Shown: piece after piece, positions 1-64,000 of the stretch
How positions within the stretch are numbered: position 1 is the first letter of the stretch
Layout: every line of letters begins with the position of its first letter
From: Escherichia coli
Lineage (GTDB): Bacteria; Pseudomonadota; Gammaproteobacteria; Enterobacterales; Enterobacteriaceae
Assembly (NCBI RefSeq): GCF_013122565.1
Contig: NZ_CP053258.1
Length of the DNA stretch: 64,000 nucleotides
Direction: 5' to 3' (one strand)
Notes under the pieces: generated by a model
What the model saw: the letters and a program-made list of their open reading frames with translations, nothing else
Database searches by the model: none
Told to the model about the DNA's origin: nothing
Translations under genes and position numbers: made by a program

Positions 1-1109
1 GCGCGGGGATTGCCGCATTTCGTACTGGCAACGCTCCGGCTATTTTGCAGGTTTATGAAGTTGGCACCGCCACCATGATGGCATCCAAAGCCATTAAACC
101 GGTATATGACGTGTTTAAAGAGGCGGGGATTCAATTCGATGAGTCGCAGTTTGTGCCGACGGTTTCCGGTTACTACTCCGACAGCAAAACGGGCCACTTA
201 CTCTCCCAGCCGTTCAACAGCTCGACTCCCGTTCTCTATTACAACAAAGACGCCTTCAAGAAAGCGGGGTTAGACCCGGAACAGCCGCCGAAAACCTGGC
301 AGGATCTGGCGGACTATGCCGCAAAACTGAAAGCCTCCGGAATGAAGTGCGGCTACGCCAGCGGCTGGCAGGGCTGGATCCAACTGGAAAACTTTAGCGC
401 CTGGAACGGTCTGCCGTTTGCCAGCAAAAACAACGGCTTTGACGGCACGGATGCGGTGCTGGAGTTCAACAAGCCGGAGCAGGTGAAACACATCGCCATG
501 CTCGAAGAGATGAACAAGAAGGGCGATTTCAGCTACGTCGGGCGTAAGGATGAATCCACCGAGAAGTTCTATAACGGTGATTGCGCGATGACCACCGCCT
601 CTTCCGGTTCTCTCGCTAATATTCGTGAGTACGCCAAATTTAACTATGGCGTAGGCATGATGCCTTACGACGCCGATGCGAAAGATGCACCGCAAAACGC
701 CATTATCGGCGGGGCCAGCCTGTGGGTGATGCAGGGCAAAGATAAAGAAACGTATACCGGCGTGGCGAAGTTCCTCGACTTCCTCGCGAAGCCAGAAAAC
801 GCTGCCGAGTGGCATCAGAAAACCGGTTATCTGCCAATCACCAAAGCAGCGTATGACCTGACCCGTGAGCAGGGCTTTTATGAGAAAAACCCAGGGGCGG
901 ATACCGCGACGCGTCAGATGCTGAACAAGCCGCCGTTGCCGTTCACCAAAGGGCTGCGTCTGGGCAACATGCCGCAGACCCGCGTGATTGTGGATGAAGA
1001 GCTGGAGAGCGTGTGGACCGGTAAGAAGACACCACAGCAGGCACTGGATACCGCCGTTGAGCGTGGGAACCAGTTACTGCGCCGCTTTGAGCAGTCTACG
1101 AAGTCTTAA
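1..1109 (+). CDS. ugpB: sn-glycerol-3-phosphate ABC transporter periplasmic binding protein, 5'-truncated by the window edge
   Basis: ORF 45..1109 translation recognised as the UgpB C-terminal region; reading frame is open to the window start; followed by ugpAECQ. Confidence 0.9.
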
Positions 1110-1117
1110 TCAGTGTA

Positions 1118-1188
1118 ATGTCGGATGCGTTTCGCTTATCTGACCTGGCATCGCGTGTAGGCCGGATAAGCGAAGCGCATCCGGCACA
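1118..1188. repeat. REP/BIME-type palindromic repeats in the ugpB-ugpA intergenic region
   Basis: Inverted REP-like units seen directly, e.g. gccggataagcgaagcgcatccggca. Confidence 0.6.
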
Positions 1189-1206
1189 GTTCAGGAATTA
1201 ACCGTA

Positions 1207-2094
1207 ATGTCATCATCCCGTCCGGTGTTCCGCTCGCGCTGGCTGCCTTATCTGCTGGTCGCGCCGCAGCTCATCATCACCGTTATCTTTTTTATCTGGC
1301 CTGCGGGCGAAGCGTTGTGGTACTCGCTGCAAAGCGTCGATCCGTTTGGTTTCTCCAGCCAGTTTGTCGGCCTGGATAACTTCGTCGCGCTGTTTCATGA
1401 CAGCTACTATATCGACTCCTTCTGGACGACGATAAAATTCAGCACCTTTGTCACCGTCAGCGGTTTGCTGGTGTCACTGTTCTTCGCGGCGTTGGTGGAG
1501 TACATCGTGCGCGGCAGCCGTTTCTATCAAACCTTGATGCTGCTGCCGTATGCCGTGGCTCCCGCCGTTGCTGCCGTATTGTGGATCTTCCTGTTTAACC
1601 CCGGTCGCGGGCTGATCACCCATTTTCTCGCTGAGTTCGGCTACGACTGGAACCACGCGCAAAACAGCGGTCAGGCAATGTTTCTGGTGGTGTTTGCCTC
1701 GGTGTGGAAGCAAATCAGCTACAACTTTCTGTTCTTCTATGCCGCGCTGCACTCCATTCCCCGTTCGTTGATTGAAGCCGCAGCTATTGACGGCGCAGGG
1801 CCGATTCGCCGCTTCTTTAAGATTGCTCTGCCGCTTATCGCTCCGGTGAGTTTCTTCCTGCTGGTGGTGAACCTGGTGTACGCCTTCTTCGACACCTTCC
1901 CGGTGATCGACGCCGCCACGTCCGGCGGGCCGGTTCAGGCCACCACTACGCTGATTTATAAGATCTACCGCGAAGGCTTTACCGGACTGGATCTGGCTTC
2001 GTCTGCCGCGCAGTCGGTGGTGTTGATGTTCCTCGTCATCGTGCTGACGGTGGTGCAGTTCCGCTATGTTGAAAGCAAGGTGCGTTACCAATGA
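1207..2094 (+). CDS. ugpA: sn-glycerol-3-phosphate ABC transporter permease
   Basis: 295-aa polytopic membrane protein with the ABC permease EAA-type loop; position in the ugp operon. Confidence 0.92.
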
Positions 2095-2936
2095 TTGAGA
2101 ACCGTCCATGGCTGACAATATTCAGCCATACCATGCTGATCCTCGGGATCGCGGTGATCCTCTTCCCGCTGTACGTGGCGTTTGTCGCGGCGACGCTGGA
2201 TAAACAGGCCGTCTACGCCGCGCCGATGACGCTAATCCCCGGCACGCATCTGCTGGAAAACATCCACAACATCTGGGTAAACGGGGTAGGCACGAATAGT
2301 GCGCCGTTCTGGCGGATGTTACTTAACAGCTTCGTGATGGCGTTCAGCATCACGCTCGGCAAAATTACCGTCTCGATGCTCTCGGCATTTGCCATTGTCT
2401 GGTTTCGTTTTCCACTACGTAACCTCTTCTTCTGGATGATTTTTATCACCCTGATGTTGCCGGTTGAAGTACGTATCTTCCCGACGGTGGAAGTCATCGC
2501 CAACCTGAAGATGCTCGACAGCTACGCAGGTTTAACGCTGCCGCTGATGGCCTCGGCGACCGCGACGTTTCTTTTCCGCCAGTTCTTTATGACCCTACCG
2601 GATGAACTGGTGGAAGCCGCGCGGATCGACGGCGCGTCGCCAATGCGCTTCTTTTGCGACATCGTTTTTCCGTTGTCCAAAACTAATCTGGCGGCGTTGT
2701 TTGTGATCACCTTTATTTACGGCTGGAACCAGTATTTGTGGCCGTTGTTGATTATTACCGACGTGGATCTCGGCACCACCGTGGCAGGGATCAAAGGGAT
2801 GATCGCCACTGGCGAAGGCACCACAGAATGGAACTCGGTGATGGCTGCGATGTTGTTAACGCTGATCCCTCCGGTGGTGATTGTTTTAGTGATGCAGCGT
2901 GCCTTCGTGCGCGGCCTGGTCGATAGTGAGAAATAA
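2091..2936 (+). CDS. ugpE: sn-glycerol-3-phosphate ABC transporter permease
   Basis: 281-aa membrane permease; 4-nt overlap with ugpA. Confidence 0.92.
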
Positions 2937-2937
2937 G

Positions 2938-4008
2938 ATGGCAGGACTGAAATTACAGGCAGTAACCAAAAGCTGGGATGGCAAAACCCAGGTGATTAAA
3001 CCGCTGACCCTTGATGTGGCGGATGGCGAATTTATCGTGATGGTCGGGCCGTCTGGCTGCGGGAAATCGACGCTGCTGCGCATGGTTGCCGGGCTGGAGC
3101 GGGTGACCGAAGGCGATATCTGGATCGACCGCAAGCGTGTCACCGAAATGGAGCCGAAAGATCGCGGGATTGCGATGGTGTTCCAGAACTACGCGCTTTA
3201 TCCGCATATGAGTGTTGAAGAAAACATGGCGTGGGGGCTGAAAATTCGCGGCATGGGCAAGCAGCAAATTGCCGAACGGGTTAAAGAAGCGGCGCGTATT
3301 CTGGAGCTGGACGGCCTGCTCAAACGTCGCCCGCGCGAGCTATCTGGCGGTCAGCGCCAGCGTGTGGCGATGGGCCGCGCGATTGTGCGCGATCCGGCGG
3401 TGTTCTTGTTTGATGAGCCGCTCTCTAACCTCGATGCCAAGCTGCGCGTGCAGATGCGTCTTGAACTGCAACAGCTGCACCGTCGCCTGAAAACGACTTC
3501 ACTCTACGTTACTCATGATCAGGTTGAGGCGATGACGCTCGCCCAGCGAGTAATGGTGATGAACGGCGGCGTTGCCGAACAGATTGGCACGCCAGTGGAA
3601 GTTTACGAAAAGCCCGCCAGCCTGTTTGTAGCGAGTTTTATCGGCAGTCCGGCGATGAACCTGCTGACAGGCCGCGTGAATAATGAAGGCACGCATTTCG
3701 AACTGGACGGCGGTATTGTGCTGCCGCTAAACGGTGGCTACCGTCAGTATGCCGGGCGTAAAATGACTCTCGGCATTCGCCCGGAACATATAGCGCTAAG
3801 CTCGCAGGCAGAAGGTGGTGTGCCGCTGGTGATGGACACGCTGGAGATCCTCGGCGCTGATAACCTGGCGCACGGACGCTGGGGCGAACAGAAGCTGGTG
3901 GTACGGCTGGCGCATCAGGAGCGCCCGACGGCAGGCAGCACGCTGTGGCTGCATCTGGCGGAAAATCAGCTGCATCTTTTTGATGGTGAAACAGGACAAC
4001 GAGTATGA
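2938..4008 (+). CDS. ugpC: sn-glycerol-3-phosphate ABC transporter ATP-binding protein
   Basis: Walker [13 protein letters not shown] signature LSGGQRQR, Walker [11 protein letters not shown]. Start taken at MAGLKLQ (2938) rather than the longer ORF start 2899. Confidence 0.92.
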
Positions 4009-4748
4009 GTAACTGGCCTTATCCCCGCATCGTCGCTCATCGTGGCGGCGGTAAGCTGGCCCCCGAAAACACCCTGGCGGCAATCGACGTCGGGGCAAAA
4101 TACGGTCATAAGATGATCGAATTTGACGCGAAGTTATCGAAAGATGGCGAGATCTTTCTGCTCCATGATGACAACCTCGAACGCACCAGCAACGGCTGGG
4201 GCGTCGCGGGTGAACTGAACTGGCAGGATTTACTGCGCGTGGATGCGGGCAGTTGGTACAGCAAAGTGTTTAAAGGTGAGCCGCTGCCGTTGCTTTCGCA
4301 GGTGGCGGAACGCTGTCGTGAACACGGGATGATGGCGAATATCGAAATCAAACCCACCACTGGCACTGGACCATTAACGGGCAAAATGGTGGCGCTGGCG
4401 GCACGCGAACTGTGGGGCGGTATGACGCCGCCGCTGCTGTCATCGTTCGAAATTGATGCTTTAGAAGCCGCACAGCTGGCGGCACCGGAACTGCCGCGTG
4501 GTTTATTGCTTGATGAATGGCGCGACGACTGGCGAGAACTGACCGCGCGGCTGGGCTGCGTCTCTATTCATCTCAATCATAAGTTACTCGATAAAGCGCG
4601 AGTGATGCAGTTGAAAGACGCCGGATTACGGATTCTGGTTTATACCGTCAATAAACCCCAGCGCGCGGCAGAGTTGCTGCGCTGGGGCGTGGATTGCATC
4701 TGTACCGATGCGATTGACGTGATTGGTCCGAACTTTACGGCCCAATAG
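4005..4748 (+). CDS. ugpQ: glycerophosphodiester phosphodiesterase
   Basis: 247-aa GDPD-family protein (HRGG motif near the N-terminus); overlaps the ugpC stop. Confidence 0.9.
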
Positions 4749-5175
4749 TTTTCAACGGAATGTCAGGCTGCGGCGTGCTGGGCTGATTCAGCATGTCGCC
4801 GTTTCTCCTCTCCGGCAGCATATGCTGCTGATTCAACGAACTATCCGGATTACGGTTGCTGTTTAACATCCCGCCGTTGGTGTTGGGCAGCATTTGCTGC
4901 CGGGCGGGATTTCGCTCCCCCGGCTGTGACTGCAACACCCGCTGAGAATTATTGTTTATCTGGTTTTCTAAATGCTGCTGTTGCAACTGAGTTTGCGTTT
5001 TCAGTTGCTGATTCAGCATCCCTTTTTGCTGGATTTGCTGCGTTTGCATCTGGGTTTGCATCCGCTGCTGGCTGGGGATCTGATATCCCGGCTGGTTGGG
5101 GTTATTCAGAGTATTAATGGGCTGTGCAAAGCCGACAAACGGCAGGAGTGCCGTAAGAATCAGAAGTCGTTTCAT
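4735..5175 (-). CDS. yhhA: Gln-rich secreted protein YhhA (DUF2756-like)
   Basis: 146 aa with signal peptide and Q/N-rich low-complexity body; conserved position between ugpQ and ggt. Confidence 0.8.
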
Positions 5176-5294
5176 CGCGTATCCTCCTCTGAAGATATCC
5201 TTTAAGTTTACTCGCTTCCCGACAAAACGATGATTAATTCAGAGTTATATACCAGGCTTAGCTGGGGTTGCCCCTTAATCTCTGGAGAATAACG

Positions 5295-7037
5295 ATGATA
5301 AAACCGACGTTTTTACGCCGGGTGGCCATTGCTGCTCTGCTCTCAGGAAGTTGTTTTAGCGCCGCCGCCGCGCCTCCTCCGCCACCTGTTTCTTATGGCG
5401 TGGAGGAAGATGTCTTCCATCCGGTACGCGCGAAACAGGGGATGGTGGCGTCTGTCGATGCCACTGCCACCCAAGTGGGGGTAGATATTCTAAAGGAGGG
5501 CGGGAATGCCGTTGATGCTGCCGTGGCAGTGGGCTACGCGCTGGCGGTAACGCATCCGCAAGCAGGGAATCTGGGCGGTGGTGGTTTTATGCTGATCCGC
5601 TCGAAAAATGGCAACACCACGGCTATCGATTTCCGCGAAATGGCACCCGCCAAAGCGACCCGCGATATGTTCCTCGATGATCAGGGCAACCCGGACAGCA
5701 AAAAATCACTCACTTCGCATCTGGCTTCCGGCACGCCCGGTACGGTAGCAGGTTTCTCGCTGGCGTTGGATAAATACGGCACCATGCCGTTGAACAAAGT
5801 GGTGCAACCGGCGTTTAAACTGGCACGCGATGGTTTTATCGTTAACGACGCGCTGGCTGACGATCTCAAAACCTACGGCAGTGAAGTGCTGCCGAATCAC
5901 GAAAACAGCAAGGCTATCTTCTGGAAAGAGGGCGAACCGCTGAAAAAGGGCGACACGCTGGTGCAGGCGAACCTGGCAAAGAGCCTGGAGATGATTGCTG
6001 AAAACGGCCCGGACGAATTCTATAAAGGCACGATTGCGGAACAGATCGCCCAGGAGATGCAGAAAAACGGTGGCTTGATCACTAGAGAAGATTTAGCGGC
6101 CTATAAAGCGGTGGAACGTACACCGATTAGCGGCGAATATCGCGGGTATCAGGTTTACTCGATGCCACCGCCATCTTCCGGTGGGATTCATATCGTGCAG
6201 ATCCTCAATATCCTGGAAAACTTCGATATGAAGAAATACGGCTTTGGCAGTGCCGACGCGATGCAAATCATGGCAGAAGCCGAGAAATATGCCTACGCCG
6301 ACCGCTCGGAATATCTTGGCGACCCGGATTTTGTCAAAGTCCCGTGGCAGGCGTTGACCAATAAAGCCTATGCCAAATCTATTGCCGATCAAATAGATAT
6401 CAATAAAGCGAAGCCATCCAGCGAAATTCGTCCTGGCAAGCTTGCGCCTTATGAGAGTAATCAAACTACCCATTACTCAGTGGTGGATAAAGACGGTAAC
6501 GCGGTGGCGGTGACCTATACGCTGAACACCACCTTCGGTACGGGCATTGTCGCGGGCGAGAGCGGTATTCTGCTTAATAACCAGATGGATGATTTCTCCG
6601 CCAAACCGGGCGTACCGAACGTTTACGGGCTGGTGGGCGGTGATGCCAACGCCGTCGGGCCGAATAAACGCCCGCTGTCATCGATGTCACCAACCATTGT
6701 GGTGAAAGACGGTAAAACCTGGTTAGTGACTGGTAGCCCAGGCGGTAGCCGGATCATCACTACCGTGCTGCAAATGGTGGTGAATAGCATCGATTATGGT
6801 ATGAATGTCGCCGAAGCGACCAATGCACCGCGTTTCCACCATCAATGGTTGCCGGACGAGCTGCGTGTCGAAAAAGGGTTTAGCCCGGATACGCTCAAGC
6901 TGCTGGAAGCAAAAGGTCAGAAAGTGGCGCTGAAAGAGGCGATGGGCAGTACACAAAGCATTATGGTTGGGCCGGACGGTGAGTTGTACGGCGCATCCGA
7001 CCCGCGCTCGGTGGATGATTTAACGGCGGGTTATTAA
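5295..7037 (+). CDS. ggt: gamma-glutamyltranspeptidase
   Basis: 580-aa protein from MIKPTFLRR with signal peptide; GGT family; autoprocessing Thr in the QTTHYSVVD region. Confidence 0.93.
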   Translation: MIKPTFLRRVAIAALLSGSCFSAAAAPPPPPVSYGVEEDVFHPVRAKQGMVASVDATATQVGVDILKEGGNAVDAAVAVGYALAVTHPQAGNLGGGGFMLIRSKNGNTTAIDFREMAPAKATRDMFLDDQGNPDSKKSLTSHLASGTPGTVAGFSLALDKYGTMPLNKVVQPAFKLARDGFIVNDALADDLKTYGSEVLPNHENSKAIFWKEGEPLKKGDTLVQANLAKSLEMIAENGPDEFYKGTIAEQIAQEMQKNGGLITREDLAAYKAVERTPISGEYRGYQVYSMPPPSSGGIHIVQILNILENFDMKKYGFGSADAMQIMAEAEKYAYADRSEYLGDPDFVKVPWQALTNKAYAKSIADQIDINKAKPSSEIRPGKLAPYESNQTTHYSVVDKDGNAVAVTYTLNTTFGTGIVAGESGILLNNQMDDFSAKPGVPNVYGLVGGDANAVGPNKRPLSSMSPTIVVKDGKTWLVTGSPGGSRIITTVLQMVVNSIDYGMNVAEATNAPRFHHQWLPDELRVEKGFSPDTLKLLEAKGQKVALKEAMGSTQSIMVGPDGELYGASDPRSVDDLTAGY

Positions 7038-7041
7038 TATC

Positions 7042-7075
7042 TTAAGCCCTCTCCCGGTAGGTGAGGGCTTAAATG
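7042..7075 (+). terminator. hairpin terminator after ggt
   Basis: Inverted repeat aagccctctcccggtaggtgagggctt immediately after the ggt stop. Confidence 0.55.
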
Positions 7076-7097
7076 ACAAACTTAGATTGCAAATTAT

Positions 7098-7586
7098 CTA
7101 TTTCACCCGCGCCATATAATACGCATCGACATATTCACCATTACGAAAAGCGTAATTTTTGCCGGTGCCTTCTATGTGAAATCCCAATTTTTTATAGACT
7201 GTGATTGCCGGGGCGTTATCCGCAAACACCGTCAACTCAATACGATCTATCCGTAACCAGTTGTCGCACATTTCAATCAATTCGCGGATCAGGGCGCTGG
7301 CGATGCCGCGGTTGTGCCAGCGGGAGTCAACACAGATACCAAAAGTTGCAACATGACTGCGGCGTGGGCCTTGATAAGCCTCAATGAAAAGATGACCCAC
7401 TACGATGCCATCAATGCAGGCAACCAGTTGTTTAAAACCTTGGCGATCTTTCAATCTTTCTGGCCACCAGCCTTCCGAAGGATGAGGTAGTTGTAGCGTG
7501 TTGCAATACACCTCCGGCTGGGCGTGAATCTGCCTGATGGCCTCGTAATCGCGCGTTTCAGCATGGCGTATCACTATCTCACTCAT
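7098..7586 (-). CDS. yhhY: GNAT-family N-acetyltransferase YhhY
   Basis: 162-aa protein from MSEIVIRHAETRDYEAI; the ORF-track N-terminal extension (to 7664) was rejected. Confidence 0.85.
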   Translation of the reverse strand: MSEIVIRHAETRDYEAIRQIHAQPEVYCNTLQLPHPSEGWWPERLKDRQGFKQLVACIDGIVVGHLFIEAYQGPRRSHVATFGICVDSRWHNRGIASALIRELIEMCDNWLRIDRIELTVFADNAPAITVYKKLGFHIEGTGKNYAFRNGEYVDAYYMARVK

Positions 7587-7683
7587 TCCTTTGTCCTCTT
7601 TGGGGTAAATGTCCCTTTCAACATCATTGACTTTCAAATGCGAGTCAAATGCATTTTTTTGCAAAAAGTGTTGGACAAGTGCG

Positions 7684-7703
7684 AATGAGAATGATTATTA
7701 TTG
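7684..7703 (+). promoter_or_regulatory. Fur box in the ryhB promoter
   Basis: aatgagaatgattattattg resembles the Fur consensus GATAATGATAATCATTATC and lies immediately 5' of ryhB. Confidence 0.7.
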
Positions 7704-7707
7704 TCTC

Positions 7708-7797
7708 GCGATCAGGAAGACCCTCGCGGAGAACCTGAAAGCACGACATTGCTCACATTGCTTCCAGTATTACTTAGCCAGCCGGGTGCTGGCTTTT
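7708..7797 (+). ncRNA. ryhB: small regulatory RNA RyhB (iron-sparing, Fur-repressed, Hfq-dependent)
   Basis: Sequence gcgatcaggaagaccctcgcggagaacctgaaagcacgacattgctcacattgcttccagtattacttagccagccgggtgctggc followed by a T-run is recognised as RyhB; it lies in the yhhY-yhhX intergenic region with an intrinsic terminator hairpin at its 3' end. Confidence 0.9.
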
Positions 7798-7918
7798 TTT
7801 TTGATCTTTCGTTCTCAATTTATCCACGGGAGTGCTTGTGTTCGTTATGCGCACTCCAGTAGGAACCACGTCCGCTTTGCGCTAAGGTGTAAATAACCAC
7901 CTTAAAAAGGACGAAATC

Positions 7919-8956
7919 ATGGTCATCAACTGCGCCTTTATTGGCTTCGGCAAAAGCACCACCCGTTACCATCTGCCGTATGTACTTAACCGCAAGGATA
8001 GCTGGCATGTCGCGCATATTTTTCGCCGCCATGCAAAGCCGGAAGAACAAGCTCCCATTTACTCTCATATCCATTTCACCAGCGATCTCGACGAAGTGCT
8101 AAACGATCCCGATGTTAAGCTGGTTGTTGTCTGCACCCATGCGGACAGCCACTTCGAGTACGCGAAGCGCGCGCTGGAAGCCGGGAAAAATGTGCTGGTC
8201 GAAAAACCGTTCACCCCGACGCTTGCCCAGGCGAAAGAGCTGTTTGCTCTGGCGAAAAGTAAAGGGCTGACCGTCACGCCATATCAGAATCGTCGCTTTG
8301 ATTCCTGCTTCCTGACGGCGAAAAAAGCGATTGAAAGCGGCAAGCTGGGAGAGATTGTCGAAGTGGAAAGCCATTTTGACTATTACCGCCCGGTGGCAGA
8401 AACCAAACCTGGGCTGCCGCAGGATGGCGCGTTCTATGGCCTTGGTGTGCATACGATGGACCAGATTATTTCTCTGTTCGGTCGCCCGGATCACGTCGCT
8501 TATGACATCCGCAGCCTGCGTAATAAAGCCAATCCTGACGACACCTTTGAAGCGCAGCTGTTTTATGGCGACCTGAAAGCCATCGTCAAAACCAGCCATC
8601 TGGTGAAAATCGATTATCCGAAATTTATCGTTCACGGTAAGAAAGGTTCGTTTATTAAATACGGTATCGACCAGCAGGAAACCAGCCTGAAGGCTAATAT
8701 TATGCCGGGCGAACCGGGATTCGCAGCGGATGATTCGGTCGGTGTGCTGGAGTATGTCAATGACGAGGGTGTGACGGTCAGAGAAGAGATGAAGCCAGAG
8801 ATGGGCGATTACGGGCGCGTTTATGATGCGTTGTATCAAACCATCACCAACGGTGCGCCAAATTACGTCAAGGAATCTGAAGTTCTTACCAATCTGGAAA
8901 TCCTTGAACGCGGATTCGAGCAAGCCTCTCCCTCCACAGTGACTCTCGCGAAGTAA
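7919..8956 (+). CDS. yhhX: Gfo/Idh/MocA-family NAD(P)-dependent oxidoreductase
   Basis: 345 aa; N-terminal Rossmann motif AFIGFGKS; conserved position. Confidence 0.85.
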   Translation: MVINCAFIGFGKSTTRYHLPYVLNRKDSWHVAHIFRRHAKPEEQAPIYSHIHFTSDLDEVLNDPDVKLVVVCTHADSHFEYAKRALEAGKNVLVEKPFTPTLAQAKELFALAKSKGLTVTPYQNRRFDSCFLTAKKAIESGKLGEIVEVESHFDYYRPVAETKPGLPQDGAFYGLGVHTMDQIISLFGRPDHVAYDIRSLRNKANPDDTFEAQLFYGDLKAIVKTSHLVKIDYPKFIVHGKKGSFIKYGIDQQETSLKANIMPGEPGFAADDSVGVLEYVNDEGVTVREEMKPEMGDYGRVYDALYQTITNGAPNYVKESEVLTNLEILERGFEQASPSTVTLAK

Positions 8957-9078
8957 GTTTGATGGCCCCTCGAATAGTTCAATTTTTTTGAACAGAGGGG
9001 TCAATTTTCACCCTCTATCATCCCAGGCAGATCGGGTCCACACTAAGCCCATCGAAATCATTCAGGGGGCGAATACAA

Positions 9079-9774
9079 ATGATCTACTTACGCAAAGCAA
9101 ATGAACGTGGTCATGCAAATCATGGCTGGCTGGACTCCTGGCATACTTTCTCTTTTGCCAACTATTACGATCCGAACTTTATGGGCTTCTCCGCGCTGCG
9201 CGTGATTAACGACGACGTGATTGAAGCAGGACAGGGCTTCGGCACTCACCCGCATAAAGATATGGAGATTTTGACCTACGTGCTGGAAGGTACTGTTGAG
9301 CATCAGGACAGCATGGGCAATAAAGAGCAGGTTCCGGCGGGTGAGTTCCAGATTATGAGTGCGGGTACGGGTATTCGTCACTCAGAGTACAACCCAAGCA
9401 GCACCGAGCGTCTGCATCTGTATCAGATCTGGATCATGCCTGAAGAAAACGGTATTACGCCGCGTTATGAACAGCGTCGCTTCGATGCCGTACAGGGCAA
9501 ACAGCTGGTGCTCTCGCCGGATGCGCGAGATGGTTCATTGAAAGTGCATCAGGATATGGAACTGTATCGTTGGGCGTTGCTGAAAGATGAGCAGTCGGTG
9601 CATCAGATTGCCGCTGAACGCCGCGTCTGGATCCAGGTGGTGAAAGGCAATGTCACCATTAACGGCGTGAAAGCCTCGACCAGCGATGGTCTGGCAATCT
9701 GGGATGAGCAGGCGATCTCCATCCATGCGGATAGCGACAGCGAAGTGTTACTGTTCGATCTGCCGCCGGTTTAA
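9079..9774 (+). CDS. yhhW: pirin-like quercetin 2,3-dioxygenase
   Basis: 231 aa; cupin metal-binding His motifs (HPHKDME...); conserved position upstream of gntR. Confidence 0.88.
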   Translation: MIYLRKANERGHANHGWLDSWHTFSFANYYDPNFMGFSALRVINDDVIEAGQGFGTHPHKDMEILTYVLEGTVEHQDSMGNKEQVPAGEFQIMSAGTGIRHSEYNPSSTERLHLYQIWIMPEENGITPRYEQRRFDAVQGKQLVLSPDARDGSLKVHQDMELYRWALLKDEQSVHQIAAERRVWIQVVKGNVTINGVKASTSDGLAIWDEQAISIHADSDSEVLLFDLPPV

Positions 9775-9997
9775 AACTCAACGGCATCTTTGAAGCCTGC
9801 CTTTTTGCAGGCTTCCTCGCTCGCTCCGGTCGCGTGCTGATGTACGCTTCCGGGGTTTTGCCGCGTCGTTAGCACAATGCGATGCAATTGATTTAGTGTA
9901 TATCTAATAATTGTAAACAAGCACTGTTTTCCCCGGGAAGGTTCTGATGCGTCCGTGTTAAACTAAGAGAATCTATCTCTTTTGTACCTTCAGGACG

Positions 9998-10993
9998 ATG
10001 AAAAAGAAAAGACCCGTACTTCAGGATGTGGCTGACCGTGTAGGCGTGACCAAAATGACGGTCAGCCGTTTTTTACGCAACCCGGAGCAGGTTTCCGTCG
10101 CTCTACGCGGCAAGATTGCCGCCGCTCTTGATGAACTGGGCTATATTCCCAATCGTGCGCCCGATATCCTCTCTAACGCCACCAGCCGGGCGATTGGCGT
10201 CCTGTTACCTTCTCTCACCAACCAGGTTTTCGCGGAAGTATTACGCGGAATCGAAAGCGTCACCGACGCGCACGGTTATCAGACCATGCTGGCGCACTAC
10301 GGTTATAAACCGGAAATGGAGCAAGAACGCCTCGAATCCATGCTCTCATGGAATATCGACGGCCTGATCCTCACCGAACGTACCCACACGCCGCGCACCT
10401 TAAAGATGATTGAAGTGGCGGGTATTCCCGTGGTGGAACTGATGGACAGCAAGTCGCCATGCCTCGATATTGCCGTCGGTTTTGATAACTTTGAAGCAGC
10501 ACGCCAGATGACCACTGCCATTATTGCTCGCGGGCATCGCCACATTGCCTATCTCGGCGCACGTCTCGACGAACGTACTATCATCAAACAGAAGGGGTAC
10601 GAACAGGCGATGCTGGATGCAGGTCTGGTGCCGTATAGCGTGATGGTTGAGCAATCTTCTTCTTATTCTTCCGGTATTGAACTGATTCGCCAGGCGCGGC
10701 GGGAATATCCGCAGCTGGATGGCGTGTTCTGTACCAACGATGACCTGGCGGTCGGCGCGGCGTTTGAATGTCAACGTCTGGGGTTGAAAGTTCCTGACGA
10801 TATGGCGATTGCCGGTTTCCACGGTCATGACATTGGTCAGGTGATGGAGCCACGACTGGCGAGCGTGCTTACGCCGCGTGAGCGGATGGGCAGTATTGGC
10901 GCTGAACGCCTGCTGGCGCGTATTCGTGGCGAATCTGTGACACCGAAAATGTTAGATTTAGGTTTCACCTTGTCACCGGGCGGATCTATTTAA
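9998..10993 (+). CDS. gntR: gluconate repressor, LacI family
   Basis: 331 aa; N-terminal helix-turn-helix VTKMTVSRFLRN plus periplasmic-binding-like fold. Confidence 0.92.
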   Translation: MKKKRPVLQDVADRVGVTKMTVSRFLRNPEQVSVALRGKIAAALDELGYIPNRAPDILSNATSRAIGVLLPSLTNQVFAEVLRGIESVTDAHGYQTMLAHYGYKPEMEQERLESMLSWNIDGLILTERTHTPRTLKMIEVAGIPVVELMDSKSPCLDIAVGFDNFEAARQMTTAIIARGHRHIAYLGARLDERTIIKQKGYEQAMLDAGLVPYSVMVEQSSSYSSGIELIRQARREYPQLDGVFCTNDDLAVGAAFECQRLGLKVPDDMAIAGFHGHDIGQVMEPRLASVLTPRERMGSIGAERLLARIRGESVTPKMLDLGFTLSPGGSI

Positions 10994-11072
10994 GCCCACA
11001 AATTTGAAGTAGCTCACACTTATACACTTAAGGCACGGATGGATATTGCTTCTGATATTGTCCGGCCGGACA

Positions 11073-11101
11073 ATGTTACCGATAACAGTTACCAGTAACA
11101 T
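11073..11101 (+). promoter_or_regulatory. GntR operator upstream of gntKU
   Basis: Near-palindrome atgttaccgataacagttaccagtaacat, matching the GntR operator type (ATGTTAC...GTAACAT). Confidence 0.75.
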
Positions 11102-11131
11102 TTTTAATTCTTGTATTGTGGGGGCACCACT

Positions 11132-11659
11132 TTGAGCACGACTAACCATGATCACCACATTTACGTCTTGATGGGCGTATCGGGCAGCGGCAAATCTGCG
11201 GTCGCCAGTGAAGTGGCGCATCAACTTCATGCCGCGTTTCTTGATGGCGATTTCCTCCATCCACGGCGCAATATCGAAAAAATGGCGTCTGGCGAACCGC
11301 TGAATGACGACGATCGCAAACCGTGGTTGCAGGCGCTGAACGACGCCGCGTTTGCTATGCAGCGCACTAATAAAGTGTCGCTGATCGTCTGTTCTGCATT
11401 GAAAAAACACTATCGCGACTTGCTGCGTGAAGGTAATCCGAATCTCTCTTTCATCTACCTGAAAGGCGATTTTGATGTGATTGAAAGCCGCCTGAAAGCG
11501 CGCAAAGGCCATTTCTTTAAAACCCAAATGTTGGTGACGCAGTTTGAAACGCTGCAGGAGCCGGGTGCGGACGAAACCGATGTACTGGTGGTAGATATCG
11601 ATCAACCGCTGGAAGGTGTTGTGGCAAGCACCATTGAGGTTATTAAAAAAGGCAAATAA
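11132..11659 (+). CDS. gntK: gluconokinase (thermoresistant)
   Basis: P-loop GVSGSGKS; product begins STTNHDHHIY, which implies a TTG start at 11132 inside the longer ORF 11111..11659. Confidence 0.88.
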   Translation: MSTTNHDHHIYVLMGVSGSGKSAVASEVAHQLHAAFLDGDFLHPRRNIEKMASGEPLNDDDRKPWLQALNDAAFAMQRTNKVSLIVCSALKKHYRDLLREGNPNLSFIYLKGDFDVIESRLKARKGHFFKTQMLVTQFETLQEPGADETDVLVVDIDQPLEGVVASTIEVIKKGK

Positions 11660-11662
11660 GTA

Positions 11663-13003
11663 GTGACTACATTAACGCTTGTTTTAACAGCAGTAGGGTC
11701 TGTTTTACTGCTGCTGTTTTTAGTCATGAAGGCGCGTATGCACGCTTTCCTGGCTTTGATGGTGGTGTCCATGGGGGCTGGCCTTTTTTCCGGTATGCCG
11801 CTCGATAAAATCGCAGCGACGATGGAAAAAGGGATGGGAGGCACCCTCGGCTTCCTGGCGGTGGTTGTCGCCCTGGGAGCTATGTTTGGCAAGATCTTAC
11901 ATGAAACCGGCGCAGTCGATCAGATTGCCGTCAAAATGCTCAAATCCTTCGGTCACAGCCGCGCGCATTATGCCATCGGCCTTGCGGGGCTGGTCTGTGC
12001 GCTACCGCTGTTCTTTGAAGTGGCGATTGTTCTGCTGATTAGCGTTGCTTTCTCAATGGCGCGCCACACCGGTACGAACCTGGTGAAGCTGGTAATCCCA
12101 TTATTTGCAGGCGTGGCGGCAGCGGCTGCGTTCCTGGTGCCTGGACCAGCGCCAATGCTGCTGGCATCGCAGATGAACGCCGATTTTGGCTGGATGATCC
12201 TGATTGGCCTGTGTGCGGCAATTCCGGGAATGATTATTGCTGGGCCGCTGTGGGGTAACTTTATCAGCCGTTACGTTGAGCTGCATATTCCTGACGACAT
12301 CAGCGAACCGCATCTCGGCGAAGGCAAAATGCCATCTTTCGGATTCAGCCTGTCGCTGATCCTGTTGCCGCTGGTGCTGGTGGGGCTGAAAACCATTGCC
12401 GCGCGTTTTGTGCCAGAAGGCTCTACCGCTTACGAATGGTTCGAGTTTATTGGTCATCCGTTTACCGCGATTCTGGTTGCTTGTCTGGTGGCGATTTACG
12501 GTCTGGCAATGCGTCAGGGCATGCCAAAAGACAAAGTGATGGAGATTTGCGGTCACGCGCTGCAACCGGCGGGGATCATTCTGCTGGTGATTGGTGCAGG
12601 CGGCGTGTTCAAACAGGTGCTGGTTGACTCTGGCGTAGGTCCGGCACTCGGCGAAGCGTTAACCGGCATGGGCCTGCCGATTGCCATCACCTGCTTCGTG
12701 CTGGCAGCGGCGGTGCGCATCATTCAGGGGTCTGCCACCGTTGCCTGCTTAACGGCGGTAGGACTGGTAATGCCGGTCATTGAACAACTGAACTACTCCG
12801 GTGCGCAAATGGCGGCGCTGTCGATTTGTATCGCCGGTGGTTCGATTGTTGTCAGCCACGTTAACGACGCTGGTTTCTGGTTGTTCGGTAAATTTACCGG
12901 CGCGACCGAAGCCGAAACGCTGAAAACCTGGACCATGATGGAAACCATCCTCGGCACTGTCGGTGCCATCGTTGGGATGATTGCGTTCCAGCTGTTGAGT
13001 TAA
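11663..13003 (+). CDS. gntU: low-affinity gluconate:H+ symporter (GntP family)
   Basis: 446-aa polytopic GntP-family transporter; apparent GTG start at 11663, 4 nt after the gntK stop. Confidence 0.9.
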   Translation: MTTLTLVLTAVGSVLLLLFLVMKARMHAFLALMVVSMGAGLFSGMPLDKIAATMEKGMGGTLGFLAVVVALGAMFGKILHETGAVDQIAVKMLKSFGHSRAHYAIGLAGLVCALPLFFEVAIVLLISVAFSMARHTGTNLVKLVIPLFAGVAAAAAFLVPGPAPMLLASQMNADFGWMILIGLCAAIPGMIIAGPLWGNFISRYVELHIPDDISEPHLGEGKMPSFGFSLSLILLPLVLVGLKTIAARFVPEGSTAYEWFEFIGHPFTAILVACLVAIYGLAMRQGMPKDKVMEICGHALQPAGIILLVIGAGGVFKQVLVDSGVGPALGEALTGMGLPIAITCFVLAAAVRIIQGSATVACLTAVGLVMPVIEQLNYSGAQMAALSICIAGGSIVVSHVNDAGFWLFGKFTGATEAETLKTWTMMETILGTVGAIVGMIAFQLLS

Positions 13004-13015
13004 TTACTGCGACAA

Positions 13016-13050
13016 ATTACTGCGAGCTTGCTCGCAGTAATTCATTTCTC
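13016..13050 (+). terminator. perfect palindromic hairpin after gntU
   Basis: aattactgcgagc-tt-gctcgcagtaatt followed by a T-rich tract; half-site also directly repeated at 13002-13012. Confidence 0.6.
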
Positions 13051-13142
13051 TTTTCTCCTCTCTTCATCTTTTTGATCTCTCTCGCAAATTTACCTGCTAA
13101 TAATCCGTTCTAATCACTGCCTAAAGATCGCAGGAGATAAAG

Positions 13143-15239
13143 ATGGAAAAGCACGGAGCTGAATTGCTTTTACAGCGGATGTTAGGCAATACCACCGCTA
13201 CTTTCAGGGAAGGTCAATGGGAAGCCATGGACGCGGTGGTGAACCGACGGCGAAAACTGCTGGTTGTCCAACGCACTGGCTGGGGGAAAAGCGCCGTGTA
13301 CTTCATCTCCAGTAAAATCTTCCGCGATCGCGGCGCTGGCCCGACAATTATCATCTCTCCTTTGCTTGCCCTGATGCGTAACCAGGTTGCCGCCGCTGAA
13401 CGGTTAGGTATTACGGCTGAAACGTTGAATTCTACAAACAGGGAAGAATGGCAGCGCATTAGCGATAAGTTGCTGCAAGGTGCGGTCGATTGCTTGCTGG
13501 TTTCCCCGGAACGTTTGGCAAACCAGGACTTTATCGAAACGGTTTTATATCCTATAGCCGATCGTATTGGTTTGCTTGTGGTCGACGAGGCGCACTGCAT
13601 CTCTGATTGGGGCCACGATTTTCGCCCGGATTACCGACGTATATTAGATATTTTGCGCCAACTGCCTGCGAATACCCCTGTTCTGGGTACAACCGCGACA
13701 GCGAATAACCGTGTCGTTGAGGATATCCGTCAGCAATTGGGTGACATTGTGATTCAGCGTGGAACGCTGGCTCGCGAAAGTTTGGCGCTTGATGCCTTAG
13801 TCTTAGGTGAACAGTCATCCCGTCTGGCATGGTTAGCAACGGTTATCCCTCAGTTTTCCAAATCGGGAATTGTTTATACCCTGACTACTCGCGATGCCGA
13901 ACTTGTCGCCGAGTGGTTAAGGACAAATGGTATCAGTGCATTTGCTTACTACAGCGGCGTGACTTGTGAAGGCGCGGAAGATTCTAATACTGCCAGGGAA
14001 TATCTGGAGCAGGCGCTGCTGGCAAATAAAATCAAAGTGCTGGTCGCGACGACGGCATTAGGTATGGGGTTTGATAAACCTGATTTAGGTTTCGTCATTC
14101 ATTATCAAATGCCGGGGTCTATTGTCGGTTACTACCAACAGGTAGGGCGTGCCGGGCGTGCTATAGATTCCGCTGTTGGCATATTGCTTTGTGGTGGTGA
14201 AGACCGCGCTATTCATAAATTCTTCCGTGAAAGCGCCTTTCCTGCGGAGGCGCAAATTCATGAAATACTCAACGTACTTAGCGAGAATGACGGTCTTACC
14301 CTACGAGGCATTGAACAACGGACGAATCTCCGTTATGGGCAAATAGAAAAAGCACTGAAATTATTGGTAGCTGAAAATCCATCGCCTGTGGTGTATACCG
14401 AGAAATTATGGCGCAGAACTATCGTCAGTTTCTCTCCTGACCATGAACGAATTAACCATTTGATGAATCAGAGAAAAAGTGAGCTGGCAGACGTTGAAAG
14501 CTATGTCACGACCAAGGAGTGCAAAATGCAATTTCTGCGCCGCGCACTCGATGAGCCAAGTGCCGAACGTTGTGGTAAATGTAGCAGTTGTCTTCAGCAT
14601 CCGTTGTTGTCGCCCGATATTGATAGCGGCTTACTCCATGCGGCAAATTTATTTATTAAACACGCTGACCTGCCATTAAATCTCAATAAACAGGTAGCAT
14701 CTGGGGCTTTTACGCAATACGGATTTAAAGGGAACTTGCCTGCGGGTTTACAAGGATCTACGGGGCGAGTCCTTTCTCGTTGGGGAGATTCCGGGTGGGG
14801 AAAGCAGGTAGCACAGGAGAAAAAAACGGGGCGATTCAGTGATGAGCTGGTGGAGGCATGTGCGGAAATGGTTCGCCAACGCTGGAATCCGCATCCTGAA
14901 CCAACCTGGGTATGCTGCGTTCCTTCATTAAGGCACCTCGACCTGGTTCCTAATTTTGCCCGGCGACTGGCGGCGAAACTTGGCTTACCTTTTATTGATG
15001 CCATTGAAAAAGTCGTGGACAATCCACCGCAGAAAATGCAGCAAAACCGTTTTCACCAGTGTCAAAATCTCGACGGGGCGTTTGTGATTACCCCTCCTTT
15101 GATGCCAGGTCCGGCGTTGCTGGTTGACGATATCGTGGATTCTGCATGGACGCTGACAGTTCTGACAGCACTGTTACGCCAGGCAGGTTGCCCGACGGTT
15201 TATCCTCTTGCCCTTGCTTCTACCTCGGTAAAAAATTGA
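13143..15239 (+). CDS. RecQ-family superfamily-2 DNA helicase fused to a C-terminal ComF/GntX-like phosphoribosyltransferase-like domain
   Basis: 698 aa. Walker A QRTGWGKS (aa 43-50); DEAH box VVDEAHCISDWGHDFRPDY (nt 13584-13595); motif III TATA; motif VI QQVGRAGR; Cys cluster ERCGKCSSC; C-terminal LLVDDIVDSAWTLTVLTALL resembles the PRPP-binding loop of PRTases (compare GntX VIVDDVVTTGSTVAEIAQLL in this window). Confidence 0.75.
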   Translation: MEKHGAELLLQRMLGNTTATFREGQWEAMDAVVNRRRKLLVVQRTGWGKSAVYFISSKIFRDRGAGPTIIISPLLALMRNQVAAAERLGITAETLNSTNREEWQRISDKLLQGAVDCLLVSPERLANQDFIETVLYPIADRIGLLVVDEAHCISDWGHDFRPDYRRILDILRQLPANTPVLGTTATANNRVVEDIRQQLGDIVIQRGTLARESLALDALVLGEQSSRLAWLATVIPQFSKSGIVYTLTTRDAELVAEWLRTNGISAFAYYSGVTCEGAEDSNTAREYLEQALLANKIKVLVATTALGMGFDKPDLGFVIHYQMPGSIVGYYQQVGRAGRAIDSAVGILLCGGEDRAIHKFFRESAFPAEAQIHEILNVLSENDGLTLRGIEQRTNLRYGQIEKALKLLVAENPSPVVYTEKLWRRTIVSFSPDHERINHLMNQRKSELADVESYVTTKECKMQFLRRALDEPSAERCGKCSSCLQHPLLSPDIDSGLLHAANLFIKHADLPLNLNKQVASGAFTQYGFKGNLPAGLQGSTGRVLSRWGDSGWGKQVAQEKKTGRFSDELVEACAEMVRQRWNPHPEPTWVCCVPSLRHLDLVPNFARRLAAKLGLPFIDAIEKVVDNPPQKMQQNRFHQCQNLDGAFVITPPLMPGPALLVDDIVDSAWTLTVLTALLRQAGCPTVYPLALASTSVKN

Positions 15240-16441
15240 TGAATCTTTCAGCCAATGCACAAGCAACTCTCCTGCTAACCAGCGATTTTTCTCGCGCGGC
15301 GGCGAGTGAGTATAACCCTCTTAGTAATAGTGAATGGGGGAAGTTTGCATTATGGCTGAAGCACCAACGTATCAGTCCCGCCGATCTTCTGGTGCCGCAA
15401 CCGCAAGAGAAACTTACAGGCTGGAGCGATCCGCGTATTTCTCAGGAGCGTATTCTTGGCTTGCTGGCGCGTGGTCATAGTCTGGCGTTGGCGGTAGATA
15501 AGTGGCAACGCGCCGGTTTATGGATCTTAACCCGCGGAGATGCCGATTATCCCGTTCGCTTGAAAAACCGATTGCGAACGGATGCACCTCCCGTTTTATT
15601 TGGCTGTGGGAATAAAGCATTACTGCAAGCGGAAGGTATGGCGATTGTTGGCTCGCGAGATGCTCCGACTGACGATTTGCGCTATACCCAACAACTGGCC
15701 GCGAAACTGGCCCAACAGGGGATTTGCGTTATCTCTGGTGGTGCGCGAGGTATTGATGAATGTGCAATGGCGTCGGCACTGGAGGCCGGGGGAACTGCCG
15801 TTGGCGTATTAGCTGATAGCTTGTTAAAAACGAGCACGTTAGTGAAATGGCGTGAAGGGCTTATAGCAGGCAACCTGGTGTTGATTTCGCCGTTTTACCC
15901 AGAGGTACGTTTCACTGTCGGCAATGCGATGGCGCGGAATAAATATATTTATTGCCTTGCTGAAAGCGCAATGGTTGTACGTGCGGGAATGTCCGGTGGA
16001 ACGATAACCGGGGCGATGGAAGCATTAAAACATCAGTGGCTGCCTGTGCAGGTTAAACCAAATCAGGATATGCAATCAGCCAATTCACGATTAGTAGAAA
16101 ATGGGGCGTCATGGAGTACTGAACAGGCTGAGAATGTGACGTTCAGACTGCCAGACGTTACTGGGCTGATTTATGACAAAGCACTCCGTAACGCTCAACC
16201 AGAACTGTTTTCGCTGCATGAAGATGACGCAAATTACGCAGTAATGCCCGCGCATACGCCTGTCGATTTTTATCAACTCTTTGTGGCGGAACTGGCGATC
16301 CTTGCAAAGGAATCGATAAGTATTGAAAGGCTGGCGTCTTGTACTGGTTTAACCATCGAACAAATTCGTGTGTGGCTGAACCGCGCAGAAGAAGAGGGAA
16401 GGGTTATTCGATTGGGCGAAGGTCATTATCAGTTCAGGTAA
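15239..16441 (+). CDS. DprA/Smf-like (SLOG Rossmann-fold) DNA-processing protein with a C-terminal winged-helix-like tail
   Basis: 400 aa from MNLSANAQ; ATG overlaps the helicase TGA (TGATG). DprA core motifs MAIVGSRDAP...GICVISGGARGIDECAMASALEAGG (nt ~15737-15757); C-terminal SIERLASCTGLTIEQIRVWLNRAEEEGRVIRL looks like a winged helix. Confidence 0.75.
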   Translation: MNLSANAQATLLLTSDFSRAAASEYNPLSNSEWGKFALWLKHQRISPADLLVPQPQEKLTGWSDPRISQERILGLLARGHSLALAVDKWQRAGLWILTRGDADYPVRLKNRLRTDAPPVLFGCGNKALLQAEGMAIVGSRDAPTDDLRYTQQLAAKLAQQGICVISGGARGIDECAMASALEAGGTAVGVLADSLLKTSTLVKWREGLIAGNLVLISPFYPEVRFTVGNAMARNKYIYCLAESAMVVRAGMSGGTITGAMEALKHQWLPVQVKPNQDMQSANSRLVENGASWSTEQAENVTFRLPDVTGLIYDKALRNAQPELFSLHEDDANYAVMPAHTPVDFYQLFVAELAILAKESISIERLASCTGLTIEQIRVWLNRAEEEGRVIRLGEGHYQFR

Positions 16442-16444
16442 TAA

Positions 16445-16481
16445 AACAGGTGCCGCGTCTGGTTGTGTGCAGCACCTGTTT
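16445..16481. terminator. bidirectional hairpin between the convergent DprA-like gene and yhgN
   Basis: Inverted repeat aacaggtgc...gcacctgtt lying between the two convergent stop codons. Confidence 0.55.
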
Positions 16482-16486
16482 GAACC

Positions 16487-17080
16487 TTACCCCTTCATCC
16501 ACATTCGAATGCCGTCGAGGAACATCTGGGTTGCCATCATCACCAGAATCAATCCCATCAGGCGTTCAAGTGCGTTCACCCCTTTCTCGCCCAGCAGACG
16601 TAAAAATAGCGAAGACTGTAGCAGGATGACAAAGGTGCCGCCCCAGGCCAGCAGCAGAGCAATCACCAGATGTCCCATCTGATTCGGGTACTGATGAGAC
16701 AACAACATCAGCGTGGCGAGAATAGTCGGCCCGGCGACTAACGGAATTGCCAACGGCACGATAAACGGCTCTTCACCTGCCGGAAGCCCGCTGCTATTTC
16801 CTGAAGCGCTGGGAAAAATCATCTTAATGGCGATCAGAAACAGAATGATGCCGCCAGAAATGGAGACGGTTTCTGCTCGCAGGCTGAGAAATGCCAGAAT
16901 TTTCTCACCCGCAAACAGGAACACCAGCATCACCAGGAGAGCAATAAGCAACTCTCGCACCATGATTGCCCGCCGTCTTTTCGGTTCAGTATGTTTCAGT
17001 ACGGACATGAAAATAGGTAGGTTTCCGAGCGGATCCATAATCAGGATCAATAAAACTGCTGCAGAAATGATTTCATTCAT
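16487..17080 (-). CDS. yhgN: MarC-family (UPF0056) inner membrane protein
   Basis: 197-aa polytopic membrane protein; conserved position upstream of asd. Confidence 0.88.
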   Translation of the reverse strand: MNEIISAAVLLILIMDPLGNLPIFMSVLKHTEPKRRRAIMVRELLIALLVMLVFLFAGEKILAFLSLRAETVSISGGIILFLIAIKMIFPSASGNSSGLPAGEEPFIVPLAIPLVAGPTILATLMLLSHQYPNQMGHLVIALLLAWGGTFVILLQSSLFLRLLGEKGVNALERLMGLILVMMATQMFLDGIRMWMKG

Positions 17081-17271
17081 AACTCAAATTCCCTGATAAT
17101 TGCCGCGGACTTTCTGCGTGCTAACAAAGCAGGATAAGTCGCATTACTGATGGCTTCGCTATCATTGATTAATTTCACTTGCGACTTTGGCTGCTTTTTG
17201 TATGGTGAAAGATGTGCCAAGAGGAGACCGGCACATTTATACAGCACACATCTTTGCAGGAAAAAACGCTT

Positions 17272-18375
17272 ATGAAAAATGTTGGTTTTATCGGCTGGCG
17301 CGGTATGGTCGGCTCCGTTCTCATGCAACGCATGGTTGAAGAGCGCGACTTCGACGCCATTCGCCCTGTCTTCTTTTCTACTTCTCAGCTTGGCCAGGCT
17401 GCGCCGTCTTTTGGCGGAACCACTGGCACACTTCAGGATGCCTTTGATCTGGAGGCGCTAAAGGCCCTCGATATCATTGTGACCTGTCAGGGCGGCGATT
17501 ATACCAACGAAATCTATCCGAAGCTTCGTGAAAGCGGATGGCAAGGTTACTGGATTGACGCAGCATCGTCTCTGCGCATGAAAGATGACGCCATCATCAT
17601 TCTTGACCCCGTCAATCAGGACGTCATTACCGACGGATTAAATAATGGCATCAGGACTTTTGTTGGCGGTAACTGTACCGTAAGCCTGATGTTGATGTCG
17701 TTGGGCGGTTTATTCGCCAATGATCTTGTTGATTGGGTGTCCGTTGCAACCTACCAGGCCGCTTCCGGCGGTGGTGCGCGACATATGCGTGAGTTATTAA
17801 CCCAGATGGGCCATCTGTATGGCCATGTGGCAGATGAACTCGCGACCCCGTCCTCTGCTATTCTCGATATCGAACGCAAAGTCACAACCTTAACCCGTAG
17901 CGGTGAGCTGCCGGTAGATAACTTTGGCGTGCCGCTGGCGGGTAGCCTGATTCCGTGGATCGACAAACAGCTCGATAACGGTCAGAGCCGCGAAGAGTGG
18001 AAAGGGCAGGCGGAAACCAACAAGATCCTCAACACATCTTCCGTAATTCCGGTAGATGGTTTATGTGTGCGTGTCGGGGCATTGCGCTGCCACAGCCAGG
18101 CATTCACTATTAAATTGAAAAAAGATGTGTCTATTCCGACCGTCGAAGAACTGCTGGCTGCGCACAATCCGTGGGCGAAAGTCGTTCCGAACGATCGGGA
18201 AATCACTATGCGTGAGCTAACCCCAGCTGCTGTTACCGGCACGCTGACCACGCCGGTAGGCCGCCTGCGTAAGCTGAATATGGGACCAGAGTTCCTGTCA
18301 GCCTTTACCGTGGGTGACCAGCTGCTGTGGGGGGCCGCGGAGCCGCTGCGTCGGATGCTTCGTCAACTGGCGTAA
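17272..18375 (+). CDS. asd: aspartate-semialdehyde dehydrogenase
   Basis: 367 aa from [16 protein letters not shown] (NAD(P)-binding); the longer ORF start at 17212 was rejected. Confidence 0.93.
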
Positions 18376-18390
18376 TCTTTATTCATTAAA

Positions 18391-18412
18391 TTTGGGGCGC
18401 GATGCCGCCCCT
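18391..18412 (+). terminator. hairpin after asd
   Basis: ggggcgcgatgccgcccc GC-rich inverted repeat just after the asd stop. Confidence 0.5.
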
Positions 18413-18647
18413 GTTAGTGCGTAATACAGGAGTAAGCGCAGATGTTTCATGATTTACCGGGAGTTAAATAGAGCATTGGCTATTCTTTAAGGGTGGCTGA
18501 ATACATGAGTATTCACAGCCTTACCTGAAGTGAGGACGACGCAGAGAGGATGCACAGAGTGCTGCGCCGTTCAGGTCAAAAAAATGTCACAACCAGAAGT
18601 CAAAAATCCAATTGGATGGGGTGACACAATAAAACAGGAAGACAAGC

Positions 18648-20834
18648 ATGTCCGATCGTATCGATAGAGACGTGATTAACGCGCTAATTGCAGGCCATTT
18701 TGCGGATCCTTTTTCCGTACTGGGAATGCATAAAACCACCGCGGGACTGGAAGTCCGTGCCCTTTTACCCGACGCTACCGATGTGTGGGTGATTGAACCG
18801 AAAACCGGGCGCAAACTCGCAAAACTGGAGTGTCTCGACTCACGAGGATTTTTTAGCGGCGTCATTCCGCGACGTAAGAATTTTTTCCGCTATCAGTTGG
18901 CTGTAGTCTGGCATGGTCAGCAAAACCTGATTGATGATCCTTACCGTTTTGGTCCGCTAATCCAGGAAATGGATGCCTGGCTATTATCTGAAGGTACTCA
19001 CCTGCGCCCGTATGAAACCTTAGGTGCGCATGCAGATACTATGGATGGCGTCACAGGTACGCGTTTTTCTGTCTGGGCTCCAAACGCCCGTCGGGTCTCG
19101 GTGGTTGGGCAATTCAACTACTGGGACGGTCGCCGTCATCCGATGCGCCTGCGTAAAGAGAGCGGCATCTGGGAACTGTTTATCCCTGGGGCGCATAACG
19201 GTCAGCTCTATAAATACGAGATGATTGATGCCAATGGCAACTTGCGTCTGAAGTCCGACCCTTATGCCTTCGAAGCGCAAATGCGTCCGGAAACCGCGTC
19301 TCTTATTTGCGGGTTGCCGGAAAAGGTTGTGCAGACTGAAGAGCGCAAAAAAGCGAATCAGTTTGATGCGCCAATCTCTATTTATGAAGTTCACCTGGGC
19401 TCCTGGCGGCGTCACACCGACAACAATTTCTGGTTGAGCTACCGCGAGCTGGCCGATCAACTGGTGCCTTATGCTAAATGGATGGGCTTTACCCACCTCG
19501 AACTACTGCCCATTAACGAGCATCCCTTCGATGGCAGTTGGGGTTATCAGCCAACCGGCCTGTATGCACCAACCCGCCGTTTTGGTACTCGCGACGACTT
19601 CCGTTATTTCATTGATGCCGCACACGCAGCGGGTCTGAACGTGATTCTCGACTGGGTGCCAGGCCACTTCCCGACCGATGACTTTGCGCTTGCCGAATTT
19701 GATGGCACGAACTTGTATGAACACAGCGATCCGCGCGAAGGCTATCATCAGGACTGGAATACGCTGATCTACAACTATGGTCGCCGTGAAGTCAGTAACT
19801 TCCTCGTCGGTAACGCGCTTTACTGGATTGAACGTTTTGGTATTGATGCGCTGCGCGTCGATGCGGTGGCGTCAATGATTTATCGCGACTACAGCCGTAA
19901 AGAGGGGGAGTGGATCCCGAACGAATTTGGCGGGCGCGAGAATCTTGAAGCGATTGAATTCTTGCGTAATACCAACCGTATTCTTGGTGAGCAGGTTTCC
20001 GGTGCGGTGACAATGGCTGAGGAGTCTACCGATTTCCCTGGCGTTTCTCGTCCGCAGGATATGGGCGGTCTGGGCTTCTGGTACAAGTGGAACCTCGGCT
20101 GGATGCATGACACCCTGGACTACATGAAGCTCGACCCGGTTTATCGTCAGTATCATCACGATAAACTCACCTTCGGGATTCTCTACAACTACACTGAAAA
20201 CTTCGTCCTGCCGTTGTCGCATGATGAAGTGGTCCACGGTAAAAAATCGATTCTCGACCGGATGCCGGGCGACGCATGGCAGAAATTCGCTAACCTGCGC
20301 GCCTACTATGGCTGGATGTGGGCATTTCCGGGCAAGAAACTGCTGTTCATGGGGAACGAATTTGCCCAGGGCCGCGAGTGGAACCATGACGCCAGCCTCG
20401 ACTGGCATCTGTTGGAAGGCGGCGATAACTGGCACCACGGTGTCCAGCGTCTGGTGCGCGATCTGAACCTCACCTACCGCCACCATAAAGCAATGCATGA
20501 ACTGGATTTTGACCCGTACGGCTTTGAATGGCTGGTGGTGGATGACAAAGAACGCTCGGTGCTGATCTTTGTGCGTCGCGATAAAGAGGGTAACGAAATT
20601 ATCGTTGCCAGTAACTTTACGCCGGTGCCGCGTCATGATTATCGCTTCGGCATTAATCAGCCAGGCAAATGGCGTGAAATCCTCAATACCGATTCCATGC
20701 ACTATCACGGCAGTAATGCAGGCAATGGCGGCACGGTACACAGCGATGAGATTGCCAGCCACGGTCGTCAGCATTCACTAAGCCTGACACTACCACCGCT
20801 GGCCACTATCTGGCTGGTTCGGGAGGCAGAATGA
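18648..20834 (+). CDS. glgB: 1,4-alpha-glucan branching enzyme
   Basis: 728 aa, GH13 family; first gene of the glgBXCAP cluster. Confidence 0.95.
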
Positions 20835-22804
20835 CACGACTCGCCATTGGCAAACCCGCTCCCCTCGGCGCGCATTACGACGGTCAGGGCGTCAACTTCA
20901 CACTTTTCTCCGCTCATGCCGAGCGGGTAGAGCTGTGTGTCTTTGACGCCAATGGCCAGGAACATCGCTATGACTTGCCAGGGCACAGTGGCGACATTTG
21001 GCACGGTTATCTGCCGGATGCGCGCCCGGGTTTGCGTTATGGTTATCGCGTTCATGGCCCCTGGCAACCCGCCGAGGGGCATCGCTTTAACCCGGCGAAG
21101 TTGTTGATTGATCCTTGCGCGCGGCAAATTGACGGGGAATTCAAAGATAACCCGCTGCTGCACGCCGGTCATAATGAACCTGACTATCGCGACAACGCCG
21201 CCATTGCGCCGAAATGCGTAGTGGTGGTTGATCACTATGACTGGGAAGATGATGCCCCGCCGCGCACGCCGTGGGGCAGCACCATCATTTATGAAGCCCA
21301 TGTTAAAGGATTAACGTACCTGCACCCGGAGATCCCGGTCGAGATCCGTGGCACTTATAAAGCCCTGGGGCATCCGGTGATGATCAACTATTTGAAACAG
21401 TTGGGCATTACCGCGCTGGAACTACTGCCGGTGGCGCAGTTTGCCAGTGAACCACGTCTGCAACGCATGGGGCTAAGTAACTACTGGGGTTACAACCCGG
21501 TGGCGATGTTTGCGCTGCATCCGGCGTATGCCTGCTCGCCAGAAACGGCGCTGCATGAGTTTCGCGATGCAATCAAAGCACTGCATAAAGCGGGTATCGA
21601 AGTCATTCTTGATATCGTGCTCAACCATAGTGCGGAACTGGACCTCGACGGCCCGTTATTCTCGCTGCGTGGGATCGACAACCGTAGCTATTATTGGATA
21701 AGAGAAGACGGCGATTATCACAACTGGACCGGTTGTGGCAACACGCTCAATTTGAGTCATCCGGCGGTGGTGGAGTATGCCTGCACCTGCCTGCGTTATT
21801 GGGTAGAAACCTGCCACGTCGATGGTTTCCGCTTTGATCTGGCGGCAGTCATGGGCCGTACGCCAGAGTTCCGTCAGGATGCGCCGTTGTTTACCGCTAT
21901 CCAGAACTGCCCGGTGCTCTCGCAGGTGAAGTTAATTGCTGAACCGTGGGATATCGCTCCTGGTGGTTATCAGGTGGGAAATTTCCCGCCGCTGTTTGCC
22001 GAGTGGAACGATCATTTCCGCGATGCTGCCCGTCGTTTCTGGCTACATTATGATTTGCCTCTGGGGGCGTTTGCCGGGCGTTTTGCTGCCTCCAGTGATG
22101 TTTTTAAACGTAATGGTCGTCTGCCGAGTGCCGCGATTAATCTCGTCACCGCGCATGACGGTTTTACGCTTCGCGACTGCGTTTGTTTCAACCATAAACA
22201 CAATGAAGCAAACGGAGAAGAAAATCGCGACGGGACCAACAACAATTACAGTAACAATCATGGTAAAGAAGGGTTAGGCGGTTCTCTTGACCTGGTTGAA
22301 CGGCGGCGCGACAGTATTCACGCCCTGTTAACAACGTTGTTGCTCTCCCAGGGTACGCCGATGTTACTGGCCGGTGACGAACACGGTCACAGCCAGCATG
22401 GCAATAACAATGCCTACTGTCAGGATAACCAATTAACCTGGTTGGACTGGTCGCAGGCAAGCAGTGGTTTAACCGCATTTACCGCCGCGTTAATCCATCT
22501 GCGCAAGCGCATTCCCGCTTTGGTGGAGAATCGCTGGTGGGAAGAAGGCGACGGCAATGTCCGTTGGCTAAATCGATATGCTCAACCTTTAAGCACGGAT
22601 GAGTGGCAAAACGGGCCGAAACAGCTGCAAATTCTGCTCTCGGATCGCTTTTTGATCGCAATTAACGCCACGCTTGAGGTAACAGAGATTGTTTTACCTG
22701 CTGGGGAGTGGCACGCCATTCCCCCATTCGCTGGAGAGGATAACCCAGTGATTACGGCTGTCTGGCAGGGACCTGCACACGGATTGTGTGTGTTCCAGAG
22801 ATGA
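20831..22804 (+). CDS. glgX: glycogen debranching enzyme
   Basis: 657 aa, GH13; 4-nt overlap with glgB. Confidence 0.95.
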
Positions 22805-22821
22805 TAAAAAAGGAGTTAGTC

Positions 22822-24117
22822 ATGGTTAGTTTAGAGAAGAACGATCACTTAATGTTGGCGCGCCAGCTGCCATTGAAATCTGTTGCCCTGATACTGGCGG
22901 GAGGACGTGGTACCCGCCTGAAGGATTTAACCAATAAGCGAGCAAAACCGGCCGTACACTTCGGCGGTAAGTTCCGCATTATCGACTTTGCGCTGTCTAA
23001 CTGCATCAACTCCGGGATCCGTCGTATGGGCGTGATCACCCAGTACCAGTCCCACACTCTGGTGCAGCACATTCAGCGCGGCTGGTCATTCTTCAATGAA
23101 GAAATGAACGAGTTTGTCGATCTGCTGCCAGCACAGCAGAGAATGAAAGGGGAAAACTGGTATCGCGGCACCGCAGATGCGGTCACCCAAAACCTCGATA
23201 TTATCCGCCGTTATAAAGCGGAATACGTGGTGATCCTGGCGGGCGACCATATCTACAAGCAAGACTACTCGCGTATGCTTATCGATCACGTCGAAAAAGG
23301 CGCACGTTGCACCGTTGCTTGTATGCCAGTACCGATTGAAGAAGCCTCCGCATTTGGCGTTATGGCGGTTGATGAGAACGATAAAATTATCGAATTCGTT
23401 GAAAAACCTGCTAACCCACCGTCAATGCCGAACGATCCGAGCAAATCTCTGGCGAGTATGGGTATCTACGTCTTTGACGCCGACTATCTGTATGAACTGC
23501 TGGAAGAAGACGATCGCGATGAGAACTCCAGCCACGACTTTGGCAAAGATTTGATTCCCAAGATCACCGAAGCCGGTCTGGCCTATGCGCACCCGTTCCC
23601 GCTCTCTTGCGTACAATCCGACCCGGATGCCGAGCCGTACTGGCGCGATGTGGGTACGCTGGAAGCTTACTGGAAAGCGAACCTCGATCTGGCCTCTGTG
23701 GTGCCGGAACTGGATATGTACGATCGCAATTGGCCAATTCGCACCTACAATGAATCATTACCGCCAGCGAAATTCGTGCAGGATCGCTCCGGTAGCCACG
23801 GGATGACCCTTAACTCACTGGTATCCGGCGGTTGTGTGATCTCCGGTTCGGTGGTGGTGCAGTCCGTTCTGTTCTCGCGCGTTCGCGTGAATTCATTCTG
23901 CAACATTGATTCCGCCGTATTGTTACCGGAAGTATGGGTAGGTCGCTCGTGCCGTCTGCGCCGCTGCGTCATCGATCGTGCTTGTGTTATTCCGGAAGGC
24001 ATGGTGATTGGTGAAAACGCAGAGGAAGATGCACGTCGTTTCTATCGTTCAGAAGAAGGCATCGTGCTGGTAACGCGCGAAATGCTACGGAAGTTAGGGC
24101 ATAAACAGGAGCGATAA
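22822..24117 (+). CDS. glgC: glucose-1-phosphate adenylyltransferase
   Basis: 431 aa from [11 protein letters not shown]; nucleotidyltransferase motif GGRGTRL. Confidence 0.95.
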
Positions 24118-25550
24118 TGCAGGTTTTACATGTATGTTCAGAGATGTTCCCGCTGCTTAAAACCGGCGGTCTGGCTGATGTTATTGGGGCATTACCCGCA
24201 GCACAAATCGCAGACGGCGTTGACGCTCGCGTACTGTTGCCTGCATTTCCCGATATTCGCCGTGGCGTGACCGATGCGCAGGTAGTATCCCGTCGTGATA
24301 CCTTCGCCGGACATATCACGCTGTTGTTCGGTCATTACAACGGGGTTGGCATTTACCTGATTGACGCGCCGCATCTCTATGATCGTCCGGGAAGCCCGTA
24401 TCACGATACCAACTTATTTGCCTACACCGACAACGTATTGCGTTTTGCGCTGCTGGGGTGGGTTGGGGCAGAAATGGCCAGCGGGCTTGACCCATTCTGG
24501 CGTCCTGATGTGGTGCATGCGCACGACTGGCATGCAGGCCTTGCGCCTGCGTATCTGGCGGCGCGCGGGCGTCCTGCGAAGTCGGTGTTTACTGTGCACA
24601 ACCTGGCCTATCAAGGCATGTTTTATGCACATCACATGAATGACATCCAATTGCCATGGTCATTCTTTAATATTCATGGGCTGGAATTCAACGGACAAAT
24701 CTCTTTCCTGAAGGCCGGTCTGTACTATGCCGATCACATTACGGCGGTCAGTCCAACCTACGCTCGCGAGATCACTGAACCGCAGTTTGCCTACGGTATG
24801 GAAGGTCTGTTGCAACAGCGTCACCGTGAAGGGCGTCTTTCCGGCGTACTGAACGGCGTGGACGAGAAAATCTGGAGTCCAGAGACGGACTTACTGTTGG
24901 CCTCGCGCTACACCCGCGATACGTTGGAAGATAAAGCGGAAAATAAGCGCCAGTTACAAATCGCAATGGGGCTTAAGGTTGACGATAAAGTGCCGCTTTT
25001 TGCAGTGGTGAGCCGTCTGACCAGCCAGAAAGGTCTCGACCTGGTGCTGGAAGCCTTACCGGGCCTTCTGGAGCAGGGCGGGCAGCTGGCGCTACTCGGC
25101 GCGGGCGATCCGGTGCTGCAGGAAGGTTTTCTTGCGGCGGCAGCGGAATACCCCGGCCAGGTGGGCGTTCAGATTGGCTATCACGAAGCATTTTCGCATC
25201 GCATTATGGGCGGCGCGGACGTCATTCTGGTGCCCAGCCGTTTTGAACCGTGCGGCTTAACGCAACTTTATGGATTGAAGTACGGTACGCTGCCGTTAGT
25301 GCGGCGCACCGGTGGGCTTGCTGATACGGTTTCTGACTGTTCTCTTGAGAACCTTGCAGATGGCGTCGCCAGTGGGTTTGTCTTTGAAGATAGTAATGCC
25401 TGGTCGCTGTTACGGGCTATTCGACGTGCTTTTGTACTGTGGTCCCGTCCTTCACTGTGGCGGTTTGTGCAACGTCAGGCTATGGCAATGGATTTTAGCT
25501 GGCAGGTCGCGGCGAAGTCGTACCGTGAGCTTTACTATCGCTTGAAATAG
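24117..25550 (+). CDS. glgA: glycogen synthase
   Basis: 477 aa; KTGGL motif near the N-terminus; ATG overlaps the glgC stop. Confidence 0.95.
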
Positions 25551-28016
<2,466 letters not shown>

Positions 28017-28039
28017 GTTCACTAAAAAACAGAACGGGG

Positions 28040-28070
28040 CCAAAGGGTCCCGTTTTTTTTCGCCATCATT
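28040..28070 (+). terminator. intrinsic terminator after glgP
   Basis: Hairpin aacggggccaaagggtcccgtt followed by a run of 8 T. Confidence 0.7.
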
Positions 28071-28132
28071 TCGGAAAAGTGTCCAGAAGGGGCAAGGGGA
28101 CTCGGGGAGTATAATTTCGCCATTCAGAAAGA

Positions 28133-29650
28133 ATGGAAAGAATAATGCAAAACAGAAAATGGATTTTGACCTCGCTGGTAATGACTTTTTTCGGCATCCC
28201 CATACTGACGCAATTTTTGGCAGCGGTTGTTGCTATGCTGGGGGGCGGGCTTGCCGCTATTCTTGAGGTTTGCAATTTACTCTTTACGCCAGCAATTTAT
28301 CTTCTACTCAACGTCTTTATGCTGACTCTGGGGGCGATAATAATATTTTTCTCTGGTCGCGTGTGGGCGGGCGATAGTGCACCAGAAAAAAAAGAAATAG
28401 CCGTCTGGCGACAATGTCTTTTTTTAGTACCTGCTTTATTCACCCTGGTTGGCTGGATAATCACGCTACATCTGGCAGATTATCAATTTCGCCAGATGGG
28501 AGACGGTTGGTTGGCAAACCTTATGCTTCCCTGGTTGGGCGTTTTTTTAGTCTCATTAGTGGGTGGTGAGTACTGGTGGATAGTCATTATACCCGTTGGC
28601 GCGCATATCAGTTTTTCGCTGGGGTACGGTTGGCCGACCAGACATCTTTTAACGGGCACGTCCGGGTTACGTTGCCGTAATTCCCTCTTGTTTATCCTTC
28701 TCATGCTTGGTTTTGTCGCCGGTTACCAGGCTTATTTATATAAACAGCTTAATCCCGGCGTCGGTGTGCGTGAAAATATTGATACCTGGGCCTGGCGACC
28801 CGATAAACTCAATAATCAACTGACACCACTGCGTGGTAAACCGCAAATTCAGTTCACGCAAAACTGGCCGCGACTCGATGGTGCTACGGCGGCGTACCCA
28901 ATTTATGCCTCTGCATTTTATGCTTTAAGCGTTATACCGGAAGATTTTCACGCCAGGAAATATCTGGAGAACTCTCGTACCCCCGATGCGTATAACAGGA
29001 TTGTTAAAGGTGATGCCGATATTATTTTTGTGGCGCAGCCCTCCGGTGGGCAGAAAAAACGCGCTGAGGAATCGGGCGTCACTTTGCTGTACACGCCTTT
29101 TGCCCGTGAAGCGTTTGTTTTCATCGTCAATGCAGATAACCCGGTTAATTCCCTGACCGAACAACAAGTGCGTGACATCTTCAGTGGCGCAATTACCAAC
29201 TGGCGCACGGTTGGCGGTAACGATCAGGAGATCCAGACCTGGCAACGCCCGGAAGACTCAGGTAGCCAGACGGTGATGCAGGCGCAGGTCATGAAAAATG
29301 TACGTATGATCTCGCCGCAGGAGACCGAAGTGGCTGAAATGATGGGAGGGATGATTAAAGTTGTTGCCGAATACCGTAATACAAACAACTCAATAGGCTA
29401 CACCTTCCGCTATTACGCAACGCAAATGAATACCGATAAGAATATCAAATTGTTAGCGATTAACGGTATTGCACCGACTGCGGAAAACATCCGTAACGGC
29501 AAATATCCCTATATCGTCGATGCCTTTATGGTAACGCGGGAAAATATGACGTCAGAAACGCAAAAACTGGTGGAATGGTTTTTAACGCCGCAGGGGCAAA
29601 GCCTGGTGGAAGATGTGGGTTATGTGCCGATGTATCCAACAATGAAATAA
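28133..29650 (+). CDS. membrane-embedded protein with C-terminal PstS-like periplasmic binding domain
   Basis: 505 aa. N-terminal ~200 aa contains about 5-6 hydrophobic helices; C-terminal ~290 aa resembles PstS-family binding proteins (GATAAYPIYASAFY, WQRPEDSGSQTVMQ, VGYVPMYP). Start could be 28145. Confidence 0.55.
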   Translation: MERIMQNRKWILTSLVMTFFGIPILTQFLAAVVAMLGGGLAAILEVCNLLFTPAIYLLLNVFMLTLGAIIIFFSGRVWAGDSAPEKKEIAVWRQCLFLVPALFTLVGWIITLHLADYQFRQMGDGWLANLMLPWLGVFLVSLVGGEYWWIVIIPVGAHISFSLGYGWPTRHLLTGTSGLRCRNSLLFILLMLGFVAGYQAYLYKQLNPGVGVRENIDTWAWRPDKLNNQLTPLRGKPQIQFTQNWPRLDGATAAYPIYASAFYALSVIPEDFHARKYLENSRTPDAYNRIVKGDADIIFVAQPSGGQKKRAEESGVTLLYTPFAREAFVFIVNADNPVNSLTEQQVRDIFSGAITNWRTVGGNDQEIQTWQRPEDSGSQTVMQAQVMKNVRMISPQETEVAEMMGGMIKVVAEYRNTNNSIGYTFRYYATQMNTDKNIKLLAINGIAPTAENIRNGKYPYIVDAFMVTRENMTSETQKLVEWFLTPQGQSLVEDVGYVPMYPTMK

Positions 29651-29675
29651 CCCTTGAGAGAAGGGAATCAGGGCG

Positions 29676-30677
29676 ATGAATAAATTCACAGAAGTTTTAC
29701 TGCTAGGTGCGGTATTACTGGCGGGATACGCCGACCGGGAAGCATACTATAACAGCGTCAGGGAAGAAGAGAGTCATGGACTGACTTCTCTGCGGGGACA
29801 GCCTGAATTACGTTACAGCGAAGATTGGTCAAGATGGCCCAGAGTGTACGGCGCTACCGCCTTATACCCCCTGTATGCTTCTGCATATTATGAATTAGTA
29901 CCGGAGCCGAAAGATGCGGATCAAACCTCACTGGCCTGGCAGGCGTATGGTCTGCAGCAAACCCGAACAGCTGAAGCCTACGATAATCTGATTAAAGGTA
30001 CTGCGACTGTTATTTTTGTCGCGCAACCTTCTGAAGGGCAGAAAAAACGTGCAGAAGAAGCGGGAGTTAAGCTGAAATATACCGCGTTTGCCCGCGAAGC
30101 CTTTGTCTTTATCGTTGATATCAAAAACCCGGTGAATTCACTCAGCGAACAGCAGGTCAAAGACATTTTTAGCGGTAAAGTGAGTCGCTGGAATAAAGTC
30201 GGTGGCAGCGACGAACGCATAAAAGTGTGGCAGCGCCCGGAAGATTCCGGTAGCCAGACGGTAATGCAAGAGTTAGTTATGCAAGGCACACCGATGTTAC
30301 CCGCTAAAAAATCAACCATGGTTGATCTTATGGGTGGGTTAATTACCGAAGTCGCCGACTATCAAAACACGCCATCTTCAATCGGTTATACCTTTTATTA
30401 TTATGTTACGCGTATGAATAGTAATATGCTCAAAATGCGCAAGCAGATCAAATTATTAGCCATCAACGGCGTCGCCCCCACTGAGGAAAATATTCGCAAC
30501 GGATCTTATCCCTATATTGTGGACGCCTATATGGTGACCCGTGAAAATCCAGCACCGGAAACGCAAAAGTTTGTCGACTGTTTTTTAAGCCCGCAGGGGC
30601 AACAGTTGGTGCAGGATGTGGGGTATGTGCCTTTATACCCGATTACGAACTCTCGTAAAAAGGATTTTGAAAAATGA
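29676..30677 (+). CDS. secreted PstS-like periplasmic binding-domain protein, paralog of the preceding gene
   Basis: 333 aa with N-terminal signal peptide; shares GATALYPLYASAYY, WQRPEDSGSQTVMQ and VGYVPLYP with the upstream gene. Confidence 0.55.
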   Translation: MNKFTEVLLLGAVLLAGYADREAYYNSVREEESHGLTSLRGQPELRYSEDWSRWPRVYGATALYPLYASAYYELVPEPKDADQTSLAWQAYGLQQTRTAEAYDNLIKGTATVIFVAQPSEGQKKRAEEAGVKLKYTAFAREAFVFIVDIKNPVNSLSEQQVKDIFSGKVSRWNKVGGSDERIKVWQRPEDSGSQTVMQELVMQGTPMLPAKKSTMVDLMGGLITEVADYQNTPSSIGYTFYYYVTRMNSNMLKMRKQIKLLAINGVAPTEENIRNGSYPYIVDAYMVTRENPAPETQKFVDCFLSPQGQQLVQDVGYVPLYPITNSRKKDFEK

Positions 30678-30952
30678 AAATATCAATAAGTAAACTTAGT
30701 GAATTTAAAAAGGTTTCTTTATTATTTCTGGCCTACTCATTATTTATTACTGCTGGGTGTGTCAGTCATCAGAATGTTACTGAAAGTATAAAAGAAAAAC
30801 AGAGTTATAATATTACAAGGATACAGGGGAAACCCGTATTACAAATTCCCGAAAAGGAAGCAACGTGGTTGACCGTGGCGAGGGCCACTACGTTATATCC
30901 ATTGTACTCTTCGGCATATCACATGGTTATAGTTGAACCCAGTGGACACTGA
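30674..30952 (+). pseudogene. truncated third PstS-like paralog with lipoprotein signal peptide
   Basis: 92 aa; lipobox ITAGC, then only the first ~45 aa of the binding domain (IQGKPVLQIPE...ATTLYPLYSSAYH) before a stop; ATGA overlap with the upstream gene; very AT-rich DNA follows. Confidence 0.5.
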
Positions 30953-31027
30953 TTCTGATAATATAGAAAAATCAATGATTAACGTCTCTGTTAATATGGG
31001 TATTACTCAGTAAAGGTAAGAAAAATT

Positions 31028-31219
31028 ATGCTGAAACGATTATTTTTTATTATTCTTATTTTATCCGCAACGGGATGTTCTATTGTTGACACCTCTCTGG
31101 AGAAAAAAGACTTACTTAATTTATCTGTATATGAAAATAATATTGTTGATAATTCAGTGTTAATAAGAGTTGTAGCCAGTCAAAAGGTAAAAGAGACCTG
31201 GTATATATGCAACGAATAA
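31028..31219 (+). CDS. small putative lipoprotein (hypothetical)
   Basis: 63 aa; signal peptide with lipobox LSATGC; in the AT-rich block. Confidence 0.35.
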   Translation: MLKRLFFIILILSATGCSIVDTSLEKKDLLNLSVYENNIVDNSVLIRVVASQKVKETWYICNE

Positions 31220-31671
31220 TAGAAAAAGCTTTAACGGTTTTGCTTATGATTTACGCCGGATCAGCAGCTGCCGAAGGTAAAGTGAACGATTTATGCCACA
31301 TAGGTGATCGTGTAGATAAACTTGAGATTACAAATTATCCTCATGATTACGAGTCGCTAGTTGCAGTTGATGAGAAGCGATTGAATGAAATTTATAAATA
31401 CAAGGTTGAAATTACCTATCTTGATAATAAAGAAAGTAAAAAAATTGTTGAACTATTACAAATGGATTATGCGGAACAAGAAGAAAATGTTACTGATGTG
31501 AGGTGGCGGGTGAATATCACTTCATATGGAAATAAAAAATGTGATATCTATTTTGATGGTTTTGGCTTATGTGGAAAAATTAATGGTGAGAATGTCTGTT
31601 TCAGGCATAACGAAATGATACGGTGGATTGAGTCTCATATTTCTGTATTTCTACATAGTGTTAACGAATGA
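31207..31671 (+). CDS. small secreted hypothetical protein
   Basis: 154 aa; signal peptide ending AGSAAAEG; AT-rich codon usage. Confidence 0.4.
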   Translation: MQRIIEKALTVLLMIYAGSAAAEGKVNDLCHIGDRVDKLEITNYPHDYESLVAVDEKRLNEIYKYKVEITYLDNKESKKIVELLQMDYAEQEENVTDVRWRVNITSYGNKKCDIYFDGFGLCGKINGENVCFRHNEMIRWIESHISVFLHSVNE

Positions 31672-31690
31672 ATGTGAAAAAGGAATTTAT

Positions 31691-32143
31691 ATGCAATTTT
31701 TATTTAAAAATAATAAATTATTTTTTATAAGGATAAGGTTAGTTTCGGTTATTTTATTTTTATTTATGAGTACTTCCTTGTATGCTAAAAATCCATGTGA
31801 AGGACTTAAAGGTGATTTACCTGCGGCGCAGTTAATTCCACTTAAGAAAAATATTGCCAGGCAGTTGAATTCTGAAATGGAACAGGTAGTAGAAGTTAAT
31901 AAAGTTGAAATATTATCTTTCGATACCTTGCAGGAATGGTCAATTGTTGGTGTCGCTACCGGAGTATCAGATGATGCATTGTTAATTTATAAAGGGAATA
32001 TCACTAAAACTGATTATGTGGCATTATTTGGAGGCGCTGCAAGTATTAACGATGACATGATCCAATGGATAAACCAGAAAGCGCCGGGAATTCCAGATAA
32101 GTTGGCACAATGTTTTGCGTGGGGAGCTGTATATCGTGATTGA
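31691..32143 (+). CDS. small secreted hypothetical protein
   Basis: 150 aa from MQFLFKNNK with aagga Shine-Dalgarno 8 nt upstream; signal peptide ending LYAKNP. Confidence 0.4.
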   Translation: MQFLFKNNKLFFIRIRLVSVILFLFMSTSLYAKNPCEGLKGDLPAAQLIPLKKNIARQLNSEMEQVVEVNKVEILSFDTLQEWSIVGVATGVSDDALLIYKGNITKTDYVALFGGAASINDDMIQWINQKAPGIPDKLAQCFAWGAVYRD

Positions 32144-32161
32144 TAATAAAAGGACAACCAA

Positions 32162-32869
32162 ATGGAATTAGTTGATACGTTATTTGCAAGCCTCGCCGGT
32201 ACTGATCCTTTCACAGGCGTGGATATTACGATTGCCAAATGCGAATCGGCATATTGGGCCGAGGGCATTGTTCAGCTGCTCATTAACCAGGCCCTGGATG
32301 AAGGGGAAAAGTTCGTCGGTGCTGCCGGTCTTGAGGGATTGCTTCGATATGATGTCACATTAAATATTGGCTTAACGTCCAGCAATGTATGGCCGGGGTT
32401 TTCCCTCGATACCGCCACCATTGGCCGTCTTTGTGCCTGTGGTGCTGACTTTGGATTTGACCCTTATATCAGTGATGTACCAGATGTTCAATGTGACCTG
32501 AACACGACAAATGACTTCACCGTTCAATTTACGGCGATGCTCAACCCGGAGCGGGCGATCATAGCAAAGCGCCCGCTTAAAAAATGTGACTCCTGGATTG
32601 AGGATGTCTATATCTTTCAGGTCTTTAAAGAAGCCTGGAAGTTTCATAACGATAACAGCTTACGAGGATTTCGCGATAAGCAGGCTGAACTGAAACTCTA
32701 CGCGCGTCATTACTCAGTGGAAAATTGTATAGAGGAAAGCTGCCGTGACTGTAATAGTTGTATTCGGCCCAGCTTTTCCCTTTCTCGTAGTGCCATTATT
32801 CGCCTGAACGCGGCGAATGCTCGTTTTGTTTATCAACCGTTTACACGCGACCAGCGGGCGAGGGGGTAA
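32162..32869 (+). CDS. hypothetical protein, Cys-rich C-terminal part
   Basis: 235-aa ORF with no recognisable family; stop lies 2 nt before the next start. Confidence 0.4.
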   Translation: MELVDTLFASLAGTDPFTGVDITIAKCESAYWAEGIVQLLINQALDEGEKFVGAAGLEGLLRYDVTLNIGLTSSNVWPGFSLDTATIGRLCACGADFGFDPYISDVPDVQCDLNTTNDFTVQFTAMLNPERAIIAKRPLKKCDSWIEDVYIFQVFKEAWKFHNDNSLRGFRDKQAELKLYARHYSVENCIEESCRDCNSCIRPSFSLSRSAIIRLNAANARFVYQPFTRDQRARG

Positions 32870-32871
32870 TT

Positions 32872-33660
32872 ATGCAACCCAGTCCCGCCATGCAGAATAT
32901 TATTGCCCATGCCTGGGCGATATTTCATTTTTATCCTGCACCGCAACAGTTCAATATTTGCGTTCCTTGCTGTGTCAGCGAAGAGGTCGCGCAGGCGTTA
33001 CGGCAAACACCGTTACGTCAATTAACCGTTGAAATGATATATGAATGGAACAGTAGCGCGAGGCCTTTTGAACAACAGAATGATGAAATCCGTTACCTCC
33101 TTCCGAGACTGCTGGAATTACTGGCTCACGGTCATTGTCCTGCCATAAATGAAGAGTTATGCCTGAAACGTATTGGCGCTATTTCCCTGGACACCTGGCA
33201 GCCGGAGGAGCGTGATGTACTTACCGATTTTTCCCGCCAGTATATTCGCGATTTATTACTTACCCCGACATTGACCGATCTTGAATCTGCCCTCGTGATG
33301 TTTCATTTTGCCGGACTATCTATAACGGCTTTATTAGATGAGGCGCTGAACACGCCTGGCTATTGGGCTATCGCTTCGCTGGCCTATTTTTTGTATATCA
33401 AGCGTCCAAACGGCGAATTACGTAACGCGTTTATCTCACGCAAGCCGGATGGTGAAGTGATAACGCAGCAAATTAACGCCTGGATTGCGCAATCATGTCA
33501 CGCGCTGGCAGAACGCGCCGCGGCGGCGATTGAATGCTCGCCATCCCTTCCCGGCGGTGGACACACGGAGTACAGTGTTGACCTGAGCTACCTGATTGAC
33601 GAAAGCCTTTGTGCGCTTGTTGATTATCAATTGCTCTGGACGATGGACCGTAATGAATAA
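32872..33660 (+). CDS. hypothetical protein, paralog A of a tandem pair
   Basis: 262 aa beginning MQPSPAMQ; shares N-terminal Cys motif, NDEIRYLLPRL and other blocks with the next gene. Confidence 0.45.
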   Translation: MQPSPAMQNIIAHAWAIFHFYPAPQQFNICVPCCVSEEVAQALRQTPLRQLTVEMIYEWNSSARPFEQQNDEIRYLLPRLLELLAHGHCPAINEELCLKRIGAISLDTWQPEERDVLTDFSRQYIRDLLLTPTLTDLESALVMFHFAGLSITALLDEALNTPGYWAIASLAYFLYIKRPNGELRNAFISRKPDGEVITQQINAWIAQSCHALAERAAAAIECSPSLPGGGHTEYSVDLSYLIDESLCALVDYQLLWTMDRNE

Positions 33661-33671
33661 GGAGATTCACA

Positions 33672-34448
33672 ATGCAACCCAGCCCCGCCATGCAGGCATT
33701 AATTGAGCAGATTTATCATATTTTTCGTCGTTATCCGGTGCCGTCGAGATTTCATGTTTGTTGTCCTTACTGCTTTAGCGAAGAACAACAACAAGCCTTA
33801 AAAGGGGTTTCACTGCGTGCCATACCTTTCCCTTTATTACATGCCTGGGGAACAAGTATTGGCCCTAACCCACAAAATGATAATGAGATTCGCTATTTAT
33901 TACCCAGATTGTTTGACTTTATTGCCCAAAGGCAATTTCCAGGCATTTATGAAGGCTGCTGTTTACAGAGAATAGCAGAAGCAGATAACCAGAACTGGCG
34001 AGCGGATGAACTACAAATAATTAGCGATTTCGCCTATTTATATATGCAGGATTGGGTGTCGGTTAAGGAAGTTGTGGAGCTGGAAATAATATTAGAAATG
34101 TTTTATCGCGGTGGTATAAAGATTGAACCCTTACTTGACGCTATTATGTCCATTTCCGGTTACTGGCCGACGGCGTCAATGGCATGTTTGCTCTGGCGTA
34201 ACAGTAAAGAATACGTCGAAAATAGCGAGTTTGAGCAGAGTGATGATGATAAAACCATTACCACCCAAATCAATACCTGGGCTAGAAATAATCATCCTTT
34301 GCTGAAAGAACGCGCGCGGCAAGCGATTGAGAACCCGCTAAAACAGCCCGAACAGGGCACACGATATCAGGTCTGGGAAGACGACTGGATGATTGATGAG
34401 TGTTTGTGCGCAATGTATGACGCATCATCCGAATCATCAGGACAATAA
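33672..34448 (+). CDS. hypothetical protein, paralog B of a tandem pair
   Basis: 258 aa beginning MQPSPAMQ; paralogous to 32872..33660. Confidence 0.45.
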   Translation: MQPSPAMQALIEQIYHIFRRYPVPSRFHVCCPYCFSEEQQQALKGVSLRAIPFPLLHAWGTSIGPNPQNDNEIRYLLPRLFDFIAQRQFPGIYEGCCLQRIAEADNQNWRADELQIISDFAYLYMQDWVSVKEVVELEIILEMFYRGGIKIEPLLDAIMSISGYWPTASMACLLWRNSKEYVENSEFEQSDDDKTITTQINTWARNNHPLLKERARQAIENPLKQPEQGTRYQVWEDDWMIDECLCAMYDASSESSGQ

Positions 34449-34450
34449 AG

Positions 34451-34633
34451 ATGAATAAAATCAAACTTTATATTCCTCCGCTATTTCTCGGCTTTGTTAT
34501 TGTGCCGCTGTTGGTGTGGCCGACGGTGGTTGCGCTGGCGGCTTTTGGTATCACGCTGAGTTTTCTGGGGGAGTTACTGTTCTTAATCCCGATCATAGTC
34601 CGACGTATGTCACTTCTGGAAGCACAACTTTGA
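34451..34633 (+). CDS. small hydrophobic membrane protein, possibly the N-terminal part of a stop-interrupted gene
   Basis: 60 aa with two predicted transmembrane helices; same reading frame as the following ORF, separated by a single TGA. Confidence 0.3.
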   Translation: MNKIKLYIPPLFLGFVIVPLLVWPTVVALAAFGITLSFLGELLFLIPIIVRRMSLLEAQL

Positions 34634-34666
34634 TTATCGGCTGAATATACGCTTGTTTTCTGTGCA

Positions 34667-35050
34667 ATGGTGGGCGTTGGTTGGCAATTCTCTCGCAGAA
34701 CGTCACCTGAATTAAAAAACAGACTGCATTTTTGGCTGGTCTTTACACCGGTTTATTTCTGGTTGCTTCTGTGGAATATCATTTTCTATATCGGGCCAGC
34801 GAAAAATGCATTGCTGGAAAATATCCGCAATTTCTTTTTAACAATTGTCTGGTTACCGCTGAATTTTTCGCCACTTTGGTCCCAACCGTGGACTGACTTT
34901 GTCGGTCCAATAAGCGCACAGCTTGGTTTTGCGTTGGGATATTATTGCCAGTGGCGTAGCAAAAATAGAAGCCAGGGGCAGAAGTGGGGTGAGTGGGGAA
35001 CGTGTCTTAGTTTTGTTACGTTGGGTATGATGGCATGGGTTTTGCGGTAA
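34667..35050 (+). CDS. hydrophobic membrane protein, possibly the C-terminal part of a stop-interrupted gene
   Basis: 127 aa with predicted transmembrane helices; in frame with 34451..34633. Confidence 0.3.
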   Translation: MVGVGWQFSRRTSPELKNRLHFWLVFTPVYFWLLLWNIIFYIGPAKNALLENIRNFFLTIVWLPLNFSPLWSQPWTDFVGPISAQLGFALGYYCQWRSKNRSQGQKWGEWGTCLSFVTLGMMAWVLR

Positions 35051-35100
35051 TTTCCTGAATCAAAAAGCAGGCCAGATTGTTGACGAAGTGCGCTTTGTTC

Positions 35101-35199
35101 ATGCCGGATGCGGCGTGAACGCCTTATTCGGCCTACAAAATCATGCAAATTCAATATATTGCATAAACCACGTAGGCTTGATAAGCGTAGCGCATCAGG
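35101..35199. repeat. BIME: two inverted REP units
   Basis: gccggatgcggcgtgaacgccttattcggcctac and gtaggcttgataagcgtagcgcatcagg in inverted orientation. Confidence 0.7.
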
Positions 35200-35263
35200 A
35201 AATTTTGTGTTTGTCATCAGTCTCAGGCCAGATTGAAATCTGACCTGATCACCTTACGTTAAT

Positions 35264-36769
35264 TTACGACGCCAGCGACAACTTCTGCTGCGTATACTCC
35301 ACCAGCCACTGACTCACACGAGATTGTTGATCCGCATTCAGCCACATGCCTTGTTTTGTGCGACGCCACAGGGCATCGTCGGCGCGGCGGACCCATTCGT
35401 GATCCACCAGGTATTTCAGCTCCGCTTCGTAGAACTCATGACCGAAATCCTCCCCGAGGTCGCTTATCGCCCCTGCATTGCCGAGCAGCAGTTCGCTGTT
35501 GCTGCCGTAAGTGCGCGCGTAGTGACGTGCCAGCGATTCAGTCAGGAATGGATAGCGACGGCGCAGACGAGCGGCATAATCGTCGCGGTCACCTTCAATG
35601 GCACCACCCGGCAGCACGCTCTCTTTCGTCCACGCCGGGCCAATACCCTGATAATACGGCGTCAGTTTTTCCAGCGCATGTTCCGCCAGTTTGCGGTAGG
35701 TGGTCAGCTTACCGCCGAATACCGACAGCAGCGGTGCTTTGCCGTTTTCATCATGGATATCAAGGGTGTAATCACGGGTAATAGCCTGCGGCGAGTCGGA
35801 CTCATCATCACACAGCGGACGCACACCGGAGTAGGTCCAGACGATATCATCACGGCTTAGCTGCTTTTTAAAGTGCGTGTTATACACTTTCAGCAGGTAA
35901 TTGATTTCACTCTCTTCAATCTTCACTGCTTTCGGATCACCTTTGTATTCCACATCGGTGGTGCCGATGATTGAAAACTCGTCCATCCACGGGATCACGA
36001 ACACAATACGTTTATCTTCGTTTTGCAGAATGTAGGCTTGCTTCTGGGTATGCACGCGTGGTACCACAATATGGCTGCCTTTGATCAGGCGAATGCCATA
36101 AGGTGAGGGCAGATGCATCCCGTCGTCGAAGAACTGTTTCACCCACGGGCCGGTGGCGTTAACCAGGCCGCGCGCTTGCCAGCTATATTTTTTGCCGGTA
36201 TCGATATCTTCCGCTTCCACAATCCACAGGCCGTTTTCGCGGCGAGCAGAGGTGGCGCGAGTCCGAGTAAGCACTTCGCCGCCTTTACGCACCACCATCT
36301 GGGCGTTGGCGAGTACCAGACGGGCGTCGTCTACCCAACAGTCAGAATATTCGAATCCGCGCTTAATTTCCGGTTTTAACACTGAGTTTGCGCCAAAACG
36401 CAAACCGGTTGATCCCGGCAGGCTGGTGCGTTTACCCAGATGATCGTACATAAACAGACCAATGCGAATCATCCACGCCGGGCGCAGATGCGGACGATGC
36501 GGCAGGCGAAAACGCATCGGGAAGGCGATATGAGGGGCCATTTTCAGTAGCACTTCACGTTCAGCCAGCGCCTCGCTGACCAGGCGGAATTCATAGTGCT
36601 CAAGGTAGCGCAGGCCACCGTGAATGAGTTTTGAACTGGCGGAAGAGGTCGCACAAGCGAGATCCTGCGCCTCCAGCATCAGCACGGATAAACCGCGTCC
36701 AGCGGCGTCTGCCGCGATACCAGCACCATTGATGCCGCCCCCTATCACAATCAGATCTTTGGTTTCCAT
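35264..36769 (-). CDS. glpD: aerobic glycerol-3-phosphate dehydrogenase
   Basis: 501 aa from METKDLIVIGGGINGAG (FAD-binding Rossmann motif). Confidence 0.93.
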   Translation of the reverse strand: METKDLIVIGGGINGAGIAADAAGRGLSVLMLEAQDLACATSSASSKLIHGGLRYLEHYEFRLVSEALAEREVLLKMAPHIAFPMRFRLPHRPHLRPAWMIRIGLFMYDHLGKRTSLPGSTGLRFGANSVLKPEIKRGFEYSDCWVDDARLVLANAQMVVRKGGEVLTRTRATSARRENGLWIVEAEDIDTGKKYSWQARGLVNATGPWVKQFFDDGMHLPSPYGIRLIKGSHIVVPRVHTQKQAYILQNEDKRIVFVIPWMDEFSIIGTTDVEYKGDPKAVKIEESEINYLLKVYNTHFKKQLSRDDIVWTYSGVRPLCDDESDSPQAITRDYTLDIHDENGKAPLLSVFGGKLTTYRKLAEHALEKLTPYYQGIGPAWTKESVLPGGAIEGDRDDYAARLRRRYPFLTESLARHYARTYGSNSELLLGNAGAISDLGEDFGHEFYEAELKYLVDHEWVRRADDALWRRTKQGMWLNADQQSRVSQWLVEYTQQKLSLAS

Positions 36770-36880
36770 GCTGCCCTCATTCACTTTCGTTAAAGCTCAT
36801 AAATGTTCGTTATCGAACATATTAGCAAAGAATCGCGCTTTAGGTAACATTGAAAAAACATTTTAGAGTGATATGTATAA

Positions 36881-37285
<405 letters not shown>

Positions 37286-37317
37286 CGCTTTATACTGTCC
37301 CCTTTTGTGTGGAATAA

Positions 37318-38160
<843 letters not shown>

Positions 38161-38176
38161 TTCCAGGGATTTAGAA

Positions 38177-38935
38177 ATGAAACAAACACAACGTCACAAC
38201 GGTATTATCGAACTGGTTAAACAGCAGGGTTATGTCAGTACCGAGGAACTGGTGGAGCACTTCTCCGTCAGCCCGCAGACTATTCGCCGCGACCTCAATG
38301 AGCTGGCAGAGCAAAACCTGATCCTGCGCCATCATGGCGGTGCGGCGCTGCCTTCCAGTTCGGTTAACACGCCGTGGCACGATCGTAAAGCCACCCAGAC
38401 CGAAGAAAAAGAGCGCATCGCCCGCAAAGTGGCGGAGCAAATCCCCAATGGCTCGACGCTGTTTATCGATATCGGCACCACGCCGGAAGCGGTGGCGCAC
38501 GCGCTGCTCAATCACAGCAATTTGCGCATTGTGACTAACAATCTCAACGTTGCTAACACGCTGATGGTAAAAGAAGATTTTCGCATCATTCTCGCCGGTG
38601 GCGAATTACGTAGCCGCGATGGTGGGATCATAGGCGAAGCGACGCTCGATTTTATCTCTCAGTTCCGCCTCGACTTTGGCATTCTGGGGATCAGCGGCAT
38701 CGATAGCGACGGCTCGCTGCTGGAATTCGATTACCACGAAGTTCGCACCAAACGCGCCATTATTGAGAACTCGCGCCACGTTATGCTGGTGGTCGATCAC
38801 TCGAAATTTGGCCGTAACGCGATGGTCAATATGGGTAGCATCAGCATGGTCGATGCCGTCTACACCGACGCCCCGCCGCCTGCGGGCGTGATGCAGGTGC
38901 TGACGGACCACCATATTCAACTGGAGCTGTGCTGA
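38177..38935 (+). CDS. glpR: glycerol-3-phosphate regulon repressor (DeoR family)
   Basis: 252 aa from MKQTQRHNGIIELVKQQGYV (helix-turn-helix); the longer ORF start 38126 was rejected. Confidence 0.9.
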   Translation: MKQTQRHNGIIELVKQQGYVSTEELVEHFSVSPQTIRRDLNELAEQNLILRHHGGAALPSSSVNTPWHDRKATQTEEKERIARKVAEQIPNGSTLFIDIGTTPEAVAHALLNHSNLRIVTNNLNVANTLMVKEDFRIILAGGELRSRDGGIIGEATLDFISQFRLDFGILGISGIDSDGSLLEFDYHEVRTKRAIIENSRHVMLVVDHSKFGRNAMVNMGSISMVDAVYTDAPPPAGVMQVLTDHHIQLELC

Positions 38936-40515
38936 TCCTGCACGGCTTCCCACGTCAGACCAAAACGCGCCAGGTATTTGCGTAGCCGATCTGCGTCGTT
39001 GACGCTGGCTTTGCCCTGGCGCGAAACATCAAAAAGCTGGCGACCGGCAGCAGAAAGCGACTTTGCCTGGCGGCAGATAGCGATAACGTGTTCCAGTTGC
39101 AGTCGGTCAAAGAGATCGATGTTTTCTGCCTCCGCGCCCAGCAACGCCGTAAGCGCGGAAGGACGGGTCTCCTGCCAGTTATAGCGCAGACGGTTTATCT
39201 CATCTTCAACCACTTCCAGAGTGATGCGTCCGCTAGTGGCAAAGGTAGCCATCCGCGTGACGCTGGCAGAAAGCTCGCGAAAGTTACCGCGCCATGTTGC
39301 CTGGGGAGATGTCGCAAAGGCCAGCCAGGCACGCCGTGCTTCGGTGTTAAAACGTACGCTGTCGCCGGTAAGCGCGGCGTGTCGCTCCACTTCATAATCC
39401 AGGTTCGGTTCGATATCTTCCTGGCGCTGGCGTAGCCCCGGCAGGGTGAAGGTCCAGAGATTGATCCGCGCGTACAAGTCTTCGCGAAATTTGCCTTCGG
39501 CAACCAGCTGGCGCAAATCGCGCACCGTTCCGGCGATAAGCTGAAAATCACTGCTCACCTGGCGATCGCTGCCAAACGGATAAAAGGTTTTTTCTTCAAT
39601 GGCTTTAAGCAGCATTGCCTGTTCGTCTGCGCCCAGTTCGCCAATCTCATCAAGAAACAACATTCCGCCGTTGGCGCTGCGTAATAATCCTTCACGAGAT
39701 TCCCGCGCCCCGGTAAACGCGCCTTTCACATGACCAAACAGCGTCGACATGGCGGTATCGCCGCGCAGGGTTGCGCAGTTCACTTCCACAAACGCGCCGC
39801 TAAACTGATGCCGCGCCTGTTTTAATTCAAATATACGTCGCGCCAGAAATGACTTACCTGCACCGGTCGGGCCATTAAGCAGAATTGGCGCGCGGGATTT
39901 GATCGCTACTTTTTCAATCTGCTCAATCATGCGGTTGAAGTGGGGGTTACGCGTGGCAATGCCGGACTTAAGAAAATCGAGCGTTTGCTGCCGTTCCTCG
40001 GCAAAGCGGCTGGCGATGGCGTTATAACGGCTTAAATCGAGATCGATAATCGTCACTTCACCTGCGCCGCACGGCTGTTCTTTTTTGCGCGGAGGGGAAG
40101 ATTGTATCAGCCGGGCGGGCAGGTAACGCGCTTCCGCCAGCAGAAACCAGCAAATCTGTGCGACGTGGGTGCCAGTGGTGATGTGAATTAAATAGTCTTC
40201 TTTATCAGGTTGAAACGCGTAGCCACGGGCGAAATCATGCAGGCAGGCGTAAACCTCTTCGAAATCCCACGGGTTATGCAGTTCAATCTCAACGCTCACC
40301 ACTTCAGTTTCTGGCGAAACGCTGGCGATATCGCATTTAAGCGTTTCAAACAGCGAGCGCGAGCGGGCGTCGTGCAACAATTCCAGTCGATCGATGACTA
40401 ACGATTCTTGCTGGCATAAACAGAGTGTTGGACGCCATTTCGACCAGCGCTGACTGCCGCGTCCGGCATAATCCAGTACGGTGCCGACAAAGCCAAAAGC
40501 CACTGTTTTACGCAT
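38917..40515 (-). CDS. rtcR: sigma-54-dependent transcriptional activator of rtcBA
   Basis: 532 aa; AAA+ sigma-54 activator core ([14 protein letters not shown]) and C-terminal helix-turn-helix; divergent from rtcBA. Confidence 0.9.
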
Positions 40516-40649
40516 CTTAGATATCCTTATAAAAGACGATATTTCATTATCGGTAAATTGGCTTTGCGGGAAATCTCCGTTTACGGACTGGAAGATTTTA
40601 TCTATTTAAAAACAATGAATTAAAAAATTAAGCAGCTTATTTAATTTTC

Positions 40650-40665
40650 TGGCACGACGGTTGCA
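40650..40665 (+). promoter_or_regulatory. sigma-54 (-24/-12) promoter of rtcBA
   Basis: TGGCACgacggTTGCA is an exact match to TGGCAC-N5-TTGCA, about 40 nt upstream of rtcB. Confidence 0.8.
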
Positions 40666-40701
40666 ATTACCAGGACATACCAACGAAAAGAGAAAAACAA
40701 A

Positions 40702-41928
40702 ATGAATTACGAATTACTGACCACTGAAAATGCCCCGGTAAAAATGTGGACCAAAGGCGTGCCGGTAGAAGCCGATGCGCGTCAGCAACTTATTAATACG
40801 GCGAAGATGCCGTTTATTTTCAAACATATTGCGGTAATGCCTGATGTACACCTGGGTAAAGGTTCCACCATTGGTAGCGTGATCCCGACCAAAGGGGCGA
40901 TTATTCCGGCGGCGGTGGGCGTGGATATTGGCTGTGGAATGAACGCGCTACGTACCGCGTTAACGGCGGCAGACCTGCCTGAAAACCTGGCGGAGCTGCG
41001 TCAGGCGATTGAAACGGTCGTGCCGCACGGGCGTACTACCGGACGTTGTAAACGTGATAAAGGCGCATGGGAAAACCCGCCTGTTAACGTCGATGCGAAA
41101 TGGGCTGAGCTGGAGGCCGGTTATCAGTGGTTAACGCAAAAATATCCGCGTTTCCTTAACACTAACAACTATAAACACCTGGGAACGCTGGGAACGGGTA
41201 ACCACTTTATTGAAATCTGCCTTGATGAGTCGGAGCAGGTGTGGATTATGCTGCACTCCGGTTCACGCGGAATTGGTAACGCCATCGGGACTTACTTTAT
41301 CGATCTGGCGCAAAAAGAGATGCAGGACCAACTTGAGACGTTGCCGTCGCGTGATCTGGCGTACTTTATGGAAGGTACGGAATACTTTGATGATTACCTG
41401 AAAGCCGTGGCCTGGGCGCAGCTTTTTGCCAGCCTTAACCGCGATGCGATGATGGAAAACGTGGTAACGGCGTTGCAGAGCATTACGCAGAAAACGGTCA
41501 GACAGCCACAAACGCTGGCGATGGAAGAGATCAACTGTCACCACAACTATGTGCAAAAAGAACAGCACTTTGGTGAAGAGATCTACGTGACGCGTAAAGG
41601 CGCGGTGTCTGCGCGTGCTGGTCAATATGGAATTATTCCCGGTTCGATGGGAGCGAAAAGCTTTATCGTCCGTGGGCTGGGAAATGAAGAGTCGTTCTGT
41701 TCGTGCAGCCACGGTGCCGGGCGGGTTATGAGCCGTACTAAAGCGAAAAAACTGTTCAGCGTGGAAGATCAAATTCGTGCTACCGCGCATGTGGAATGCC
41801 GTAAAGATGCCGAAGTGATCGACGAAATCCCGATGGCGTATAAAGATATTGATGCGGTGATGGCGGCACAAAGCGATCTGGTGGAAGTTATCTACACCCT
41901 GCGTCAGGTGGTGTGCGTAAAAGGATAA
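40702..41928 (+). CDS. rtcB: RNA-splicing ligase RtcB
   Basis: 408 aa; RtcB family. Confidence 0.93.
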   Translation: MNYELLTTENAPVKMWTKGVPVEADARQQLINTAKMPFIFKHIAVMPDVHLGKGSTIGSVIPTKGAIIPAAVGVDIGCGMNALRTALTAADLPENLAELRQAIETVVPHGRTTGRCKRDKGAWENPPVNVDAKWAELEAGYQWLTQKYPRFLNTNNYKHLGTLGTGNHFIEICLDESEQVWIMLHSGSRGIGNAIGTYFIDLAQKEMQDQLETLPSRDLAYFMEGTEYFDDYLKAVAWAQLFASLNRDAMMENVVTALQSITQKTVRQPQTLAMEEINCHHNYVQKEQHFGEEIYVTRKGAVSARAGQYGIIPGSMGAKSFIVRGLGNEESFCSCSHGAGRVMSRTKAKKLFSVEDQIRATAHVECRKDAEVIDEIPMAYKDIDAVMAAQSDLVEVIYTLRQVVCVKG

Positions 41929-42960
<1,032 letters not shown>

Positions 42961-43009
42961 AACCCCTGCCGGATCAGACTCATCAGTGTGACTATCCGGT
43001 AGAGGTAAA

Positions 43010-43495
43010 TTACTCCAGAGTAATGGGATACAGTAAGGTAAGTGACTGGAATGGTGAAGGTACAAAGGCATACTTCAGATAGAAATTGCGTACTGAATCG
43101 TCTAAAGCATGAACAATGAGCGCACGAACCCCTACCTGTTGAGCTATGGACATTGTGCGATAGACTGCATCTTTCAACAATGCGACGCCCAGCCCTTTAC
43201 CTGCCCAGGCTTGATCAATTGCCAGTCTGCCTAATACGACAACAGGCAACGATTCGGGAGCATTACGTCGCATGGCTCCAGGGGTCAAATTACGTTGAAT
43301 ACTGCCTGTAGAAAGGCAGTAATAGCCGATTACCTGACGGGTATTGGCAATACAGATAACGTAAACACGAGACAGACCGGAGCTGTGATTTTTTAACTCT
43401 TTCTTTTTTAGCCATTCATTCATCCCGTGATCGGAACAGCAAAAGTCAGCCAGATTATGTTCAGACGTTAGGGGAGTAGGAGGCGTTATTCCCAT
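43010..43495 (-). CDS. GNAT-family acetyltransferase toxin of a type II toxin-antitoxin pair (TacT/KacT/ItaT-like)
   Basis: 161 aa; GNAT acetyl-CoA motif VLGRLAIDQAWAGKGLGVALL; 10-nt overlap with the upstream DUF1778-type gene. Confidence 0.7.
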   Translation of the reverse strand: MGITPPTPLTSEHNLADFCCSDHGMNEWLKKKELKNHSSGLSRVYVICIANTRQVIGYYCLSTGSIQRNLTPGAMRRNAPESLPVVVLGRLAIDQAWAGKGLGVALLKDAVYRTMSIAQQVGVRALIVHALDDSVRNFYLKYAFVPSPFQSLTLLYPITLE

Positions 43496-43764
43496 GGCGA
43501 TTTACGATTCATCAACGCGTTAATTTTGGCCTGACGCTCAGCAGTGATGGGGGCGTCCAGGGCAGCCAGAAATGCATCGTATTGCTCGTCATCAACGATG
43601 AATAGTCGTTGATCTAATAAGATGTCTTGCGCTTCACGGCATGCGGCATCCAGCATAAAATCAGTGCGCGATTTTGCGACCAGATTCGCTGCCATATCAA
43701 TCAGGTCACGCTGTGAGGCTTTCGCCCTGATATTGATTGGCGCTTCTTTGCTTTCCGGTTTCAT
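43486..43764 (-). CDS. DUF1778-type (ribbon-helix-helix) antitoxin partner of the GNAT toxin
   Basis: 92 aa; N-terminal PINIRAKASQRDLIDMAANL typical of TacA/KacA-like antitoxins; first in the operon. Confidence 0.7.
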   Translation of the reverse strand: MKPESKEAPINIRAKASQRDLIDMAANLVAKSRTDFMLDAACREAQDILLDQRLFIVDDEQYDAFLAALDAPITAERQAKINALMNRKSPWE

Positions 43765-43830
43765 ATTGATGAGCCTGTAGTGCGATTTTATATACAGTAT
43801 AAAGAGTGTACATAAAAACGCTATACAAAC

Positions 43831-46542
<2,712 letters not shown>

Positions 46543-47044
46543 TCACTTCACTGTGGAAAATGAGGAAATATTATTTTTTTTGCGCTTCGTAATTAATGGT
46601 TATAAGGTCGGCCAGAAACCTTTCTAATGCAAGCGATGACGTTTTTTTATGTGTCTGAATTTGCACTGTGTCACAATTCCAAATCTTTATTAATAATTCA
46701 CCTAAAACGACGCTGATCCAGCGTGAATACTGGGTTGTACGGTATTTTCCTTATATTCATCAGTTTCATTTAAGCAAGGGTTTCTGCTTCATTCCTGATG
46801 AAAGTACCATCTAAAAAGATAATCTTAATAAATCTATTAAGGGAGCACACTGGATATTTCACTTGTGAAACTGTTTCACTCCCTTACTTAATTGATAGAG
46901 TTACCTTCCGCTTTTTGAAAACACGCAACGACCATTTTTGCACTTAGATACAGATTTTCTGCGCTGTATGGCATTGATTTGCTGCTAATCCTGTGGTTTG
47001 CACTAGCTTTAAGTGGTTGAGATCACATTTCCTTGCTCATCCCC

Positions 47045-47085
47045 GCAACTCCTCCCTGCCTAATCCCCCGCAGGATGAGGAAGGT
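47045..47085 (+). promoter_or_regulatory. putative MalT boxes in the malPQ promoter
   Basis: GGATGA at 47074-47079 and GGAGGA on the opposite strand at 47050-47055, matching the MalT box type GGA[TG]GA. Confidence 0.5.
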
Positions 47086-47125
47086 CAACATCGAGCCTGG
47101 CAAACTAGCGATAACGTTGTGTTGA

Positions 47126-49543
<2,418 letters not shown>

Positions 49544-49552
49544 GGAAGCTCG

Positions 49553-51637
49553 ATGGAAAGCAAACGTCTGGATAATGCCGCGCTGGCGGCGGGGATTAGC
49601 CCCAATTACATCAATGCCCACGGTAAACCGCAGTCGATTAGCGCCGAAACCAAACGGCGTTTGCTTGACGCGATGCATCAACGTACCGCCACGAAAGTGG
49701 CGGTAACGCCAGTCCCGAATGTCATGGTTTATACCAGCGGCAAAAAAATGCCGATGGTGGTGGAGGGCAGCGGCGAATATAGCTGGCTGCTGACCACCGA
49801 AGAAGGAACGCAGTACAAAGGCCATGTAACTGGGGGCAAAGCGTTCAATCTACCGACGAAGCTGCCGGAAGGTTATCACACGCTGACGCTTACCCAGGAA
49901 GACCAGCGCGCGCATTGCAGGGTGATTGTCGCCCCGAAACGCTGTTACGAACCGCAGGCGTTGCTGAATAAACAAAAGCTGTGGGGTGCCTGCGTCCAGC
50001 TTTATACGCTGCGATCGGAAAAAAACTGGGGTATTGGGGATTTTGGCGATCTCAAAGCGATGCTGGTGGATGTGGCAAAACGTGGCGGGTCGTTCATCGG
50101 CCTGAACCCGATTCATGCGCTCTATCCGGCAAATCCGGAGAGCGCCAGCCCATACAGCCCGTCTTCTCGCCGCTGGCTGAATGTGATTTATATCGACGTT
50201 AACGCCGTTGAAGATTTCCATCTTAGCGAAGAGGCTCAGGCCTGGTGGCAGTTGCCGACCACGCAACAGACGCTGCAACAGGCGCGGGATGCCGACTGGG
50301 TCGATTACTCCACGGTTACCGCCCTAAAAATGACAGCATTACGAATGGCGTGGAAAGGTTTCGCGCAACGTGATGATGAGCAGATGGCCGCGTTTCGCCA
50401 GTTTGTTGCAGATCAAGGCGACAGCCTGTTCTGGCAGGCAGCCTTTGATGCGCTACATGCCCAGCAAGTGAAAGAGGACGAAATGCGCTGGGGCTGGCCT
50501 GCATGGCCAGAGATGTATCAGAACGTGGATTCACCAGAAGTGCGTCAGTTCTGCGCAGAACATCGCGATGACGTTGATTTTTATCTCTGGTTGCAGTGGC
50601 TGGCTTACAGCCAGTTTGCCGCCTGCTGGGAGATAAGCCAGGGCTATGAAATGCCGATTGGCTTGTATCGTGATCTGGCGGTTGGCGTAGCGGAAGGTGG
50701 GGCGGAAACCTGGTGCGACCGTGAACTGTATTGCCTGAAAGCGTCGGTTGGCGCGCCGCCGGATATCCTCGGCCCGTTGGGGCAGAACTGGGGATTGCCG
50801 CCGATGGATCCGCATATCATCACCGCGCGTGCCTATGAACCGTTTATCGAGCTGTTGCGTGCCAATATGCAAAACTGCGGCGCATTACGAATTGACCATG
50901 TGATGTCGATGCTGCGTTTGTGGTGGATACCGTATGGCGAGACGGCAGATCAGGGCGCGTATGTACACTATCCGGTGGATGATCTGCTTTCGATTCTGGC
51001 ACTCGAAAGTAAACGTCATCGCTGTATGGTGATTGGTGAAGATCTCGGTACCGTACCCGTAGAGATTGTTGGTAAGCTGCGCAGCAGCGGTGTGTACTCC
51101 TACAAAGTGCTCTATTTCGAAAACGACCACGAGAAGACGTTCCGTGCACCGAAAGCGTATCCGGAGCAGTCGATGGCGGTTGCGGCGACACATGACCTGC
51201 CTACGCTACGCGGTTACTGGGAGAGCGGGGATCTAACGCTGGGCAAAACCCTGGGGCTGTATCCGGATGAAGTGGTACTGCGCGGTCTGTATCAGGATCG
51301 CGAACTGGCGAAGCAAGGACTGCTGGATGCTCTGCATAAATATGGTTGTCTGCCAAAACGTGCCGGGCATAAGGCATCGTTGATGTCGATGACGCCGACG
51401 CTTAATCGTGGTTTGCAGCGCTACATTGCCGACAGTAACAGTGCTCTGTTAGGACTACAGCCGGAAGACTGGCTGGATATGGCCGAACCGGTGAATATTC
51501 CTGGCACCAGTTACCAGTATAAAAACTGGCGACGCAAGCTTTCCGCAACGCTTGAGTCGATGTTTGCCGATGATGGCGTGAACAAGTTGCTGAAGGATTT
51601 GGACAGACGGCGCAGAGCTGCAGCGAAGAAGAAGTAG
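49553..51637 (+). CDS. malQ: 4-alpha-glucanotransferase (amylomaltase)
   Basis: 694 aa; GH77 family. Confidence 0.95.
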   Translation: MESKRLDNAALAAGISPNYINAHGKPQSISAETKRRLLDAMHQRTATKVAVTPVPNVMVYTSGKKMPMVVEGSGEYSWLLTTEEGTQYKGHVTGGKAFNLPTKLPEGYHTLTLTQEDQRAHCRVIVAPKRCYEPQALLNKQKLWGACVQLYTLRSEKNWGIGDFGDLKAMLVDVAKRGGSFIGLNPIHALYPANPESASPYSPSSRRWLNVIYIDVNAVEDFHLSEEAQAWWQLPTTQQTLQQARDADWVDYSTVTALKMTALRMAWKGFAQRDDEQMAAFRQFVADQGDSLFWQAAFDALHAQQVKEDEMRWGWPAWPEMYQNVDSPEVRQFCAEHRDDVDFYLWLQWLAYSQFAACWEISQGYEMPIGLYRDLAVGVAEGGAETWCDRELYCLKASVGAPPDILGPLGQNWGLPPMDPHIITARAYEPFIELLRANMQNCGALRIDHVMSMLRLWWIPYGETADQGAYVHYPVDDLLSILALESKRHRCMVIGEDLGTVPVEIVGKLRSSGVYSYKVLYFENDHEKTFRAPKAYPEQSMAVAATHDLPTLRGYWESGDLTLGKTLGLYPDEVVLRGLYQDRELAKQGLLDALHKYGCLPKRAGHKASLMSMTPTLNRGLQRYIADSNSALLGLQPEDWLDMAEPVNIPGTSYQYKNWRRKLSATLESMFADDGVNKLLKDLDRRRRAAAKKK

Positions 51638-51644
51638 AGTGCGG

Positions 51645-51675
51645 TTGATGCCGGATGCGATGCATCCGGCAGTCA
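51645..51675. terminator. hairpin between the convergent malQ and gntT genes
   Basis: gccggatgcgatgcatccggc perfect inverted repeat. Confidence 0.55.
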
Positions 51676-51681
51676 GTGTTA

Positions 51682-52998
51682 TCAAATCACCATATTCAGC
51701 AGCAGACAGCCTACCAGACCGCACACCGAGATAATGGTTTCCAGCATCGACCAGGATTTGATGGTCTCGCCGATAGTCAGGTTAAAGTACTCTTTGAACA
51801 GCCAGAAGCCCGGATCGTTCACATGAGAGAAAATCACACTACCGGAACCAACCGCAATAACCATCAGCTCCGGGCTAACACCCGTCGTTGCAATCAGCGG
51901 TGCCGCGATACCACCCGCAGTGATTGCCGCAACGGTTGCGGAACCCAGCGCGATACGCAGTACGGCAGCAATCGACCAGGCCATAAGCAGCGGAGAAATG
52001 TTGGTTTCGTGCATCATGGAAGCAATGTATTTGTCCACGCCGCTGTCTACCAGCACCTGCTTGAACGCACCGCCACCACCGATAATCAACAGCATCATCG
52101 CAATGATTTTGATGGAAGAAACCAGCGTGTCGTTAATCTGATCCATTGAACGACCACGGTTCAGACCAAAGGTGAACATCGCAATCAGCACGGCAATCAG
52201 CGTAGCCATTACCGGGTCACCGAGGAACTCCGCTACCGGCAGGAACGCGTGACCTTTCGGCAGGATCATTTCGGCAATCGCACGCATCGCCATCAGCACA
52301 ACCGGCACCAGAGAGGTCCAGACGCTGACGCCAAAGCTCGGCATCTCTTCTTCGCTGAAGGTTTTCGCGCTGTAGAGACCTTCCGGGATTGGCTTATCGA
52401 TACCTTTCAACACGCGAGCGTAAACCGGACCGGCGAGAATCACGGTCGGGATTGCCAGAATAGTACCGTACAGCAGGGTTTTACCCATATCGGCATTGAA
52501 AATGGTGGCAATCGCAGTCGGGCCCGGATGCGGTGGCAGGAAGCCGTGGGTCACAGACAGTGCAGCCGCCATTGGTACACCAACATACAGCAGTGGAATA
52601 TTCGCGGAAGCCGCGATGGTAAACACCAGCGGCAGCATCAGCACAAAGCCCACTTCATAGAACAGGGCAAAACCAACGGTAAAACCGGTCAGTACCACCG
52701 CCCACTGGATGTGTTTTTTACCAAATTTGGCAATCAGCGTGGTGGCGATACGTTGTGCGCCACCGCAGTCTGCCAGCATTTTGCCCAGCATCGCGCCAAA
52801 ACCCATGATCAGGGCAAGGCTACCGAGCGTCCCGCCGACACCGGCTTTGATGGAGCCAATAACTTTATCCAACGGCATCCCTTGCATTAATCCAACAGCA
52901 AGCGCCACGAGGACGAGAGCGATGAAGCCGTTCATTTTGAAGCGGATCATCATGAGCAACAACAAGATTACACCGATAGCAACAATGACTAATGGCAT
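51682..52998 (-). CDS. gntT: high-affinity gluconate:H+ symporter (GntP family)
   Basis: 438-aa polytopic GntP-family transporter. Confidence 0.93.
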   Translation of the reverse strand: MPLVIVAIGVILLLLMMIRFKMNGFIALVLVALAVGLMQGMPLDKVIGSIKAGVGGTLGSLALIMGFGAMLGKMLADCGGAQRIATTLIAKFGKKHIQWAVVLTGFTVGFALFYEVGFVLMLPLVFTIAASANIPLLYVGVPMAAALSVTHGFLPPHPGPTAIATIFNADMGKTLLYGTILAIPTVILAGPVYARVLKGIDKPIPEGLYSAKTFSEEEMPSFGVSVWTSLVPVVLMAMRAIAEMILPKGHAFLPVAEFLGDPVMATLIAVLIAMFTFGLNRGRSMDQINDTLVSSIKIIAMMLLIIGGGGAFKQVLVDSGVDKYIASMMHETNISPLLMAWSIAAVLRIALGSATVAAITAGGIAAPLIATTGVSPELMVIAVGSGSVIFSHVNDPGFWLFKEYFNLTIGETIKSWSMLETIISVCGLVGCLLLNMVI

Positions 52999-53154
52999 GA
53001 TTTACCTGGCCTTTCATTTGTTATGGGTAACGTCAATTTTCTGACGACAAACTCTAATTATCCCAATCGGGAACAGAGATATTGCGGCACCACGACTGAT
53101 ACCCACTAAAACTAATTATTGTAGTCAGATGTCAGGAGTATGTTTGGTACCCAT

Positions 53155-53176
53155 GTGAATGATACGGGTAACATCT
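53155..53176 (-). promoter_or_regulatory. GntR operator in the gntT promoter
   Basis: Minus-strand reading agatgttacccgtatcattca matches the GntR operator half-site type ATGTTACC. Confidence 0.65.
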
Positions 53177-53302
53177 GGCGTTTGAGAATCACCAGAGCGG
53201 GGTAAATTTAAATTATGAGAGGTTGGTCATATTATCGCGGAGAAACGAAGGGAGGGATTTGCCAAAGCAATGCTGCGCCAACGTCTGGCACATGTTCAAC
53301 GT

Positions 53303-53358
<56 letters not shown>

Positions 53359-53934
53359 TTAGTAGTAGGAGTGTTCGCCGCGCTGGTGTTCGGTGAGATC
53401 GCGCACACCTTTCAGCTCCGGGAATTCGTTCAGCAGCTGCTTCTCGATCCCTTCTTTCAGCGTCACATCGACCATGGAACAACCGTTACAGCCGCCGCCA
53501 AATTGCAGAATGGCGTAACCGTCTTCGGTGATTTCCATCAGCGACACGCGACCACCGTGACCAGCCAGTTGCGGGTTGATCTGCGACTGCAACATATACT
53601 CAACGCGCTCCATCAGCGGCGCATCGTCTGCCACTTTACGCATTTTGGCGTTCGGGGCTTTCAACGTTAACTGGGAACCCAACTGGTCGGTAACAAAATC
53701 GATCTCTGCATCTTCCAGGTAAGGAGCGCTTAACTCATCAACATACGCGGTCAGCAGGTCAAATTTCAGGGCGGTGTCGGTGGCTTCCACAGCGTCCGGC
53801 GGACAATAAGAAACGCCACATTCAGCGTTAGGCGTGCCAGGGTTAATCACAAATACGCGGATTTGTGTCCCTTCTTCCTGATTTGCCAGCAGTTTGGCAA
53901 AGTGCGCTTGTGCAGCATCTGAAATACGGATCAT
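53359..53934 (-). CDS. nfuA: Fe/S cluster carrier protein NfuA
   Basis: 191 aa; degenerate A-type N-domain plus Nfu C-domain with CxxC (GGGCNGCSM). Confidence 0.93.
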
Positions 53935-53992
53935 AGTAATGGCCTAATAGTTGACTATTTTAGTTGGTTATAATACGCCCATCATCGAGGCT

Positions 53993-55484
<1,492 letters not shown>

Positions 55485-55510
55485 GCACTTTTGAATGGCG
55501 AGACAGAACT

Positions 55511-56387
55511 TTACTGGCTCGCCGCAGCCAATTCTTCCTCTGACAGCCCGGTAAATCGCAGAACGTCCTCAAGAGGGACTCCGGCATCCAGCATGGTTTT
55601 GGCAATAGCACGTATACCTTTCTGAAACCCCTCCTGCCGCAATCTTTCCGCAATAGTCATTAAACTCTCCTTGTGTTTCGGTGATCGTTCGGCCACACCG
55701 TCGATAAAATCGTTAAAACGTACCGCATCGCCAGTCTGTAGTATGTAATTAAACAGCCCTTTGATTTGTCTGTCATTAGCGTATCCACTACTTAATAAGC
55801 AGGCCATTTGCTCTACCAGCCCCAGCAGGTCGCGTTGACGAATATATTTTTGAATTAACTCCAGCAGCGCCATGCGTCGGTGCTGCATGATTTCATCATC
55901 AGGCATGACGGTGACATCAATCAGCGGAAATGCAGAGGCATAAAGCTGCCTTGCCAGTTTGGGATCGGCAAAACAATCCAGCCAACACAGCGAATAGGGA
56001 TAGGGGCTTTCAATACCGTGATAAAACAACAATGGCACTACCATCGGCAACGTTTTGTGTCCGGCATCCAGGTGGTTTTGCATTGCGGCAATGGCGTAGC
56101 GCATCATGCGAAATGCGATCAATTTGTTTGAGGTGCTTTGATGTTCAATCAGGCAATAGATATATCCTGGCCCTTGTTCCGTTTTCACCGACCACAGCAC
56201 GTCGGAATAACTTTCACGCAGATCGTCATCGATAAAGCTGCTCGACTCCAGCTTGAGGGTTTTCATATCACAGCGCGCGAATGGGTGCCGGTAAATGAAA
56301 CGCAAGAAAATCGCGAGCCGTCTCCGGTTGGCGTAAAAAGAGTTTGAACAGCGCATCGTGTGGGGTGGAACTCTGCTTTTTGCTCAT
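55511..56387 (-). pseudogene. rpnA: Rpn-family recombination-promoting nuclease (RpnA/YhgA-like) with an apparent frameshift near the 5' end
   Basis: ATG at 56387 with an aagga Shine-Dalgarno opens [39 protein letters not shown] and hits TGA at 56268-56270; the rest of the protein ([16 protein letters not shown]...) continues in another frame (ORF 55511..56356). Confidence 0.6.
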
Positions 56388-56589
56388 GGCGTTCCTTCAC
56401 CTGTTGTTTGAATGCCGCGACTTTACGCGCCACTCTGCGCCTGTGCATTAGCGAGTTTTCATCCCTGCGAGACGCTTTCAGAGGAACTTACGTCGCGCTG
56501 CAAGAATTGCATTTTTATGGAAAGCCGCACGCAAAAAAGCCCGGATGCAAACGCATACCGGGCTTTTCAAAACAGGCGATGGAGTATGG

Positions 56590-56826
56590 TTAACGCAGCG
56601 CCCACCACTCGCGCAGACAGGCTTTGCCTTCCGGGCAGCTTTTACAACTGCCAGAGAGGCAGCCGTCAGGTTCTTCCTGAATCCGCACGGCTTTGCCCAT
56701 GCTTTCCAGCTGTTGCAGCATGGCGTTAATCATTGGCTGCGGCGTGTTCAATGTCTGGCTTATCTGGGCCGCTTCCATACGGCCCCGTAACGCCAGCAAA
56801 TCACGTACCTGAATAAGTGAAGCCAT
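56590..56826 (-). CDS. feoC: ferrous iron transport protein FeoC (winged-helix with Cys cluster)
   Basis: 78 aa from [15 protein letters not shown]; C-terminal Cys cluster [15 protein letters not shown]. Confidence 0.9.
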
Positions 56827-59147
56827 TAATGGCAATCACCGGTGGTGCTGGCTGCGCAGCAACTACTTACCGACTTGCGGGTTGCCAGCAGTTCGATATC
56901 CACCCGGCTACGCGCGCGGCGCAGCAGACCGATAACCACGATGTTAAACAGGATAACCGTCAGAATGCACACCAGGCTGTAAGTTGGGTGCTGACTGTAG
57001 CTGGCGACTTGATAGAACAATGTTGCCAGCGAGTAAGCGATATTCAGCCCCCACAGGATGGAGAAGCCCATCCAGCCACGGCTTGATTCACGGGCGATGG
57101 CTCCCATCACCGAGATACACGGTACATACAGCAGGACGAAAATCAGGTAGCTGTATGCGGCAGCTGCGCTACCGAATTTCTGATCCATCACGCCCATCGC
57201 CCCGGTACCCATTTCGCCGTCGCCTTTGCTGGCTTCAATCGGGTTCATCAGTACGCTAAGGCTGAAGGTGTCTTTCAGGCTCTGCCAGGTTTCATCTACC
57301 GCACTGAACAGCTCTTCACCGAGGTTAAACTCTGCCGGATTGAACTCTTCGTCCTGAATATTTTCTGCGGTGTAGAGGGTGTTGAGCGTACCCACCACCA
57401 CTTCTTTCGCCATTGCGCCCGTAAACAGGCCAACCGTTGCCTGCCAGTTATCTTCATGCACGCCAATCGGCTTGAAGACTGGGGTGATCACCCGGCTGAC
57501 GGAAGCCAGCGCCGAGTCGTTGATGTTATCGACGATTTTCCCGCTCAACGAGAAGCTGTTGAAAGCGCTCAGGAAAATGCTGACGATGATAATCACTTTA
57601 CCAGCACGCAGAACGAAGCCTTTCAGACGCTGCCAGGTCTGGATAATCAGGCTTTTAACGTGTGGTACATGGTAGACCGGCAGCTCCATGACAAACGGCG
57701 TCGCTTCACCGCGCATGATGGTGTACTTGAGCATCAGGCCAGTCAGCACCGCCATCACAATACCGAGCATATACAGCGAGAAGACCGCCAGCGCGCCGTT
57801 CTGCCCGAAGAAGGCAGCCGCAAAGACCGCGAAGATAGCCAGACGCGCGCCGCAGGACATAAACGGTGCCATCATAATGGTCATCAGACGTTCACGCGGT
57901 GCATCAAGCGTACGTGCGCCCATTACCGACGGTACGTTACAACCGAAACCAACGATCAGCGGCACAAAGGATTTCCCCGGCAAGCCCAGCGCCTGCATCA
58001 GGCGGTCCATCACAAACGCTGCACGCGCCATATAGCCGGAGTCCTCAAGGAAGGAGAGGAACAGGTACATCATGCCGATCTGCGGCACCAGTGGCAGCAC
58101 GGTGTTAATACCGCCACCCAGGCCCTGGGCGAGGAAGATAGTCAGCCAGTCCGGGAAGTGGAGCGTGTAGCCAATCCATTGAATACCATGCACAAATAGC
58201 GCCACGGAGCCGACGTCAAACAGCGGCTGTAACGCCCCGCCGATGTTGATAGCCAGCAGGAACATCAGGTACATCACAAAGAGGAAAATCGGCAGACCGA
58301 GGAAACGGTTGAGCACGATTTTATCTACCGCAGTGGTGAAACGGCTGGGTTCTGCCGTCAGGGTGTTGCTTACCACATCACAGATGGCCGCAATGCACTG
58401 GTAACGCGCATCGGCAATGTGCAGCGCCGGATCATCCATTTCATTACGCAGACGGGCGAGGGCGGCATCCAGATGCTGCGACGCTTCACCGGCGTATGCG
58501 CGGCTGTAGATATCGCCTTCCAGCATTTGCAGGCCCAGCCAGCGACGTTGTTTCAGCGGGATGTCGGAAGGCATCACTTTTGCCAGTGAATCTGCTTCGT
58601 TGAGCAGCGGCTGTGCGTAATGCACCAGTTCCACATTCTCGTTAGCTTTATAGCGATCAATCGCCAGCTTGAGCGCTTCAATACCGCGACCACGGGTTGA
58701 AACCAGCGGGATCACTGGGCAGCCAAGACGCGCCGACAGAGCATCAATTTCAATACGAATATTTTGCTTCTCGGCAATGTCGAGCATGTTCAGCGCCACG
58801 ATGCAGGGAATGCCGAGTTCCAGCAGTTGTAGCGTCAGGTACAGGTTACGCTCAAGGTTAGACGCATCCACCACGTTAATCAGCAGGTCGGCGTCGCCAC
58901 TCAAAATGTAGTGACAGGCGATTTGCTCATCGAGCGAGGTCTGCGATGAGATGGTGGTCAGAGAATAGGTGCCGGGCAGGTCCACCAGCGTGACCTGATG
59001 ATCGGTGGTGGAGAATTGCCCTTCTTTACGTTCGACGGTAACGCCAGCCCAGTTACCTACACGCTGACGTGCGCCAGTGAGCTGGTTAAATAAGGTTGTC
59101 TTGCCAGAATTTGGATTACCAATTAAGCCTATGGTTAATTTTTTCAT
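56826..59147 (-). CDS. feoB: ferrous iron transporter FeoB
   Basis: 773 aa from [18 protein letters not shown] (G-protein domain) plus polytopic membrane domain. Confidence 0.95.
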
Positions 59148-59163
59148 TGTTGTTATCACCGTA

Positions 59164-59391
59164 TTAACAGGAAACCGCTTCCACTTCTAATAAGGCCAGA
59201 TCTTTTTTGCGTAATACCAGGCTCACACGACGGGTTTCGATATGAATGGGGTCGCCGAGTGGAGCGACGCGCACCACATTAAAAGAGGAGCCAGGTAACA
59301 TGCCAAGAGAAAGCAGTTTTTGGCGATATGCCGGGCTGATTTCACGGGAAAAGCCAGTGATTTTCCACGCAGTATCTGGAGTGTATTGCAT
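59164..59391 (-). CDS. feoA: ferrous iron transport protein FeoA
   Basis: 75 aa; SH3-like FeoA. Confidence 0.92.
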
Positions 59392-59501
59392 AGGTGCCTA
59401 CTTGTTTCTCATTAACTGGATAACTACCTCATGGGGCGTTTGACAGCGACATGAGACCAGATGATTTGCCAACGAAGGAGAGATTAAATAATCAACAGTA
59501 C

Positions 59502-59520
59502 AATGATAATGAGAATGGTT
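59502..59520 (-). promoter_or_regulatory. putative Fur box in the feoABC promoter region
   Basis: aatgataatgagaatggtt contains GATAAT-type hexamer repeats about 110 nt upstream of feoA. Confidence 0.5.
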
Positions 59521-59727
59521 TCTATCAGCAATACTTAAAATGTGTGCGAATGTTGGTTTGAATAATAATCTGACTCAATGTTGATGTGGCTCAAGGTTAT
59601 ATCGCAGCGAAAATATAATTCGAATAGCGAATTACCAGGACTGGTTAATGTTTAATTAAGGTTTCATTTGTTAATGAAGTGATAAGTATTAACGGAATAT
59701 ATTATGAGTTTGGTTGTGGAATAAAAA

Positions 59728-59748
59728 TGCCGGAGATATTCTCCGGCA
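59728..59748 (-). terminator. hairpin terminator after yhgF
   Basis: tgccggagatattctccggca perfect inverted repeat flanked by A/T runs. Confidence 0.6.
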
Positions 59749-59773
59749 CTTTTATGTCAGACAAGGCGTTCGT

Positions 59774-59808
59774 TGCCAGATGCGGCGTGAACGCCTTATC
59801 TGCCCTAC
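59774..59808. repeat. REP element
   Basis: gccagatgcggcgtgaacgccttatctgccctac; same REP type as at 35101. Confidence 0.65.
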
Positions 59809-59847
59809 GATTTCGTGCAAATTCGAACCGTAGGCCAGTACGGGCGT

Positions 59848-62169
59848 TTAACGTTTTTTGCCCATTGCCGCCGCCAGCGCATCCATCATCGCGCTATTAC
59901 CGGCAGGCTGTGCTTCACGACCGCGTGGTTTGGCTGCCGGGCGGTTGTTCTGCGGACGTTCATTACCGCCGCCGCGACGAGCGTTGGTTTCGCCAGGCTG
60001 CTCGTCCAGACGCATGGTCAGGGCGATACGTTTACGCTGAAGATCCACTTCCAGCACTTTCACCTTCACAATGTCGCCCGCTTTCACCACGGTATGCGGA
60101 TCTTCCACAAACTTGTTCGACAATGAAGAGATGTGAACGAGGCCGTCCTGATGCACGCCGATATCGACAAACGCGCCAAAGTTGGTGACGTTGGTCACCG
60201 CACCTTCGAGGATCATACCCGGTTGCAGGTCGTTCATTGTCTCGACGCCATCGGCAAACTGAGCGGTTTTAAATTCCGGACGCGGATCGCGACCCGGTTT
60301 TTCCAGCTCTTTGATGATGTCAGTTACCGTCGGTACACCGAATTTTTCATCAGTAAAGTCAGACGCTTTCAGGTTACGCAGCTCGCTGCTGTTACCCATC
60401 AGATCTTTCAATGCCTGCTGCGTCGCCGCCAGAATGCGTTCCACCACCGGATAGGCTTCCGGGTGGACGGTAGAAGCATCCAGCGGGTTATCGCCGTGGT
60501 TAATCCGCAGGAAGCCCGCGCACTGCTCGAAGGCTTTCGGCCCCAGACGGCTCACTTTCAGCAGTTGCTGACGGTTCTGGAACTGACCGTTCTCATCGCG
60601 CCAGGCCACGATGTTTTGCGCCATCATGCGCGTCAGGCCCGCCACGCGGGTTAACAGCGGAACAGAAGCGGTGTTGAGATCGACGCCAACGGCGTTTACG
60701 CAGTCTTCTACTACTGCGTCCAGTTTGCGGGCCAGTTGCGTCTGGCTGACGTCATGCTGATACTGACCTACGCCGATAGATTTCGGATCGATTTTCACCA
60801 GCTCCGCCAGAGGATCCTGCAAACGGCGGGCGATAGACACCGCGCCTCGCAGCGAAACGTCGAGATCCGGGAACTCCTGTGCTGCCAGCTCGGAAGCCGA
60901 GTAAACCGACGCGCCAGCTTCGCTGACGATCACTTTCTGTGCGGTCACTTTCGGGAACTGCTTCTGAACGTCGAGATAGAAACGCTCAGTTTCGCGGGAA
61001 GCTGTACCGTTGCCGATTGCCACCAGTTCAACGTTATGTTTTTCACACAGCGCAGCAACGGTCATCGCTGCTTTTGCGGCTTGTCCGGTGTGCGGGTAAA
61101 TGGTATCGGTCGCCACCAGTTTGCCAGTTGCATCGACCACCGCCACTTTTACCCCGGTACGCAGACCCGGATCTAGGCCCATCGTTGCACGCAGTCCGGC
61201 TGGGGCCGCCATCAGCAGATCGTGCAGGTTACGGGCAAAGACGTTGATTGCTTCATCTTCCGCGCGTTCGCGCACGGTGCCCATCAGTTCGGTTTCCAGA
61301 TGCATCAGCACCTTGATGCGCCACGTCCAGCTCACCACGCCTTTGCGCCAGCTATCCGCCGGGGCATTGTTCAGGCGCAGGCCGAGATGATCCATGATGA
61401 TTTGCTCGCAATAGCTCTCTTTTGGCGGCTCGTCGAACTGCGGATCGGCATTCAGCGAAAGCTGGAGTACGCCTTCGTTACGACCACGGAACATCGCCAG
61501 CGCGCGGTGAGAAGGCACCGTTGACAGCGGTTCGTGATGATCGAAATAGTCACGGAATTTCGCCCCTTCCTCTTCTTTACCGCTCACCACCGTCGAAACC
61601 AGATGCGCGTTCTTCCACAGATAATCACGCACTTTTGCCAGCAGCGCGGCATCTTCGGCAAACCGTTCCATCAGGATATAGCGCGCGCCGTCCAGCGCGG
61701 CTTTGGTATCTGCCACGCCTTTATCGGCTTCAATATATTGCGCAGCGGCGACTTCTGGCGTGTGTGACGGATCGCTCCACAGCAGGTCAGCCAACGGCTC
61801 AAGCCCTGCTTCAATGGCGATTTGCCCGCGGGTGCGGCGTTTAGGTTTGTAGGGCAGGTAGAGGTCTTCGAGTTCGGTTTTGCTTAGGGTGGCGTTGATG
61901 GCCTTCGCCAGATCATCGGTGAGTTTGCCTTGCTCGGAAATGGATTTGAGGATCGCCTGACGTCTCTCTTCCAGCTCGCGCAGATAGCTCAGACGCGTTT
62001 CCAGATTACGCAGCTGCGTGTCATCCAGACCGCCGGTGATTTCCTTACGATAACGTGCGATAAACGGCACGGTATTCCCTTCGTCAAGCAGGCGAACGGC
62101 AGCGTCAACCTGTTCCGGGCGCGCCTGAATTTCACCCGCAATAATGCGGCAGAACGAATCATTCATCAT
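59848..62169 (-). CDS. yhgF: Tex-like transcription accessory protein with C-terminal S1 domain
   Basis: 773 aa; Tex/Spt6-like YqgF and HhH domains, C-terminal S1 RNA-binding domain, basic tail. Confidence 0.92.
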
Positions 62170-62265
62170 GGTTTGAGTTCATCTTTTCGGATCAAAAATC
62201 AGGGGATAGTTATACGGACTGGCTGGCAAAAATGCCAGCCATCGGCAGGAGGTTAAGACTCTTCC

Positions 62266-62742
62266 TTACGGTTTCACGTACTCGATAGCATTCACATACC
62301 AGCTCGCTTCCCCGGCAGGGGTATTCACCACCGCCAAATCGCCCACCTCTTTTTTCAACAATGCGCGAGCCATCGGGGAATCGATAGAGATGTAATCTTT
62401 ACGGCCAAAAATTTCATCGTAGCCGACAATACGGAAACGGTGAGTCACGCCGTCGTCGTTTTCAATCTCCACCCACGCACCAAAAAAGACTTTGCCTTCC
62501 TGCTGCGGGGAGTAATCGACGATTTTGAGATTTTCCATGCATTTAGTGAGATAGCGCACGCGACGGTCGATTTCACGCAGACGCTTTTTATTATACTGAT
62601 AGTCAGCATTTTCGCTGCGGTCGCCCAGACTTGCGGCCCAGGTCACCTTTTTTGTGACCTCCGGGCGTTCTTCACGCCAGAGATAATTAAGCTCTTGTTT
62701 GAGTTTTTCATACCCTTCCCGGGTAACCAGGGGCGTTTTCAT
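62266..62742 (-). CDS. greB: transcription elongation factor GreB
   Basis: 158 aa from MKTPLVTREGYEKL; Gre family. Confidence 0.93.
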   Translation of the reverse strand: MKTPLVTREGYEKLKQELNYLWREERPEVTKKVTWAASLGDRSENADYQYNKKRLREIDRRVRYLTKCMENLKIVDYSPQQEGKVFFGAWVEIENDDGVTHRFRIVGYDEIFGRKDYISIDSPMARALLKKEVGDLAVVNTPAGEASWYVNAIEYVKP

Positions 62743-62969
62743 CTCGTTGATTCCCTTTGTCTGTTTGATAATGCGCACATTGGGTATAACGTGATCATAT
62801 CAACAGAATCAATAATGTTTCGCCGAATAAATTGTATACTTAAGCTGCTGTTTAATATGCTTTGTAACAATTTAGGCTGAAATTCATACCAGATTTAGCT
62901 GGTGACGAACGTGAGCTTTTTTAAGAATACACGCTTACAAATTGTTGCGAACCTTTGGGAGTACAAACA

Positions 62970-63689
62970 ATGCAAGAGAACTACAAGATTCTGGTGGTCG
63001 ATGACGACATGCGCCTGCGCGCGCTGCTGGAGCGTTATCTCACCGAACAAGGCTTCCAGGTTCGAAGCGTCGCTAATGCAGAACAGATGGATCGCCTGCT
63101 GACTCGCGAATCTTTCCATCTTATGGTACTGGATTTGATGTTACCTGGTGAAGATGGCTTGTCGATTTGCCGACGTCTTCGTAGCCAGAGCAACCCGATG
63201 CCGATCATTATGGTGACGGCGAAAGGGGAAGAAGTGGACCGTATCGTGGGCCTGGAGATTGGCGCTGACGACTACATTCCAAAACCGTTTAACCCGCGTG
63301 AACTGCTGGCCCGCATTCGTGCTGTGCTGCGTCGTCAGGCGAACGAACTGCCGGGCGCGCCGTCACAGGAAGAGGCGGTAATTGCTTTCGGTAAGTTCAA
63401 ACTTAACCTCGGGACGCGCGAAATGTTCCGCGAAGATGAGCCGATGCCGCTCACCAGCGGTGAGTTTGCGGTATTGAAGGCACTGGTCAGCCATCCACGT
63501 GAGCCGCTCTCCCGCGATAAGCTGATGAACCTTGCCCGTGGCCGTGAATATTCCGCAATGGAACGCTCCATCGACGTGCAGATTTCACGTCTGCGTCGCA
63601 TGGTGGAAGAAGATCCAGCACATCCGCGTTACATTCAGACCGTTTGGGGTCTGGGCTACGTCTTTGTACCGGACGGCTCTAAAGCATGA
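62970..63689 (+). CDS. ompR: osmolarity two-component response regulator OmpR
   Basis: 239 aa from MQENYKILVVDDDMRL; receiver domain plus winged-helix. Confidence 0.95.
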   Translation: MQENYKILVVDDDMRLRALLERYLTEQGFQVRSVANAEQMDRLLTRESFHLMVLDLMLPGEDGLSICRRLRSQSNPMPIIMVTAKGEEVDRIVGLEIGADDYIPKPFNPRELLARIRAVLRRQANELPGAPSQEEAVIAFGKFKLNLGTREMFREDEPMPLTSGEFAVLKALVSHPREPLSRDKLMNLARGREYSAMERSIDVQISRLRRMVEEDPAHPRYIQTVWGLGYVFVPDGSKA

Positions 63690-64000
63690 GGCGATTGCGC
63701 TTCTCGCCACGAAGTTCATTTGCCCGTACGTTATTGCTCATCGTCACCTTGCTGTTCGCCAGCCTGGTGACGACTTATCTGGTGGTACTGAACTTCGCGA
63801 TTTTGCCGAGCCTCCAGCAGTTTAATAAAGTCCTCGCGTACGAAGTGCGTATGTTGATGACCGACAAACTGCAACTGGAGGACGGCACGCAGTTGGTTGT
63901 ACCTCCCGCTTTCCGTCGGGAGATCTACCGTGAGCTGGGGATCTCTCTCTACTCCAACGAAGCTGCCGAAGAGGCAGGTCTGCGTTGGGCACAACACTAT
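63686..64000 (+). CDS. envZ: osmolarity sensor histidine kinase EnvZ, 3'-truncated by the window edge
   Basis: ATG at 63686 overlaps the ompR stop; N-terminus MRRLRFSPRSSFARTLLLIVTLLFASL; reading frame open to the window end. Confidence 0.9.
   Translation, partial: MRRLRFSPRSSFARTLLLIVTLLFASLVTTYLVVLNFAILPSLQQFNKVLAYEVRMLMTDKLQLEDGTQLVVPPAFRREIYRELGISLYSNEAAEEAGLRWAQHY

Follow-up and report, generated by a model that had tools for sequence, protein, structure and literature searches.

The glgP-glpD interval of Escherichia coli is an ancient polymorphic locus that may store immunity-type genes without their toxins

The window analysed here comprises 64,000 nucleotides of Escherichia coli contig NZ_CP053258.1, and its glg genes are 99.2% identical to those of many E. 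coli strains; judging by sequence, it is ordinary E. coli. Between glgP and glpD, positions 28133-35050 are filled by 11 plus-strand ORFs of at least 60 aa (Table 1), in line with a preliminary description that had counted at least 11. Three of these, 30674-30952 and the two halves of gene D (34451-34633 and 34667-35050), are not intact genes. The terminator hairpin behind glgP folds with -17.8 kcal/mol (z = -2.95, RNA fold), and at the other border a strongly palindromic segment (-44.8 kcal/mol, z = -4.9) matches two REP-derived Rfam families, ES036 (39.4 bits, exceeding the gathering score) and naRNA4 (E = 0.0096). Whereas the terminator and the BIME had both been recognized correctly, the statement that glpD begins after the BIME was wrong: because glpD lies on the minus strand, it is convergent with the interval ORFs and turns its 3' end towards them. 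The heterogeneous composition noted before is also borne out. GC content amounts to 0.45-0.51 over most of the interval, compared to 0.50-0.58 in the flanking glgP and glpD, and drops to 0.28-0.39 across ~30.6-32.1 kb, with a minimum of 0.28 at 31.4-31.8 kb. For A, A2, s154, B, C1 and C2, pairwise comparison with other E. coli alleles gives dN/dS ratios of 0.07-0.20; on this sequence evidence, they are real genes under purifying selection. With dS values of 0.2-1.8 vs 0.05-0.09 in glgP, the interval alleles greatly exceed the flanks in age.

Table 1. Features of the glgP-glpD interval and its borders (positions in the 64-kb window)
Feature	Position	Strand	Description
glgP	25569-28016	+	left flank of the interval
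glgP intrinsic terminator	28031-28060	+	11-bp stem, 4-nt loop, U8 run
Gene A	28133-29650	+	N-terminal membrane domain (~230 aa) fused to a PstS-like periplasmic binding domain
Gene A2	29676-30677	+	stand-alone PstS-like paralog, 333 aa
A3	30674-30952	+	truncated third PstS-like paralog; lipoprotein-like signal and first ~60 mature residues only
s63	31028-31219	+	small candidate ORF, lipoprotein-like; hydrophobic N-terminus followed by Cys
s154	31207-31671	+	secreted protein, homolog of Rhs-element gene dsORF-h1; orphan here
s171	31691-32143	+	signal-peptide protein, 150 aa from ATG at 31691
Gene B	32162-32869	+	cytoplasmic protein, 235 aa
Gene C1	32872-33660	+	all-alpha solenoid protein, 262 aa; allele class rare in E. 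coli
Gene C2	33672-34448	+	paralog of C1 (38% identity); ortholog of the single C gene in most E. coli
Gene D	34451-35050	+	200-codon membrane protein, here split by an in-frame TGA
REP/BIME palindromic element	35097-35199	.	separates D from the glpD 3' end
glpD	35264-36784	-	right flank of the interval

Gene A, which probably starts at the ATG at 28145, contains six hydrophobic 19-mers in its N-terminal domain (hydropathy) and matches Pfam PBP_like_2 with residues 250-485 (E = 2.4e-29). A2 shares 60% identity with the C-terminal half of A. Both proteins resemble the PstS family in having a complete PBP_like_2 domain and an R-x3-S-G-S/T motif and in matching solved PstS structures at E ~1e-18 (1e-18 for A), with the binding domain of A retaining the motifs GAT... 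and R-x3-SGS. However, A and A2 score merely 120 and 130 bits against TIGR02136, far under the curated cutoff of 206.6, and no pstCAB genes adjoin them. The hydrophobic-segment domain fused to A sets it apart from PstS as well, and in an alignment read by eye the region equivalent to that of PstS Asp56 appears different. The dN/dS ratio is 0.13-0.17 for A and 0.07-0.09 for A2 (dS 0.8-0.9). A3 is 34% identical to the A2 N-terminus (E = 1e-13); its DNA has no match among 5,426 E. coli genomes, and its protein forms a singleton cluster.

For gene B, AlphaFold2 modelled residues 1-100 with a pLDDT of about 64-94, while the second half, at low confidence, repeats their order of secondary-structure elements. 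This suggests for B a tandem of ferredoxin-like, DUF4279-like domains, of which only the first is confidently modelled. The fold predicted for this domain, beta-beta-alpha-alpha-beta-beta-alpha-beta, is that of DUF4279/FdL-Imm5, and Foldseek matched it to DUF4279 proteins, among them one of Salmonella salamae (42% identity, E = 1.8e-8, target-normalised TM-score 0.82). DUF4279 corresponds to the FdL-Imm5 immunity family (PMC9424270), and it has been predicted to provide immunity to an Rhs-Ntox33 effector of Salmonella (PMC13304343). In contrast to these proteins, B has an apparent tandem two-domain form and no adjacent toxin gene, and the Pfam DUF4279 HMM finds no significant match in B or its close relatives. 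Against the YbbD model B reaches only 24 bits (cutoff 373), and it shows no similarity to K-12 ybbD DNA.

C1 was modelled with high scores (AlphaFold2; pLDDT 86.5, pTM 0.87) and has no Pfam match; most of the named proteins in its 90% cluster come from E. albertii. C2 differs from the common E. coli alleles by a dS of 1.2-1.8 at a dN/dS of 0.15-0.20, and C gave no match to known immunity families. Homologs of C are also found at sites remote from A, B and D, singly or in tandem. Their neighbours there are heterogeneous and include pentapeptide-repeat proteins, Band_7 proteins and an operon for rtc RNA repair. One could imagine that, instead of binding toxins, the C family and perhaps B join the nearby rtc system in the response to damaged RNA. 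One family member does lie inside an operon of the order rtcR, Band_7, a 155-aa protein, C, RtcB and RtcA (L030), a Band_7 gene precedes another C homolog (L010), and in the window only ~3.9 kb lie between the right border of the interval and rtcR-rtcB. However, only one of ~12 inspected contexts is rtc-embedded, the remaining ones being unrelated, and glpD, glpE, glpG and glpR stand between the interval and rtcR in E. coli, rendering this explanation very unlikely.

In gene D, the TGA at 34631-34633 occupies a position where the O157 copy encodes Trp. Five other compared E. coli loci carry D as an intact annotated CDS of about 200-204 aa. D has thus been knocked out in the window strain while its neighbours stay under purifying selection.

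The AT-rich insert of 1.2-1.5 kb encodes two signal-peptide proteins, s154 and s171, beside s63, for which family, DNA and PHROG searches returned no protein family or DNA match. Over its full length, s154 is 46% and 45% identical to genes located 11-12 nt downstream of Rhs core/C-terminal-fragment genes (E = 3e-46). One of them, dsORF-h1, follows the RhsH core gene in E. coli (46% full-length identity, 154 vs 149 aa) and shares with s154 an N-terminal signal-like sequence and a conserved Cys pattern. In all six E. coli loci inspected, dsORF-h1 comes directly after a gene for an Rhs core or C-terminal fragment, often with VgrG adjoining, whereas no Rhs gene is found within 64 kb of s154. By its placement, dsORF-h1 occupies the RhsI immunity position; in Dickeya, experiments have shown that genes directly after Rhs genes encode RhsI immunity proteins (PMC3150448). 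The s154 copy in strain 2020CK-00188 is 88% identical (dN/dS 0.14). GenBank lists the exact 150-aa s171 protein as QJU26573, the only member of its cluster. By tblastn, s171 matches a Salmonella ORF (L024 7001-7399; 35% identity over 141 aa, E = 2e-23) that lies just upstream of orphan Rhs-CT fragments (L024 7436 onward). This homolog appears degraded and its cognate toxin is missing, which speaks against an immunity function. Variable downstream parts of Rhs elements are low in GC; the GC content of the insert fits this property and favours such a function. As far as homology can tell, s154 and s171 are secreted proteins related to Rhs-toxin immunity genes, while A, B, C1/C2 and D are uncharacterised membrane and cytoplasmic proteins.

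To place the locus in a wider context, we compared it with 5,426 complete E. coli genomes. At least 80% of the interval is covered in only one of them, 2020CK-00188 (91% identity); as a whole, the interval does not belong to the conserved, annotated core genome of most E. coli. Individual genes differ widely in frequency: a D-like match covering at least 80% of the query occurs in 3,843 genomes (71%), the body of A in 3,347 (62%), full-length B in 2,325 (43%), A2 in 882 (16%, at ~86% identity) and C1 in one (0.02%). Other architectures comprise A+A2+D (O157, lacking B and C), A+B+C+D, a fimbrial operon plus B+C+D, and the yzgL remnant; some strains are without A, and the breakpoints fall at gene boundaries. 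In K-12 the interval measures 615 bp, of which the first 350 bp align to 28017-28366, the 5' end of gene A, and the last 278 bp to 34986-35263, the D tail plus REP. YzgL therefore begins with the N-terminal ~73 residues of A and then continues out of frame, and yzgL is a microhomology deletion joining the A 5' end to the D 3' end. K-12 is the derived deletion form. The earlier view of the window as the intact or expanded form of a variable locus reduced to a short remnant in K-12 is hereby substantiated. The term accessory island fits the variable content but not the origin: because A and D are present in the majority of genomes, the same site is used in other genera, no tRNA gene was found at the locus and a protein family search matched no interval ORF to an integrase or transposase family, the interval is not an inserted island. 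It is not a mobile element but a polymorphic locus of ancient origin that undergoes recombination. Its ancestral frame is A, B, C and D in this order, and the strains have lost, duplicated or replaced entire genes, with the changes starting and ending at gene boundaries. The window strain represents the most expanded form seen, with A2, the truncated A3, C1 and the AT-rich insert as extra content. That the interval is functionless DNA decaying towards the K-12 state is hardly credible: the premature stop in D, the truncation of A3 and the loss of nearly everything in K-12 and many other strains point that way, but the low dN/dS ratios persist across deep divergence, and thousands of genomes as well as other genera hold intact copies.

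At the same site, Pseudocitrobacter, Superficieibacter and E. whittamii likewise show the gene order A-B-C(-D). Across Escherichia, Pseudocitrobacter and Superficieibacter, protein identity is ~40-70%, and the genes are spaced by gaps of merely 2-14 nt. Together with purifying selection on all four genes (dN/dS listed for A, A2, s154, B, C1 and C2) and the PstS-like motifs retained in A, this conservation would suit a single co-functional envelope system carrying the AT-rich insert as unrelated, hitch-hiking cargo; for example, A might capture or sense an oxyanion and pass a signal on to B and C in the cytoplasm, D being the membrane partner. We consider such a system rather unlikely, given that its parts are singly dispensable, with O157 retaining only A, A2 and D and others B, C and D without A. 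Moreover, no D match was seen in Pseudocitrobacter, the C homologs occur away from A, B and D, D is a nonsense pseudogene here, yet A, B and C are intact, and family searches found no transporter permease, ATPase or signalling domain. The Superficieibacter locus also encodes a 935-aa protein in which an SF1 helicase is joined to a DUF2726 nuclease-like domain; its helicase region resembles those of the anti-phage proteins ProA, Hhe and PLuB. This protein and the high variability and deeply divergent alleles raise the question of whether the locus is an anti-phage defence hotspot, with B, C and D forming an undescribed defence system. However, the window proteins yielded no credible PADLOC defence model match and no informative PHROG match, and B, C and D lack a nuclease, NTPase, protease or other enzymatic domain, which makes a defence hotspot quite unlikely. 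The sole PADLOC match, JetD, was rejected as not credible (E = 0.0097).

Our favoured, though tentative, reading is that the locus is a toxin-less collection of individually acting, protective genes of the immunity type, directed against contact-dependent polymorphic toxins. In this scenario, competitors would deliver Rhs/T6SS-type toxins, and each locus protein would neutralise, by binding, a single toxin domain that enters the cell, with s154 and s171 acting in the periplasm and B, possibly also C, in the cytoplasm. The reading draws on the homology of s154 to dsORF-h1 in its post-Rhs position, the s171 homolog inside a Salmonella array of orphan Rhs-CT fragments, and the fold match of the first B domain to DUF4279 proteins. 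It is further suggested by the independent occurrence of the genes across strains and genera, the disruption of D while its neighbours remain selected, and the age of the interval alleles relative to the flanks. Ankyrin-repeat proteins are a common immunity type, and the ankyrin-repeat gene present in the sister island points in the same direction. The 64-kb window contains neither a toxin gene nor an Rhs fragment, so that a cognate pair cannot be demonstrated. Several observations weigh against the immunity reading: B and C are without a significant Pfam DUF4279 match and a known immunity family, respectively, the neighbours of C homologs are heterogeneous, and the kept A-B-C-D order and tight spacing across genera resemble one joint-function operon. 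To our knowledge, PstS-like binding proteins are not an immunity type, which likewise counts against it.

Among known systems, we compared the locus with orphan immunity arrays, namely orphan rhsI/cdiI modules and T6SS poly-immunity clusters. It differs from them in being unattached to any rhs, cdi or vgrG locus, in having no toxin C-terminal fragments between its genes, in its conserved A...D frame with PstS-like and membrane proteins of no known immunity link, and in its fixed housekeeping site common to several genera. In common with such arrays, it consists of small, individually dispensable, co-oriented genes without a toxin gene, among them two with homologs in Rhs immunity slots (s154 and s171) and one with a DUF4279-like domain (B), and it shows deeply divergent alleles, an AT-rich insert and strongly strain-variable content.

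The interval between glgP and glpD (28133-35050) carries eleven plus-strand ORFs of at least 60 aa, in agreement with the preliminary description, which had recorded an island with at least 11 ORFs at this site. The intrinsic terminator reported after glgP was recovered as an 11-bp hairpin followed by a U8 run at 28031-28060. At the other end, a REP/BIME element (35097-35199) does lie beside glpD, folding strongly and matching the REP-derived Rfam families ES036 and naRNA4; the statement that glpD begins after this element had to be reversed, as the gene is on the minus strand and points its 3' end toward the island. A second strong hairpin (35205-35262, minus strand; -19.2 kcal/mol, z = -3.7) is located directly 3' of the glpD stop codon and is probably the glpD terminator or a further REP unit, though it has no clear U tract. 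The heterogeneous composition and very AT-rich block noted earlier were also evident: the GC content is mostly 0.45-0.51 and drops to 0.28-0.39 at ~30.6-32.1 kb, compared to 0.50-0.58 in the flanking glgP and glpD, and this AT-rich block is compositionally foreign. The hallmarks of a mobile genomic island (a recombinase, an attachment site, flanking repeats) were absent, as no tRNA gene is present at the island, no island ORF matched an integrase, transposase or other recombinase family, and flanking direct repeats were short, at chance level and not meaningful.

Genes of the glgP-glpD interval and its flanks, with window coordinates and the number of complete E. coli genomes (of 5,426) carrying each gene (gene body for A; copy at the glgP-glpD locus for s154)
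Gene	Position	Strand	Genomes	Description
glgP	25569-28016	+		left flank of the island
A	28133-29650	+	3,347 (62%)	membrane domain plus PstS-like domain; six hydrophobic 19-residue segments within the first ~200 residues
A2	29676-30677	+	882 (16%)	stand-alone binding-domain paralog, 60% identical to that of A
A3	30674-30952	+	0 (0%)	third paralog, signal sequence and first ~60 residues only
s63	31028-31219	+	0 (0%)	AT-rich block; lipoprotein-like candidate ORF
s154	31207-31671	+	1 (0.02%)	AT-rich block; small ORF
s171	start 31691	+	0 (0%)	AT-rich block; 150 aa from its real start
B	32162-32869	+	2,325 (43%)	DUF4279-like first domain; no predicted transmembrane segments
C1	32872-33660	+	1 (0.02%)	one marginal predicted transmembrane segment, otherwise none
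C2	33672-34448	+		no predicted transmembrane segments; 38% identical to C1; resembles the usual E. coli C
D	34451-35050	+	3,843 (71%)	200-codon membrane protein gene; in-frame TGA at 34631-34633
glpD	35264-36784	-		right flank of the island

Following its hydrophobic segments, A contains a complete PBP_like_2/PstS-like domain (Pfam E = 2.4e-29). With 120 and 130 bits, the TIGR02136 scores of A and A2 stay under the curated 206.6 cutoff for PstS, and linkage to pstCAB was not seen, there being no ABC permease or ATPase ORF within 28133-35050. B, C1 and C2 are spaced by 2-11 nt. At the end of the island, D is broken by the TGA into a 60-aa and a 127-aa ORF, and the O157 ortholog has a Trp codon (TGG) at this position. 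Homology between D and the membrane domain of A is no more than suggested: an hhalign comparison paired 146 colinear columns and showed a common motif, P-x-x-A-x-x-x-F-x-L-G-Y, yet its E-value was 0.044 and its probability 1.2%.

Comparative alignment revealed that the glgP-glpD interval is strongly variable and that the form of this strain is rare and expanded, as had been anticipated. Among the 5,426 complete E. coli genomes, strain 2020CK-00188 was the only one covering at least 80% of the island, and it harbors a longer architecture that includes an ankyrin-repeat gene (L001 8110-9162). O157 strains have the architecture A-A2-D and other E. coli have A-B-C-D; in some, a chaperone-usher fimbrial operon replaces A and is followed by B-C-D (L004 1-5829), with a 57-bp remnant of the A 3' end retained just upstream of B (L004 5917-5973). 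The breakpoints between architectures coincide with gene boundaries. The short yzgL remnant described for K-12 proved to be a 615-bp interval in which the 5' end of A is joined to the tail of D. This interval (L027 2020-2634) aligns to window positions 28017-28366 (350 bp, reaching A codon ~78) and 34986-35263, retains the last ~65 bp of D and has its junction at a short G-rich microhomology (GTGGG), such that yzgL consists of A codons 1 to ~73 followed by an out-of-frame tail from the D 3' end. K-12 yzgL is thereby explained as a chimera created by deletion, and both of its parent genes persist in most E. coli. Beyond E. coli, a scan of species-representative genomes with a closer C alignment returned four loci, and the order A-B-C(-D) was found at the glgP-glpD site also in E. 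whittamii, Pseudocitrobacter and Superficieibacter. The gene order shared across genera and the chimeric K-12 interval therefore argue that the frame is ancestral and the K-12 state derived by deletion; we are highly confident that the site is an ancestral polymorphic one, with a rare expanded variant in this strain and a deletion remnant in K-12.

The Superficieibacter locus (L020 3825-7263) contains an extra B paralog and then a gene for a 935-aa protein that joins an SF1 helicase (AAA_11/AAA_12) to a DUF2726 nuclease-like domain; its helicase region resembles those of ProA, Hhe and PLuB, which are anti-phage proteins. Conflict genes appear to accumulate at this site outside E. coli as well. 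PADLOC and PHROGs scans of the island proteins yielded no credible match for any of them, and a reading of the locus as a defence system is among the less likely ones. The main rival to the protective function proposed for the locus is that A, B, C and D form one co-functional envelope system. Such a system would be in line with the conserved gene order and the tight gene spacing; however, the free loss of its individual members and the nonsense mutation in D of this strain speak against it. We regard a single system as rather unlikely.

We next turn to the alleles themselves. The island DNA is only 86-95% identical to that of E. coli genomes, compared to 99.2% identity with many E. coli strains over the adjacent 8 kb glgB-X-C-A-P. 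An origin in a non-coli Escherichia species, suggested at first by island identities of 90-95%, was rejected on the strength of these glg genes; the window comes from an ordinary E. coli in which the island alleles alone are unusual. Six island proteins have exact GenBank matches (QJU26571-QJU26576), all from one E. coli genome. Pairwise dN/dS ratios against other E. coli alleles were 0.07-0.20 for A, A2, s154, B, C1 and C2, with D lying above its neighbours (0.23-0.44), and dS reached 0.2-0.9 across the island and 1.2-1.8 for C2, compared to 0.05-0.09 for the adjacent glgP. Given the low dN/dS and the high dS, these island proteins are real and constrained, and their alleles are much older than the surrounding chromosome; that the locus is junk is one of the less likely readings. 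The DNA of C2 and D (33672-35013) is 73-75% identical to the common alleles at three comparison loci (L003, L004, L005), with flanks of ~99%. For C2/D, two very deep allele classes coexist in one species. In the C1 cluster, most members with a species name belong to E. albertii and a few to E. fergusonii or other Escherichia. Together with the old alleles, this membership fits either a long-lived polymorphism or import between species.

With regard to function, two of the small ORFs in the AT-rich insert, s154 and s171, point to Rhs elements. A sensitive DNA search matched s154 to 'RHS element protein dsORF-h1', with 46% identity end to end (E = 3e-46). In six of six E. coli loci inspected, only 11-12 nt separate the start of the s154 homolog from the preceding gene, which encodes an Rhs core or C-terminal fragment; such homologs often adjoin VgrG and precede a further Rhs gene. 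Small ORFs in the same post-rhs position have been identified by experiment as RhsI immunity genes in Dickeya, the only such case (PMC3150448). Because tblastn found no Rhs core or C-terminal fragment anywhere within the 64-kb window, we refer to s154 as an orphan. Upstream of dsORF-h1, the RhsH-type core protein (L011 2498-6763) bears a HEFAH motif in its tip after DPxGL, and this C-terminal tip gives a weak Peptidase_M91 match (E = 0.0077). Combined with the signal peptides on dsORF-h1 and s154, these sequence features suggest that the RhsH-type toxin acts in the periplasm. A concrete candidate pair is s154 with the metallopeptidase-like RhsH-type C-terminal toxin. For s171, 35% identity was detected to an ORF that lies in a Salmonella array (L024) and seems to be degraded; an ISAs1/H-repeat remnant precedes this ORF, and four orphan Rhs C-terminal fragments come after it. 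This array, with its orphan toxin/immunity genes and ISAs1 remnant, is located on the 302-kb 'plasmid' pCFSAN022626 of Salmonella Abortusequi, which also carries yegQ. This gene is chromosomal in E. coli K-12, and pCFSAN022626 may be a chromosomal segment misassigned as plasmid.

The AlphaFold2 model of B is confident for residues 1-100 (pLDDT ~64-94), and its second half repeats the same secondary-structure pattern in a low-confidence model. Foldseek searches with the first domain retrieved proteins named DUF4279 (E 1.8e-8 to 1e-4), among them a Salmonella salamae protein with 42% identity (E = 1.8e-8). The model thus supports the DUF4279 ferredoxin-like fold for this first domain only. DUF4279 corresponds to the FdL-Imm5 immunity family (PMC9424270), and a DUF4279 protein has been predicted to confer immunity to a Salmonella Rhs-Ntox33 effector (PMC13304343). 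An hmmscan of B and eight relatives returned no match to Pfam PF14106 at E <= 0.1, and the B-family alignment likewise had no Pfam hit; two relatives carry a precomputed PF14106 flag. When the B and C1 sequences were compared with those of solved structures, nothing above noise emerged. Some B orthologs are named 'YbbD family protein' in RefSeq, and K-12 ybbD directly follows the orphan Rhs fragment ylbH. B scored 24.1 bits against the YbbD family NF007301, over residues 7-52 only and far from the curated cutoff of 373, and tblastn detected no similarity between B and the K-12 ybbD pseudogene region. The putative link of B to ybbD consists only of the 24-bit partial HMM match and the RefSeq naming.

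Poly-immunity clusters hold several immunity homologs and no toxin gene; in the island, s154 conforms to this description, and s171 and B are suggestive of it. We tentatively propose, with slightly less than even confidence, that the locus would be a toxin-free store of immunity-type genes, each giving protection on its own. The case for immunity is strongest for s154, which quite probably belongs in this category; s171 and B make a moderate case, C makes a weak one, and A, A2 and D make none. If the immunity reading is true, such strains would be protected from Rhs/T6SS toxins that they do not themselves encode, which would matter for how strains compete in the gut. Hotspots of variable gene content and orphan immunity genes are both familiar from bacterial chromosomes; in the literature on yzgL, on ybbD with Rhs and on a glgP/glpD hotspot, we found no published description of this locus. 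For the several common E. coli genes in the hotspot, annotation goes no further than 'hypothetical protein' or, in the case of A and A2, 'PstS family substrate-binding protein'. The most useful leads are the explanation of yzgL, the candidate immunity/toxin pair and the C family.

The C protein was modeled by AlphaFold2 as an alpha-solenoid (pLDDT 86.5). A full HMMER search assigned 2,251 representative clusters from many phyla to the C family at E <= 1e-3; no Pfam family was found among these clusters, and a Pfam scan of C1 was empty. Being large and unnamed, the family merits a gene-neighbourhood study of its own. Elsewhere, C homologs occur alone, as a tandem pair or beside ankyrin- or pentapeptide-repeat genes, and the contexts of distant homologs are heterogeneous. 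Once, a distant member was located in an rtcR-regulated operon, with the order rtcR / Band_7 - 155 aa - C - RtcB - RtcA (L030 5361-10167). Band_7 also precedes another C homolog (L010 6028-7992), and in the window only ~3.9 kb separate the right end of the island from rtcR-rtcB (38917-41345). The C family may be linked to the RNA-damage response, although this reading is again one of the less likely ones. In two unrelated contexts (L014-L016 and L028), pentapeptide-repeat proteins flank C homologs, and in L028 an ankyrin-repeat gene overlaps the start of the C homolog.

Follow-up and report, generated by a model that had tools for sequence, protein, structure and literature searches.

What might genes for PstS-like binding proteins do at a chromosomal locus that offers them no transporter? 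The question is raised by three open reading frames on the plus strand of the window, the whole 64,000-nucleotide stretch of E. coli-like chromosome analysed here (contig NZ_CP053258.1), which lie together between glgP and glpD, where the chromosome has a variable island, and which RefSeq labels 'PstS family'. All three are real and homologous, as the initial annotation had proposed. Gene 1 (28133..29650; 505 aa, or 501 aa from an alternative start at 28145) joins a polytopic membrane module to a PstS-like domain, gene 2 (29676..30677; 333 aa) is a PstS-like paralog of a lipoprotein branch, and gene 3 (30674..30952) is a 92-codon pseudogene, the remnant of a second lipoprotein paralog. We think it fairly probable that they represent a separate subfamily of periplasmic binding proteins of the PstS type, one that is independent of transporters ('orphan') and whose members act as binders at the envelope.

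Domain and structure searches bear out the PstS-like fold claimed at the outset. Gene 1 matches Pfam PBP_like_2 (PF12849) over residues 250-485 (E 2e-29), the periplasmic domain with its conserved anion pocket (28880..29587, plus strand), and gene 2 matches the same family (E 7e-32); with 59.6% identity over 287 aa (E 2e-120), the two binding domains resemble each other far beyond chance. With the AF2 model of gene 1 (mean pLDDT 86.9) as Foldseek query, the best 40 PDB matches were all phosphate-binding proteins, with target TM-scores of up to 0.78, and a PDB sequence search returned PstS proteins only. The predicted structure shows the domain as a PstS-type Venus flytrap. Scores against the curated PstS profiles are below cut-off: 120.1 bits for gene 1 and 130.1 bits for gene 2 with TIGR02136 (cut-off 206.6 bits), and 17.4 bits for gene 2 with TIGR00975 (cut-off 205 bits).

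Residues T252, A253, T283, R372, S376, G377 and S378 of gene 1 are invariant or nearly so among 27 homologs; they align (hhalign probability 91%) with T10, F11, S38, R135, S139, G140 and T141 of E. coli PstS, Ala253 being a backbone contact position of the pocket. By this alignment, seven of the eight phosphate-contact positions (T10, F11, S38, D56, R135, S139, G140 and T141) appear to be kept in kind, and at the D56 position the subfamily has Ala, Gln or Pro and no acid. In E. coli PstS, selectivity for phosphate over sulfate comes from Asp56; since this residue has no acidic counterpart here, the ligand could be a tetrahedral oxyanion other than orthophosphate, or a phospho-compound. The subfamily has an invariant signature (DGATA-YP-Y, FVAQPS, REAFVF, QRPxxSGSQT and IGY[ST]FRYY) that extends from enterobacteria, many of which carry gene 1 orthologs of about 500 aa, to Firmicutes, spirochaetes and planctomycetes. 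Members from Viridibacillus, Treponema, Clostridia, Planctomycetaceae and Mollicutes retain these motifs, from which the canonical pstS genes of the same scan differ. Of the blocks first thought common to all three genes, WQRPEDSGSQTVMQ is limited to genes 1 and 2, as gene 3 stops short of it.

The neighbourhood offers no importer. The absence of an adjacent ABC permease or ATPase, noted from the start, is confirmed, the sole ABC ATPase-like ORF of the window lying 24 kb away. No permease or ATPase is linked to the gene in the loci of Escherichia, Klebsiella, Salmonella, Limnobaculum and Leclercia, linkage to pstC, pstA or pstB was found neither in the window nor in related loci, and none of 50 subfamily loci from several phyla, taken with flanks of up to 10 kb, has a pst-type ATPase nearby. 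ORFs with ATPase motifs occur in two of the 50, neither of them pst-like (one a fused double ATPase about 5 kb upstream, the other on the opposite strand); in the same scan, each of four low-scoring canonical pstS loci has a same-strand ATPase-like ORF about 2 kb downstream. In 13 enterobacterial species the gene sits between glgP and glpD without transporter genes. With no linked permease or ATPase in enteric loci and no pst-type ATPase at any of the 50, the proteins are, as had been argued, unlikely to be components of a dedicated ABC importer, although use of the housekeeping PstCAB in trans may still be compatible with this. As to expression, a terminator-like hairpin with a T-run follows glgP (28033..28060, plus strand) and a TATAAT stands 3' of it (28110-28115, plus strand); read directly from the sequence, the succession suggests that gene 1 may have its own promoter. 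A consensus promoter and terminator scanner did not list this region, and the number of sites it found was no greater than in shuffled controls.

Gene 1 does consist, as first described, of a multi-helix membrane domain fused to a binding domain. About 200 hydrophobic N-terminal residues, modelled by AF2 as six helices, precede the PF12849 domain, and the module spans residues 1-206 (28133..28750, plus strand) with 5-6 helices and cytoplasmic loops of about 18 aa. Loop counts of K+R in 27 homologs favour an N-in orientation, an odd number of passes (five) and a domain outside, in conflict with the six modelled helices, which, with the N-terminus in, would place the domain inside. A search of 1.84 billion representative proteins gave 122 matches to the module, which by length are fusions of about 470-530 aa to the same binding domain, stand-alone proteins of about 200 aa, or shorter fragments; a fold search related it to no known membrane family, nor to the ABC transmembrane domain. 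Complete subfamily members usually start with hydrophobic segments or a lipoprotein signal, and outside the enterics 0-5 hydrophobic segments are called and the number of membrane helices is not conserved.

A stand-alone paralog of the module, about 200 aa long, closes the island (34451..35050, plus strand) and carries a nonsense mutation here (TGG>TGA at 34631-34633). Plain BLASTP of membrane-only ORFs against gene 1 is not significant and the homology is visible by profile search only: with hmmsearch, the gene 1 membrane-domain profile scores 40.6 bits on an intact 199-aa ortholog and at most 6.5 bits on 500 shuffles. The two proteins align colinearly, and an AF2 model of the membrane-only protein has as its AFDB50 matches solely the membrane domains of 'PstS family' proteins. 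The gene is present over at least 80% of its length in 3824 of 5426 E. coli genomes. In pairwise comparisons dN/dS never leaves the range 0.07-0.32, with 0.07-0.12 in the binding domain, 0.18-0.24 in the membrane module and 0.24-0.32 in the membrane-only paralog. Since values of about 0.2 in the module and 0.24-0.32 in its paralog indicate a constraint that a pure binder leaves unexplained, they suggest that the module does more than anchor. The database label of a phosphate ABC-transporter component is probably wrong, because this is an orphan binder with a membrane module of its own.

What had been described as three anchoring modes is better seen as two evolutionary classes, the polytopic fusions and the lipoproteins, with one lipobox mutated. 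Gene 2, taken for a soluble protein with a signal peptide, is rather a member of the lipoprotein branch minus its acylation site: orthologs at three loci (L001, L011 of O157, and L016) read LLAG-C with a TGT codon, whereas the window reads LLAG-Y followed by A, with TAC at codon 18 (29727-29729; Tyr18) and hence no Cys at +1. Its localisation is uncertain; the sequence would allow cleavage between AGYA and D, or a signal anchor. Gene 2 is found in 889 of 5426 E. coli genomes. Gene 3, on the plus strand like the others, was correctly seen as a truncated lipoprotein version, its ITAG-C fitting the lipobox pattern by reading and its stop coming early in the domain. It is 34% identical to gene 2 over 82 aa (E 4e-15), and across all 92 residues it is 68% identical to P0101, a 326-aa protein at the same position of the same locus in E. 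coli TA054. This full-length relative, for which a search had been advised, surfaced among the matches of gene 1; gene 3 as query retrieved itself only, and no remainder of the gene was found downstream. The window is without nucleotides 8277-9363 of a related locus (L020), a deletion of about 1.09 kb that cuts gene 3, with its junction at about 30950-30965.

Lipoprotein forms are the rule among short homologs of about 314-350 aa, 13 of 16 of which have the lipobox cysteine, and most of them nest within the membrane-fused clade of the tree. Residues 184-269 of gene 1 (last helix and linker) align with residues 15-89 of gene 3. Genes 2 and 3 have signal peptides homologous to the last membrane helix of gene 1; the anchors thus share one origin and are not independent inventions. 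We propose that gene 1 would be the ancestral enterobacterial form, fused to a dedicated inner-membrane module of 5-6 helices, and that genes 2 and 3 would be derived lipoprotein paralogs that kept the last helix of the module alone as a signal peptide. Gene 2 has since lost its acylated cysteine (Cys>Tyr), gene 3 is a deletion remnant, and the stand-alone copy of the module at the end of the island is nonsense-mutated here. The Cys-to-Tyr change of gene 2, together with lipoprotein signal peptides that come from the last helix of a polytopic protein, would make a clear example of the interconversion of anchoring modes.

Turnover of paralogs had also been read as a sign of diversifying pressure. 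Gene-content turnover is indeed seen and the alleles at the locus are unusually deep, but dN/dS of 0.07-0.32 is purifying and leads us to reject diversifying selection at the whole-gene level; what is observed is purifying selection with gene turnover. Gene 1 occurs in 3349 of 5426 complete E. coli genomes (about 60%), including O157:H7, and also in Salmonella, Klebsiella and other enterics. K-12 has deleted the family, leaving the yzgL pseudogene. This deletion, an IS insertion, internal-deletion forms, the deletion in gene 3 and the nonsense codon of the membrane-only gene together indicate that the locus is dispensable. The family is widespread yet unstudied, because K-12 deleted it; literature searches on yzgL, on PstS as an orphan, as membrane-anchored or in connection with Rhs immunity, and on YbbD, STM3528 and Sll0540 gave nothing relevant, and expression data were not found either.

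Downstream of gene 3, a low-GC cassette (31028..32143, plus strand; GC 0.30-0.34) encodes three small exported proteins: a lipoprotein-like one of 63 aa, one of 154 aa and one of 150-171 aa. The 154-aa ORF shares 46% identity (E 3e-46) with 'RHS element protein dsORF-h1', found 3' of an RHS core protein in E. coli AR_0374. It also weakly matches a Salmonella lipoprotein that follows a metallopeptidase toxin (25% identity, E 1e-8, by direct pairwise comparison), a likeness not seen by tblastn at E 1e-4. The 171-aa ORF has a 34%-identical counterpart in a Salmonella Rhs-orphan array. Next comes a 235-aa cytoplasmic protein with an N-terminal YbbD-like head (32162..32869, plus strand), whose N-terminus matches NCBIfam PRK09781 (E 2e-5). 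It is the most conserved neighbour of gene 1: homologs follow that gene in E. coli (92-95% identical), Klebsiella (58%) and Salmonella (N-terminus only), and six species have related ORFs downstream of the gene. Two tandem paralogs of 262 and 258 aa (32872..34448, plus strand), 36% identical and without a family match, come before the membrane-only gene; one or both are present in other E. coli islands. No meaningful match came from a Pfam search of the downstream ORFs joined end to end, from PDB sequence searches with the 235- and 262-aa proteins or from the PADLOC defence models. ORF translations and family searches revealed no Rhs core, PAAR or toxin fragment in the island of the window, the Rhs-motif scan having covered related loci. 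We regard the island as a non-essential, often remodelled, operon-like array that would also gather orphan Rhs-immunity-type genes, and these surroundings speak for a role tied to niche or competition, not for housekeeping phosphate uptake.

Judged from the sequences, the most likely role is that of a transporter-independent oxyanion binder retained at the envelope. The domain would close on orthophosphate or a phosphoryl-type oxyanion, gene 1 at the outer face of the inner membrane and the gene 2/3 branch from a lipid anchor. Instead of supplying an importer, it would work by binding and holding its ligand, or would act on its own membrane module. An importer might nonetheless be served if genes 1 and 2 captured phosphate and docked on PstC/PstA encoded elsewhere, as accessory binding proteins of the housekeeping PstCAB. 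Extra PstS paralogs serve this way in cyanobacteria, mycobacteria and streptococci, and one permease common to several binding proteins is an established precedent in other ABC importers; the PstS-type fold, the largely conserved pocket and, in a Leclercia genome, an adjoining polyphosphate kinase 2 gene would fit. We still think this unlikely, given 120 and 130 bits against a curated cut-off of 206.6, about 16% identity to E. coli PstS in structural alignment, a subfamily signature kept across phyla and apart from the canonical pstS of the same organisms, pstCAB linkage in none of 50 loci, multi-helix anchors that are not typical of Gram-negative binding proteins, and no convincing Pho box, by eye, upstream of gene 1. 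The related idea of a decayed phosphate-transporter operon, its permease and ATPase genes lost, has next to nothing left in its favour beyond the frequent pseudogenisation at the locus and is effectively refuted: cognate transporter genes in related genomes, which would have marked such decay, are missing between glgP and glpD in 13 species that conserve the arrangement, no related locus has permease or ATPase remnants, and gene 1 is under purifying selection.

Tethering to the membrane had suggested a sensor or receptor, in which the membrane module would relay periplasmic ligand binding to a partner in the cytoplasm or the membrane. The module is indeed family-specific and constrained, and the split arrangement of a lipoprotein paralog and a membrane-only paralog in one operon, e.g. 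in O157:H7, is suggestive. No positive evidence for this role emerged, however, and we consider it improbable: PBP_like_2 is the sole domain found and the protein ends with it, leaving no output domain, the cytoplasmic loops have only about 18 aa, the conserved neighbours include no kinase, cyclase or chemoreceptor, and the lipoprotein branch does without the module. Since non-enteric members have 0-5 unrelated hydrophobic segments, signalling through the membrane part would not be the general mechanism of the family. The Rhs context would fit periplasmic immunity or defence, whereby the lipoprotein paralogs, perhaps with gene 1 and the membrane-only protein, would neutralise an envelope toxin or sequester a toxic phospho-compound, the island being an orphan immunity array. 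The 154-aa ORF is homologous to an ORF in the immunity position downstream of Rhs, its toxin absent; two Salmonella lipoprotein paralogs are embedded in an array of orphan fragments (Rhs C-terminal, PAAR-like/HExxH and Ntox34), one paralog directly 3' of an orphan Rhs C-terminal fragment, and this pair recurs beside PAAR and VgrG fragments on another contig. Deep alleles, presence/absence turnover and frequent decay fit as well, and for type VII systems PMC9484751 describes strings of non-identical immunity paralogs, together with a membrane-depolarising toxin and its immunity protein. On the other side, an anion pocket invariant across phyla suits a small conserved ligand and not a toxin in rapid evolution, and dN/dS is low. 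As a query, the Salmonella Rhs C-terminal fragment retrieved orphan fragments only and no intact toxin; their contexts are mixed, and a 62%-identical relative occurs without a binding-protein gene nearby. Gene 1 keeps its synteny in 13 species and is apparently inherited vertically there, and PADLOC finds no match. On balance we doubt this reading.

It is tempting to go beyond the preferred reading of an envelope-retained binder. The PstS-like domain and the module of 5-6 helices, fused in gene 1 and split between the lipoprotein paralogs and the membrane-only gene, could form an unrecognised two-part envelope device, either a ligand-gated module for phosphate-type anions or a new periplasmic/inner-membrane immunity class in interbacterial competition, overlooked because E. 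coli K-12 deleted it and kept only the yzgL pseudogene. This is speculative, and we offer it as a minor possibility. Should a ligand and an output be found, the outcome would be either a new envelope function connected with phosphate or a new class of immunity-type proteins, and yzgL of K-12 would be explained as well.

Among known systems, the closest is PstS of the PstSCAB importer (TIGR00975; TIGR02136; PDB 4gd5, 4q8r, 9l8j, 1twy and 2abh), with which the subfamily has in common the class II Venus-flytrap fold and, by alignment, the Thr/backbone, Ser/Thr, Arg and Ser-Gly-Ser/Thr anion-contact positions. It differs in falling below both curated cut-offs, in having no linked pstCAB and no acid at the Asp56 position, in its own invariant motifs (FVAQPS, REAFVF, SGSQT and FRYY), and in its multi-helix or lipid anchors and variable-island location. 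Gram-positive ABC importers have tethered binding domains, either as lipoproteins or as fusions of the GlnPQ/OpuA type. There, as in the present subfamily, the binding domain is kept at the membrane, either lipid-anchored or fused to a membrane domain; unlike those proteins, ours come from a Gram-negative organism with a periplasm, have no ATPase nearby and carry a module that resembles neither the ABC transmembrane domain nor any known fold.

Like the type VII immunity arrays described in PMC9484751, the island has non-identical paralogs in tandem at a single locus, which recombination and deletion between copies have reshaped; the proteins and the secretion system are others, and immunity is here a candidate function. 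Orphan Rhs/T6SS arrays are likewise same-strand strings of small, variable, partly low-GC genes, the island including a homolog of an Rhs downstream ORF, and Salmonella paralogs of genes 2 and 3 sit in such an array. What sets the present locus apart from them is that its binding-protein genes combine a conserved small-molecule pocket with low dN/dS.

The window belongs to a chromosome of E. coli type. Upstream lie glgC, glgA and glgP (which stops at 28016 and shares 99.0% identity with its E. coli counterpart), downstream lie glpD (35264-36784, minus strand), glpEGR and rtcRBA, and between glgP and glpD runs a 7-kb string of tightly packed ORFs on one strand (28133-35050). At its head are the three PstS-like paralogs described by the initial annotation, all present as described: gene 1 (28133-29650), gene 2 (29676-30677) and gene 3 (30674-30952), all on the plus strand. 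That observation is real, and it is in need of correction. Read from the sequence, a hairpin and T-run stand 3′ of glgP, followed by a perfect TATAAT at 28110-28115; neither is in the scanner output. Further on, between rtcA and malT, a GNAT acetyltransferase gene (161 aa) overlaps the gene of a 92-aa TacA-like antitoxin (PF08681, E 4e-18) on the minus strand at 43010-43764, a TacAT-type toxin–antitoxin pair.

Pfam PBP_like_2 is found in genes 1 (E 2e-29) and 2 (E 7e-32), whose binding domains share 59.6% identity (E 2e-120); gene 3 is a true but remoter relative of gene 2 (34% identity, E 4e-15). Two motifs had been reported in all three proteins; both occur in genes 1 and 2, while gene 3 has only the first. 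An AlphaFold2 (AF2) model of gene 1, built from 27 homologs, has a mean pLDDT of 86.9, and its best 40 Foldseek hits in the PDB are without exception phosphate-binding proteins (target TM-score at most 0.78); a PDB sequence search matches only PstS proteins. The PstS-like fold thus stands. In a profile alignment to an E. coli PstS sequence entered by hand (probability 91%), Thr252, Ala253 and Thr283 of gene 1 align to T10, F11 and S38, and Arg372, Ser376, Gly377 and Ser378 to R135, S139, G140 and T141. All seven positions are invariant or nearly so across the family. The same alignment places no acid opposite Asp56, the PstS residue that confers phosphate-over-sulfate selectivity.

The membrane module of gene 1 has six helices in the AF2 model, and Lys+Arg counts of its loops among 27 homologs are 2.3, 0.4, 3.4, 0.8, 0.1 and 4.4. 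As against the six modelled helices, these counts would favour a topology with the N-terminus inside, an odd number of passes and the binding domain external. Among 1.84 billion representative proteins the module profile matches just 122, which group by length into forms of about 470–530 aa (module plus binding domain), stand-alone forms of about 200 aa, and fragments or internally deleted forms. The island's final gene (34451-35050, plus strand) is such a stand-alone form, a fourth, membrane-only paralog that the initial annotation missed. Its intact orthologs (199–201 aa) align colinearly with the gene 1 module and score 36–41 bits on the gene 1 membrane profile (best of 500 shuffles, 6.5), a score that no other ORF of the window approaches. 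A TGG-to-TGA change at 34631-34633 inactivates the copy in the window. This allele shares only 76% protein identity with that of contig L012, which otherwise agrees with the window at about 98% across the length compared; this implies recombination with a breakpoint close to where the island ends.

The anchors of the three genes do differ, as proposed, but they fall into two classes rather than three modes: gene 2 represents the lipoprotein class in mutated form, and gene 3 is what a deletion has left. A lipobox cysteine is present in 13 of the 16 short homologs (about 314–350 aa) found with gene 1. Gene 2 orthologs of E. coli read LLAG-C-V (TGT GTC), and the window reads LLAG-Y-A (TAC GCC), so the acylation site is gone; the new G-Y-A motif could serve as a signal peptidase I site. 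Gene 3 (ITAG-C) has a full-length counterpart in P0101, a 326-aa protein of E. coli TA054, to which it is 68% identical along its entire length and which occupies the same position, after the membrane-fused gene and a middle paralog. A stretch of 1,087 bp present in TA054, spanning the remainder of gene 3, is missing from the window. P0101 itself has Gly in place of the lipobox cysteine at residue 29 (ISG-G); together with the Tyr of gene 2, it is a hint of recurrent acylation-site loss in this branch.

Residues 184–269 of gene 1 (last helix and linker) align to residues 15–89 of gene 3, and an AGY/AGC motif has the same location in genes 1, 2 and 3. A neighbour-joining tree groups 13 of 15 lipoprotein forms into a single clade inside the enteric membrane-fused forms; a second small lineage is separate, and monophyly of all lipoprotein forms has a bootstrap of 16/100. 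The last-helix alignment and the nested clade point to the lipoprotein paralogs being derived from the fused form through loss of its first helices, possibly in more than one event.

The island is frequently remodelled. Among 5426 E. coli complete genomes, gene 1 is at least 80% covered in 3349 and the membrane-only gene in 3824, and gene 2 is found in 889. The block from gene 3 to the 171-aa ORF (30674-32160) is covered to that extent in none, the best cover being 34% in one genome, with short weak matches in 48 others. The K-12 pseudogene yzgL (3143-3432 of the K-12 contig) is the product of a deletion that took out the entire island interior: ~234 nt from the start of gene 1 (window 28133-28366) run across 13 nt of microhomology into the closing ~65 nt of the membrane-only gene (34986-35050). 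Among further signs of decay at the locus are an IS insertion and a frameshift. Pairwise Nei–Gojobori dN/dS estimates, for whole genes or domains, are 0.12–0.17 for gene 1 (membrane part 0.18–0.24, domain 0.07–0.12), 0.07–0.09 for gene 2 and 0.24–0.32 for the membrane-only gene; dS is 0.26–0.95 in these genes and 0.06–0.21 in glgP and glpD. Low dN/dS with high dS argues for purifying selection on the proteins, deep alleles and gene turnover at the locus; the diversifying pressure proposed earlier is not borne out at sequence level, as no pairwise value exceeds 0.32.

Could the lipoproteins serve in immunity? A low-GC stretch (30674-32143; 0.30–0.37 against ~0.48 in its neighbours) holds the gene 3 remnant and three small exported-protein ORFs. 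One of these (154 aa, 31207-31671, plus strand) shares 46% identity (E 3e-46) with 'RHS element protein dsORF-h1', whose gene in E. coli AR_0374 lies immediately 3′ of an RHS core protein gene; the ORF is probably an orphan Rhs-immunity-type gene, and no toxin gene lies close by. A relative of the 171-aa ORF is present in a Salmonella enterica array (L018 3200-10900), where two PstS-like lipoprotein paralogs sit amid orphan Rhs C-terminal fragments, a PAAR-like ORF and an HExxH toxin-like ORF, an Ntox34 fragment and a HEAT-repeat protein; another contig has a similar pair close to PAAR and VgrG fragments. The dsORF-h1 homolog and this embedding suggest that the PstS-like lipoproteins may have an immunity-type role. 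However, our search found no intact toxin with the associated Rhs C-terminal domain, a relative of that Rhs fragment occurs alone, without a binding-protein gene, and the invariant small-molecule pocket speaks against a protein whose main function is to recognise a toxin.

Apart from glgP and glpD, the sole conserved neighbour of gene 1 is a ~235-aa cytoplasmic protein (32162-32869, plus strand), which has a 'YbbD-like head' at its N-terminus and finds no match in Pfam or the PDB; Escherichia and Klebsiella carry it after gene 1, and Salmonella has the N-terminal head there. After it come tandem paralogs of 262 and 258 aa (32872-33660 and 33672-34448, plus strand; 36% identity), both with an MQPSPAMQ start and cysteine-rich, CxxC-like motifs near the N-terminus; neither has a family match, and further E. 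coli versions of the island contain one or both of them.

The best reading is that of an orphan, envelope-retained family of PstS-like putative oxyanion binders with a dedicated membrane module; the idea of a sensor we judge unsupported. One genome per species was scanned, and the resulting 59 loci were analysed with custom ORF, HMM and motif scripts. Fifty score at least 200 bits on the family profile, and most of their complete genes begin with hydrophobic segments (3–7 in most enterics, 1–5 in most others, and a few in which none is called). Thirteen enterobacterial species have the gene between glgP and glpD. Within 10 kb, an ATPase-motif ORF occurs at two of these 50 loci (a fused double ATPase ~5 kb upstream, and one on the opposite strand) and a pst-like ATPase at none, so there is good support for the claim that these genes do not encode parts of a transporter. 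In Leclercia sp., a polyphosphate kinase 2 gene (L007/L008 8625-9449) follows the membrane-fused gene, the sole phosphate-metabolism neighbour among all loci examined. Four low-scoring matches, the positive control for the linkage scan, are ordinary pstS genes, each with a same-strand ATPase-like ORF ~2 kb downstream. The subfamily signature is retained in enterobacteria, Viridibacillus, Treponema, Clostridia, Planctomycetaceae and Mollicutes, and it differs from the canonical pstS genes of the scan; genes 1 and 2, at 120 and 130 bits, fall far below the NCBI curated PstS cut-off of 206.6 bits.

Follow-up and report, generated by a model that had tools for sequence, protein, structure and literature searches.

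The most AT-rich tract in a 64-kb stretch of Escherichia coli DNA (64,000 nucleotides, hereafter the window) lies in an array of genes between glgP and glpD, and we think it reasonably likely that this tract is the eroded exported-protein section of an old Escherichia array at that site, carrying at least one orphan gene of Rhs-immunity type. Two genes in the tract are intact. One of them, for a 154-aa protein, belongs to the family of dsORF-h1, an E. coli gene whose relatives directly follow Rhs toxin tips.

The original prediction had described positions 30953-32150 as a sharp drop in composition that encodes three small exported proteins. The drop is borne out by calculation: GC content there is 0.325 against a window mean of 0.517 (z = -4.6 for 1-kb windows, with a standard deviation of 0.042), and the lowest-GC 1-kb window in all 64 kb begins at 30901. 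GC at third codon positions is 0.27-0.28 in the two intact ORFs (154 and 150 aa) and 0.47-0.62 in the flanking genes. The block had been said to start exactly where a third PstS-like gene is truncated, at 30953. The stump of that gene does adjoin the left edge, but the low-GC tract begins earlier, at about 30630, and takes in both the 92-aa stump itself (GC 0.366) and a gene remnant of about 70 nt (~30941-31013). ORFs are present at 31028-31219, 31207-31671 and 31628/31691-32143, all three with a hydrophobic signal-type N-terminus that can be read directly from the sequence. Two of them (154 and 150 aa) are real, conserved genes with dN/dS of 0.14-0.20, which supports the prediction of small exported proteins in DNA of foreign-type composition; the remaining one (63 aa) proved to be a gene stump. 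Promoter and terminator scans gave no signal above chance. The cassette copies in E. albertii are equally AT-rich (GC 0.337), and at Rhs loci the GC content is 0.27-0.33 in immunity genes, 0.36-0.38 in tips and 0.57-0.63 in cores. The low GC of the tract is the usual composition of toxin-tip and immunity modules, and is no sign of recent arrival.

Two paralogous PstS-like (PBP_like_2) genes stand at the head of the array (28133-30677, forward strand), matching TIGR02136 with E-values of 1e-34 and 9e-38, both below the curated cut-off. One encodes a 505-aa protein with a multi-pass membrane N-terminus and opens the island in all the Escherichia variants that we inspected; the other encodes a 333-aa lipoprotein. 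On the other side of the AT-rich tract, the remainder of the array is normal in GC (32162-35050, forward strand) and comprises a 235-aa gene, tandem paralogues of 262 and 258 aa, and a membrane-protein gene of about 200 aa (204 aa in locus L001) with an in-frame TGA at codon 61. The genes in this part all lack a signal peptide, and they were found only at the glgP-glpD locus, in 3,321 of 5,426 E. coli genomes. Cassette content varies freely among strains, and the PstS-like head is constant. We found no off-locus copies in E. coli of the 235-, 262- and 258-aa genes, or of the 134- and 120-aa genes whose remnants are described below. The 235-, 262-, 258-aa and PstS-like genes showed no link to toxins, and for the 134- and 120-aa genes there was no evidence of toxin-following homologues. 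An assignment of the 235-aa neighbor to the YbbD family was rejected, its NCBIfam score being 24 bits against a cut-off of 373; nor does it have similarity to the rhsD-ybbC-ylbH-ybbD region of strain K-12.

Much of the AT-rich tract consists of debris. At its left end (30674-30952, forward strand) is a 92-aa stump of a third PstS-like lipoprotein paralogue, which has its own lipobox (LFITAG/C) and retains, besides the leader, the initial ~50 residues of the two-lobed binding-protein domain, which is not present in full. Over 52 aa, the 92-aa ORF shares 42% of its residues with the N-terminal part (residues 27-78) of the 333-aa paralogue; its identity to the 505-aa paralogue is 33%. The PstS-like similarity ends at 30940, and the ORF ends 3-4 codons after passing out of frame into the next remnant. 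Among 5,426 complete E. coli genomes, none matches the stump at the DNA level, and a word-indexed search of 5.8 billion clusters, which is blind to distant relatives, returned only the stump itself. Directly following it (30941-31013, forward strand) is the 3' remnant of a gene for a 134-aa signal-peptide protein, made up of about 23 codons and a stop codon at 31011-31013. It aligns with the final ~70 nt of the gene for the 134-aa exported protein, of which E. albertii and E. coli 2017-02-2CC have intact copies, with BLAST homology running from 30966; the C-terminus reads ...EKSMINVSVNMGITQ before the stop, against ...EKSMLNDSVNINVTQ in the intact protein. The left end of this remnant is the joint with the PstS stump, and because both partners are truncated there, we infer that the joint was made by a deletion: its sequence indicates deletion and not insertion, at one of at least two deletion joints in the block. 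No genome was found in which an intact third PstS paralogue stands beside an intact 134-aa gene.

The second joint lies inside what had been reported as a gene for a 63-aa lipoprotein (31028-31219, forward strand; N-terminus MLKRLFFIILILSATG/C, with a lipobox). It is instead the 5' stump of a 120-aa lipoprotein gene, which is intact in E. albertii and in one E. coli (protein MLKRLFAIILILSVPGCSV...). Codons 1-52 of the ORF (31028-31182) match the first half of the 120-aa gene, and the last 11 codons (31183-31219) are out-of-frame read-through into the gene that follows. Because window positions 30966-31182 match positions 7082-7292 of the E. albertii locus (L003), and the match from 31183 onward continues from 7492, we place a deletion junction at 31182/31183, where 199 bp of the lipoprotein gene–not a multiple of three–have been lost relative to E. 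albertii. The ORF overlap at 31207 that had been taken for a gene overlap is therefore a by-product of this deletion and the resulting read-through. The lesson for annotation is that three of the five apparent genes in this tract are deletion stumps.

These joints bear on the history that had been proposed for the block, namely that a recent secondary insertion of foreign AT-rich DNA split the third PstS-like gene and was silenced by H-NS. The very low GC of the block and the position of the PstS-like stump, which ends at the block's left edge, would fit such an event, and AT-rich DNA is the preferred substrate of H-NS. However, a tblastn search in all frames for the 3' part of the PstS gene, as the original prediction had suggested, did not find it downstream of the block or in the rest of the window; the stump adjoins another truncated gene, that of the 134-aa protein; and the flanks of the block lack inverted repeats and target duplications as well as IS elements and integrase genes. 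We also found no repeats at the cassette junctions. Recent acquisition is contradicted by E. albertii, which has the same cassettes in the same order at the glgP-glpD position, with 79-83% DNA identity. The 150-aa gene has a dS of 1.2, where glgP has 0.61 in the same comparison, and the 154-aa gene, compared with a copy from E. coli, has 0.47, where glgP has 0.21. The block must be old, because its same-locus cassettes in E. albertii have dS at or above the value for glgP. Both intact genes are under purifying selection, with dN/dS of 0.14 for the 154-aa gene and 0.15-0.20 for the 150-aa gene, which would be unexpected in permanently silent DNA, and we regard a recent, H-NS-silenced insertion as very unlikely. 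The same selection also argues against the idea that the ORFs are chance frames or dead pseudogenes in decaying AT-rich DNA. That idea could draw on the three truncated remnants among the tract's five units, on the nonsense codon in a downstream gene and on the 154-aa gene of E. albertii, which is frameshifted, but we give it almost no credence, given the low dN/dS of both intact genes at dS values of 0.47-1.2, their full-length conservation across several lineages, and the confident AlphaFold2 (AF2) model of the 154-aa protein (pLDDT 92). From its sequence, the AT-rich block is best described as an old, partly eroded section of the variable glgP-glpD array.

The first of the two intact genes (31207-31671, forward strand) encodes a 154-aa signal-peptide protein whose N-terminus (MQRIIEKALTVLLMIYAGSAAA/EGK) has an n-region with K and R residues, a hydrophobic core and an AAA/E site, as read from the sequence. 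It is 46% identical over its full length (E = 3e-46) to dsORF-h1 (WP_000978828.1), the ORF downstream of E. coli rhsH. The two proteins are similar in size (154 and 149 aa), both have a signal peptide, their genes are equally low in GC, and they share the motif R-W...C.IYFD.FG.CG..NG.NVCF..NEMI.WI. Word-indexed protein searches missed dsORF-h1 itself. A profile search with the family found 118 clusters at 50% identity in which the conserved motifs align; of 40 members that were aligned, nearly all begin with a signal-like segment. The 154-aa protein has no match in Pfam, NCBIfam or PADLOC, its best PHROG match is not significant (phrog_27024, E = 0.049), and a Foldseek search with its AF2 model found no fold match in the PDB. 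A relationship to the family of the neighboring 150-aa protein was looked for by profile-profile comparison and rejected (probability 3.6%).

Genes of the dsORF-h1 family directly follow homologous HExxH (Peptidase_M91-like) Rhs tips in E. coli, Salmonella and Hafnia. The tips that precede them share the pattern PALGLGHE[FMI]AHA...EE.RVI..E..AAK.L in four independent loci: E. coli RhsH (L002), a further E. coli Rhs protein with a gap of ~160 nt between tip and family gene (L016), an orphan tip in Salmonella (L014) and a Hafnia Rhs protein (L018), the tip and the family gene overlapping by 4 nt in the last two. Pfam gives the E. coli RhsH tip a weak Peptidase_M91 match (E = 0.004). An RhsH-type tip is adjacent to dsORF-h1 in 1,083 of 5,426 complete E. 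coli genomes (~20%). More distant members of the family occur away from toxins–for example, at locus L019. Because the family directly follows Rhs toxin tips, we assign the 154-aa protein to an immunity position, and because it has no toxin partner in the window, where tblastn found no Rhs or HExxH toxin tip in the whole 64 kb, we class its gene as a putative orphan of immunity type. Whereas dsORF-h1 comes directly after an Rhs core and tip, the window copy lies in the glgP-glpD array and its upstream neighbor is the truncated lipoprotein gene. The strain probably keeps it as a defense when related bacteria attack, and at 46% identity to dsORF-h1, the nearest toxin-linked member of the family, it probably has another toxin specificity.

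A Salmonella Dublin effector of the PAAR-RHS-Peptidase_M91 type contributes to type VI secretion system (T6SS) antibacterial activity and is counteracted by the product of its downstream gene (PMC8867033, PMC12288458). The pair SED_RS06335/SED_RS06340, in SPI-19, resembles the 154-aa-family pairs in combining an Rhs shell with an HExxH M91-like tip and with a small gene downstream (PMC8867033) whose product has a hydrophobic N-terminus; SED_RS06340 is a 110-aa protein with one transmembrane segment. SED_RS06335 is predicted to act on the cell wall (PMC8867033, PMC12288458), so immunity to it would be needed outside the cytoplasm. Literature searches on yzgL, dsORF-h1 and glgP/glpD in connection with Rhs or immunity found no description of the island.

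The second intact gene (31691-32143, forward strand) encodes a 150-aa signal-peptide protein (N-terminus ...LVSVILFLFMSTSLYA/KNPC) with a conserved cysteine pair, C36 and C141. It starts at the ATG at 31691, 20 nt after the stop codon of the 154-aa gene and with AAGGA 7 nt upstream, and its homologues (148-153 aa) start at the equivalent position; the gene overlap at 31628 was an artefact of taking the first TTG as the start. The protein has no Pfam match, and NCBIfam, PADLOC and PHROGs gave nothing significant; the same four libraries gave nothing significant for the 63-aa protein. There are five close clusters, and the three whose contigs were inspected (P0001, P0003 and P0004) are at the glgP-glpD locus, directly upstream of a 235/236-aa gene. 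Beyond these, the family of the 150-aa protein is broad and uncharacterised and consists of exported proteins from Proteobacteria. A profile scan of genome contigs with the 150-aa alignment gave one Escherichia locus only, and the cross-genus context of the family comes from plasmid tblastn and a look-up of repaired pseudogenes. A Salmonella homologue (P0186; 35% identity, E = 3e-25) is in an islet at the yegQ locus, where it is followed directly by an Rhs core-end remnant and is also near an Ntox34 fragment and genes of Sel1 and HEAT type. In Agrobacterium and Sinorhizobium, the family also occurs in non-toxin settings. Pfam searches on the neighbors of family members in Serratia, Salmonella and Sinorhizobium were uninformative. 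The AF2 model of the 150-aa protein (pLDDT 72.8) has 63 fold matches at E <= 1e-3 in AFDB50. It matches AFDB proteins at TM-scores of 0.6-0.65, two of which are named DsbC/G N-terminal-like (cystatin-like). Against the PDB there were weak cystatin-like or Tai3-like matches, with E >= 0.08. One AFDB relative, from Hafnia, is labelled 'phosphate transport system substrate-binding protein'. We regard the 150-aa protein as a candidate orphan immunity or inhibitor protein.

Islets of orphan immunity genes have been proposed elsewhere. At the yegQ locus of Salmonella, an orphan-immunity role was proposed for the form of the islet found in S. Typhi, SAIDI-1, with immunity roles assigned to t0728-t0735, and the function of the Paratyphi C-type islet was explicitly left open by the authors (Barretto & Fowler 2020, PMC7400221). 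The Salmonella homologue of the 150-aa protein appears to sit in the Paratyphi C-type variant. The yegQ islets (SAIDI-1 and the 'Paratyphi C islet') resemble the window block in being chromosomally fixed, AT-rich arrays (G+C about 34-37%) of small co-directional genes with mostly extracytoplasmic products and a content that varies by lineage. They differ in chromosomal site, in sharing, as far as shown, a single gene family with the window (that of the 35%-identical homologue), and in having degraded Rhs remnants and pseudogenes mixed in, whereas the window block has no Rhs remnants. In Bacteroidales, acquired interbacterial defense (AID) clusters stockpile immunity genes without their cognate toxins, against the T6SS effectors of neighboring cells (PMC7400221). 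Storage of immunity genes in the absence of cognate toxins would be the point of likeness to the window block. Recombinase-associated AID systems have a tyrosine recombinase and repeats and are located on mobile elements, unlike the window block, which is without recombinase, repeats or mobility genes. The combination that marks such islets, toxin-following homologues with no toxin nearby, is clear for the 154-aa gene and circumstantial for the 150-aa gene.

In the reading that we favor, an array of small, co-directional, variable genes would fill the glgP-glpD gap in Escherichia, with ~30630-32143 as its exported-protein section. One deletion would have fused the 5' stump of the third PstS-like gene to the 3' stump of the 134-aa gene, and a second, of 199 bp, halved the 120-aa lipoprotein gene; two genes are still intact and under purifying selection. 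The 154-aa protein would be exported by the Sec pathway to the periplasm, where it may bind and block an incoming Rhs metallopeptidase delivered by a neighbor's type VI secretion system, and would thereby shield a cell that lacks the weapon. For the 150-aa protein, the most likely role would be that of a second periplasmic, disulphide-containing defensive binder, directed against a periplasm-acting effector.

A different function could be suggested by the company that these genes keep: the small exported proteins might form one envelope function or operon with the PstS-like proteins, such as binding or sensing a phosphorylated ligand. All the genes point the same way and over most of the array are 0-25 nt apart, and the terminator scan did not rise above chance; each variant that we inspected begins with the membrane-anchored PstS-like gene; toxins are missing from the surroundings of some relatives of the 150-aa protein; and there is the name given to its relative in Hafnia. 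Free variation of the cassettes behind a constant PstS-like head, however, is unlike a co-adapted pathway. Members of the 154-aa family are linked to Rhs toxin tips in four genera or loci, as well as in the 1,083 E. coli genomes. The E. albertii copy of the 154-aa gene has a frameshift, its neighbors being intact, and so we consider a shared function with the PstS-like proteins improbable.

The proposal of an eroded array with orphan immunity-type genes can be extended to the whole locus. The glgP-glpD gap might be a genus-wide, fixed orphan-immunity depot, a counterpart of the yegQ islets, with the 154-aa and 150-aa families as new inhibitors; we offer this as a possibility but doubt that it holds in full. 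In such a depot the AT-rich sub-block would supply periplasmic binders and the GC-normal sub-block cytoplasmic ones, and its content would be reshuffled chiefly through deletion and homologous exchange. M91-like Rhs metallopeptidases would be the target of the 154-aa family, an inhibitor with a new fold, and another periplasm-acting effector that of the 150-aa family, a new inhibitor that would be disulphide-bonded and cystatin-like.

The 154-aa and 150-aa families, which are without a Pfam entry or a solved structure, are both candidates for inhibiting periplasm-acting toxins; for the former, the model is confident and Foldseek found no fold match to it in the PDB. If the immunity reading of the tract is true, this strain keeps an antidote to a weapon that it may not carry. 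Among its relatives that weapon is a common one, the RhsH-type tip with dsORF-h1 being present in about one-fifth of complete E. coli genomes. On the immunity reading, the glgP-glpD gap would serve as a marker for conflict between bacteria in Escherichia, both past and current.

The anomalous base composition reported for positions 30953–32150 is real: GC content in this block is 0.325, compared to a mean of 0.517 (sd 0.042) across 1-kb windows (z = −4.6), and the lowest-GC 1-kb window of the entire 64 kb begins at 30901. In the two intact ORFs of the block, which code for proteins of 154 and 150 aa, GC3 is 0.27–0.28 as against 0.47–0.62 in flanking genes. The drop sets in near 30450–30630, so the low-GC tract also takes in a 92-aa ORF at 30674–30952 (GC 0.366). 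The E. albertii cassettes are as AT-rich as those of the window (GC 0.337), and low GC is intrinsic to these cassette genes.

The tract is the most AT-rich part of an array bounded on the left by glgP (25569–28016) and on the right by glpD (approximately 35264–36784, minus strand). In the Escherichia loci that we compared, the glgP–glpD gap contains co-directional genes whose content varies among strains–from three to about eleven genes in other E. coli, E. albertii and Escherichia sp., with the yzgL remnant being all that K-12 retains. By BLAST and alignment to loci from E. albertii (L003–L007) and E. coli (L001, L012 and L008–L011), we found a common cassette order. It starts with a 505-aa membrane-anchored PstS-like protein, sometimes a second PstS-like lipoprotein, and a 134-aa signal-peptide protein; continues with a 120-aa lipoprotein and signal-peptide proteins of 154 aa and 150–153 aa; and ends with proteins of 235/236, 255–262 and about 200 aa, sometimes followed by an ankyrin protein and a protein of about 143 aa.

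Two of the three small exported proteins originally predicted in the block are encoded by intact genes, and the third is a stump. Positions 30966–31182 align with 7082–7292 of E. albertii locus L003 (79% identity), and 31183–32115 with 7492–8419 (83% identity); because the alignment skips between 7292 and 7492, the window lacks 199 bp of the lipoprotein gene. The supposed 63-aa lipoprotein therefore consists of 52 genuine N-terminal codons followed by 11 out-of-frame codons that read into the next gene, which explains the gene overlap reported at 31207. The other reported overlap, at 31628, arose from mechanically taking a TTG as the start of the 150-aa gene: homologs of 148–153 aa start at the equivalent of the ATG at 31691, which has AAGGA before it.

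Two further stumps in the tract had not been recognized as such. Alignment to intact 134-aa genes places a 3' remnant of that gene, its last ~70 nt, at approximately 30941–31013. The 92-aa ORF is a PstS-like stump with its own lipobox, matching residues 27–78 of a 333-aa PstS-like paralog (42% identity, E = 2e-13) and ending a few codons after it enters the 134-aa remnant out of frame. Its DNA has no match among 5,426 complete E. coli genomes, and the protein has no relative in a word-indexed protein search, which is blind to distant relatives. The original prediction was that a secondary insertion may have disrupted this third PstS-like paralog, but by tblastn we found no PstS-like sequence past 30940 anywhere in the window. 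Both partners at the junction are truncated, the other PstS half is nowhere in the window, and neither repeats nor mobility genes were found at the joint or in the block; we therefore interpret the junction as a deletion joint and not as an insertion.

Recent acquisition of the block, which had also been proposed, is contradicted by its divergence. By Nei-Gojobori estimates, dN/dS is 0.15–0.20 for the 150-aa gene (window versus E. albertii and versus E. coli L008) and 0.14 for the 154-aa gene (window versus E. coli L001), so both are real genes under purifying selection. Between the window and E. albertii, dS is 1.2 for the 150-aa gene compared to 0.61 for glgP, and between the window and E. 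coli L001 it is 0.47 for the 154-aa gene compared to 0.21 for glgP. These dS values, together with the equally AT-rich E. albertii cassettes, argue that the block is old at the glgP–glpD site, or has been swapped among Escherichia alone. The E. albertii ortholog of the 154-aa gene (L003 7519–7982) is split into ORFs of 97 and 69 aa by loss of one A from an A7 run, and its neighbors (134-, 120- and 151-aa genes) are intact, so the inactivated cassettes differ between lineages. In the window, the gene for a membrane protein of about 200 aa (34451–35050) is probably a pseudogene: codon 61 (approximately 34631–34633) is an in-frame TGA, by comparison with E. coli 2020CK-00188, in which the 204-aa gene is intact. 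With both lesions present, the array is undergoing decay.

Two PstS-like (PBP_like_2) proteins head the array, at 28133–29650 (505 aa) and 29676–30677. The 505-aa gene, whose product has a ~200-residue N-terminal domain with several hydrophobic segments, comes first in every Escherichia variant inspected. Both proteins score 120–130 bits, far under the curated PstS cut-off of 206.6, which makes it unlikely that either is the binding protein of the phosphate transporter. Downstream of the tract, the 235-, 262- and 258-aa genes have normal GC and no signal peptides; they occur in 3,321 of the 5,426 E. coli genomes, only at the glgP–glpD locus, were not found on plasmids, and gave no informative family match. 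The 262- and 258-aa genes (32872–33660 and 33672–34448) are tandem paralogs whose products both begin MQPSPAMQ, with 96% identity in their first 24 nt (repeat D4). Some strains have a single copy, with a recombinant joint at the common 5' end; in L004, L008 and L012, window 32895 maps to 33672. The ankyrin-repeat and ~143-aa genes that come next in other strains are absent from the window's array. In the REP-like spacer before glpD, 35137–35179 matches the Rfam sRNA ES036 (CssrF) at 39.4 bits, barely over the gathering score of 37.6, which may merely reflect a REP element.

A DNA search of E. coli genomes with the 154-aa gene matched genes annotated 'RHS element protein dsORF-h1', and the two proteins are 46% identical across their full length (E = 3e-46). 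In E. coli AR436, dsORF-h1 starts 12 nt past the gene for a 1,421-aa RHS core protein (RhsH) whose tip contains ...PALGLGHEFAHA... Searching the full library with a family profile gave 118 clusters at 50% identity. Members are mostly 150–170 aa long, almost all have N-terminal signal-like segments, and they have the common motif D(L/V)RWG...IYFD..G..G.IN...V.F...L..WL. We inspected the genomic context of four further relatives, and three are toxin-linked: a Salmonella 155-aa protein whose gene shares 4 nt with the 3' end of an orphan Rhs tip, itself downstream of a full Rhs gene; a Hafnia alvei 158-aa protein whose gene has a 4-nt overlap of the same kind with a 1,361-aa Rhs gene; and a distant E. 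coli relative (164 aa, 20% identity) about 160 nt past a 1,406-aa PAAR-type Rhs gene. The fourth, a more distant metagenomic relative, has no toxin adjoining. Beside the Rhs and 164-aa pair of E. coli GCA_017012735.1, the opposite strand carries a cluster (L016 7413–12495) with HEF_HK histidine-kinase-like, Response_reg_2 and DNA-methylase genes, which may be a separate defense-type module.

The four Rhs tips are mutually homologous, and all have HExxH inside PALGLGHE[FMI]AHA plus a second block, EE.RVI..E..AAK.L; the RhsH tip has a weak Pfam match to Peptidase_M91 (E = 0.004). At these loci GC is 0.27–0.33 in the immunity genes, with which the composition of the 154-aa gene agrees, 0.36–0.38 in the tips and 0.57–0.63 in the Rhs cores. 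Tip and dsORF-h1 are adjacent in 1,083 of the 5,426 complete E. coli genomes. Since the family follows Rhs tips elsewhere and no HExxH tip occurs in the window, the 154-aa gene is classed as an orphan copy of this immunity-position family. Its signal peptide is consistent with toxin action outside the cytoplasm. In S. Dublin, a PAAR-RHS-Peptidase_M91 protein adds to T6SS antibacterial activity, is counteracted by the product of the downstream gene, and has been grouped with cell-wall-targeting effectors (PMC8867033, PMC12288458). No entry in Pfam, NCBIfam or PADLOC corresponds to the 154-aa family, and it has no significant PHROG match and no solved structure that we found to be related by sequence. 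The AF2 model is confident (pLDDT 92), and Foldseek matched it to no PDB fold (best E = 0.35).

Close relatives of the 150-aa protein comprise only five clusters, and the contigs inspected, from three of them, all place it at glgP–glpD immediately 5' of the 235/236-aa gene. Weaker relatives occur in Salmonella (35% identity), Serratia, Agrobacterium and Sinorhizobium (tblastn, plasmid records), and keep two cysteines, one tryptophan and a C-terminal A.CF motif. The AF2 model is of moderate confidence (pLDDT 72.8), with a helix, four strands and two helices. It has only weak cystatin-like or Tai3-like matches in PDB (E ≥ 0.08), and 63 matches in AFDB50 (E ≤ 1e-3) to uncharacterized exported proteins of Proteobacteria; two of these carry the name 'DsbC/G N-terminal domain-containing', and several are called 'lipoprotein'. 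Another name, 'phosphate transport system substrate-binding protein', is given to A0A1C6Z208 of Hafnia alvei (100 aa, 34% identical), which may point to a PstS-like plus small-protein arrangement, or a fusion, beyond Escherichia.

The Salmonella relative in CP075030.1 carries a TAA stop; with CAA in its place, it is the known protein P0186 (137 aa, 599-member cluster), located between yegQ and a ~700-aa DUF4034 gene. P0186 lies in an AT-rich array (GC 0.37 versus 0.545 for yegQ) in which at least ten small genes run in the same direction, with an Rhs core-end remnant (DPIGL...DPLGL) within 30 nt after it, and an Ntox34 fragment, Sel1 and HEAT-type genes and an ISAs1 fragment nearby. The same yegQ locus is occupied by the Salmonella islets of Barretto & Fowler, who proposed that the Typhi form, SAIDI-1, is an array of orphan T6SS/CDI immunity genes, mostly extracytoplasmic, and left open the function of the related 'Paratyphi C islet' (PMC7400221). 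On Serratia marcescens plasmid pELP1.10 (L024 1305–7411), a homolog with 25% identity lies a few hypothetical genes, without informative Pfam matches, downstream of a Pvc16-family gene annotated as an extracellular contractile injection system component. No toxin is evident near the Agrobacterium and Sinorhizobium relatives. On circumstantial grounds, then, the 150-aa protein may plausibly act in immunity or as an inhibitor.

The best-supported reading is that the AT-rich tract is an ancient, eroding stretch of exported-protein genes within a variable array. Its clearest member would be an orphan Rhs-immunity-type gene whose targets are M91-like metallopeptidase toxins, a family common in E. 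coli.

Follow-up and report, generated by a model that had tools for sequence, protein, structure and literature searches.

What is the function of three tightly coupled genes that lie in a variable island between glgP and glpD in the 64,000-nucleotide stretch of E. coli DNA analysed here (the window), and do they encode, as the sequence-only reading proposed, a toxin followed by its diverged immunity proteins, or an effector followed by its chaperones? That the three ORFs are real and coupled was borne out: they share one strand, with spacers of 2 nt between the 235-aa and the 262-aa gene and of 11 nt between the 262-aa and the 258-aa gene, and the latter two genes are both kept in other genomes, which takes the ORFs well past chance. 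The island and its boundaries are made up as follows.

25569-28016, plus strand: glgP, core gene that bounds the island on the left.
28133-29650, plus strand: 505-aa PstS-like protein that opens the island, with an N-terminal multi-pass membrane domain and a PstS-like periplasmic binding domain.
29676-30677, plus strand: second PstS-like gene (333 aa), optional island cargo.
30674-30952, plus strand: truncated third PstS-like copy (92 aa), optional island cargo.
31207-31671, plus strand: small predicted secreted protein of 154 aa, no family match.
31691 (ATG) to 32143, plus strand: small predicted secreted protein of ~150 aa, no family match.
32162-32869, plus strand: 235-aa gene, first of the trio (ORF listing).
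32162-32485, plus strand: N-domain of the 235-aa protein (~aa 1-108), one half of the internal duplication.
32486-32866, plus strand: C-domain of the 235-aa protein (~aa 109-235), the other half.
32872-33660, plus strand: 262-aa gene, clade A paralog, second of the trio (ORF listing).
33672-34448, plus strand: 258-aa gene, clade B paralog, third of the trio (ORF listing).
34451-35050, plus strand: disrupted gene for a multi-pass membrane protein of ~200 aa that closes the island (sequence and ORF listing).
35264-36784, minus strand: glpD, core gene that bounds the island on the right.

The trio proteins are acidic, have no signal peptides and were placed in the cytoplasm. Direct searches of Pfam, NCBIfam, PADLOC and PDB sequences for their families yielded no usable match, and, in agreement with the first impression that no toxin domain is recognisable, a toxin or defence-system signature is absent from all three.

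The 235-aa protein (pI 4.95) is a tandem duplication of an immunity-type (DUF4279-like) domain of ~100 aa. Its N and C halves match each other (hhalign, E 2.6e-5), and in the AF2 model the order beta-beta-alpha-alpha-beta-beta-alpha-beta is repeated twice, the N-domain alone being modelled confidently. Rhs-linked proteins of ~100 aa match the 235-aa family with profile E-values of 1e-17 to 1e-21 (1e-24 to 1e-26 in a local hmmsearch), and one of these 100-aa proteins (P0223) aligns with both halves (BLASTP, E 2e-20 for the N half and 1e-5 for the C half). In C. freundii and E. coli, a spacer of 3 nt separates the genes for the homologous 100-aa proteins from the VgrG-linked Rhs toxin genes that precede them, and the tip of those toxins gives a weak match to Ntox33 (PF15533, i-E 0.0015). 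Since each half has homologs in the immunity position behind Rhs, the 235-aa protein resembles an immunity protein and not a toxin, and from its sequence it looks like a doubled immunity protein. The identity of its N-half to the Rhs-linked proteins is just 37-43%, however, which makes cross-protection uncertain.

As for known families, an Rhs-Ntox33 effector has been listed as RNA-targeting, with a DUF4279-domain protein proposed as its likely immunity protein (PMC13304343), and DUF4279 has been classed as immunity family FdL-Imm5 (PMC9424270). Like such Rhs/T6SS immunity proteins, e.g. the product of the gene after the Salmonella SPI-19 Rhs-Ntox33 effector (PMC13304343, PMC9424270), the 235-aa protein is small, acidic and cytoplasmic, with an N-half at the identity just given and a related C-half; unlike them, it carries the domain in duplicate in one polypeptide, lies in an island without Rhs or other toxin and has no Pfam DUF4279 match. 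In Foldseek, a 'DUF4279 domain-containing protein' of Salmonella salamae matched with 42% identity (E 2.6e-8) and other DUF4279 proteins more weakly (E 4e-3 to 0.7). The Pfam HMM (PF14106) found nothing at E <= 10 for the 235-aa protein itself and nothing at E <= 0.1 for 12 members of its family; precomputed DUF4279 matches of its relatives are solely 'weak' or 'faint', the profile-profile comparison with the canonical domain is not significant (hhalign, E 0.26), and a jackhmmer search added no DUF4279-type neighbours besides L032 and L146. The 'YbbD family' label that RefSeq gives to the E. coli orthologs (NCBIfam PRK09781; 24 bits against a cut-off of 373, residues 7-52 only) was rejected because the match was traced to the N-terminal piece of a chimeric 181-aa protein; the true YbbD_head gene is present in its own right beside the 235-aa homolog in the island of a Salmonella-like genome.

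The 262-aa and 258-aa paralogs are 38% identical over 252 residues (BLASTP, E 5e-60) and do share the MQPSPAMQ start, the Cys motif (CVPCC / CCPYC) and the NDEIRYLLPRL block that had been noticed at the outset. The clade A protein (262 aa, pI 4.8) is all-helical, with the motifs CxxCC (C30, C33, C34) and EIRYLLPRL; the clade B protein (258 aa, pI 4.7) belongs to the same family and is 62% identical to the product of the 255-aa gene found after a 236-aa gene in most E. coli. The assumption that the paralogs are local duplicates now diverging did not hold: recent local duplication is ruled out by the tree and by the occurrence of the same A-B tandem, in identical order and again 11 nt apart, in the genome of another enterobacterium, which has no 235-aa gene there, so that an old A-type/B-type pair is concerned.

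The family to which both belong is far broader than that of the 235-aa protein (2,273 clusters at 50% identity, E <= 1e-3), and it has no matches in Pfam, NCBIfam or the PDB. Its model is confident, all-helical and HEAT-like, with a conserved N-terminal Cys motif; in a structure search TOG and HEAT domains were the best PDB matches, and some relatives in the AlphaFold DB carry HEAT-repeat or DNA alkylation repair labels. The predicted all-helical, repeat-like fold may liken the paralogs to alpha-solenoid proteins of the HEAT/TOG type. Acidity is a general trait, the pI being below 6 in 96% of 139 members (median pI 4.9, median net charge -13). In the literature library searched, there was no paper on this helical family or on a glgP-glpD variable region.

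Among E. coli strains the cargo of the island varies. The helical family occurs in ~60% of complete E. coli genomes, as two deeply diverged alleles, and the B-type gene in 3,318 of 5,426 genomes. Where the 235-aa gene is found, a B-type gene directly follows in 2,278 of 2,334 E. coli genomes, and E. coli and Superficieibacter both retain this coupling; ~740 E. coli genomes carry the B-type gene without the 235-aa gene, and in the Salmonella-like genome YbbD_head comes after the 235-aa homolog, without any member of the helical family. The proposed partnership of the 235-aa gene and the downstream paralogs is not obligate, given the B-type gene alone, the A-B pair alone and the YbbD_head partner. 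At least five gene arrangements occur at this one locus, with content differing by strain: B strains have an island without a 235-aa or helical gene, while an ankyrin-repeat protein (E. coli 2020CK-00188) and YbbD_head (the Salmonella-like genome) are further immunity-type cargo at the same site. In K-12, the last part of ylbH, an orphan Rhs fragment, overlaps with ybbD. Across genomes, the identity of the 236+255 gene pair is spread from 80 to 100% (>= 99% in only 369 genomes, 80-90% in 790); the adjacent glgP is at least 95% identical in 5,424 of 5,425 genomes. No Rhs, CDI or VgrG genes lie between glgP and glpD.

Immunity-type genes without a toxin, variable content and raised diversity are features of orphan or poly-immunity islands, and all three are found here if the helical family is taken as putatively immunity-type. 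Orphan and poly-immunity gene arrays of polymorphic toxin systems were reportedly described by Zhang, Aravind and co-workers in 2012. Like these, the locus has immunity-type genes in a row without a toxin, strain-variable and diverse, with tandem paralogs and fused immunity domains; unlike them, it is framed by membrane and PstS-like genes, and its helical family is a candidate immunity protein. It seems, then, that the trio is best explained as toxin-less ('orphan') protective cargo of a hypervariable glgP-glpD island, putatively aimed at RNA-cleaving effectors, an explanation to which we give a probability of roughly 0.45. Each trio protein would bind and block an incoming RNA-cleaving effector from competitors, delivered as an Rhs/T6SS, CDI or colicin-type ribotoxin, and, like barstar or the colicin immunity proteins, the proteins may mimic nucleic acid through their negative charge. 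With two paralogs (A and B), and with two halves in the 235-aa protein, a broader range of toxins would be covered. Because no cognate toxin was found in ~130 loci (and no polymorphic toxin beside a helical family member among the loci examined), we infer the 'immunity' of the helical family from its charge, context and company. What follows from the protective explanation is that a widespread pair of Escherichia 'hypothetical proteins', mislabelled 'YbbD family' or 'membrane protein', would be reassigned to an immunity-type context and the glgP-glpD junction flagged as a hypervariable, conflict-type island.

The choice of RNA-cleaving effectors as targets relates to the company that the helical family keeps elsewhere. 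RNA-repair gene sets adjoin or enclose a family member in 9 of 87 informative non-redundant loci, and the link is found in 8 of the 45 loci with a tightly linked neighbour on the same strand. On three different contigs a member is flanked by Hen1 (TIGR04074) and Pnkp (TIGR04075), both above their cut-offs, with junctions that overlap or measure 9-12 nt; in an RtcR-controlled (RtcR-divergent) operon of Moraxella a member sits between a kinase/ligase and a phosphoesterase; others adjoin RtcB or RlaP, or occur with Band-7 and an RtcB fragment. Bacterial RNA-repair operons, comprising Pnkp/Hen1, RtcR-RtcBA and RlaP- and Band-7-containing systems, have been described (PMC12776372, PMC7790460), and these papers do not name the helical family as a component. 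The paralogs' relatives are encoded inside such operons at at least nine independent loci. Unlike the operons, the island in the window has no ligase, kinase, phosphatase or methylase, i.e. the trio does not lie in an RNA-repair operon here. In such operons the helical protein may stop the RNase while Pnkp/Hen1 or RtcB mend the RNA.

Not all of this sits easily with a protective role. The protein that sits between Hen1 and Pnkp, its codons overlapping with theirs, might just as well serve the repair machine as a subunit or scaffold. Likewise, the lack of an RNA-repair gene in the island and the fact that ~90% of helical family members have unrelated housekeeping genes as neighbours, with no repair gene nearby, are points against it.

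A wider and more tentative claim, which we hold to be possible though on the unlikely side, is that the acidic helical proteins of ~260 aa are an unrecognised, widespread component of RNA-damage defence. They would be sensors or blockers of ribotoxins, or mimics of the toxins' RNA substrate, co-opted into Pnkp/Hen1, RtcB, Rnl and RlaP operons; the glgP-glpD island, which most E. coli carry, would then be an anti-ribotoxin module tied functionally to the neighbouring Rtc system. If true, this would give an E. coli genetic handle on the natural insults that RNA repair answers. For bacterial RNA repair (Rtc, Pnkp/Hen1), little is known of the natural triggers or of the helper proteins, and a large unannotated helical family wired into RNA-repair operons of distant bacteria is an easily testable candidate, be it as an inhibitor of RNA-cleaving toxins or as a repair cofactor.

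The helical paralogs, instead of blocking toxins, might assist RNA repair as accessory subunits (a scaffold, a substrate selector or a regulator), acting in Escherichia with the nearby RtcR-RtcBA and with the 235-aa protein as partner. This we consider unlikely, although the three different contigs on which a member sits between Hen1 and Pnkp, stop codons overlapping with starts, the position within the Moraxella operon, the further members beside RtcB, RlaP and Band-7 and a HEAT-like fold typical of scaffolds are all in its favour. So is the fact that rtcR and rtcB lie 2-6 kb from the island in Escherichia, Superficieibacter and the Salmonella-like genome; the glp genes stand in between, however, and rtcR and rtcBA make up a sigma-54 unit of their own. 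That RtcR and sigma-54 control the island was rejected, there being no promoter match inside it and a sole sigma-54 match at rtcB, ~6 kb off. Further against a subunit role are the ~90% of members without a nearby repair gene, a strong acidity that is unusual in direct RNA binders, and presence/absence and allele diversity in E. coli that far exceed those of the rtc or glgP genes.

Of the original proposal, the tie to inter-bacterial conflict stands, but the roles do not, since the 235-aa protein resembles an immunity protein. A toxic 235-aa protein, with diverged immunity proteins (or chaperones) encoded by the two paralogous genes behind it, is now quite improbable, even though the tight gaps of 2 and 11 nt, the coupling conserved in E. 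coli and Superficieibacter, and the 2,278 of 2,334 paired genomes next to ~740 with the B-type gene alone, as expected of orphan immunity genes, agree with it. It is contradicted by the finding that both halves have homologs encoded right behind Rhs toxins, where immunity genes lie, by the acidity of the 235-aa protein, in which toxin, secretion and trafficking domains were searched for and none found, by the 235-aa homolog without a family member in the Salmonella-like genome and the A-B pair alone elsewhere, and by a paralog family much wider than the 235-aa family. Nor did the suspicion survive that the 235-aa ORF is the C-terminal remnant of a larger polymorphic toxin: it was rejected because there are no long homologs (all are <= ~262 aa and none is embedded in a longer protein) and because the stop-to-stop ORF opens merely four codons before the ATG. 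For an effector-chaperone layout there is nothing in favour.

It is likewise very unlikely that the trio forms one operon with the flanking membrane and PstS-like proteins in a membrane or periplasmic role (phosphate or ligand sensing) with no toxin or RNA link, as the genes from the 505-aa PstS-like gene through the terminal membrane gene, on one strand with very short gaps right after glgP, and a frame (PstS-like gene, cargo, membrane gene) conserved across genera might suggest, since the cargo is freely swapped or absent (as in the B strains), members of the helical family and the A-B pair are found in other places without a PstS-like gene, and the trio is cytoplasmic whereas the PstS-like domains are periplasmic.

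The genes that frame the island are not accounted for by the protective explanation. A plasmid or phage origin was rejected, there being no plasmid matches save one mislabelled chromosome, and non-coding RNA in the island is limited to REP-derived matches near glpD. The 505-aa PstS-like protein scores 120 bits against TIGR02136, under the cut-off of 206.6, and its gene keeps its place in the island in E. coli, Superficieibacter and the Salmonella-like genome. The segment with the two small predicted secreted proteins (31207-32143) is low in GC (36.8% G+C). At the other end, the disrupted membrane gene begins 2 nt past the third ORF (at 34451), meets an in-frame stop near 34632 and resumes its frame as a 127-aa ORF at 34667-35050; its product is similar to the membrane part at the N-terminus of the 505-aa PstS-like protein, and intact versions of 199-204 aa are present in E. 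coli.

The coupled gene trio is real, and it lies in the interval between glgP and glpD, a variable island whose genes are all on the same strand with very short gaps. The ORF listing and the comparison of the paralogs bear out the layout described in the sequence-only reading (a 235-aa ORF and two tandem paralogs with common motifs), with spacers of 2 nt between the 235-aa ORF and paralog 1 and of 11 nt between the paralogs. The latter are 38% identical over 252 residues (E 5e-60) and both carry MQPSPAMQ, the Cys motif and NDEIRYLLPRL.

Features of the island and its flanks (window positions; ORFs from the ORF listing)
25569-28016, glgP, left flank of the island
32162-32869, + strand, 235-aa ORF
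32872-33660, + strand, 262-aa ORF (paralog 1)
33672-34448, + strand, 258-aa ORF (paralog 2)
34451-35050, + strand, membrane-protein gene (~200 aa), beginning 2 nt after the third ORF, stop-interrupted in this genome
35264-36784, - strand, glpD, right flank of the island

The window DNA is ~92% identical to E. coli, and beyond glpD it holds glpE, glpG, glpR, rtcR and rtcB. The closing membrane-protein gene (TM), with its stop near 34632, is intact (199-204 aa) in E. coli, and its product is similar to the membrane part at the N-terminus of the 505-aa PstS-like protein whose gene opens the island (TM-PstS). In K-12 the interval consists of REP-rich remnants only (annotated yzgL), while the island comprises TM-PstS, PstS and TM in B strains, TM-PstS, 236 aa, 255 aa and TM in O111 and many others, TM-PstS, 258 aa and TM in VE-T9, and the full window set plus an ankyrin-repeat gene and a 144-aa gene in E. 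coli 2020CK-00188. In Superficieibacter it holds two 235-like genes, a 935-aa helicase-like insert, one helical gene related to the paralogs and TM, and in a Salmonella-like contig two TM-PstS genes, a 237-aa homolog and a YbbD_head gene. The 935-aa protein (Superficieibacter sp. L013 3456-6263, glgP side) has P-loop helicase motifs and lies between the two 235-like copies, its gene overlapping the end of the first; it may be a defence-type insert. REP-derived elements are also found at window 35097-35179, between island and glpD (Rfam ES036 above its gathering score, naRNA4 below), and the K-12 yzgL ORF, which maps to the REP region, looks like a translation of repeats.

Within E. coli, the sequence diversity of the island far exceeds that of its flank. 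The 236 + 255 pair is at least 99% identical in 369 genomes, 95-99% in 529, 90-95% in 1,332 and 80-90% in 790, whereas a length-matched glgP segment is at least 95% identical in 5,424 of 5,425 genomes; the diversity of the 505-aa TM-PstS gene is similar to that of the cargo (80-100% identity versus at least 95% for glgP).

Gene counts among 5,426 complete E. coli genomes
A-type paralog (as paralog 1): 1 genome
B-type paralog (as paralog 2; two alleles ~64% identical at the protein level): 3,318 genomes
235-aa gene: 2,334 genomes
236 + 255 pair, intact: 2,278 genomes
B-type gene preceded by no more than the final ~70 nt of the upstream gene: about 740 genomes

Both paralogs belong to a family of acidic, all-helical proteins of ~260 aa. 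Orphan immunity arrays and RNA-repair operons are already known, whereas this helical family and its link to both contexts appear to be new: no description of it was found in curated libraries or searchable papers, although the literature coverage is partial and an earlier mention is possible. No member matches Pfam or NCBIfam, and the family profile finds nothing in PDB sequences. In AlphaFold DB, paralog 1 comes closest to an Escherichia albertii protein (94% identity), which together with the ~92% DNA identity to E. coli points to E. albertii or a near relative as the source of the window. A word-indexed search returned only 9 close relatives of the paralogs; at E<=1e-3, a full HMM search with the paralog-relative alignment yielded 2,273 cluster representatives, 1,101 of which also passed E<=1e-10, and Foldseek relatives come from many phyla, nearly all labelled 'uncharacterized'. 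Conserved positions are Y15, F18, C30, C34, E72, L77-P78-R79, E113, L155 and W204, with C30/C34 usually in a CxxCC or CxCxxC motif. The median pI is 4.9 (below 6 in 96% of 139 members) and the median net charge -13. In a neighbour-joining tree paralog 1 falls in clade A and paralog 2 in clade B, both old, and a metagenomic enterobacterial genome carries an A-then-B tandem with the same 11-nt spacer at another chromosomal site, without a 235-like gene, so that the pair must be old and travels as one unit.

Genomic contexts were collected by 12 exact-protein look-ups and by scanning metagenomes for a degenerate DNA pattern of the K(Y/H)FLPRxLEL motif, which gave 120 loci, almost all of them genuine members; at 80% identity the whole set reduces to 92 non-redundant clusters. 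Most clusters adjoin unrelated housekeeping genes, and no Rhs, CDI or other polymorphic toxin was found beside a member in the loci surveyed. RNA-repair genes adjoin the family member (X) in 9 of the 87 clusters with any informative neighbour and in 8/45 with a tightly linked same-strand neighbour, which we judge to be far above chance for such rare operons.

RNA-repair arrangements around X
Hen1-X-Pnkp: three contigs, overlapping or 9-12-nt junctions, Hen1 (TIGR04074) and Pnkp (TIGR04075) above cut-offs
X-73 aa-Pnkp: L113
RtcB-X: L099
RtcR divergent from P-loop kinase and Rnl1-like ligase, then X, then metallophosphoesterase-motif protein: Moraxella
Band-7-X-RtcB fragment
RlaP-X and X-RlaP: Pfam PF10127, best E 2.9e-62, and nucleotidyltransferase motif

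One Hen1-X-Pnkp locus (L107) has an RtcB-family gene upstream. In Moraxella (L025 5677-11733) the operon divergent from RtcR lacks RtcB; its products are a T4 Rnl1-like ligase with a fused P-loop kinase, X, a 309-aa metallophosphoesterase-motif protein and a 301-aa coiled-coil protein, and it has the appearance of a 5'-phosphate-ligase repair system under RtcR control. In two related Bacteroidota-like contigs X is directly followed by a canonical DUF4279 fusion protein. Ankyrin-repeat genes occur with X at two unrelated loci, and among further single neighbours are NUDIX, DUF1810, an Arr-type ADP-ribosyltransferase domain and R2K ATP-grasp. The rifampin ADP-ribosyltransferase (Arr) domain scores above its NCBIfam cut-off, and the gene for the protein that carries it ends 11 nt before X (L128 4588-6176 and L126 12789-13930).

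Every function given here for the trio and the helical family is one that we infer. Strong acidity, the lack of an enzyme motif in the family and recurrent siting inside RNA-repair operons favour a role in which the helical protein would neutralise RNA-cleaving effectors, perhaps via nucleic-acid mimicry, alongside enzymes that repair the RNA damage. The main rival is that it serves the RNA-repair machinery as a structural subunit or regulator, and the data do not separate the two. In the window itself, the closeness of the island to the rtc genes may be coincidental, since a sigma-54 promoter search had no match within the island; its only perfect match, at position 40650 upstream of rtcB (40650-40665, TGGCACGACGGTTGCA), served as positive control.

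For the first gene, the sequence-only reading had considered a toxin with the paralogs as its possible immunity proteins. The co-occurrence of 235-aa and B-type genes in E. coli gives this some support, but it conflicts with the Salmonella-like island, with A-B-only arrangements and with the homology of the 235-aa protein to proteins encoded in the immunity position. This protein is an internal duplication: its halves align by hhalign (E 2.6e-5, 79 columns), its AF2 model has one strand/helix order in duplicate (confident in the N-domain only, pLDDT about 85-95; whole-model mean 59), and a single-domain, Rhs-linked protein of 100 aa (P0223) aligns to both halves (E 2e-20 and 1e-5). Relatives of this 100-aa kind, 37-43% identical, have their genes where immunity genes classically sit: 3 nt after the gene for a VgrG-linked Rhs protein of 1,351 aa in Citrobacter freundii, and behind an Rhs tip in E. 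coli. The Rhs tip matches Ntox33 weakly (i-E 0.0015); the Rhs-Ntox33 effector of Salmonella SPI-19 is listed as RNA-targeting, with a DUF4279 protein proposed as its likely immunity protein (PMC13304343), and DUF4279 is classed as immunity family FdL-Imm5 (PMC9424270). By Foldseek, the N-domain is 42% identical to a Salmonella salamae 'DUF4279 domain-containing protein' (E 2.6e-8); strict membership is not established, as Pfam gives no DUF4279 match and hhalign to the canonical domain only E 0.26. The product of the first gene thus resembles an immunity protein more than a toxin, and no toxin is present; its surroundings, with ankyrin and YbbD_head genes, swapped cargo and extreme intraspecies diversity, fit an orphan or poly-immunity island. 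The further possibility that the ORF is the C-terminal remnant of a larger polymorphic toxin falls, since no homolog exceeds ~262 aa.

The 235-aa protein has no match in Pfam, PADLOC or PDB sequences, and in NCBIfam only PRK09781 (24 bits against a cut-off of 373, residues 7-52). This weak match is explained by a 181-aa chimera (P0270, L149 8001-9130), which joins the first ~44 residues of a 235-like gene to a YbbD-like body. Given this chimera and the adjoining 235-like and YbbD_head genes in the Salmonella-like island, the RefSeq name 'YbbD family protein' for E. coli 236-aa proteins looks like a mislabel that probably stems from the chimera.

A role of the trio linked to the PstS-like and membrane genes on either side is conceivable, but would leave the wide independent distribution of the helical family unexplained. 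Three consecutive PstS-like genes lie at window 28133-30952, for the 505-aa protein with its N-terminal multi-pass membrane domain, a 333-aa protein and a truncated copy of 92 aa, and none reaches the TIGR02136 cut-off. In the 333-aa protein (29676-30677) the lipobox Cys of the E. coli ortholog (LLAGC) is replaced by Tyr (LLAGY), so that lipid anchoring may be lost or the copy may be decaying. The segment at 30001-32143 is low in G+C (36.8% versus ~50% in the surroundings) and codes for two small proteins whose N-termini resemble signal peptides (one of 154 aa, the other of ~150 aa from 31691); neither matched a family, and they may be periplasmic immunity-type cargo.

Follow-up and report, generated by a model that had tools for sequence, protein, structure and literature searches.

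A membrane-protein gene at the glpD edge of the variable glgP-glpD island in an Escherichia coli strain is probably a pseudogene created by a single TGG-to-TGA nonsense mutation

The stretch of Escherichia coli DNA analyzed here (NCBI RefSeq assembly GCF_013122565.1, contig NZ_CP053258.1), referred to below as the window, is 64,000 nucleotides long and contains a 7-kb variable island that fills the interval between glgP (25569-28016) and glpD (35264-36784, minus strand), with glpE and glpG in the same flank as glpD. The island (28133-35050) has a GC content of 44%, compared with 51.8% for the window as a whole, and its last gene, which encodes a membrane protein, is the subject of this analysis. 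The adjoining block from glpD to glpG matches E. coli with up to 98.4% identity and is found in 5,425 of 5,426 complete genomes, which places the window on an E. coli chromosome. The glgP-glpD interval is a known variable region, in which the auf fimbrial operon is found in ExPEC strains, and this auf context was all that a literature search on yzgL, the island and the WP accessions returned (PMC12928451). The content of the island differs by E. coli lineage: some lineages carry nothing but PstS-like genes, others the auf fimbrial operon together with hypothetical genes, and others a full set with ankyrin and 144-aa genes. In all of the island variants examined, the membrane protein is encoded at the end next to glpD.

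Besides the polytopic membrane protein, the island as a set encodes PstS-like binding proteins anchored in the membrane, alpha-repeat paralogues in tandem and an ankyrin protein. The first gene in the window's island (28133-29650) encodes a 505-aa PstS-family protein with a hydrophobic N-terminal region, which is the portion kept as yzgL in E. coli K-12, followed by a PBP_like_2 domain. Genes for an ABC-transporter permease or ATPase were not found in the island, and a role as a conventional binding protein for phosphate uptake is therefore unlikely for the 505-aa protein. Two shorter ORFs in the island are decayed genes, as a comparison with the L013 locus shows; a 92-aa ORF at 30674-30952 is an N-terminal remnant of a 328-aa PstS-type lipoprotein (L013, 268-1254) and a 63-aa ORF at 31028-31219 is a truncated copy of a 120/128-aa lipoprotein (L013, 1460-1846). 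The gene immediately upstream of the membrane-protein gene (33672..34448, plus strand) encodes a 258-aa soluble all-alpha protein (WP_171460236.1, QJU26576.1), for which an AF2 model (pLDDT 83, pTM 0.85) predicts an all-alpha repeat fold; no significant solved relative of this protein was found in the PDB, the best Foldseek match having an E-value of 0.66. Between the membrane-protein gene and glpD lies a REP-type repeat (35062-35179), in which Rfam identified ES036 (CssrF) with 39.4 bits, above the gathering score, and naRNA4 with 32 bits, below the threshold; a contig from a Logan short-read assembly (SRR11451224) stops inside this repeat.

In the window, the membrane-protein gene is represented by two ORFs on the plus strand, the first running for 60 codons from the ATG at 34451 to a TGA at 34631-34633 and the second, in the same frame, for 127 codons from the ATG at 34667 to a TAA at 35048-35050, with a gap of exactly 33 nt (34634-34666) between them. 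The sequence and the ORF list thus agree with the earlier note, which had described two hydrophobic ORFs in one frame separated by a single TGA and 33 nt, and which had left the choice between a nonsense-mutated single gene of about 200 aa and two tiny genes. When positions 34451-35050 are read through in this frame, they comprise 199 sense codons with one internal stop, the TGA, versus 9 and 8 stops in the other two frames. In 100,000 shuffled versions of the same sequence, the number of in-frame stops averaged 10.3, and it was one or zero in just 0.02% of them; the near-open frame of 199 codons is not a chance arrangement.

DNA and protein alignment, together with the codon table, place the TGA at codon 61, where it is followed by a T (UGAU). 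The 5' part of the disrupted gene (34451..34633), which consists of codons 1-60 and the premature TGA, matches residues 1-60 of orthologues of 199-204 aa, and the 3' part (34634..35050), which consists of codons 62-199 and the TAA, is collinear with orthologue residues 62-199. An AGGA motif resembling a Shine-Dalgarno sequence is located at 34439..34442 on the plus strand, 8 nt before the ATG at 34451, where the predicted duplex with the anti-Shine-Dalgarno sequence has an energy of -4.0 kcal/mol, compared with an island background of -2.2. The stop codon of the upstream gene (TAA, 34446-34448) lies 2 nt before this ATG, a spacing that suggests translational coupling of the two genes.

Both ORF products are hydrophobic. 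The 60-aa N-terminal fragment (GRAVY 1.5) is a two-helix hydrophobic hairpin that ends after an RR loop (residues 51-52). In the read-through product, hydrophobicity is pronounced over residues 2-58 (two helices), 60-78, 91-117 and 182-199, and less marked segments lie in between. An AlphaFold model of the read-through product, of low confidence, is all-helical with seven long helices. The read-through protein had no family match in Pfam, NCBIfam, PADLOC or PHROGs, the best Pfam match to the C-terminal fragment was DUF1129 with an E-value of 0.39, which does not indicate a significant family, and a sequence search of the PDB found no relative of the membrane protein (best E-value 0.85). Judging from its sequence, the intact gene would encode a polytopic protein of the inner membrane, 199 residues long, whose family is specific to Escherichia, and our tentative best guess is that this protein serves as a small inner-membrane accessory protein of the island.

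A comparison with orthologues, which the earlier note had proposed as a check, was performed with 11 loci, all of which adjoin glpD. Four of these (L001-L004) were taken from RefSeq, six (L009-L014) came from GenBank, ENA and Logan assemblies and were reached through the neighbouring gene, and one (L016) is from Escherichia sp. E4702. All 11 loci carry a single uninterrupted ORF of 199-204 codons, which supports the single-gene option of the earlier note. At codon 61, where the window has TGA, the orthologues have TGG (L001 and L016), GGG (L003 and L009-L014) or GAG (L002 and L004), and none of the 11 loci carries a stop. The closest protein alleles (P0001-P0006, 80-84% identity) have QLWLSAEY or QLWLLAEY opposite QL*LSAEY in the window, such that Trp (TGG) is found at codon 61 in those alleles in which the flanking residues resemble the window (L001, L016 and P0001-P0006). 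Since alleles with the same flanking residues have TGG, the change would have been from TGG (Trp) to TGA, and the simplest history is a single G-to-A transition at codon 61. The nearest alleles are only about 89% identical to the window at the DNA level, and the ancestral TGG is therefore deduced from these more distant alleles, not from a sister strain; an exact look-up of the Trp-restored protein returned no record, nor did a TGR pattern scan of JGI metagenomes. Taken together, we consider it very probable that positions 34451-35050 represent one gene, not two, and that this gene has been inactivated by a TGG-to-TGA nonsense mutation at codon 61.

Among database entries, the closest counterparts are WP_000981270.1, a "hypothetical protein" of E. 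coli (200 aa, strain 2013C-4282, L001 5032-5634), and its relatives WP_001033838.1, WP_032185325.1 and WP_039020623.1, none of which is assigned to a family or a function. Like the window gene, the genes for these proteins are the last of the island before glpD, and they are collinear with it and encode the same hydrophobic segments; the closest of them shares 82% amino acid and 89% nucleotide identity with the window gene. Unlike the window gene, with its TGA, they are uninterrupted and carry TGG, GGG or GAG at codon 61. The C-terminal tail of the window gene is the same as in the L001 type. More generally, the last ~15 codons of the membrane-protein gene occur in two unrelated forms (window 34990-35050; L003 8381-8995; L012-L014 4789-5403), one ending in ...FVTLGMMAWALR, where the gene abuts the REP region and glpD, and the other in ...LAILAQGPLFILLQGIL, where the ankyrin and 144-aa genes come after it. 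The existence of two tail forms implies that a breakpoint, from recombination or deletion, lies within the 3' end of the gene.

DNA homologous to the membrane-protein gene was found in 2055 of 5426 complete E. coli genomes (~38%) and was always chromosomal. Clusters of full-length homologous proteins ranged from 196 to 204 aa and were all from Escherichia, the sources named in the protein search being E. coli, E. albertii, E. marmotae and Escherichia sp. E4702. An exhaustive search with a profile against 1.84 billion cluster representatives yielded 42 proteins, which were the family itself, fragments, frameshift fusions and one divergent full-length homologue of 184 aa (P0106). On its metagenome scaffold, the gene for P0106 directly follows, and overlaps, a gene for a 278-aa homologue of the window's 258-aa upstream protein. 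This divergent pair (L006 121-1499; ENA metagenome scaffold BECK22-1 scaffold_1394), in which the two genes overlap by 13 nt, is followed by a gene for a secreted protein with TTFRDEYGHxKG-type repeats, and its 184-aa product is the only full-length relative found that lacks an attribution to Escherichia. Within Escherichia, the upstream-neighbour family (255-264 aa) is encoded directly before the membrane-protein gene in 9-10 of the 11 orthologous loci. At L001, which represents the common island type with PstS-like genes only, the upstream neighbour is deleted and the membrane-protein gene is intact; the membrane-protein gene is therefore not strictly dependent on this neighbour.

Between orthologues, dN/dS ranged from 0.12 to 0.7 in most comparisons and reached 0.92 for the N-terminal part of the window gene versus L003. 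For the window versus L001, dN/dS was 0.47 over codons 1-60 and 0.31 over codons 61-199; the values for the window are similar in both halves of the gene and lie inside the range of intact orthologue pairs. Since dN/dS is below 1 in the orthologues and the frame contains one stop where about 10 would be expected, the parent family is a real gene under purifying selection.

A sequencing or assembly error, in which case the true genome would carry TGG and the gene would be intact, has to be considered given that a single base is involved and that searches turned up no other isolate with the TGA that is clearly independent. However, the Logan short-read assembly SRR11451224, which is stored separately, is 100% identical to the window over 3,666 bp, including the TGA, and the change is a substitution, while the usual artefact of long-read sequencing is a homopolymer indel. 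SRR11451224 may come from the same isolate, in which case it checks the assembly and not the biology. An error of this kind is in our judgement very unlikely.

Equally improbable is the second option of the earlier note, according to which the two ORFs would be two separate functional genes for small membrane proteins of 60 aa and 127 aa, each separately expressed. Both ORFs do start with ATG and encode hydrophobic products, neither half contains extra lesions, and bacterial ribosomes can re-initiate, with low efficiency, 33 nt past a stop. By comparison, the orthologous loci are unsplit without exception, and the split form is known from one strain or read set. Moreover, start signals specific to the second ORF are lacking; over the 18 nt before the ATG at 34667, the interaction with the anti-Shine-Dalgarno sequence is unfavorable (+0.9 kcal/mol, worse than the background of -2.2 and far from the -4.0 of the ATG at 34451), where four of the five other island genes tested gave -5 to -12 kcal/mol, and no promoter-like site was found between the two ORFs. 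The ATG at 34667 is itself not conserved, with six of the 11 orthologues (L003 and L010-L014) having an Ile codon at this position, and the 127-aa product would start midway through the third hydrophobic segment (residues 60-78). Two independent genes were rejected on the grounds of the absent Shine-Dalgarno sequence and promoter and the non-conserved ATG, and that option of the earlier note is refuted by the criterion which the note itself had set.

UGA is the leakiest stop codon in E. coli, and near-cognate tRNA-Trp can misread it at a low rate, which at codon 61 would insert the ancestral residue. The gene also shares with selenoprotein genes such as fdhF, which combine a UGA with a SECIS element, an in-frame UGA within a conserved frame. 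Programmed recoding, whereby the UGA would be decoded as selenocysteine or be subject to efficient programmed read-through to yield the full-length protein, is nevertheless extremely improbable and was rejected, given that the RNA 3' of the UGA contains no SECIS-like hairpin (minimum free energy -11.4 kcal/mol versus a shuffle mean of -12.2, z = +0.34, with 125 of 200 shuffles folding at least as well), that Rfam has no match inside the gene, that the UGA at 34631 is followed by U, a context regarded as an efficient terminator in E. coli, and that residue 61 of the orthologues, none of which has a stop there, is Trp, Gly or Glu and never Cys or Sec. The gene, unlike those of the fdhF type, therefore does not belong among the selenoprotein genes.

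For the preferred explanation, a single gene interrupted by a nonsense mutation, the following course of events can be proposed. Ribosomes would start at the ATG at 34451, which is preceded by the AGGA motif and lies 2 nt past the upstream stop, and termination at the UGA at 34631 would release a 60-residue two-helix peptide. The gene would be functionally inactivated, because the other transmembrane segments are missing from this peptide. Translation of the 138 codons past the stop would depend on occasional misreading of the UGA by tRNA-Trp, restoring the original Trp, or, by an alternative route, on inefficient re-initiation at the AUG at 34667.

The nonsense mutation is recent, since no second stop or frameshift was found elsewhere in the 199-codon frame and there is no excess of amino acid changes; the TGA allele was seen only in a single strain or read set. 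Decay is frequent at this locus. In protein searches, the family was represented by over 20 distinct forms with a frameshift, truncation or fusion, some of them from complete genomes, and one C-terminally truncated form of 182 aa has 503 member sequences. The 92-aa and 63-aa remnants in the window's own island are further instances. In E. coli K-12, the island has been lost except for yzgL (b3427), a fragment of the first island gene that matches residues 1 to ~80 of the window's 505-aa PstS-family protein (74% identity), and the membrane-protein gene is missing altogether. Like the pseudogene in the window, yzgL is a product of decay at the same locus; unlike it, yzgL is the remnant of a different gene and arose by a large deletion, not by a point nonsense mutation. 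The TGA lesion is in keeping with the decay of this locus across many lineages, and has produced an ordinary nonsense pseudogene in a decaying accessory island.

A more speculative proposal, to which we assign a low probability, is that the intact gene is part of an undescribed, Escherichia-specific accessory system of the glgP-glpD interval, for example a putative orphan immunity or protection array, with the TGA allele as a hypomorph. If this were true, the allele would be a hypomorph and not a null allele, because misreading of the UGA by tRNA-Trp would restore the wild-type residue. For an orphan array of immunity genes from a polymorphic toxin system, a linked toxin would be expected; among the ORFs of the island, no toxin domain was found in searches with Pfam, NCBIfam and PADLOC.

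With regard to annotation, the appropriate entry for the two ORFs would be a single pseudogene interrupted by an internal stop, in place of two small membrane proteins. Beyond annotation, the lesion itself has little significance and is a further case of gene decay in the hypervariable glgP-glpD island. Of wider interest is the family to which the disrupted gene belongs: although no function or relatives of these membrane proteins are known, they are encoded by about 38% of the complete E. coli genomes and are under purifying selection.

Follow-up and report, generated by a model that had tools for sequence, protein, structure and literature searches.

Introduction

The sigma-54 promoter of rtcBA, the RNA-repair operon of Escherichia coli, was reportedly described in 1998 by Genschik et al., and a -12 element TTGCA and a -24 element TGGCA are said to have been recognized upstream of the mapped start of the rtcA/rtcB mRNA. 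The promoter is thus already known and is an ordinary feature. Transcription of rtcBA depends on RtcR and sigma-54 (PMC9650030, PMC5175333, PMC3844500). In K-12, sigma-54 ChIP-seq placed the intergenic peak OS35, assigned to the gene rtcB, on the sequence CTGGCACGACGGTTGCA, with a fold-above-threshold value of 17, a PSSM score of 11.16, and the EcoCyc status 'C', meaning experimentally confirmed (Bonocora et al. 2015, PMC4591121). The same study predicted that transcription in K-12 begins 19 bp downstream of the centre of the motif, at a distance of 28 nt from the start of rtcB. Native PrtcBA was primed with ApC at positions -1/+1, with ATP added after it (Kotta-Loizou et al. 2022, PMC9650030). 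In that work, the wild-type rtcBA promoter was very weak in vitro, and its -24/-12 element was replaced with that of nifH.

Upstream of the core, a fragment reaching no further than 175 nt from the rtcB ATG sufficed for RtcR-dependent reporter activity (Engl et al. 2016, PMC5175333). The sequence of the RtcR enhancer was given as 'NK' in a 2016 review, and no definition of an RtcR upstream activating sequence (UAS) later than 2016 was found in the literature searched. An IHF site in the rtc promoter has been mentioned without coordinates (PMC9650030), and the rtcR promoter has been described only as sigma-70-type and divergent (PMC9879122).

A related promoter is that of rsr in Salmonella, TGGCACGCTGGTTGCAAT, which is bound by sigma-54 and active (PMC3844500). 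Unlike rtcBA, the rsr operon begins with rsr, encoding a Ro60-like protein; YrlA-type Y RNAs come next, ahead of rtcB. Another system with a comparable arrangement is pspF-pspA, in which the activator gene is divergent from its target, the enhancer lies by the activator's own start, and IHF binds between the enhancer and the -24/-12 element. Herein, we analysed a 64 kb stretch of E. coli DNA (the window) in which an exact sigma-54 consensus had been predicted upstream of rtcBA, and compared it with these systems. We conclude that positions 40650–40665 are almost certainly the -24/-12 core promoter of rtcBA, activated by RtcR.

Results

Gene organization of the rtc locus

The rtcR gene occupies positions 38917–40515 on the minus strand and encodes a CARF-AAA+ sigma-54 activator of 532 aa. 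The protein matched the NCBIfam model NF038308 with 849.6 bits (cutoff 650) and contained the Pfam domains RtcR/CARF (PF06956, residues 2–185) and Sigma54_activat (PF00158, residues 187–354), with the Walker A motif GPTGAGKS at 215 and GAFTGA at residues 265–270. Divergent from rtcR, rtcB and rtcA form one operon on the plus strand (40702–42960). The first gene, rtcB (40702–41928), encodes an RNA ligase of 408 aa with 98.8% identity to K-12 RtcB by tblastn. The rtcA ORF of 343 aa (41929–42960; NF003247, 777 bits), encoding the RNA 3'-terminal phosphate cyclase, abuts the rtcB stop codon, and the annotated K-12 start is one codon later. The calls of rtcR, rtcB, and rtcA in the window are sound, and the proposed use of the site as an internal positive control is valid.

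In a megablast search of 5,426 complete E. coli genomes, the locus was located between glpR and malT, with its genes annotated as rtcR, rtcB, and rtcA. Approximately 570–590 of these genomes lacked the gap between rtcR and rtcB or the greater part of the locus. E. coli SCPM-O-B-8794 (L022, ~2892–3099) carried a deletion allele in which the last ~33 codons of rtcR and the last ~46 codons of rtcA were left.

The -24/-12 core motif

The original prediction of an exact -24/-12 consensus was borne out by the sequence. At 40650–40665 on the plus strand, TGGCACGACGGTTGCA reads TGGCAC-N5-TTGCA without mismatch. The motif lies in the 186-nt gap between rtcR and rtcB, ends 37 nt 5' of the rtcB ATG, and is 135 nt away from the divergent rtcR. 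Its core contains the doublets GG (40651–40652) and GC (40663–40664), 10 bp apart. The sigma-54 consensus reportedly compiled by Barrios et al. in 1999, YTGGCACG-N4-TTGCWNNw, is fitted by the window as CTGGCACG-ACGG-TTGCA-ATT.

A scan for the exact pattern (TGGCACNNNNNTTGCA) on both strands returned this one match in the entire 64 kb. Dinucleotide-preserving shuffles of the window gave a mean of 0.06 exact matches, with at least one match in 6 of 100 shuffles, so that the exact-match count by itself, at about P = 0.06, is only suggestive. When up to two mismatches to TGGCAC-N5-TTGCA were allowed, the window contained 47 matches against 42 expected, which was uninformative. The site stands above chance because it is intergenic, is aimed at rtcB, is divergent from the gene of a sigma-54 activator, and is invariant across genera. 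It should be noted that "exact consensus" applies to the core, and that a consensus core does not imply strength.

Another candidate, TGGCACCCACGTCGCA, was located inside rtcR (40159–40174, minus strand, sense with rtcR) and had one mismatch to the sigma-54 core. It was missing in K-12 and in all 30 fetched loci, the K-12 ChIP-seq tables list no rtcR site, and the match is probably due to chance.

Comparison with K-12 and the transcription start

The 17-mer of the K-12 rtcB promoter (CTGGCACGACGGTTGCA) is identical in the window, and the identity extends over the 50 nt preceding the 16-mer and the 4 nt following it. The rtcR-rtcB gap of K-12 aligns end to end with that of the window, and both share the divergent rtcR and rtcB-rtcA as well as the location between glpR and malT. 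Several differences were observed. The window carries a T-to-C change at -6 (40670), which was not seen in four other Escherichia sequences or in nine other enteric loci aligned. Its leader is 2 nt shorter (26 vs 28 nt; 40677–40680), a feature that it has in common with E. albertii and two Escherichia sp. About 10 substitutions are clustered at 40580–40650, between the palindrome described below and the IHF-like site. The window was only ~96.3–96.5% identical to the E. coli genomes compared, indicating an origin in a somewhat diverged lineage of Escherichia.

Sigma-54 occupancy, RtcR/sigma-54 dependence, and the start site can be transferred to the window by analogy, from publications on the identical K-12 sequence. 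The start predicted from the ChIP-seq data (PMC4591121) would correspond to C40676 in the window (40657 + 19), 26 nt before the ATG; the leader is 2 nt shorter by deletion, which explains the difference between 26 and 28 nt. At 40675–40677 the window has the bases A-C-A, and the ApC primer (PMC9650030) matches A40675/C40676. The two lines of evidence thus fall on the same dinucleotide and point to +1 at C40676 (plus strand), directly after A40675, a position consistent with the element. With +1 at 40676, the GG doublet would be -25/-24 and the GC doublet -13/-12. Together with the K-12 identity and the occupancy of OS35, the studies of rtcBA regulation (PMC9650030, PMC5175333, PMC3844500) support the claim that the element accords with the known RtcR/sigma-54 dependence of the operon.

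The predicted 5' leader of 26 nt (40676–40701, plus strand) contains a purine-rich Shine-Dalgarno sequence, AAGAGA, at 40688–40693. In the alignment, the leader/Shine-Dalgarno block AACG-AA...G-GA was conserved across enterics, whether the first gene was rtcB or rsr. When the rtcR-rtcB gap and the leader were scanned with Rfam, neither matched an RNA family.

Conservation of the promoter among RtcR loci

A protein-anchored scan with one genome per species yielded 18 full RtcR loci, and a further eight were added by homologue search and contig look-ups, giving 26. A site was scored as sigma-54-type when GG and GC were present and at least 9 of the 11 core bases matched. Such a site was found on the divergent strand, 132–161 nt from the rtcR ATG, in 22 of the 26 loci, from several phyla; the background frequency in the same loci was 0.028 sites per 250 nt. 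The 22 include Escherichia species, Klebsiella oxytoca, Intestinirhabdus, Superficieibacter, Enterobacter, and Phytobacter, and also Iodobacter, Accumulibacter, Pseudomonas, Desulfogranum, and a Desulfovibrionaceae genome. Fifteen enteric intergenic regions were aligned, with a mean column identity of 68%; TGGCAC and TTGCA were the same in every one of them, and three of the five spacer bases varied.

Like the window, Salmonella Typhimurium rsrp (rsr-yrlBA-rtcBA) has the core TGGCAC-N5-TTGCAAT and a divergent rtcR, and its spacer is GCTGG instead of GACGG. The rsr-type loci also share with the window the distance to the rtcR ATG (133–134 nt). One of them, L027, carries TGGCACGCTGGTTGCA, which equals the published 16-mer of the Salmonella rsr promoter.

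In seven of the loci, from other enterics (L006, L018, L024, L025, and L027–L029), rsr (Ro60/TROVE) is the first gene behind this promoter and leader, and YrlA Y-RNA-like genes and then rtcB come after it. Rfam RF02553 matches were present in L006 and L018, the two of these rsr loci that were scanned. The K. oxytoca locus (L005, 2680–2870) keeps an apparent rsr start with its first codons and then continues directly with rtcB. Since the apparent rsr start is retained ahead of rtcB in K. oxytoca, comparison of these sequences suggests that the rtcBA-only arrangement arose by deletion.

Rfam tRNA matches were observed downstream of the rtc sigma-54 promoter, on the strand of the divergent operon, in two other loci: ~110 nt downstream in Pseudomonas (L009, 2637–2709, minus) and in Accumulibacter (L008, 1784–1851, minus).

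IHF-like site

An IHF-like site, AAACAATGAATTA, with one mismatch to WATCAANNNNTTR, was found at 40610–40622 (plus strand), centred at about -60. Its CAA-N5-TA core was invariant in the 15 enterics. Exact matches to WATCAANNNNTTR occurred in 3 of 10 non-Escherichia enterics, and in Iodobacter, Accumulibacter, and Pseudomonas. From the consensus match and the alignment, we infer that IHF may occupy 40610–40622.

The distance from the centre of the IHF-like site to the -24 GG was 35–37 bp in Escherichia, Pseudomonas, and betaproteobacteria, and 25–26 bp in the other enterics. Thus, in the sampled non-Escherichia enterics, rsr-type loci included, the site is ~10 bp nearer to the promoter than in the window. 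This shift of one helical turn (L005, L018, and L023–L029) is offset by indels of 9–10 bp, and the distance between the upstream palindrome and the promoter consequently remains constant.

A candidate RtcR enhancer

The alignments further revealed a palindrome, CGATATTTCATTATCG (CGATA-N6-TATCG), at 40537–40552, corresponding to -139 to -124 and lying 22–37 nt upstream of the rtcR ATG. A repeat search of the intergenic region had returned only A/T-rich pairs of low value and missed this palindrome with its 5-nt arms. CGATA-N6-TATCG is unique in the window, where 0.03 occurrences would be expected. In the 15 enteric regions, the arms were invariant or nearly so, and four central spacer positions varied. 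The distance from the palindrome centre to the -24 GG was 104.5–106.5 bp in all 16 enteric sequences, approximately ten helical turns.

Because the 175-nt reporter fragment is active (PMC5175333), the enhancer must lie at or downstream of ~40527, and the palindrome falls inside this interval. It is the best-conserved element there, the IHF-like site aside. A GCAG-N3-5-T-run block in most non-Escherichia enterics was less sharply conserved. Outside the enterics, GATA-N6-TATC was kept only in Pseudomonas sp. GD03944, 116.5 bp from the GG, and therefore an argument from deep conservation is weak; other Pseudomonas, Iodobacter, and Accumulibacter had GATA/TATC-like half-sites with different spacing.

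Judging from uniqueness, conservation, and spacing, we consider the chances about evenly balanced that the palindrome at 40537–40552 is the RtcR enhancer. Because the palindrome sits in the 5' region of rtcR, RtcR bound to it could also autoregulate its own gene, in the manner of PspF at pspF. Part of the conservation could reflect the rtcR promoter instead, since the ATTATC arm has the sequence GATAAT when read along rtcR; the conservation of the second arm speaks for a site that binds a dimer. A scan of 40400–40800 for sigma-70 promoters and terminators found nothing and so gave no location for the rtcR promoter.

A different sequence in the gap was set aside as an RtcR site. GGCTTTGCGGGAAATCTCCG (40560–40579) is the reverse complement of a 20-mer in the rtcB-rtcR gap that is bound in vivo by AtoC (PMC3118216), and it is conserved only within Escherichia.

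Alternative explanations for the -24/-12 match

Whether the match at 40650–40665 could have arisen by chance, as an 11-base motif that does not act as a promoter, should be considered. The shuffled windows, 6% of which contained at least one exact match, leave some room for this explanation, as do the relaxed matches at chance level and the one-mismatch site in rtcR, which is evidently a chance match. However, the site is intergenic, in the correct orientation, and 37 nt from the rtcB ATG; it is invariant in 15/15 enterics despite the modest overall identity of the aligned columns; a comparable site recurs in 22/26 RtcR loci, far more often than the background frequency predicts; and ChIP-seq shows sigma-54 on the identical sequence in K-12. 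We therefore regard a chance origin as extremely improbable.

Sigma-54 might also bind the site while rtcBA is expressed mainly from another promoter, independent of RtcR and sigma-54, leaving the -24/-12 element minor or poised. The very weak activity of the wild-type promoter in vitro would fit such a situation, and some inducers act without RtcR, possibly via alternative promoters (PMC9650030). But no sigma-70-type promoter was found in the consensus scan of 40400–40800, and constitutively active RtcR induces both a reporter and the operon in a sigma-54-dependent manner. The conserved candidate UAS, IHF-like site, and -24/-12 spacing, moreover, indicate selection on the enhancer-dependent route. 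A main promoter of another type is thus very unlikely, if slightly less so than a chance match, and 40650–40665 is best read as the functional sigma-54 promoter of rtcBA.

Neighbouring regions of the window

Downstream of rtcA, the window carries a toxin-antitoxin-like pair on the minus strand (43010–43764), consisting of a TacA-like antitoxin (92 aa, PF08681) and a GNAT acetyltransferase (161 aa). The pair lies between rtcA and malT and is convergent with rtcBA. K-12 is without it, and it was present at this spot in 394 of the 5,426 E. coli genomes. Charged tRNA is the target of TacT-type toxins, and the position of the pair beside an RNA-repair operon is therefore intriguing.

In most E. coli genomes, only 84% of window positions 20000–44000 is covered. 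An accessory island of ~7–8 kb was located between glgP and glpD (~28100–35200); according to the annotation of E. coli 2020CK-00188, it contains two PstS-family proteins, several hypothetical proteins, and an ankyrin-repeat protein. Rfam matches at gathering score in the window were RyhB (7737–7801, plus, 83 bits) and ES036/CssrF (35137–35179, plus, 39 bits).

Discussion

With the palindrome as candidate enhancer, the layout of the rtc locus equals that of pspF-pspA. A difference lies in the activators, as RtcR has a CARF sensing domain, whereas PspF is without a regulatory domain. In the K-12 ChIP-seq table, pspA is present alongside rtcB (PMC4591121).

From the elements described above, activation of rtcBA probably proceeds as follows. 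Sigma-54 RNA polymerase on TGGCAC/TTGCA would form a closed complex that is unable to start alone. RtcR would bind an upstream enhancer, most likely CGATA-N6-TATCG centred ~106 bp upstream of the -24 GG, although the choice of these bases as the enhancer is our inference. An RNA-damage signal would relieve the CARF domain and allow RtcR to oligomerise. IHF bound at about -60 would bend the DNA, such that the GAFTGA loops of the AAA+ ring could reach sigma-54. ATP hydrolysis would then open the promoter, and transcription would start at C40676 and proceed through the 26-nt leader into rtcB-rtcA.

The practical value of the rtcBA promoter site is that of a positive control, a regulatory element placed to the base. 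The forward value comes from the comparative work, which offers a testable candidate for the RtcR site together with a strictly conserved geometry of the candidate UAS, the IHF-like site, and the -24/-12 element.

Follow-up and report, generated by a model that had tools for sequence, protein, structure and literature searches.

The closest described system to the locus reported here is ataRT2, the second GNAT module of E. coli O157:H7 Sakai (ECs4261–ECs4262), whose toxin has Tyr139 as its catalytic residue (Ovchinnikov et al., PMC7470980). O157 AtaT2 expressed alone kills or arrests E. coli, and this effect is abolished by co-expression of AtaR2 or by the Y139A substitution; AtaT2 and AtaR2 were co-purified in a ~99-kDa complex, a mass that fits a T2A4 stoichiometry (PMC7470980). 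Together with acetyl-CoA, AtaT2 blocks in vitro translation, and ribosome profiling revealed that it causes stalling at all four Gly codons, without induction of ppGpp (PMC7470980). Mass spectrometry detected a +42 Da acetyl group that AtaT2 adds to glycyl-tRNAGly and that is removed by peptidyl-tRNA hydrolase (PMC7470980). In an independent LC/MS study, AtaT2 acetylated Gly-tRNAGly only, in vivo (PMC9177977). AtaR2 is a protein without glycine and can hence be translated during toxin activity, as its authors point out (PMC7470980).

Among the related toxins, TacT is Gly-tRNAGly-specific in vivo and the tRNA specificity of AtaT is broader or different (PMC9177977); AtaT is 29.2% identical to AtaT2 (PMC7470980). 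Toxicity of TacT needs A93, Y140, K36, R77, R78, and K33 together with R91, and is abolished by K36E alone or by K33E combined with R91E (PMC4942678). The KacAT, AtaRT, and TacAT operons are autoregulated via palindromic operators bound by the ribbon-helix-helix (RHH) domains of their antitoxins (PMC6698736).

The window analysed here is a 64,000-nucleotide stretch of contig NZ_CP053258.1, in which two overlapping genes are located between rtcA and malT (Table 1). An earlier note on this DNA, made from the letters alone, had described a 92-aa DUF1778 protein and a 161-aa GNAT protein encoded on the minus strand with a 10-nt overlap, and this was borne out by the list of open reading frames and by a Pfam search. 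The 92-aa protein matched TacA1 (PF08681, formerly DUF1778) at 2.9e-19, while matches of the 161-aa protein to the GNAT domains Acetyltransf_7, _1, and _10 were weak (E about 1e-4). Neither protein was recognised by NCBIfam or PADLOC models, which leaves Pfam as the source of curated-family support, and the RefSeq names are only 'GNAT family N-acetyltransferase' and 'DUF1778 domain-containing protein'. On the operon strand, ataR2 is upstream and ataT2 is second. An overlap in which a start codon lies within the end of the preceding gene is an arrangement typical of translational coupling, and the two genes of this copy are probably coupled in this way. The same 10-nt overlap was found in every relative examined, these being the cassettes of a Salmonella plasmid, of Pectobacterium, and of Serratia. 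No second GNAT/DUF1778 pair was found elsewhere in the window.

Table 1. Coordinates of the ataR2–ataT2 module and of neighbouring features in the window
Feature	Position	Strand	Description
ataR2 (antitoxin)	43486..43764	−	92-aa ORF, ATG start; DUF1778/TacA-type ribbon-helix-helix protein
ataT2 (toxin)	43010..43495	−	161-aa ORF, ATG start; GNAT aminoacyl-tRNA acetyltransferase
ataR2/ataT2 overlap	43486..43495	−	10 nt, ATGGGAATAA; toxin start codon within the antitoxin 3' end
rtcA flank	41929..42960	+	ORF beside ataT2
malT flank	43831..46536	−	ORF beside ataR2
Segment absent from K-12-type genomes	42938..43823	.	last 7 rtcA codons, hairpin, ataT2, ataR2, promoter/operator
Altered rtcA 3' end	42938..42960	+	C-terminus …VMITKLTD versus …TRVSIE* in K-12
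Promoter and candidate operator	43765..43833	−	fills the malT–ataR2 spacer (66 bp from malT stop to ataR2 start)
Hairpin between convergent rtcA/ataT2 stops	42962..43006	.	inverted repeat; minus-strand stem followed by UUUUAAU

A search of all solved structures revealed that the toxin is identical at 158 of 161 positions to chain B of PDB entry 7F37 (E = 9.5e-105), and the antitoxin at 91 of 92 positions to chain C of the same entry (E = 4.7e-55). Judged by these comparisons, both the pairing and the matches are far beyond chance. Chains B and C are homologues of the toxin and the antitoxin that were co-crystallised. We take 7F37 to be the deposit of the AtaT2–AtaR2 complex, presumably from Yashiro et al. 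2021, Cell Reports; its probable assignment to AtaRT2 was made via sequence identity and not from the depositors' text.

The genomic context pointed the same way. In O157:H7 strain ATCC 35150, the gene order is rtcR-rtcB-rtcA-GNAT-DUF1778-malT-malP, with spacing identical to that in the window. The primers published for the O157 genes (PMC7470980, Table S1) could be placed at the ends of the window genes: AtaT2-F at the toxin start (43475–43495, one mismatch), AtaT2-R at the toxin stop (43010–43039, no mismatches), and AtaR2-F at the antitoxin start (43741–43764, one mismatch). Start and stop codons of both genes are the same as in the published expression constructs. The Y139A mutagenic primers, as given in Table S1 of PMC7470980, found no match in the ataT2 gene of the window, which looks like a mistake in the published table and not like a feature of the locus. 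Based on the near-identity to 7F37, the shared locus in O157, the presence of Tyr139, and the primer matches, we therefore conclude, with a probability of about 0.92, that the module is an allele of AtaR2–AtaT2, i.e., a type II toxin–antitoxin operon acting as described for O157:H7. AtaR2–AtaT2 is already known and has been characterised biochemically and structurally, and the window copy is near-identical to it. The generic labels of the two genes can give way to AtaT2 and AtaR2, names to which a biochemical mechanism is already attached, and the value of the result lies mainly in correct annotation.

The earlier note had placed the pair among the tRNA-acetylating TacT/KacT/ItaT families. The superfamily was right, but the specific member, AtaT2–AtaR2, had not been named. 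The alignments that it proposed gave 43% identity to TacT and E about 1e-17 for KacT, both more distant than AtaT2 (98%); no chain named ItaT was present among the solved-structure matches. A better alignment to housekeeping acetyltransferases had been named as the outcome that would speak against a toxin, and the closest match among solved structures was instead the crystallised AtaT2-type protein, at 98% identity. The assays of toxicity and rescue that the earlier note called for are on record for the O157 allele (PMC7470980).

To define the conservation of individual residues, 116 toxin homologues, down to about 42% identity, were compared. Y139 of the window toxin lies within the motif R-N-F-Y-L-K, aligns with Y140 of TacT, and is Tyr in 114 of the 116 homologues. 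A92 and the acetyl-CoA loop G99-K-G101-L-G103 are intact, and are invariant among homologues. Thus the catalytic and acetyl-CoA-binding residues, a check of which the earlier note had suggested, are all conserved. The basic groove is represented by K32, K35, R76, R77, and R90, which correspond to K33, K36, R77, R78, and R91 of TacT; the alignment is gap-free, with TacT numbering higher by one, and the equivalents of the TacT toxicity residues are almost invariant among homologues. The antitoxin has no glycine among its 92 residues (the toxin has 11). At a glycine content of about 7%, the chance of this is roughly 0.001, and the antitoxins of 14 other close alleles and of three relatives' cassettes at 86–89% identity are also glycine-free. 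We conclude that the lack of glycine is a conserved feature and not an accident of sampling.

Compared with O157, the toxin gene contains three non-synonymous (A5P, A33E, and A71T) and three synonymous differences, and the antitoxin contains L57V, V57 itself being common. The exact antitoxin allele is a common one (>1000 contigs), and the exact toxin allele, WP_171460239.1, is on record from one contig, a chromosome of 4.82 Mb with the label E. coli. P5, E33, and T71 are private to the window allele; A33 and A71 are present in all 13 other full-length close toxin alleles listed. Residue 33 belongs to a conserved W-L-K-K-K-A-L-K-N stretch and has the counterparts of TacT K33 and K36 on either side; of the 116 homologues, 109 have Ala there, six have another small residue (S, G, V, or T), one has Asp, and none has Glu. 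A33E is the only feature that marks the window copy out. At the position of the upstream in-frame ATG of O157, which is used by some annotations to give a 94-aa antitoxin, the window has ATC, and so the 92-aa form, which the published work used, is the only antitoxin that this copy can encode.

Other explanations of the locus were weighed against this evidence. A housekeeping or metabolic function of the GNAT protein, with a fortuitous small ORF upstream, could be suggested by the weakness of its Pfam matches and by its generic RefSeq label, but is scarcely credible for a protein near-identical to a verified toxin that was co-crystallised with this type of antitoxin, and whose gene overlaps that of a TacA-family antitoxin by 10 nt in every relative examined. 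A housekeeping role is also at odds with the lack of the module in 5026 of the 5426 E. coli genomes, and the published toxicity and rescue of a protein that differs at three of 161 residues refute it (PMC7470980). It is also very improbable that the module is a member of another characterised GNAT toxin subfamily (TacT, ItaT, AtaT, or KacT) and recognises tRNA differently or more broadly. These subfamilies do share its fold, operon organisation, and antitoxin family, and TacT is the next-best solved relative; however, the toxin has 98% identity to the protein in 7F37 versus 43% to TacT, with AtaT and KacT far weaker, and AtaT2 was measured to be Gly-specific both in vitro and in vivo (PMC7470980, PMC9177977). 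The family assignment to another subfamily is refuted by the sequence comparisons, while a shift of specificity could still result from the three private substitutions.

The private substitutions are also central to an explanation that accepts the AtaRT2 identity and holds that the toxin is attenuated or inactive via A33E (with or without A71T and A5P), so that the locus is mainly an antitoxin/repressor or is decaying. We consider this unlikely, though it deserves to be kept in view. The changes occur on an allele from a single contig, the other listed close alleles all being A33/A71, and are paired with an antitoxin of the common type; position 33 is a near-invariant Ala, never Glu, and is flanked by groove lysines whose TacT counterparts matter for toxicity. 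Glu at such a position, between two groove lysines, may therefore reduce activity. Against this, the toxin ORF is intact, every residue proven essential in TacT or AtaT2 is retained (for TacT K146, see below), one homologue carries Asp at position 33, and three non-synonymous versus three synonymous differences from O157 give no signature of decay. A stronger version, in which the A33E toxin is a natural hypomorph or has altered tRNA recognition, and a chromosomal AtaT2 is being disarmed while its antitoxin/repressor is kept, is doubtful. The preferred reading remains that of an AtaR2–AtaT2 allele whose toxin, to judge from its sequence, is probably active. The A33E allele, carried by one lineage, might be used as a natural probe of the groove that binds tRNA.

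In K-12 MG1655, the stop codons of malT and rtcA are 42 bp apart, with nothing between them. The earlier note had stated this adjacency and had called the module accessory, correctly on both counts: of 5426 complete E. coli genomes, 394 (~7%) have the module and 5026 have an uninterrupted rtcA–malT junction. The locus is thus dimorphic in E. coli. All 394 carriers have a single copy, always chromosomal, at 97.8–98.9% identity; strains of O157:H7, O55:H7, and O145 are among them, and entries from Shigella dysenteriae occur in the antitoxin cluster. A scan of species-representative genomes for the toxin yielded 46 pattern matches, none of which was confirmed, and the species representatives are evidently without the module.

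The limits of the segment were determined by BLAST and MAFFT comparisons with K-12 and three other empty-site genomes. Homology to the K-12-type arrangement stops at 42937 and restarts at ~43824–43827; therefore, some 46 bp of the K-12-type spacer give way to about 886 bp here. The location between rtcA and malT given in the earlier note stands, but its word 'inserted' is a little loose. The right edge of the segment can be placed only to within a few bases (43823–43826), as AAACTCAC is present in both forms. The rtcA gene of O157:H7 has the same MITKLTD end as that of the window. No integrase, transposase, or mobility genes were found in the segment, and no clear target duplication was seen; a clean insertion with target-site duplication was considered and not established, as the two forms differ by replacement. 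The motif GCCGGATC…TATCCGG is present in the hairpins of both forms, with TAAAT/CAAAC versus TAAAC, which is suggestive but too short to indicate homology.

The ~200 bp of malT beside the module are 96–99% identical to O157 and 85–90% identical to K-12. Co-transfer of this flank with the module was considered and rejected: CFSAN004176, a genome with an empty site, carries this malT 3' allele too (99.1%), and the O157 MalT protein WP_000906970.1 occurs in an empty-site genome. K-12 is an outlier at the malT 3' end, and the rtcA–malT junction is highly polymorphic generally. Since the flanks are very variable among ordinary E. coli, a recent transfer of the module is not claimed. Over 20 kb, the window is about 94–96% identical to its best E. 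coli matches, with 98.5–98.9% for the module itself, and by the first measure the host looks like a divergent Escherichia lineage labelled E. coli by GenBank.

The spacer between malT and ataR2 is taken up by an imperfect inverted repeat with arms of 27 nt (43770–43796 and 43807–43833) and with TGTA/TACA cores 15–17 bp apart. A promoter-like site, TGTACA-16-TAAAAT, is located inside it at 43812→43785. Three promoter-like sites were found in the region versus 2.0 expected in shuffled sequence, i.e., not above chance, and the presence of two candidate −10 boxes makes the promoter assignment ambiguous; a TATACT box aligns with TATAAT/TATAGT of relatives. When the spacer was aligned with upstream regions of AtaT2-like cassettes from the Salmonella plasmid, Pectobacterium, and Serratia, the boxes TGTGTAGC, TACAC, TTGTATA, and CTACAC were found to be conserved across cassettes in unrelated contexts, while similarity was gone further upstream. 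By analogy with the palindromic operators of the related modules, the inverted repeat is a candidate AtaR2 operator.

As RNA, the spacer is predicted to fold into a hairpin of −27.2 kcal/mol (z = −6.65), and the AGG that precedes the ataR2 start codon is part of it. Speculatively, in RNA reading through from malT, this hairpin might hide the ribosome-binding site of ataR2, and the cassette would thus be insulated from its upstream neighbour. At the other end, the hairpin between the convergent stops is predicted for either strand, at −20 kcal/mol (z = −2.5) for the minus and −22.5 kcal/mol (z = −5.2) for the plus strand. It was not flagged in a terminator scan, because its loop is too long; it is plausible that it acts as a terminator for ataRT2, shared with the convergent rtcA.

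Taken together with the published mechanism, these features suggest how the module would act. A promoter in the 66-bp spacer after malT would drive the operon, antitoxin first. AtaT2, a dimeric GNAT enzyme, would acetylate glycine-charged tRNA; the acetylated Gly-tRNAGly would be unusable in elongation, ribosomes would stall at all four Gly codons, and growth would stop. AtaR2 would bind and inhibit the toxin in a T2A4 heterohexamer, and its N-terminal RHH domain most likely represses the operon via the nested inverted repeats over the promoter. Being free of glycine, AtaR2 could go on being synthesised during toxin activity, to the benefit of recovery, and peptidyl-tRNA hydrolase would recycle the acetylated tRNA.

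Of the known systems, AtaR2–AtaT2 of O157:H7 is the closest. It shares with the window module the rtcA–malT locus, Tyr139, and a glycine-free antitoxin, and is almost the same in its spacer, promoter region, and downstream hairpin; it differs by the A5P, A33E, and A71T changes in the toxin, L57V in the antitoxin, and the change of the upstream ATG to ATC. The next-best solved relatives of the toxin are structures of Salmonella TacT (5FVJ and 7F36; E = 2.4e-42, 66 of 153 residues identical). Like the window module, TacA–TacT of Salmonella Typhimurium consists of a GNAT toxin and a DUF1778/TacA antitoxin, and the catalytic Tyr, the acetyl-CoA Ala, and the basic groove residues of the two toxins align one to one. 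TacT and AtaT2 both acetylate aminoacyl-tRNA, and Pth detoxifies in both systems. However, TacT is only 43% identical to the window toxin and comes from another host and locus, and its K146, which is needed for TacT toxicity, is replaced by Val in the window toxin and by Glu or Asp in most AtaT2-like relatives. AtaR–AtaT of E. coli O157:H7 and KacA–KacT of Klebsiella pneumoniae share the same architecture and the T2A4 heterohexamer, and both are autoregulated through palindromic operators, but their toxins are distant in sequence (E about 1e-19 for AtaT and about 1e-17 for KacT in the solved-structure search). Identity to TacT, AtaT, or KacT is in no case at the level of orthologues.

Outside Escherichia, the nearest toxins are 72–77% identical and are encoded in the same bare two-gene cassette, in unrelated contexts; no published characterisation of the Salmonella, Pectobacterium, and Serratia cassettes was found. 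The Salmonella cassette lies between traD and traT of an F-like conjugative plasmid, the Pectobacterium cassette is chromosomal, by ugp genes and a variable patch (with reverse-transcriptase, HicB, and SymE genes in one strain), and the Serratia cassette is near a ter operon. All three consist of 92-aa and 160-aa genes, have glycine-free antitoxins, and keep the upstream boxes and the TATAAT element. Conservation extends from the operator boxes to the toxin stop, with nothing conserved downstream of the stop, and these ends therefore define the mobile unit: the cassette moves between plasmids and chromosomes as a bare promoter-to-stop unit.

The module formed by ataR2 and ataT2, in the exact allele carried here, was absent from all 5426 complete E. 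coli genomes in the collection, and over the 20 kb compared (window positions 20000–40000) the closest of these genomes was only ca. 94–96% identical. The toxin, WP_171460239.1, is recorded on a 4.82-Mb chromosome labelled E. coli. The window seems to derive from a divergent lineage of Escherichia that carries the E. coli label. Most E. coli genomes covered only 81–85% of the same 20 kb, and the block between glgP and glpD is therefore variable. Two PstS-family phosphate-binding proteins and several hypothetical and membrane proteins are encoded there, and in the E. coli record that matches the block an ankyrin-repeat protein is encoded as well. A search of the whole window against Rfam revealed no RNA families beyond the two listed below.

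Additional features of the window
Feature	Position	Strand	Remarks
Accessory block	28133–35100		Between glgP and glpD
RyhB sRNA	7737–7801	+	Rfam match, 83.1 bits, above gathering score
ES036/CssrF sRNA	35137–35179	+	Rfam match, 39.4 bits, above gathering score

In module-bearing genomes, the C-terminus of rtcA (42938–42960; …TRVSIE* in K-12) is rewritten by the incoming segment, and RtcA is therefore 343 aa long in the window and 342 aa in O157:H7, rather than 338 aa. The empty rtcA–malT junction was itself unusually polymorphic across E. coli genomes. Over 231 bp, it was at least 99% identical to K-12 in 1706 of 5436 records and just 80–90% identical in 2778; at the malT 3' end, K-12 carries the minority haplotype. 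The annotation of strain BCE049 lists rtcA as a pseudogene, interrupted by an internal stop.

At the antitoxin start region (43765–43770), O157:H7 has ATGAATATG, which accounts for the 94-aa protein beginning with MNM in some annotations, while the window has ATCAATATG, which abolishes the upstream ATG. When the window was searched allowing up to three mismatches, the published AtaT2-Y139A-F/R primers (GAATGAAAAAGCCCATACGTTTGCTAAATCG…; PMC7470980, Supplementary Table S1) matched neither ataT2 nor any other part of it. The listed primers appear to come from another GNAT toxin, and the Table S1 entry is therefore probably an error.

In Pectobacterium GCA_001039065.1 (L007, positions 1669–4102), a pair of genes coding for an STM3845-family protein and a reverse transcriptase, which is retron-like, lies directly upstream of the AtaT2-like cassette. 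The same adjoining stretch of this one strain also carries genes for a HicB-like protein and the SymE toxin. Since sister Pectobacterium strains lack the reverse transcriptase pair and the HicB-like and SymE genes, it seems to be a small defence/toxin–antitoxin patch of variable gene content.
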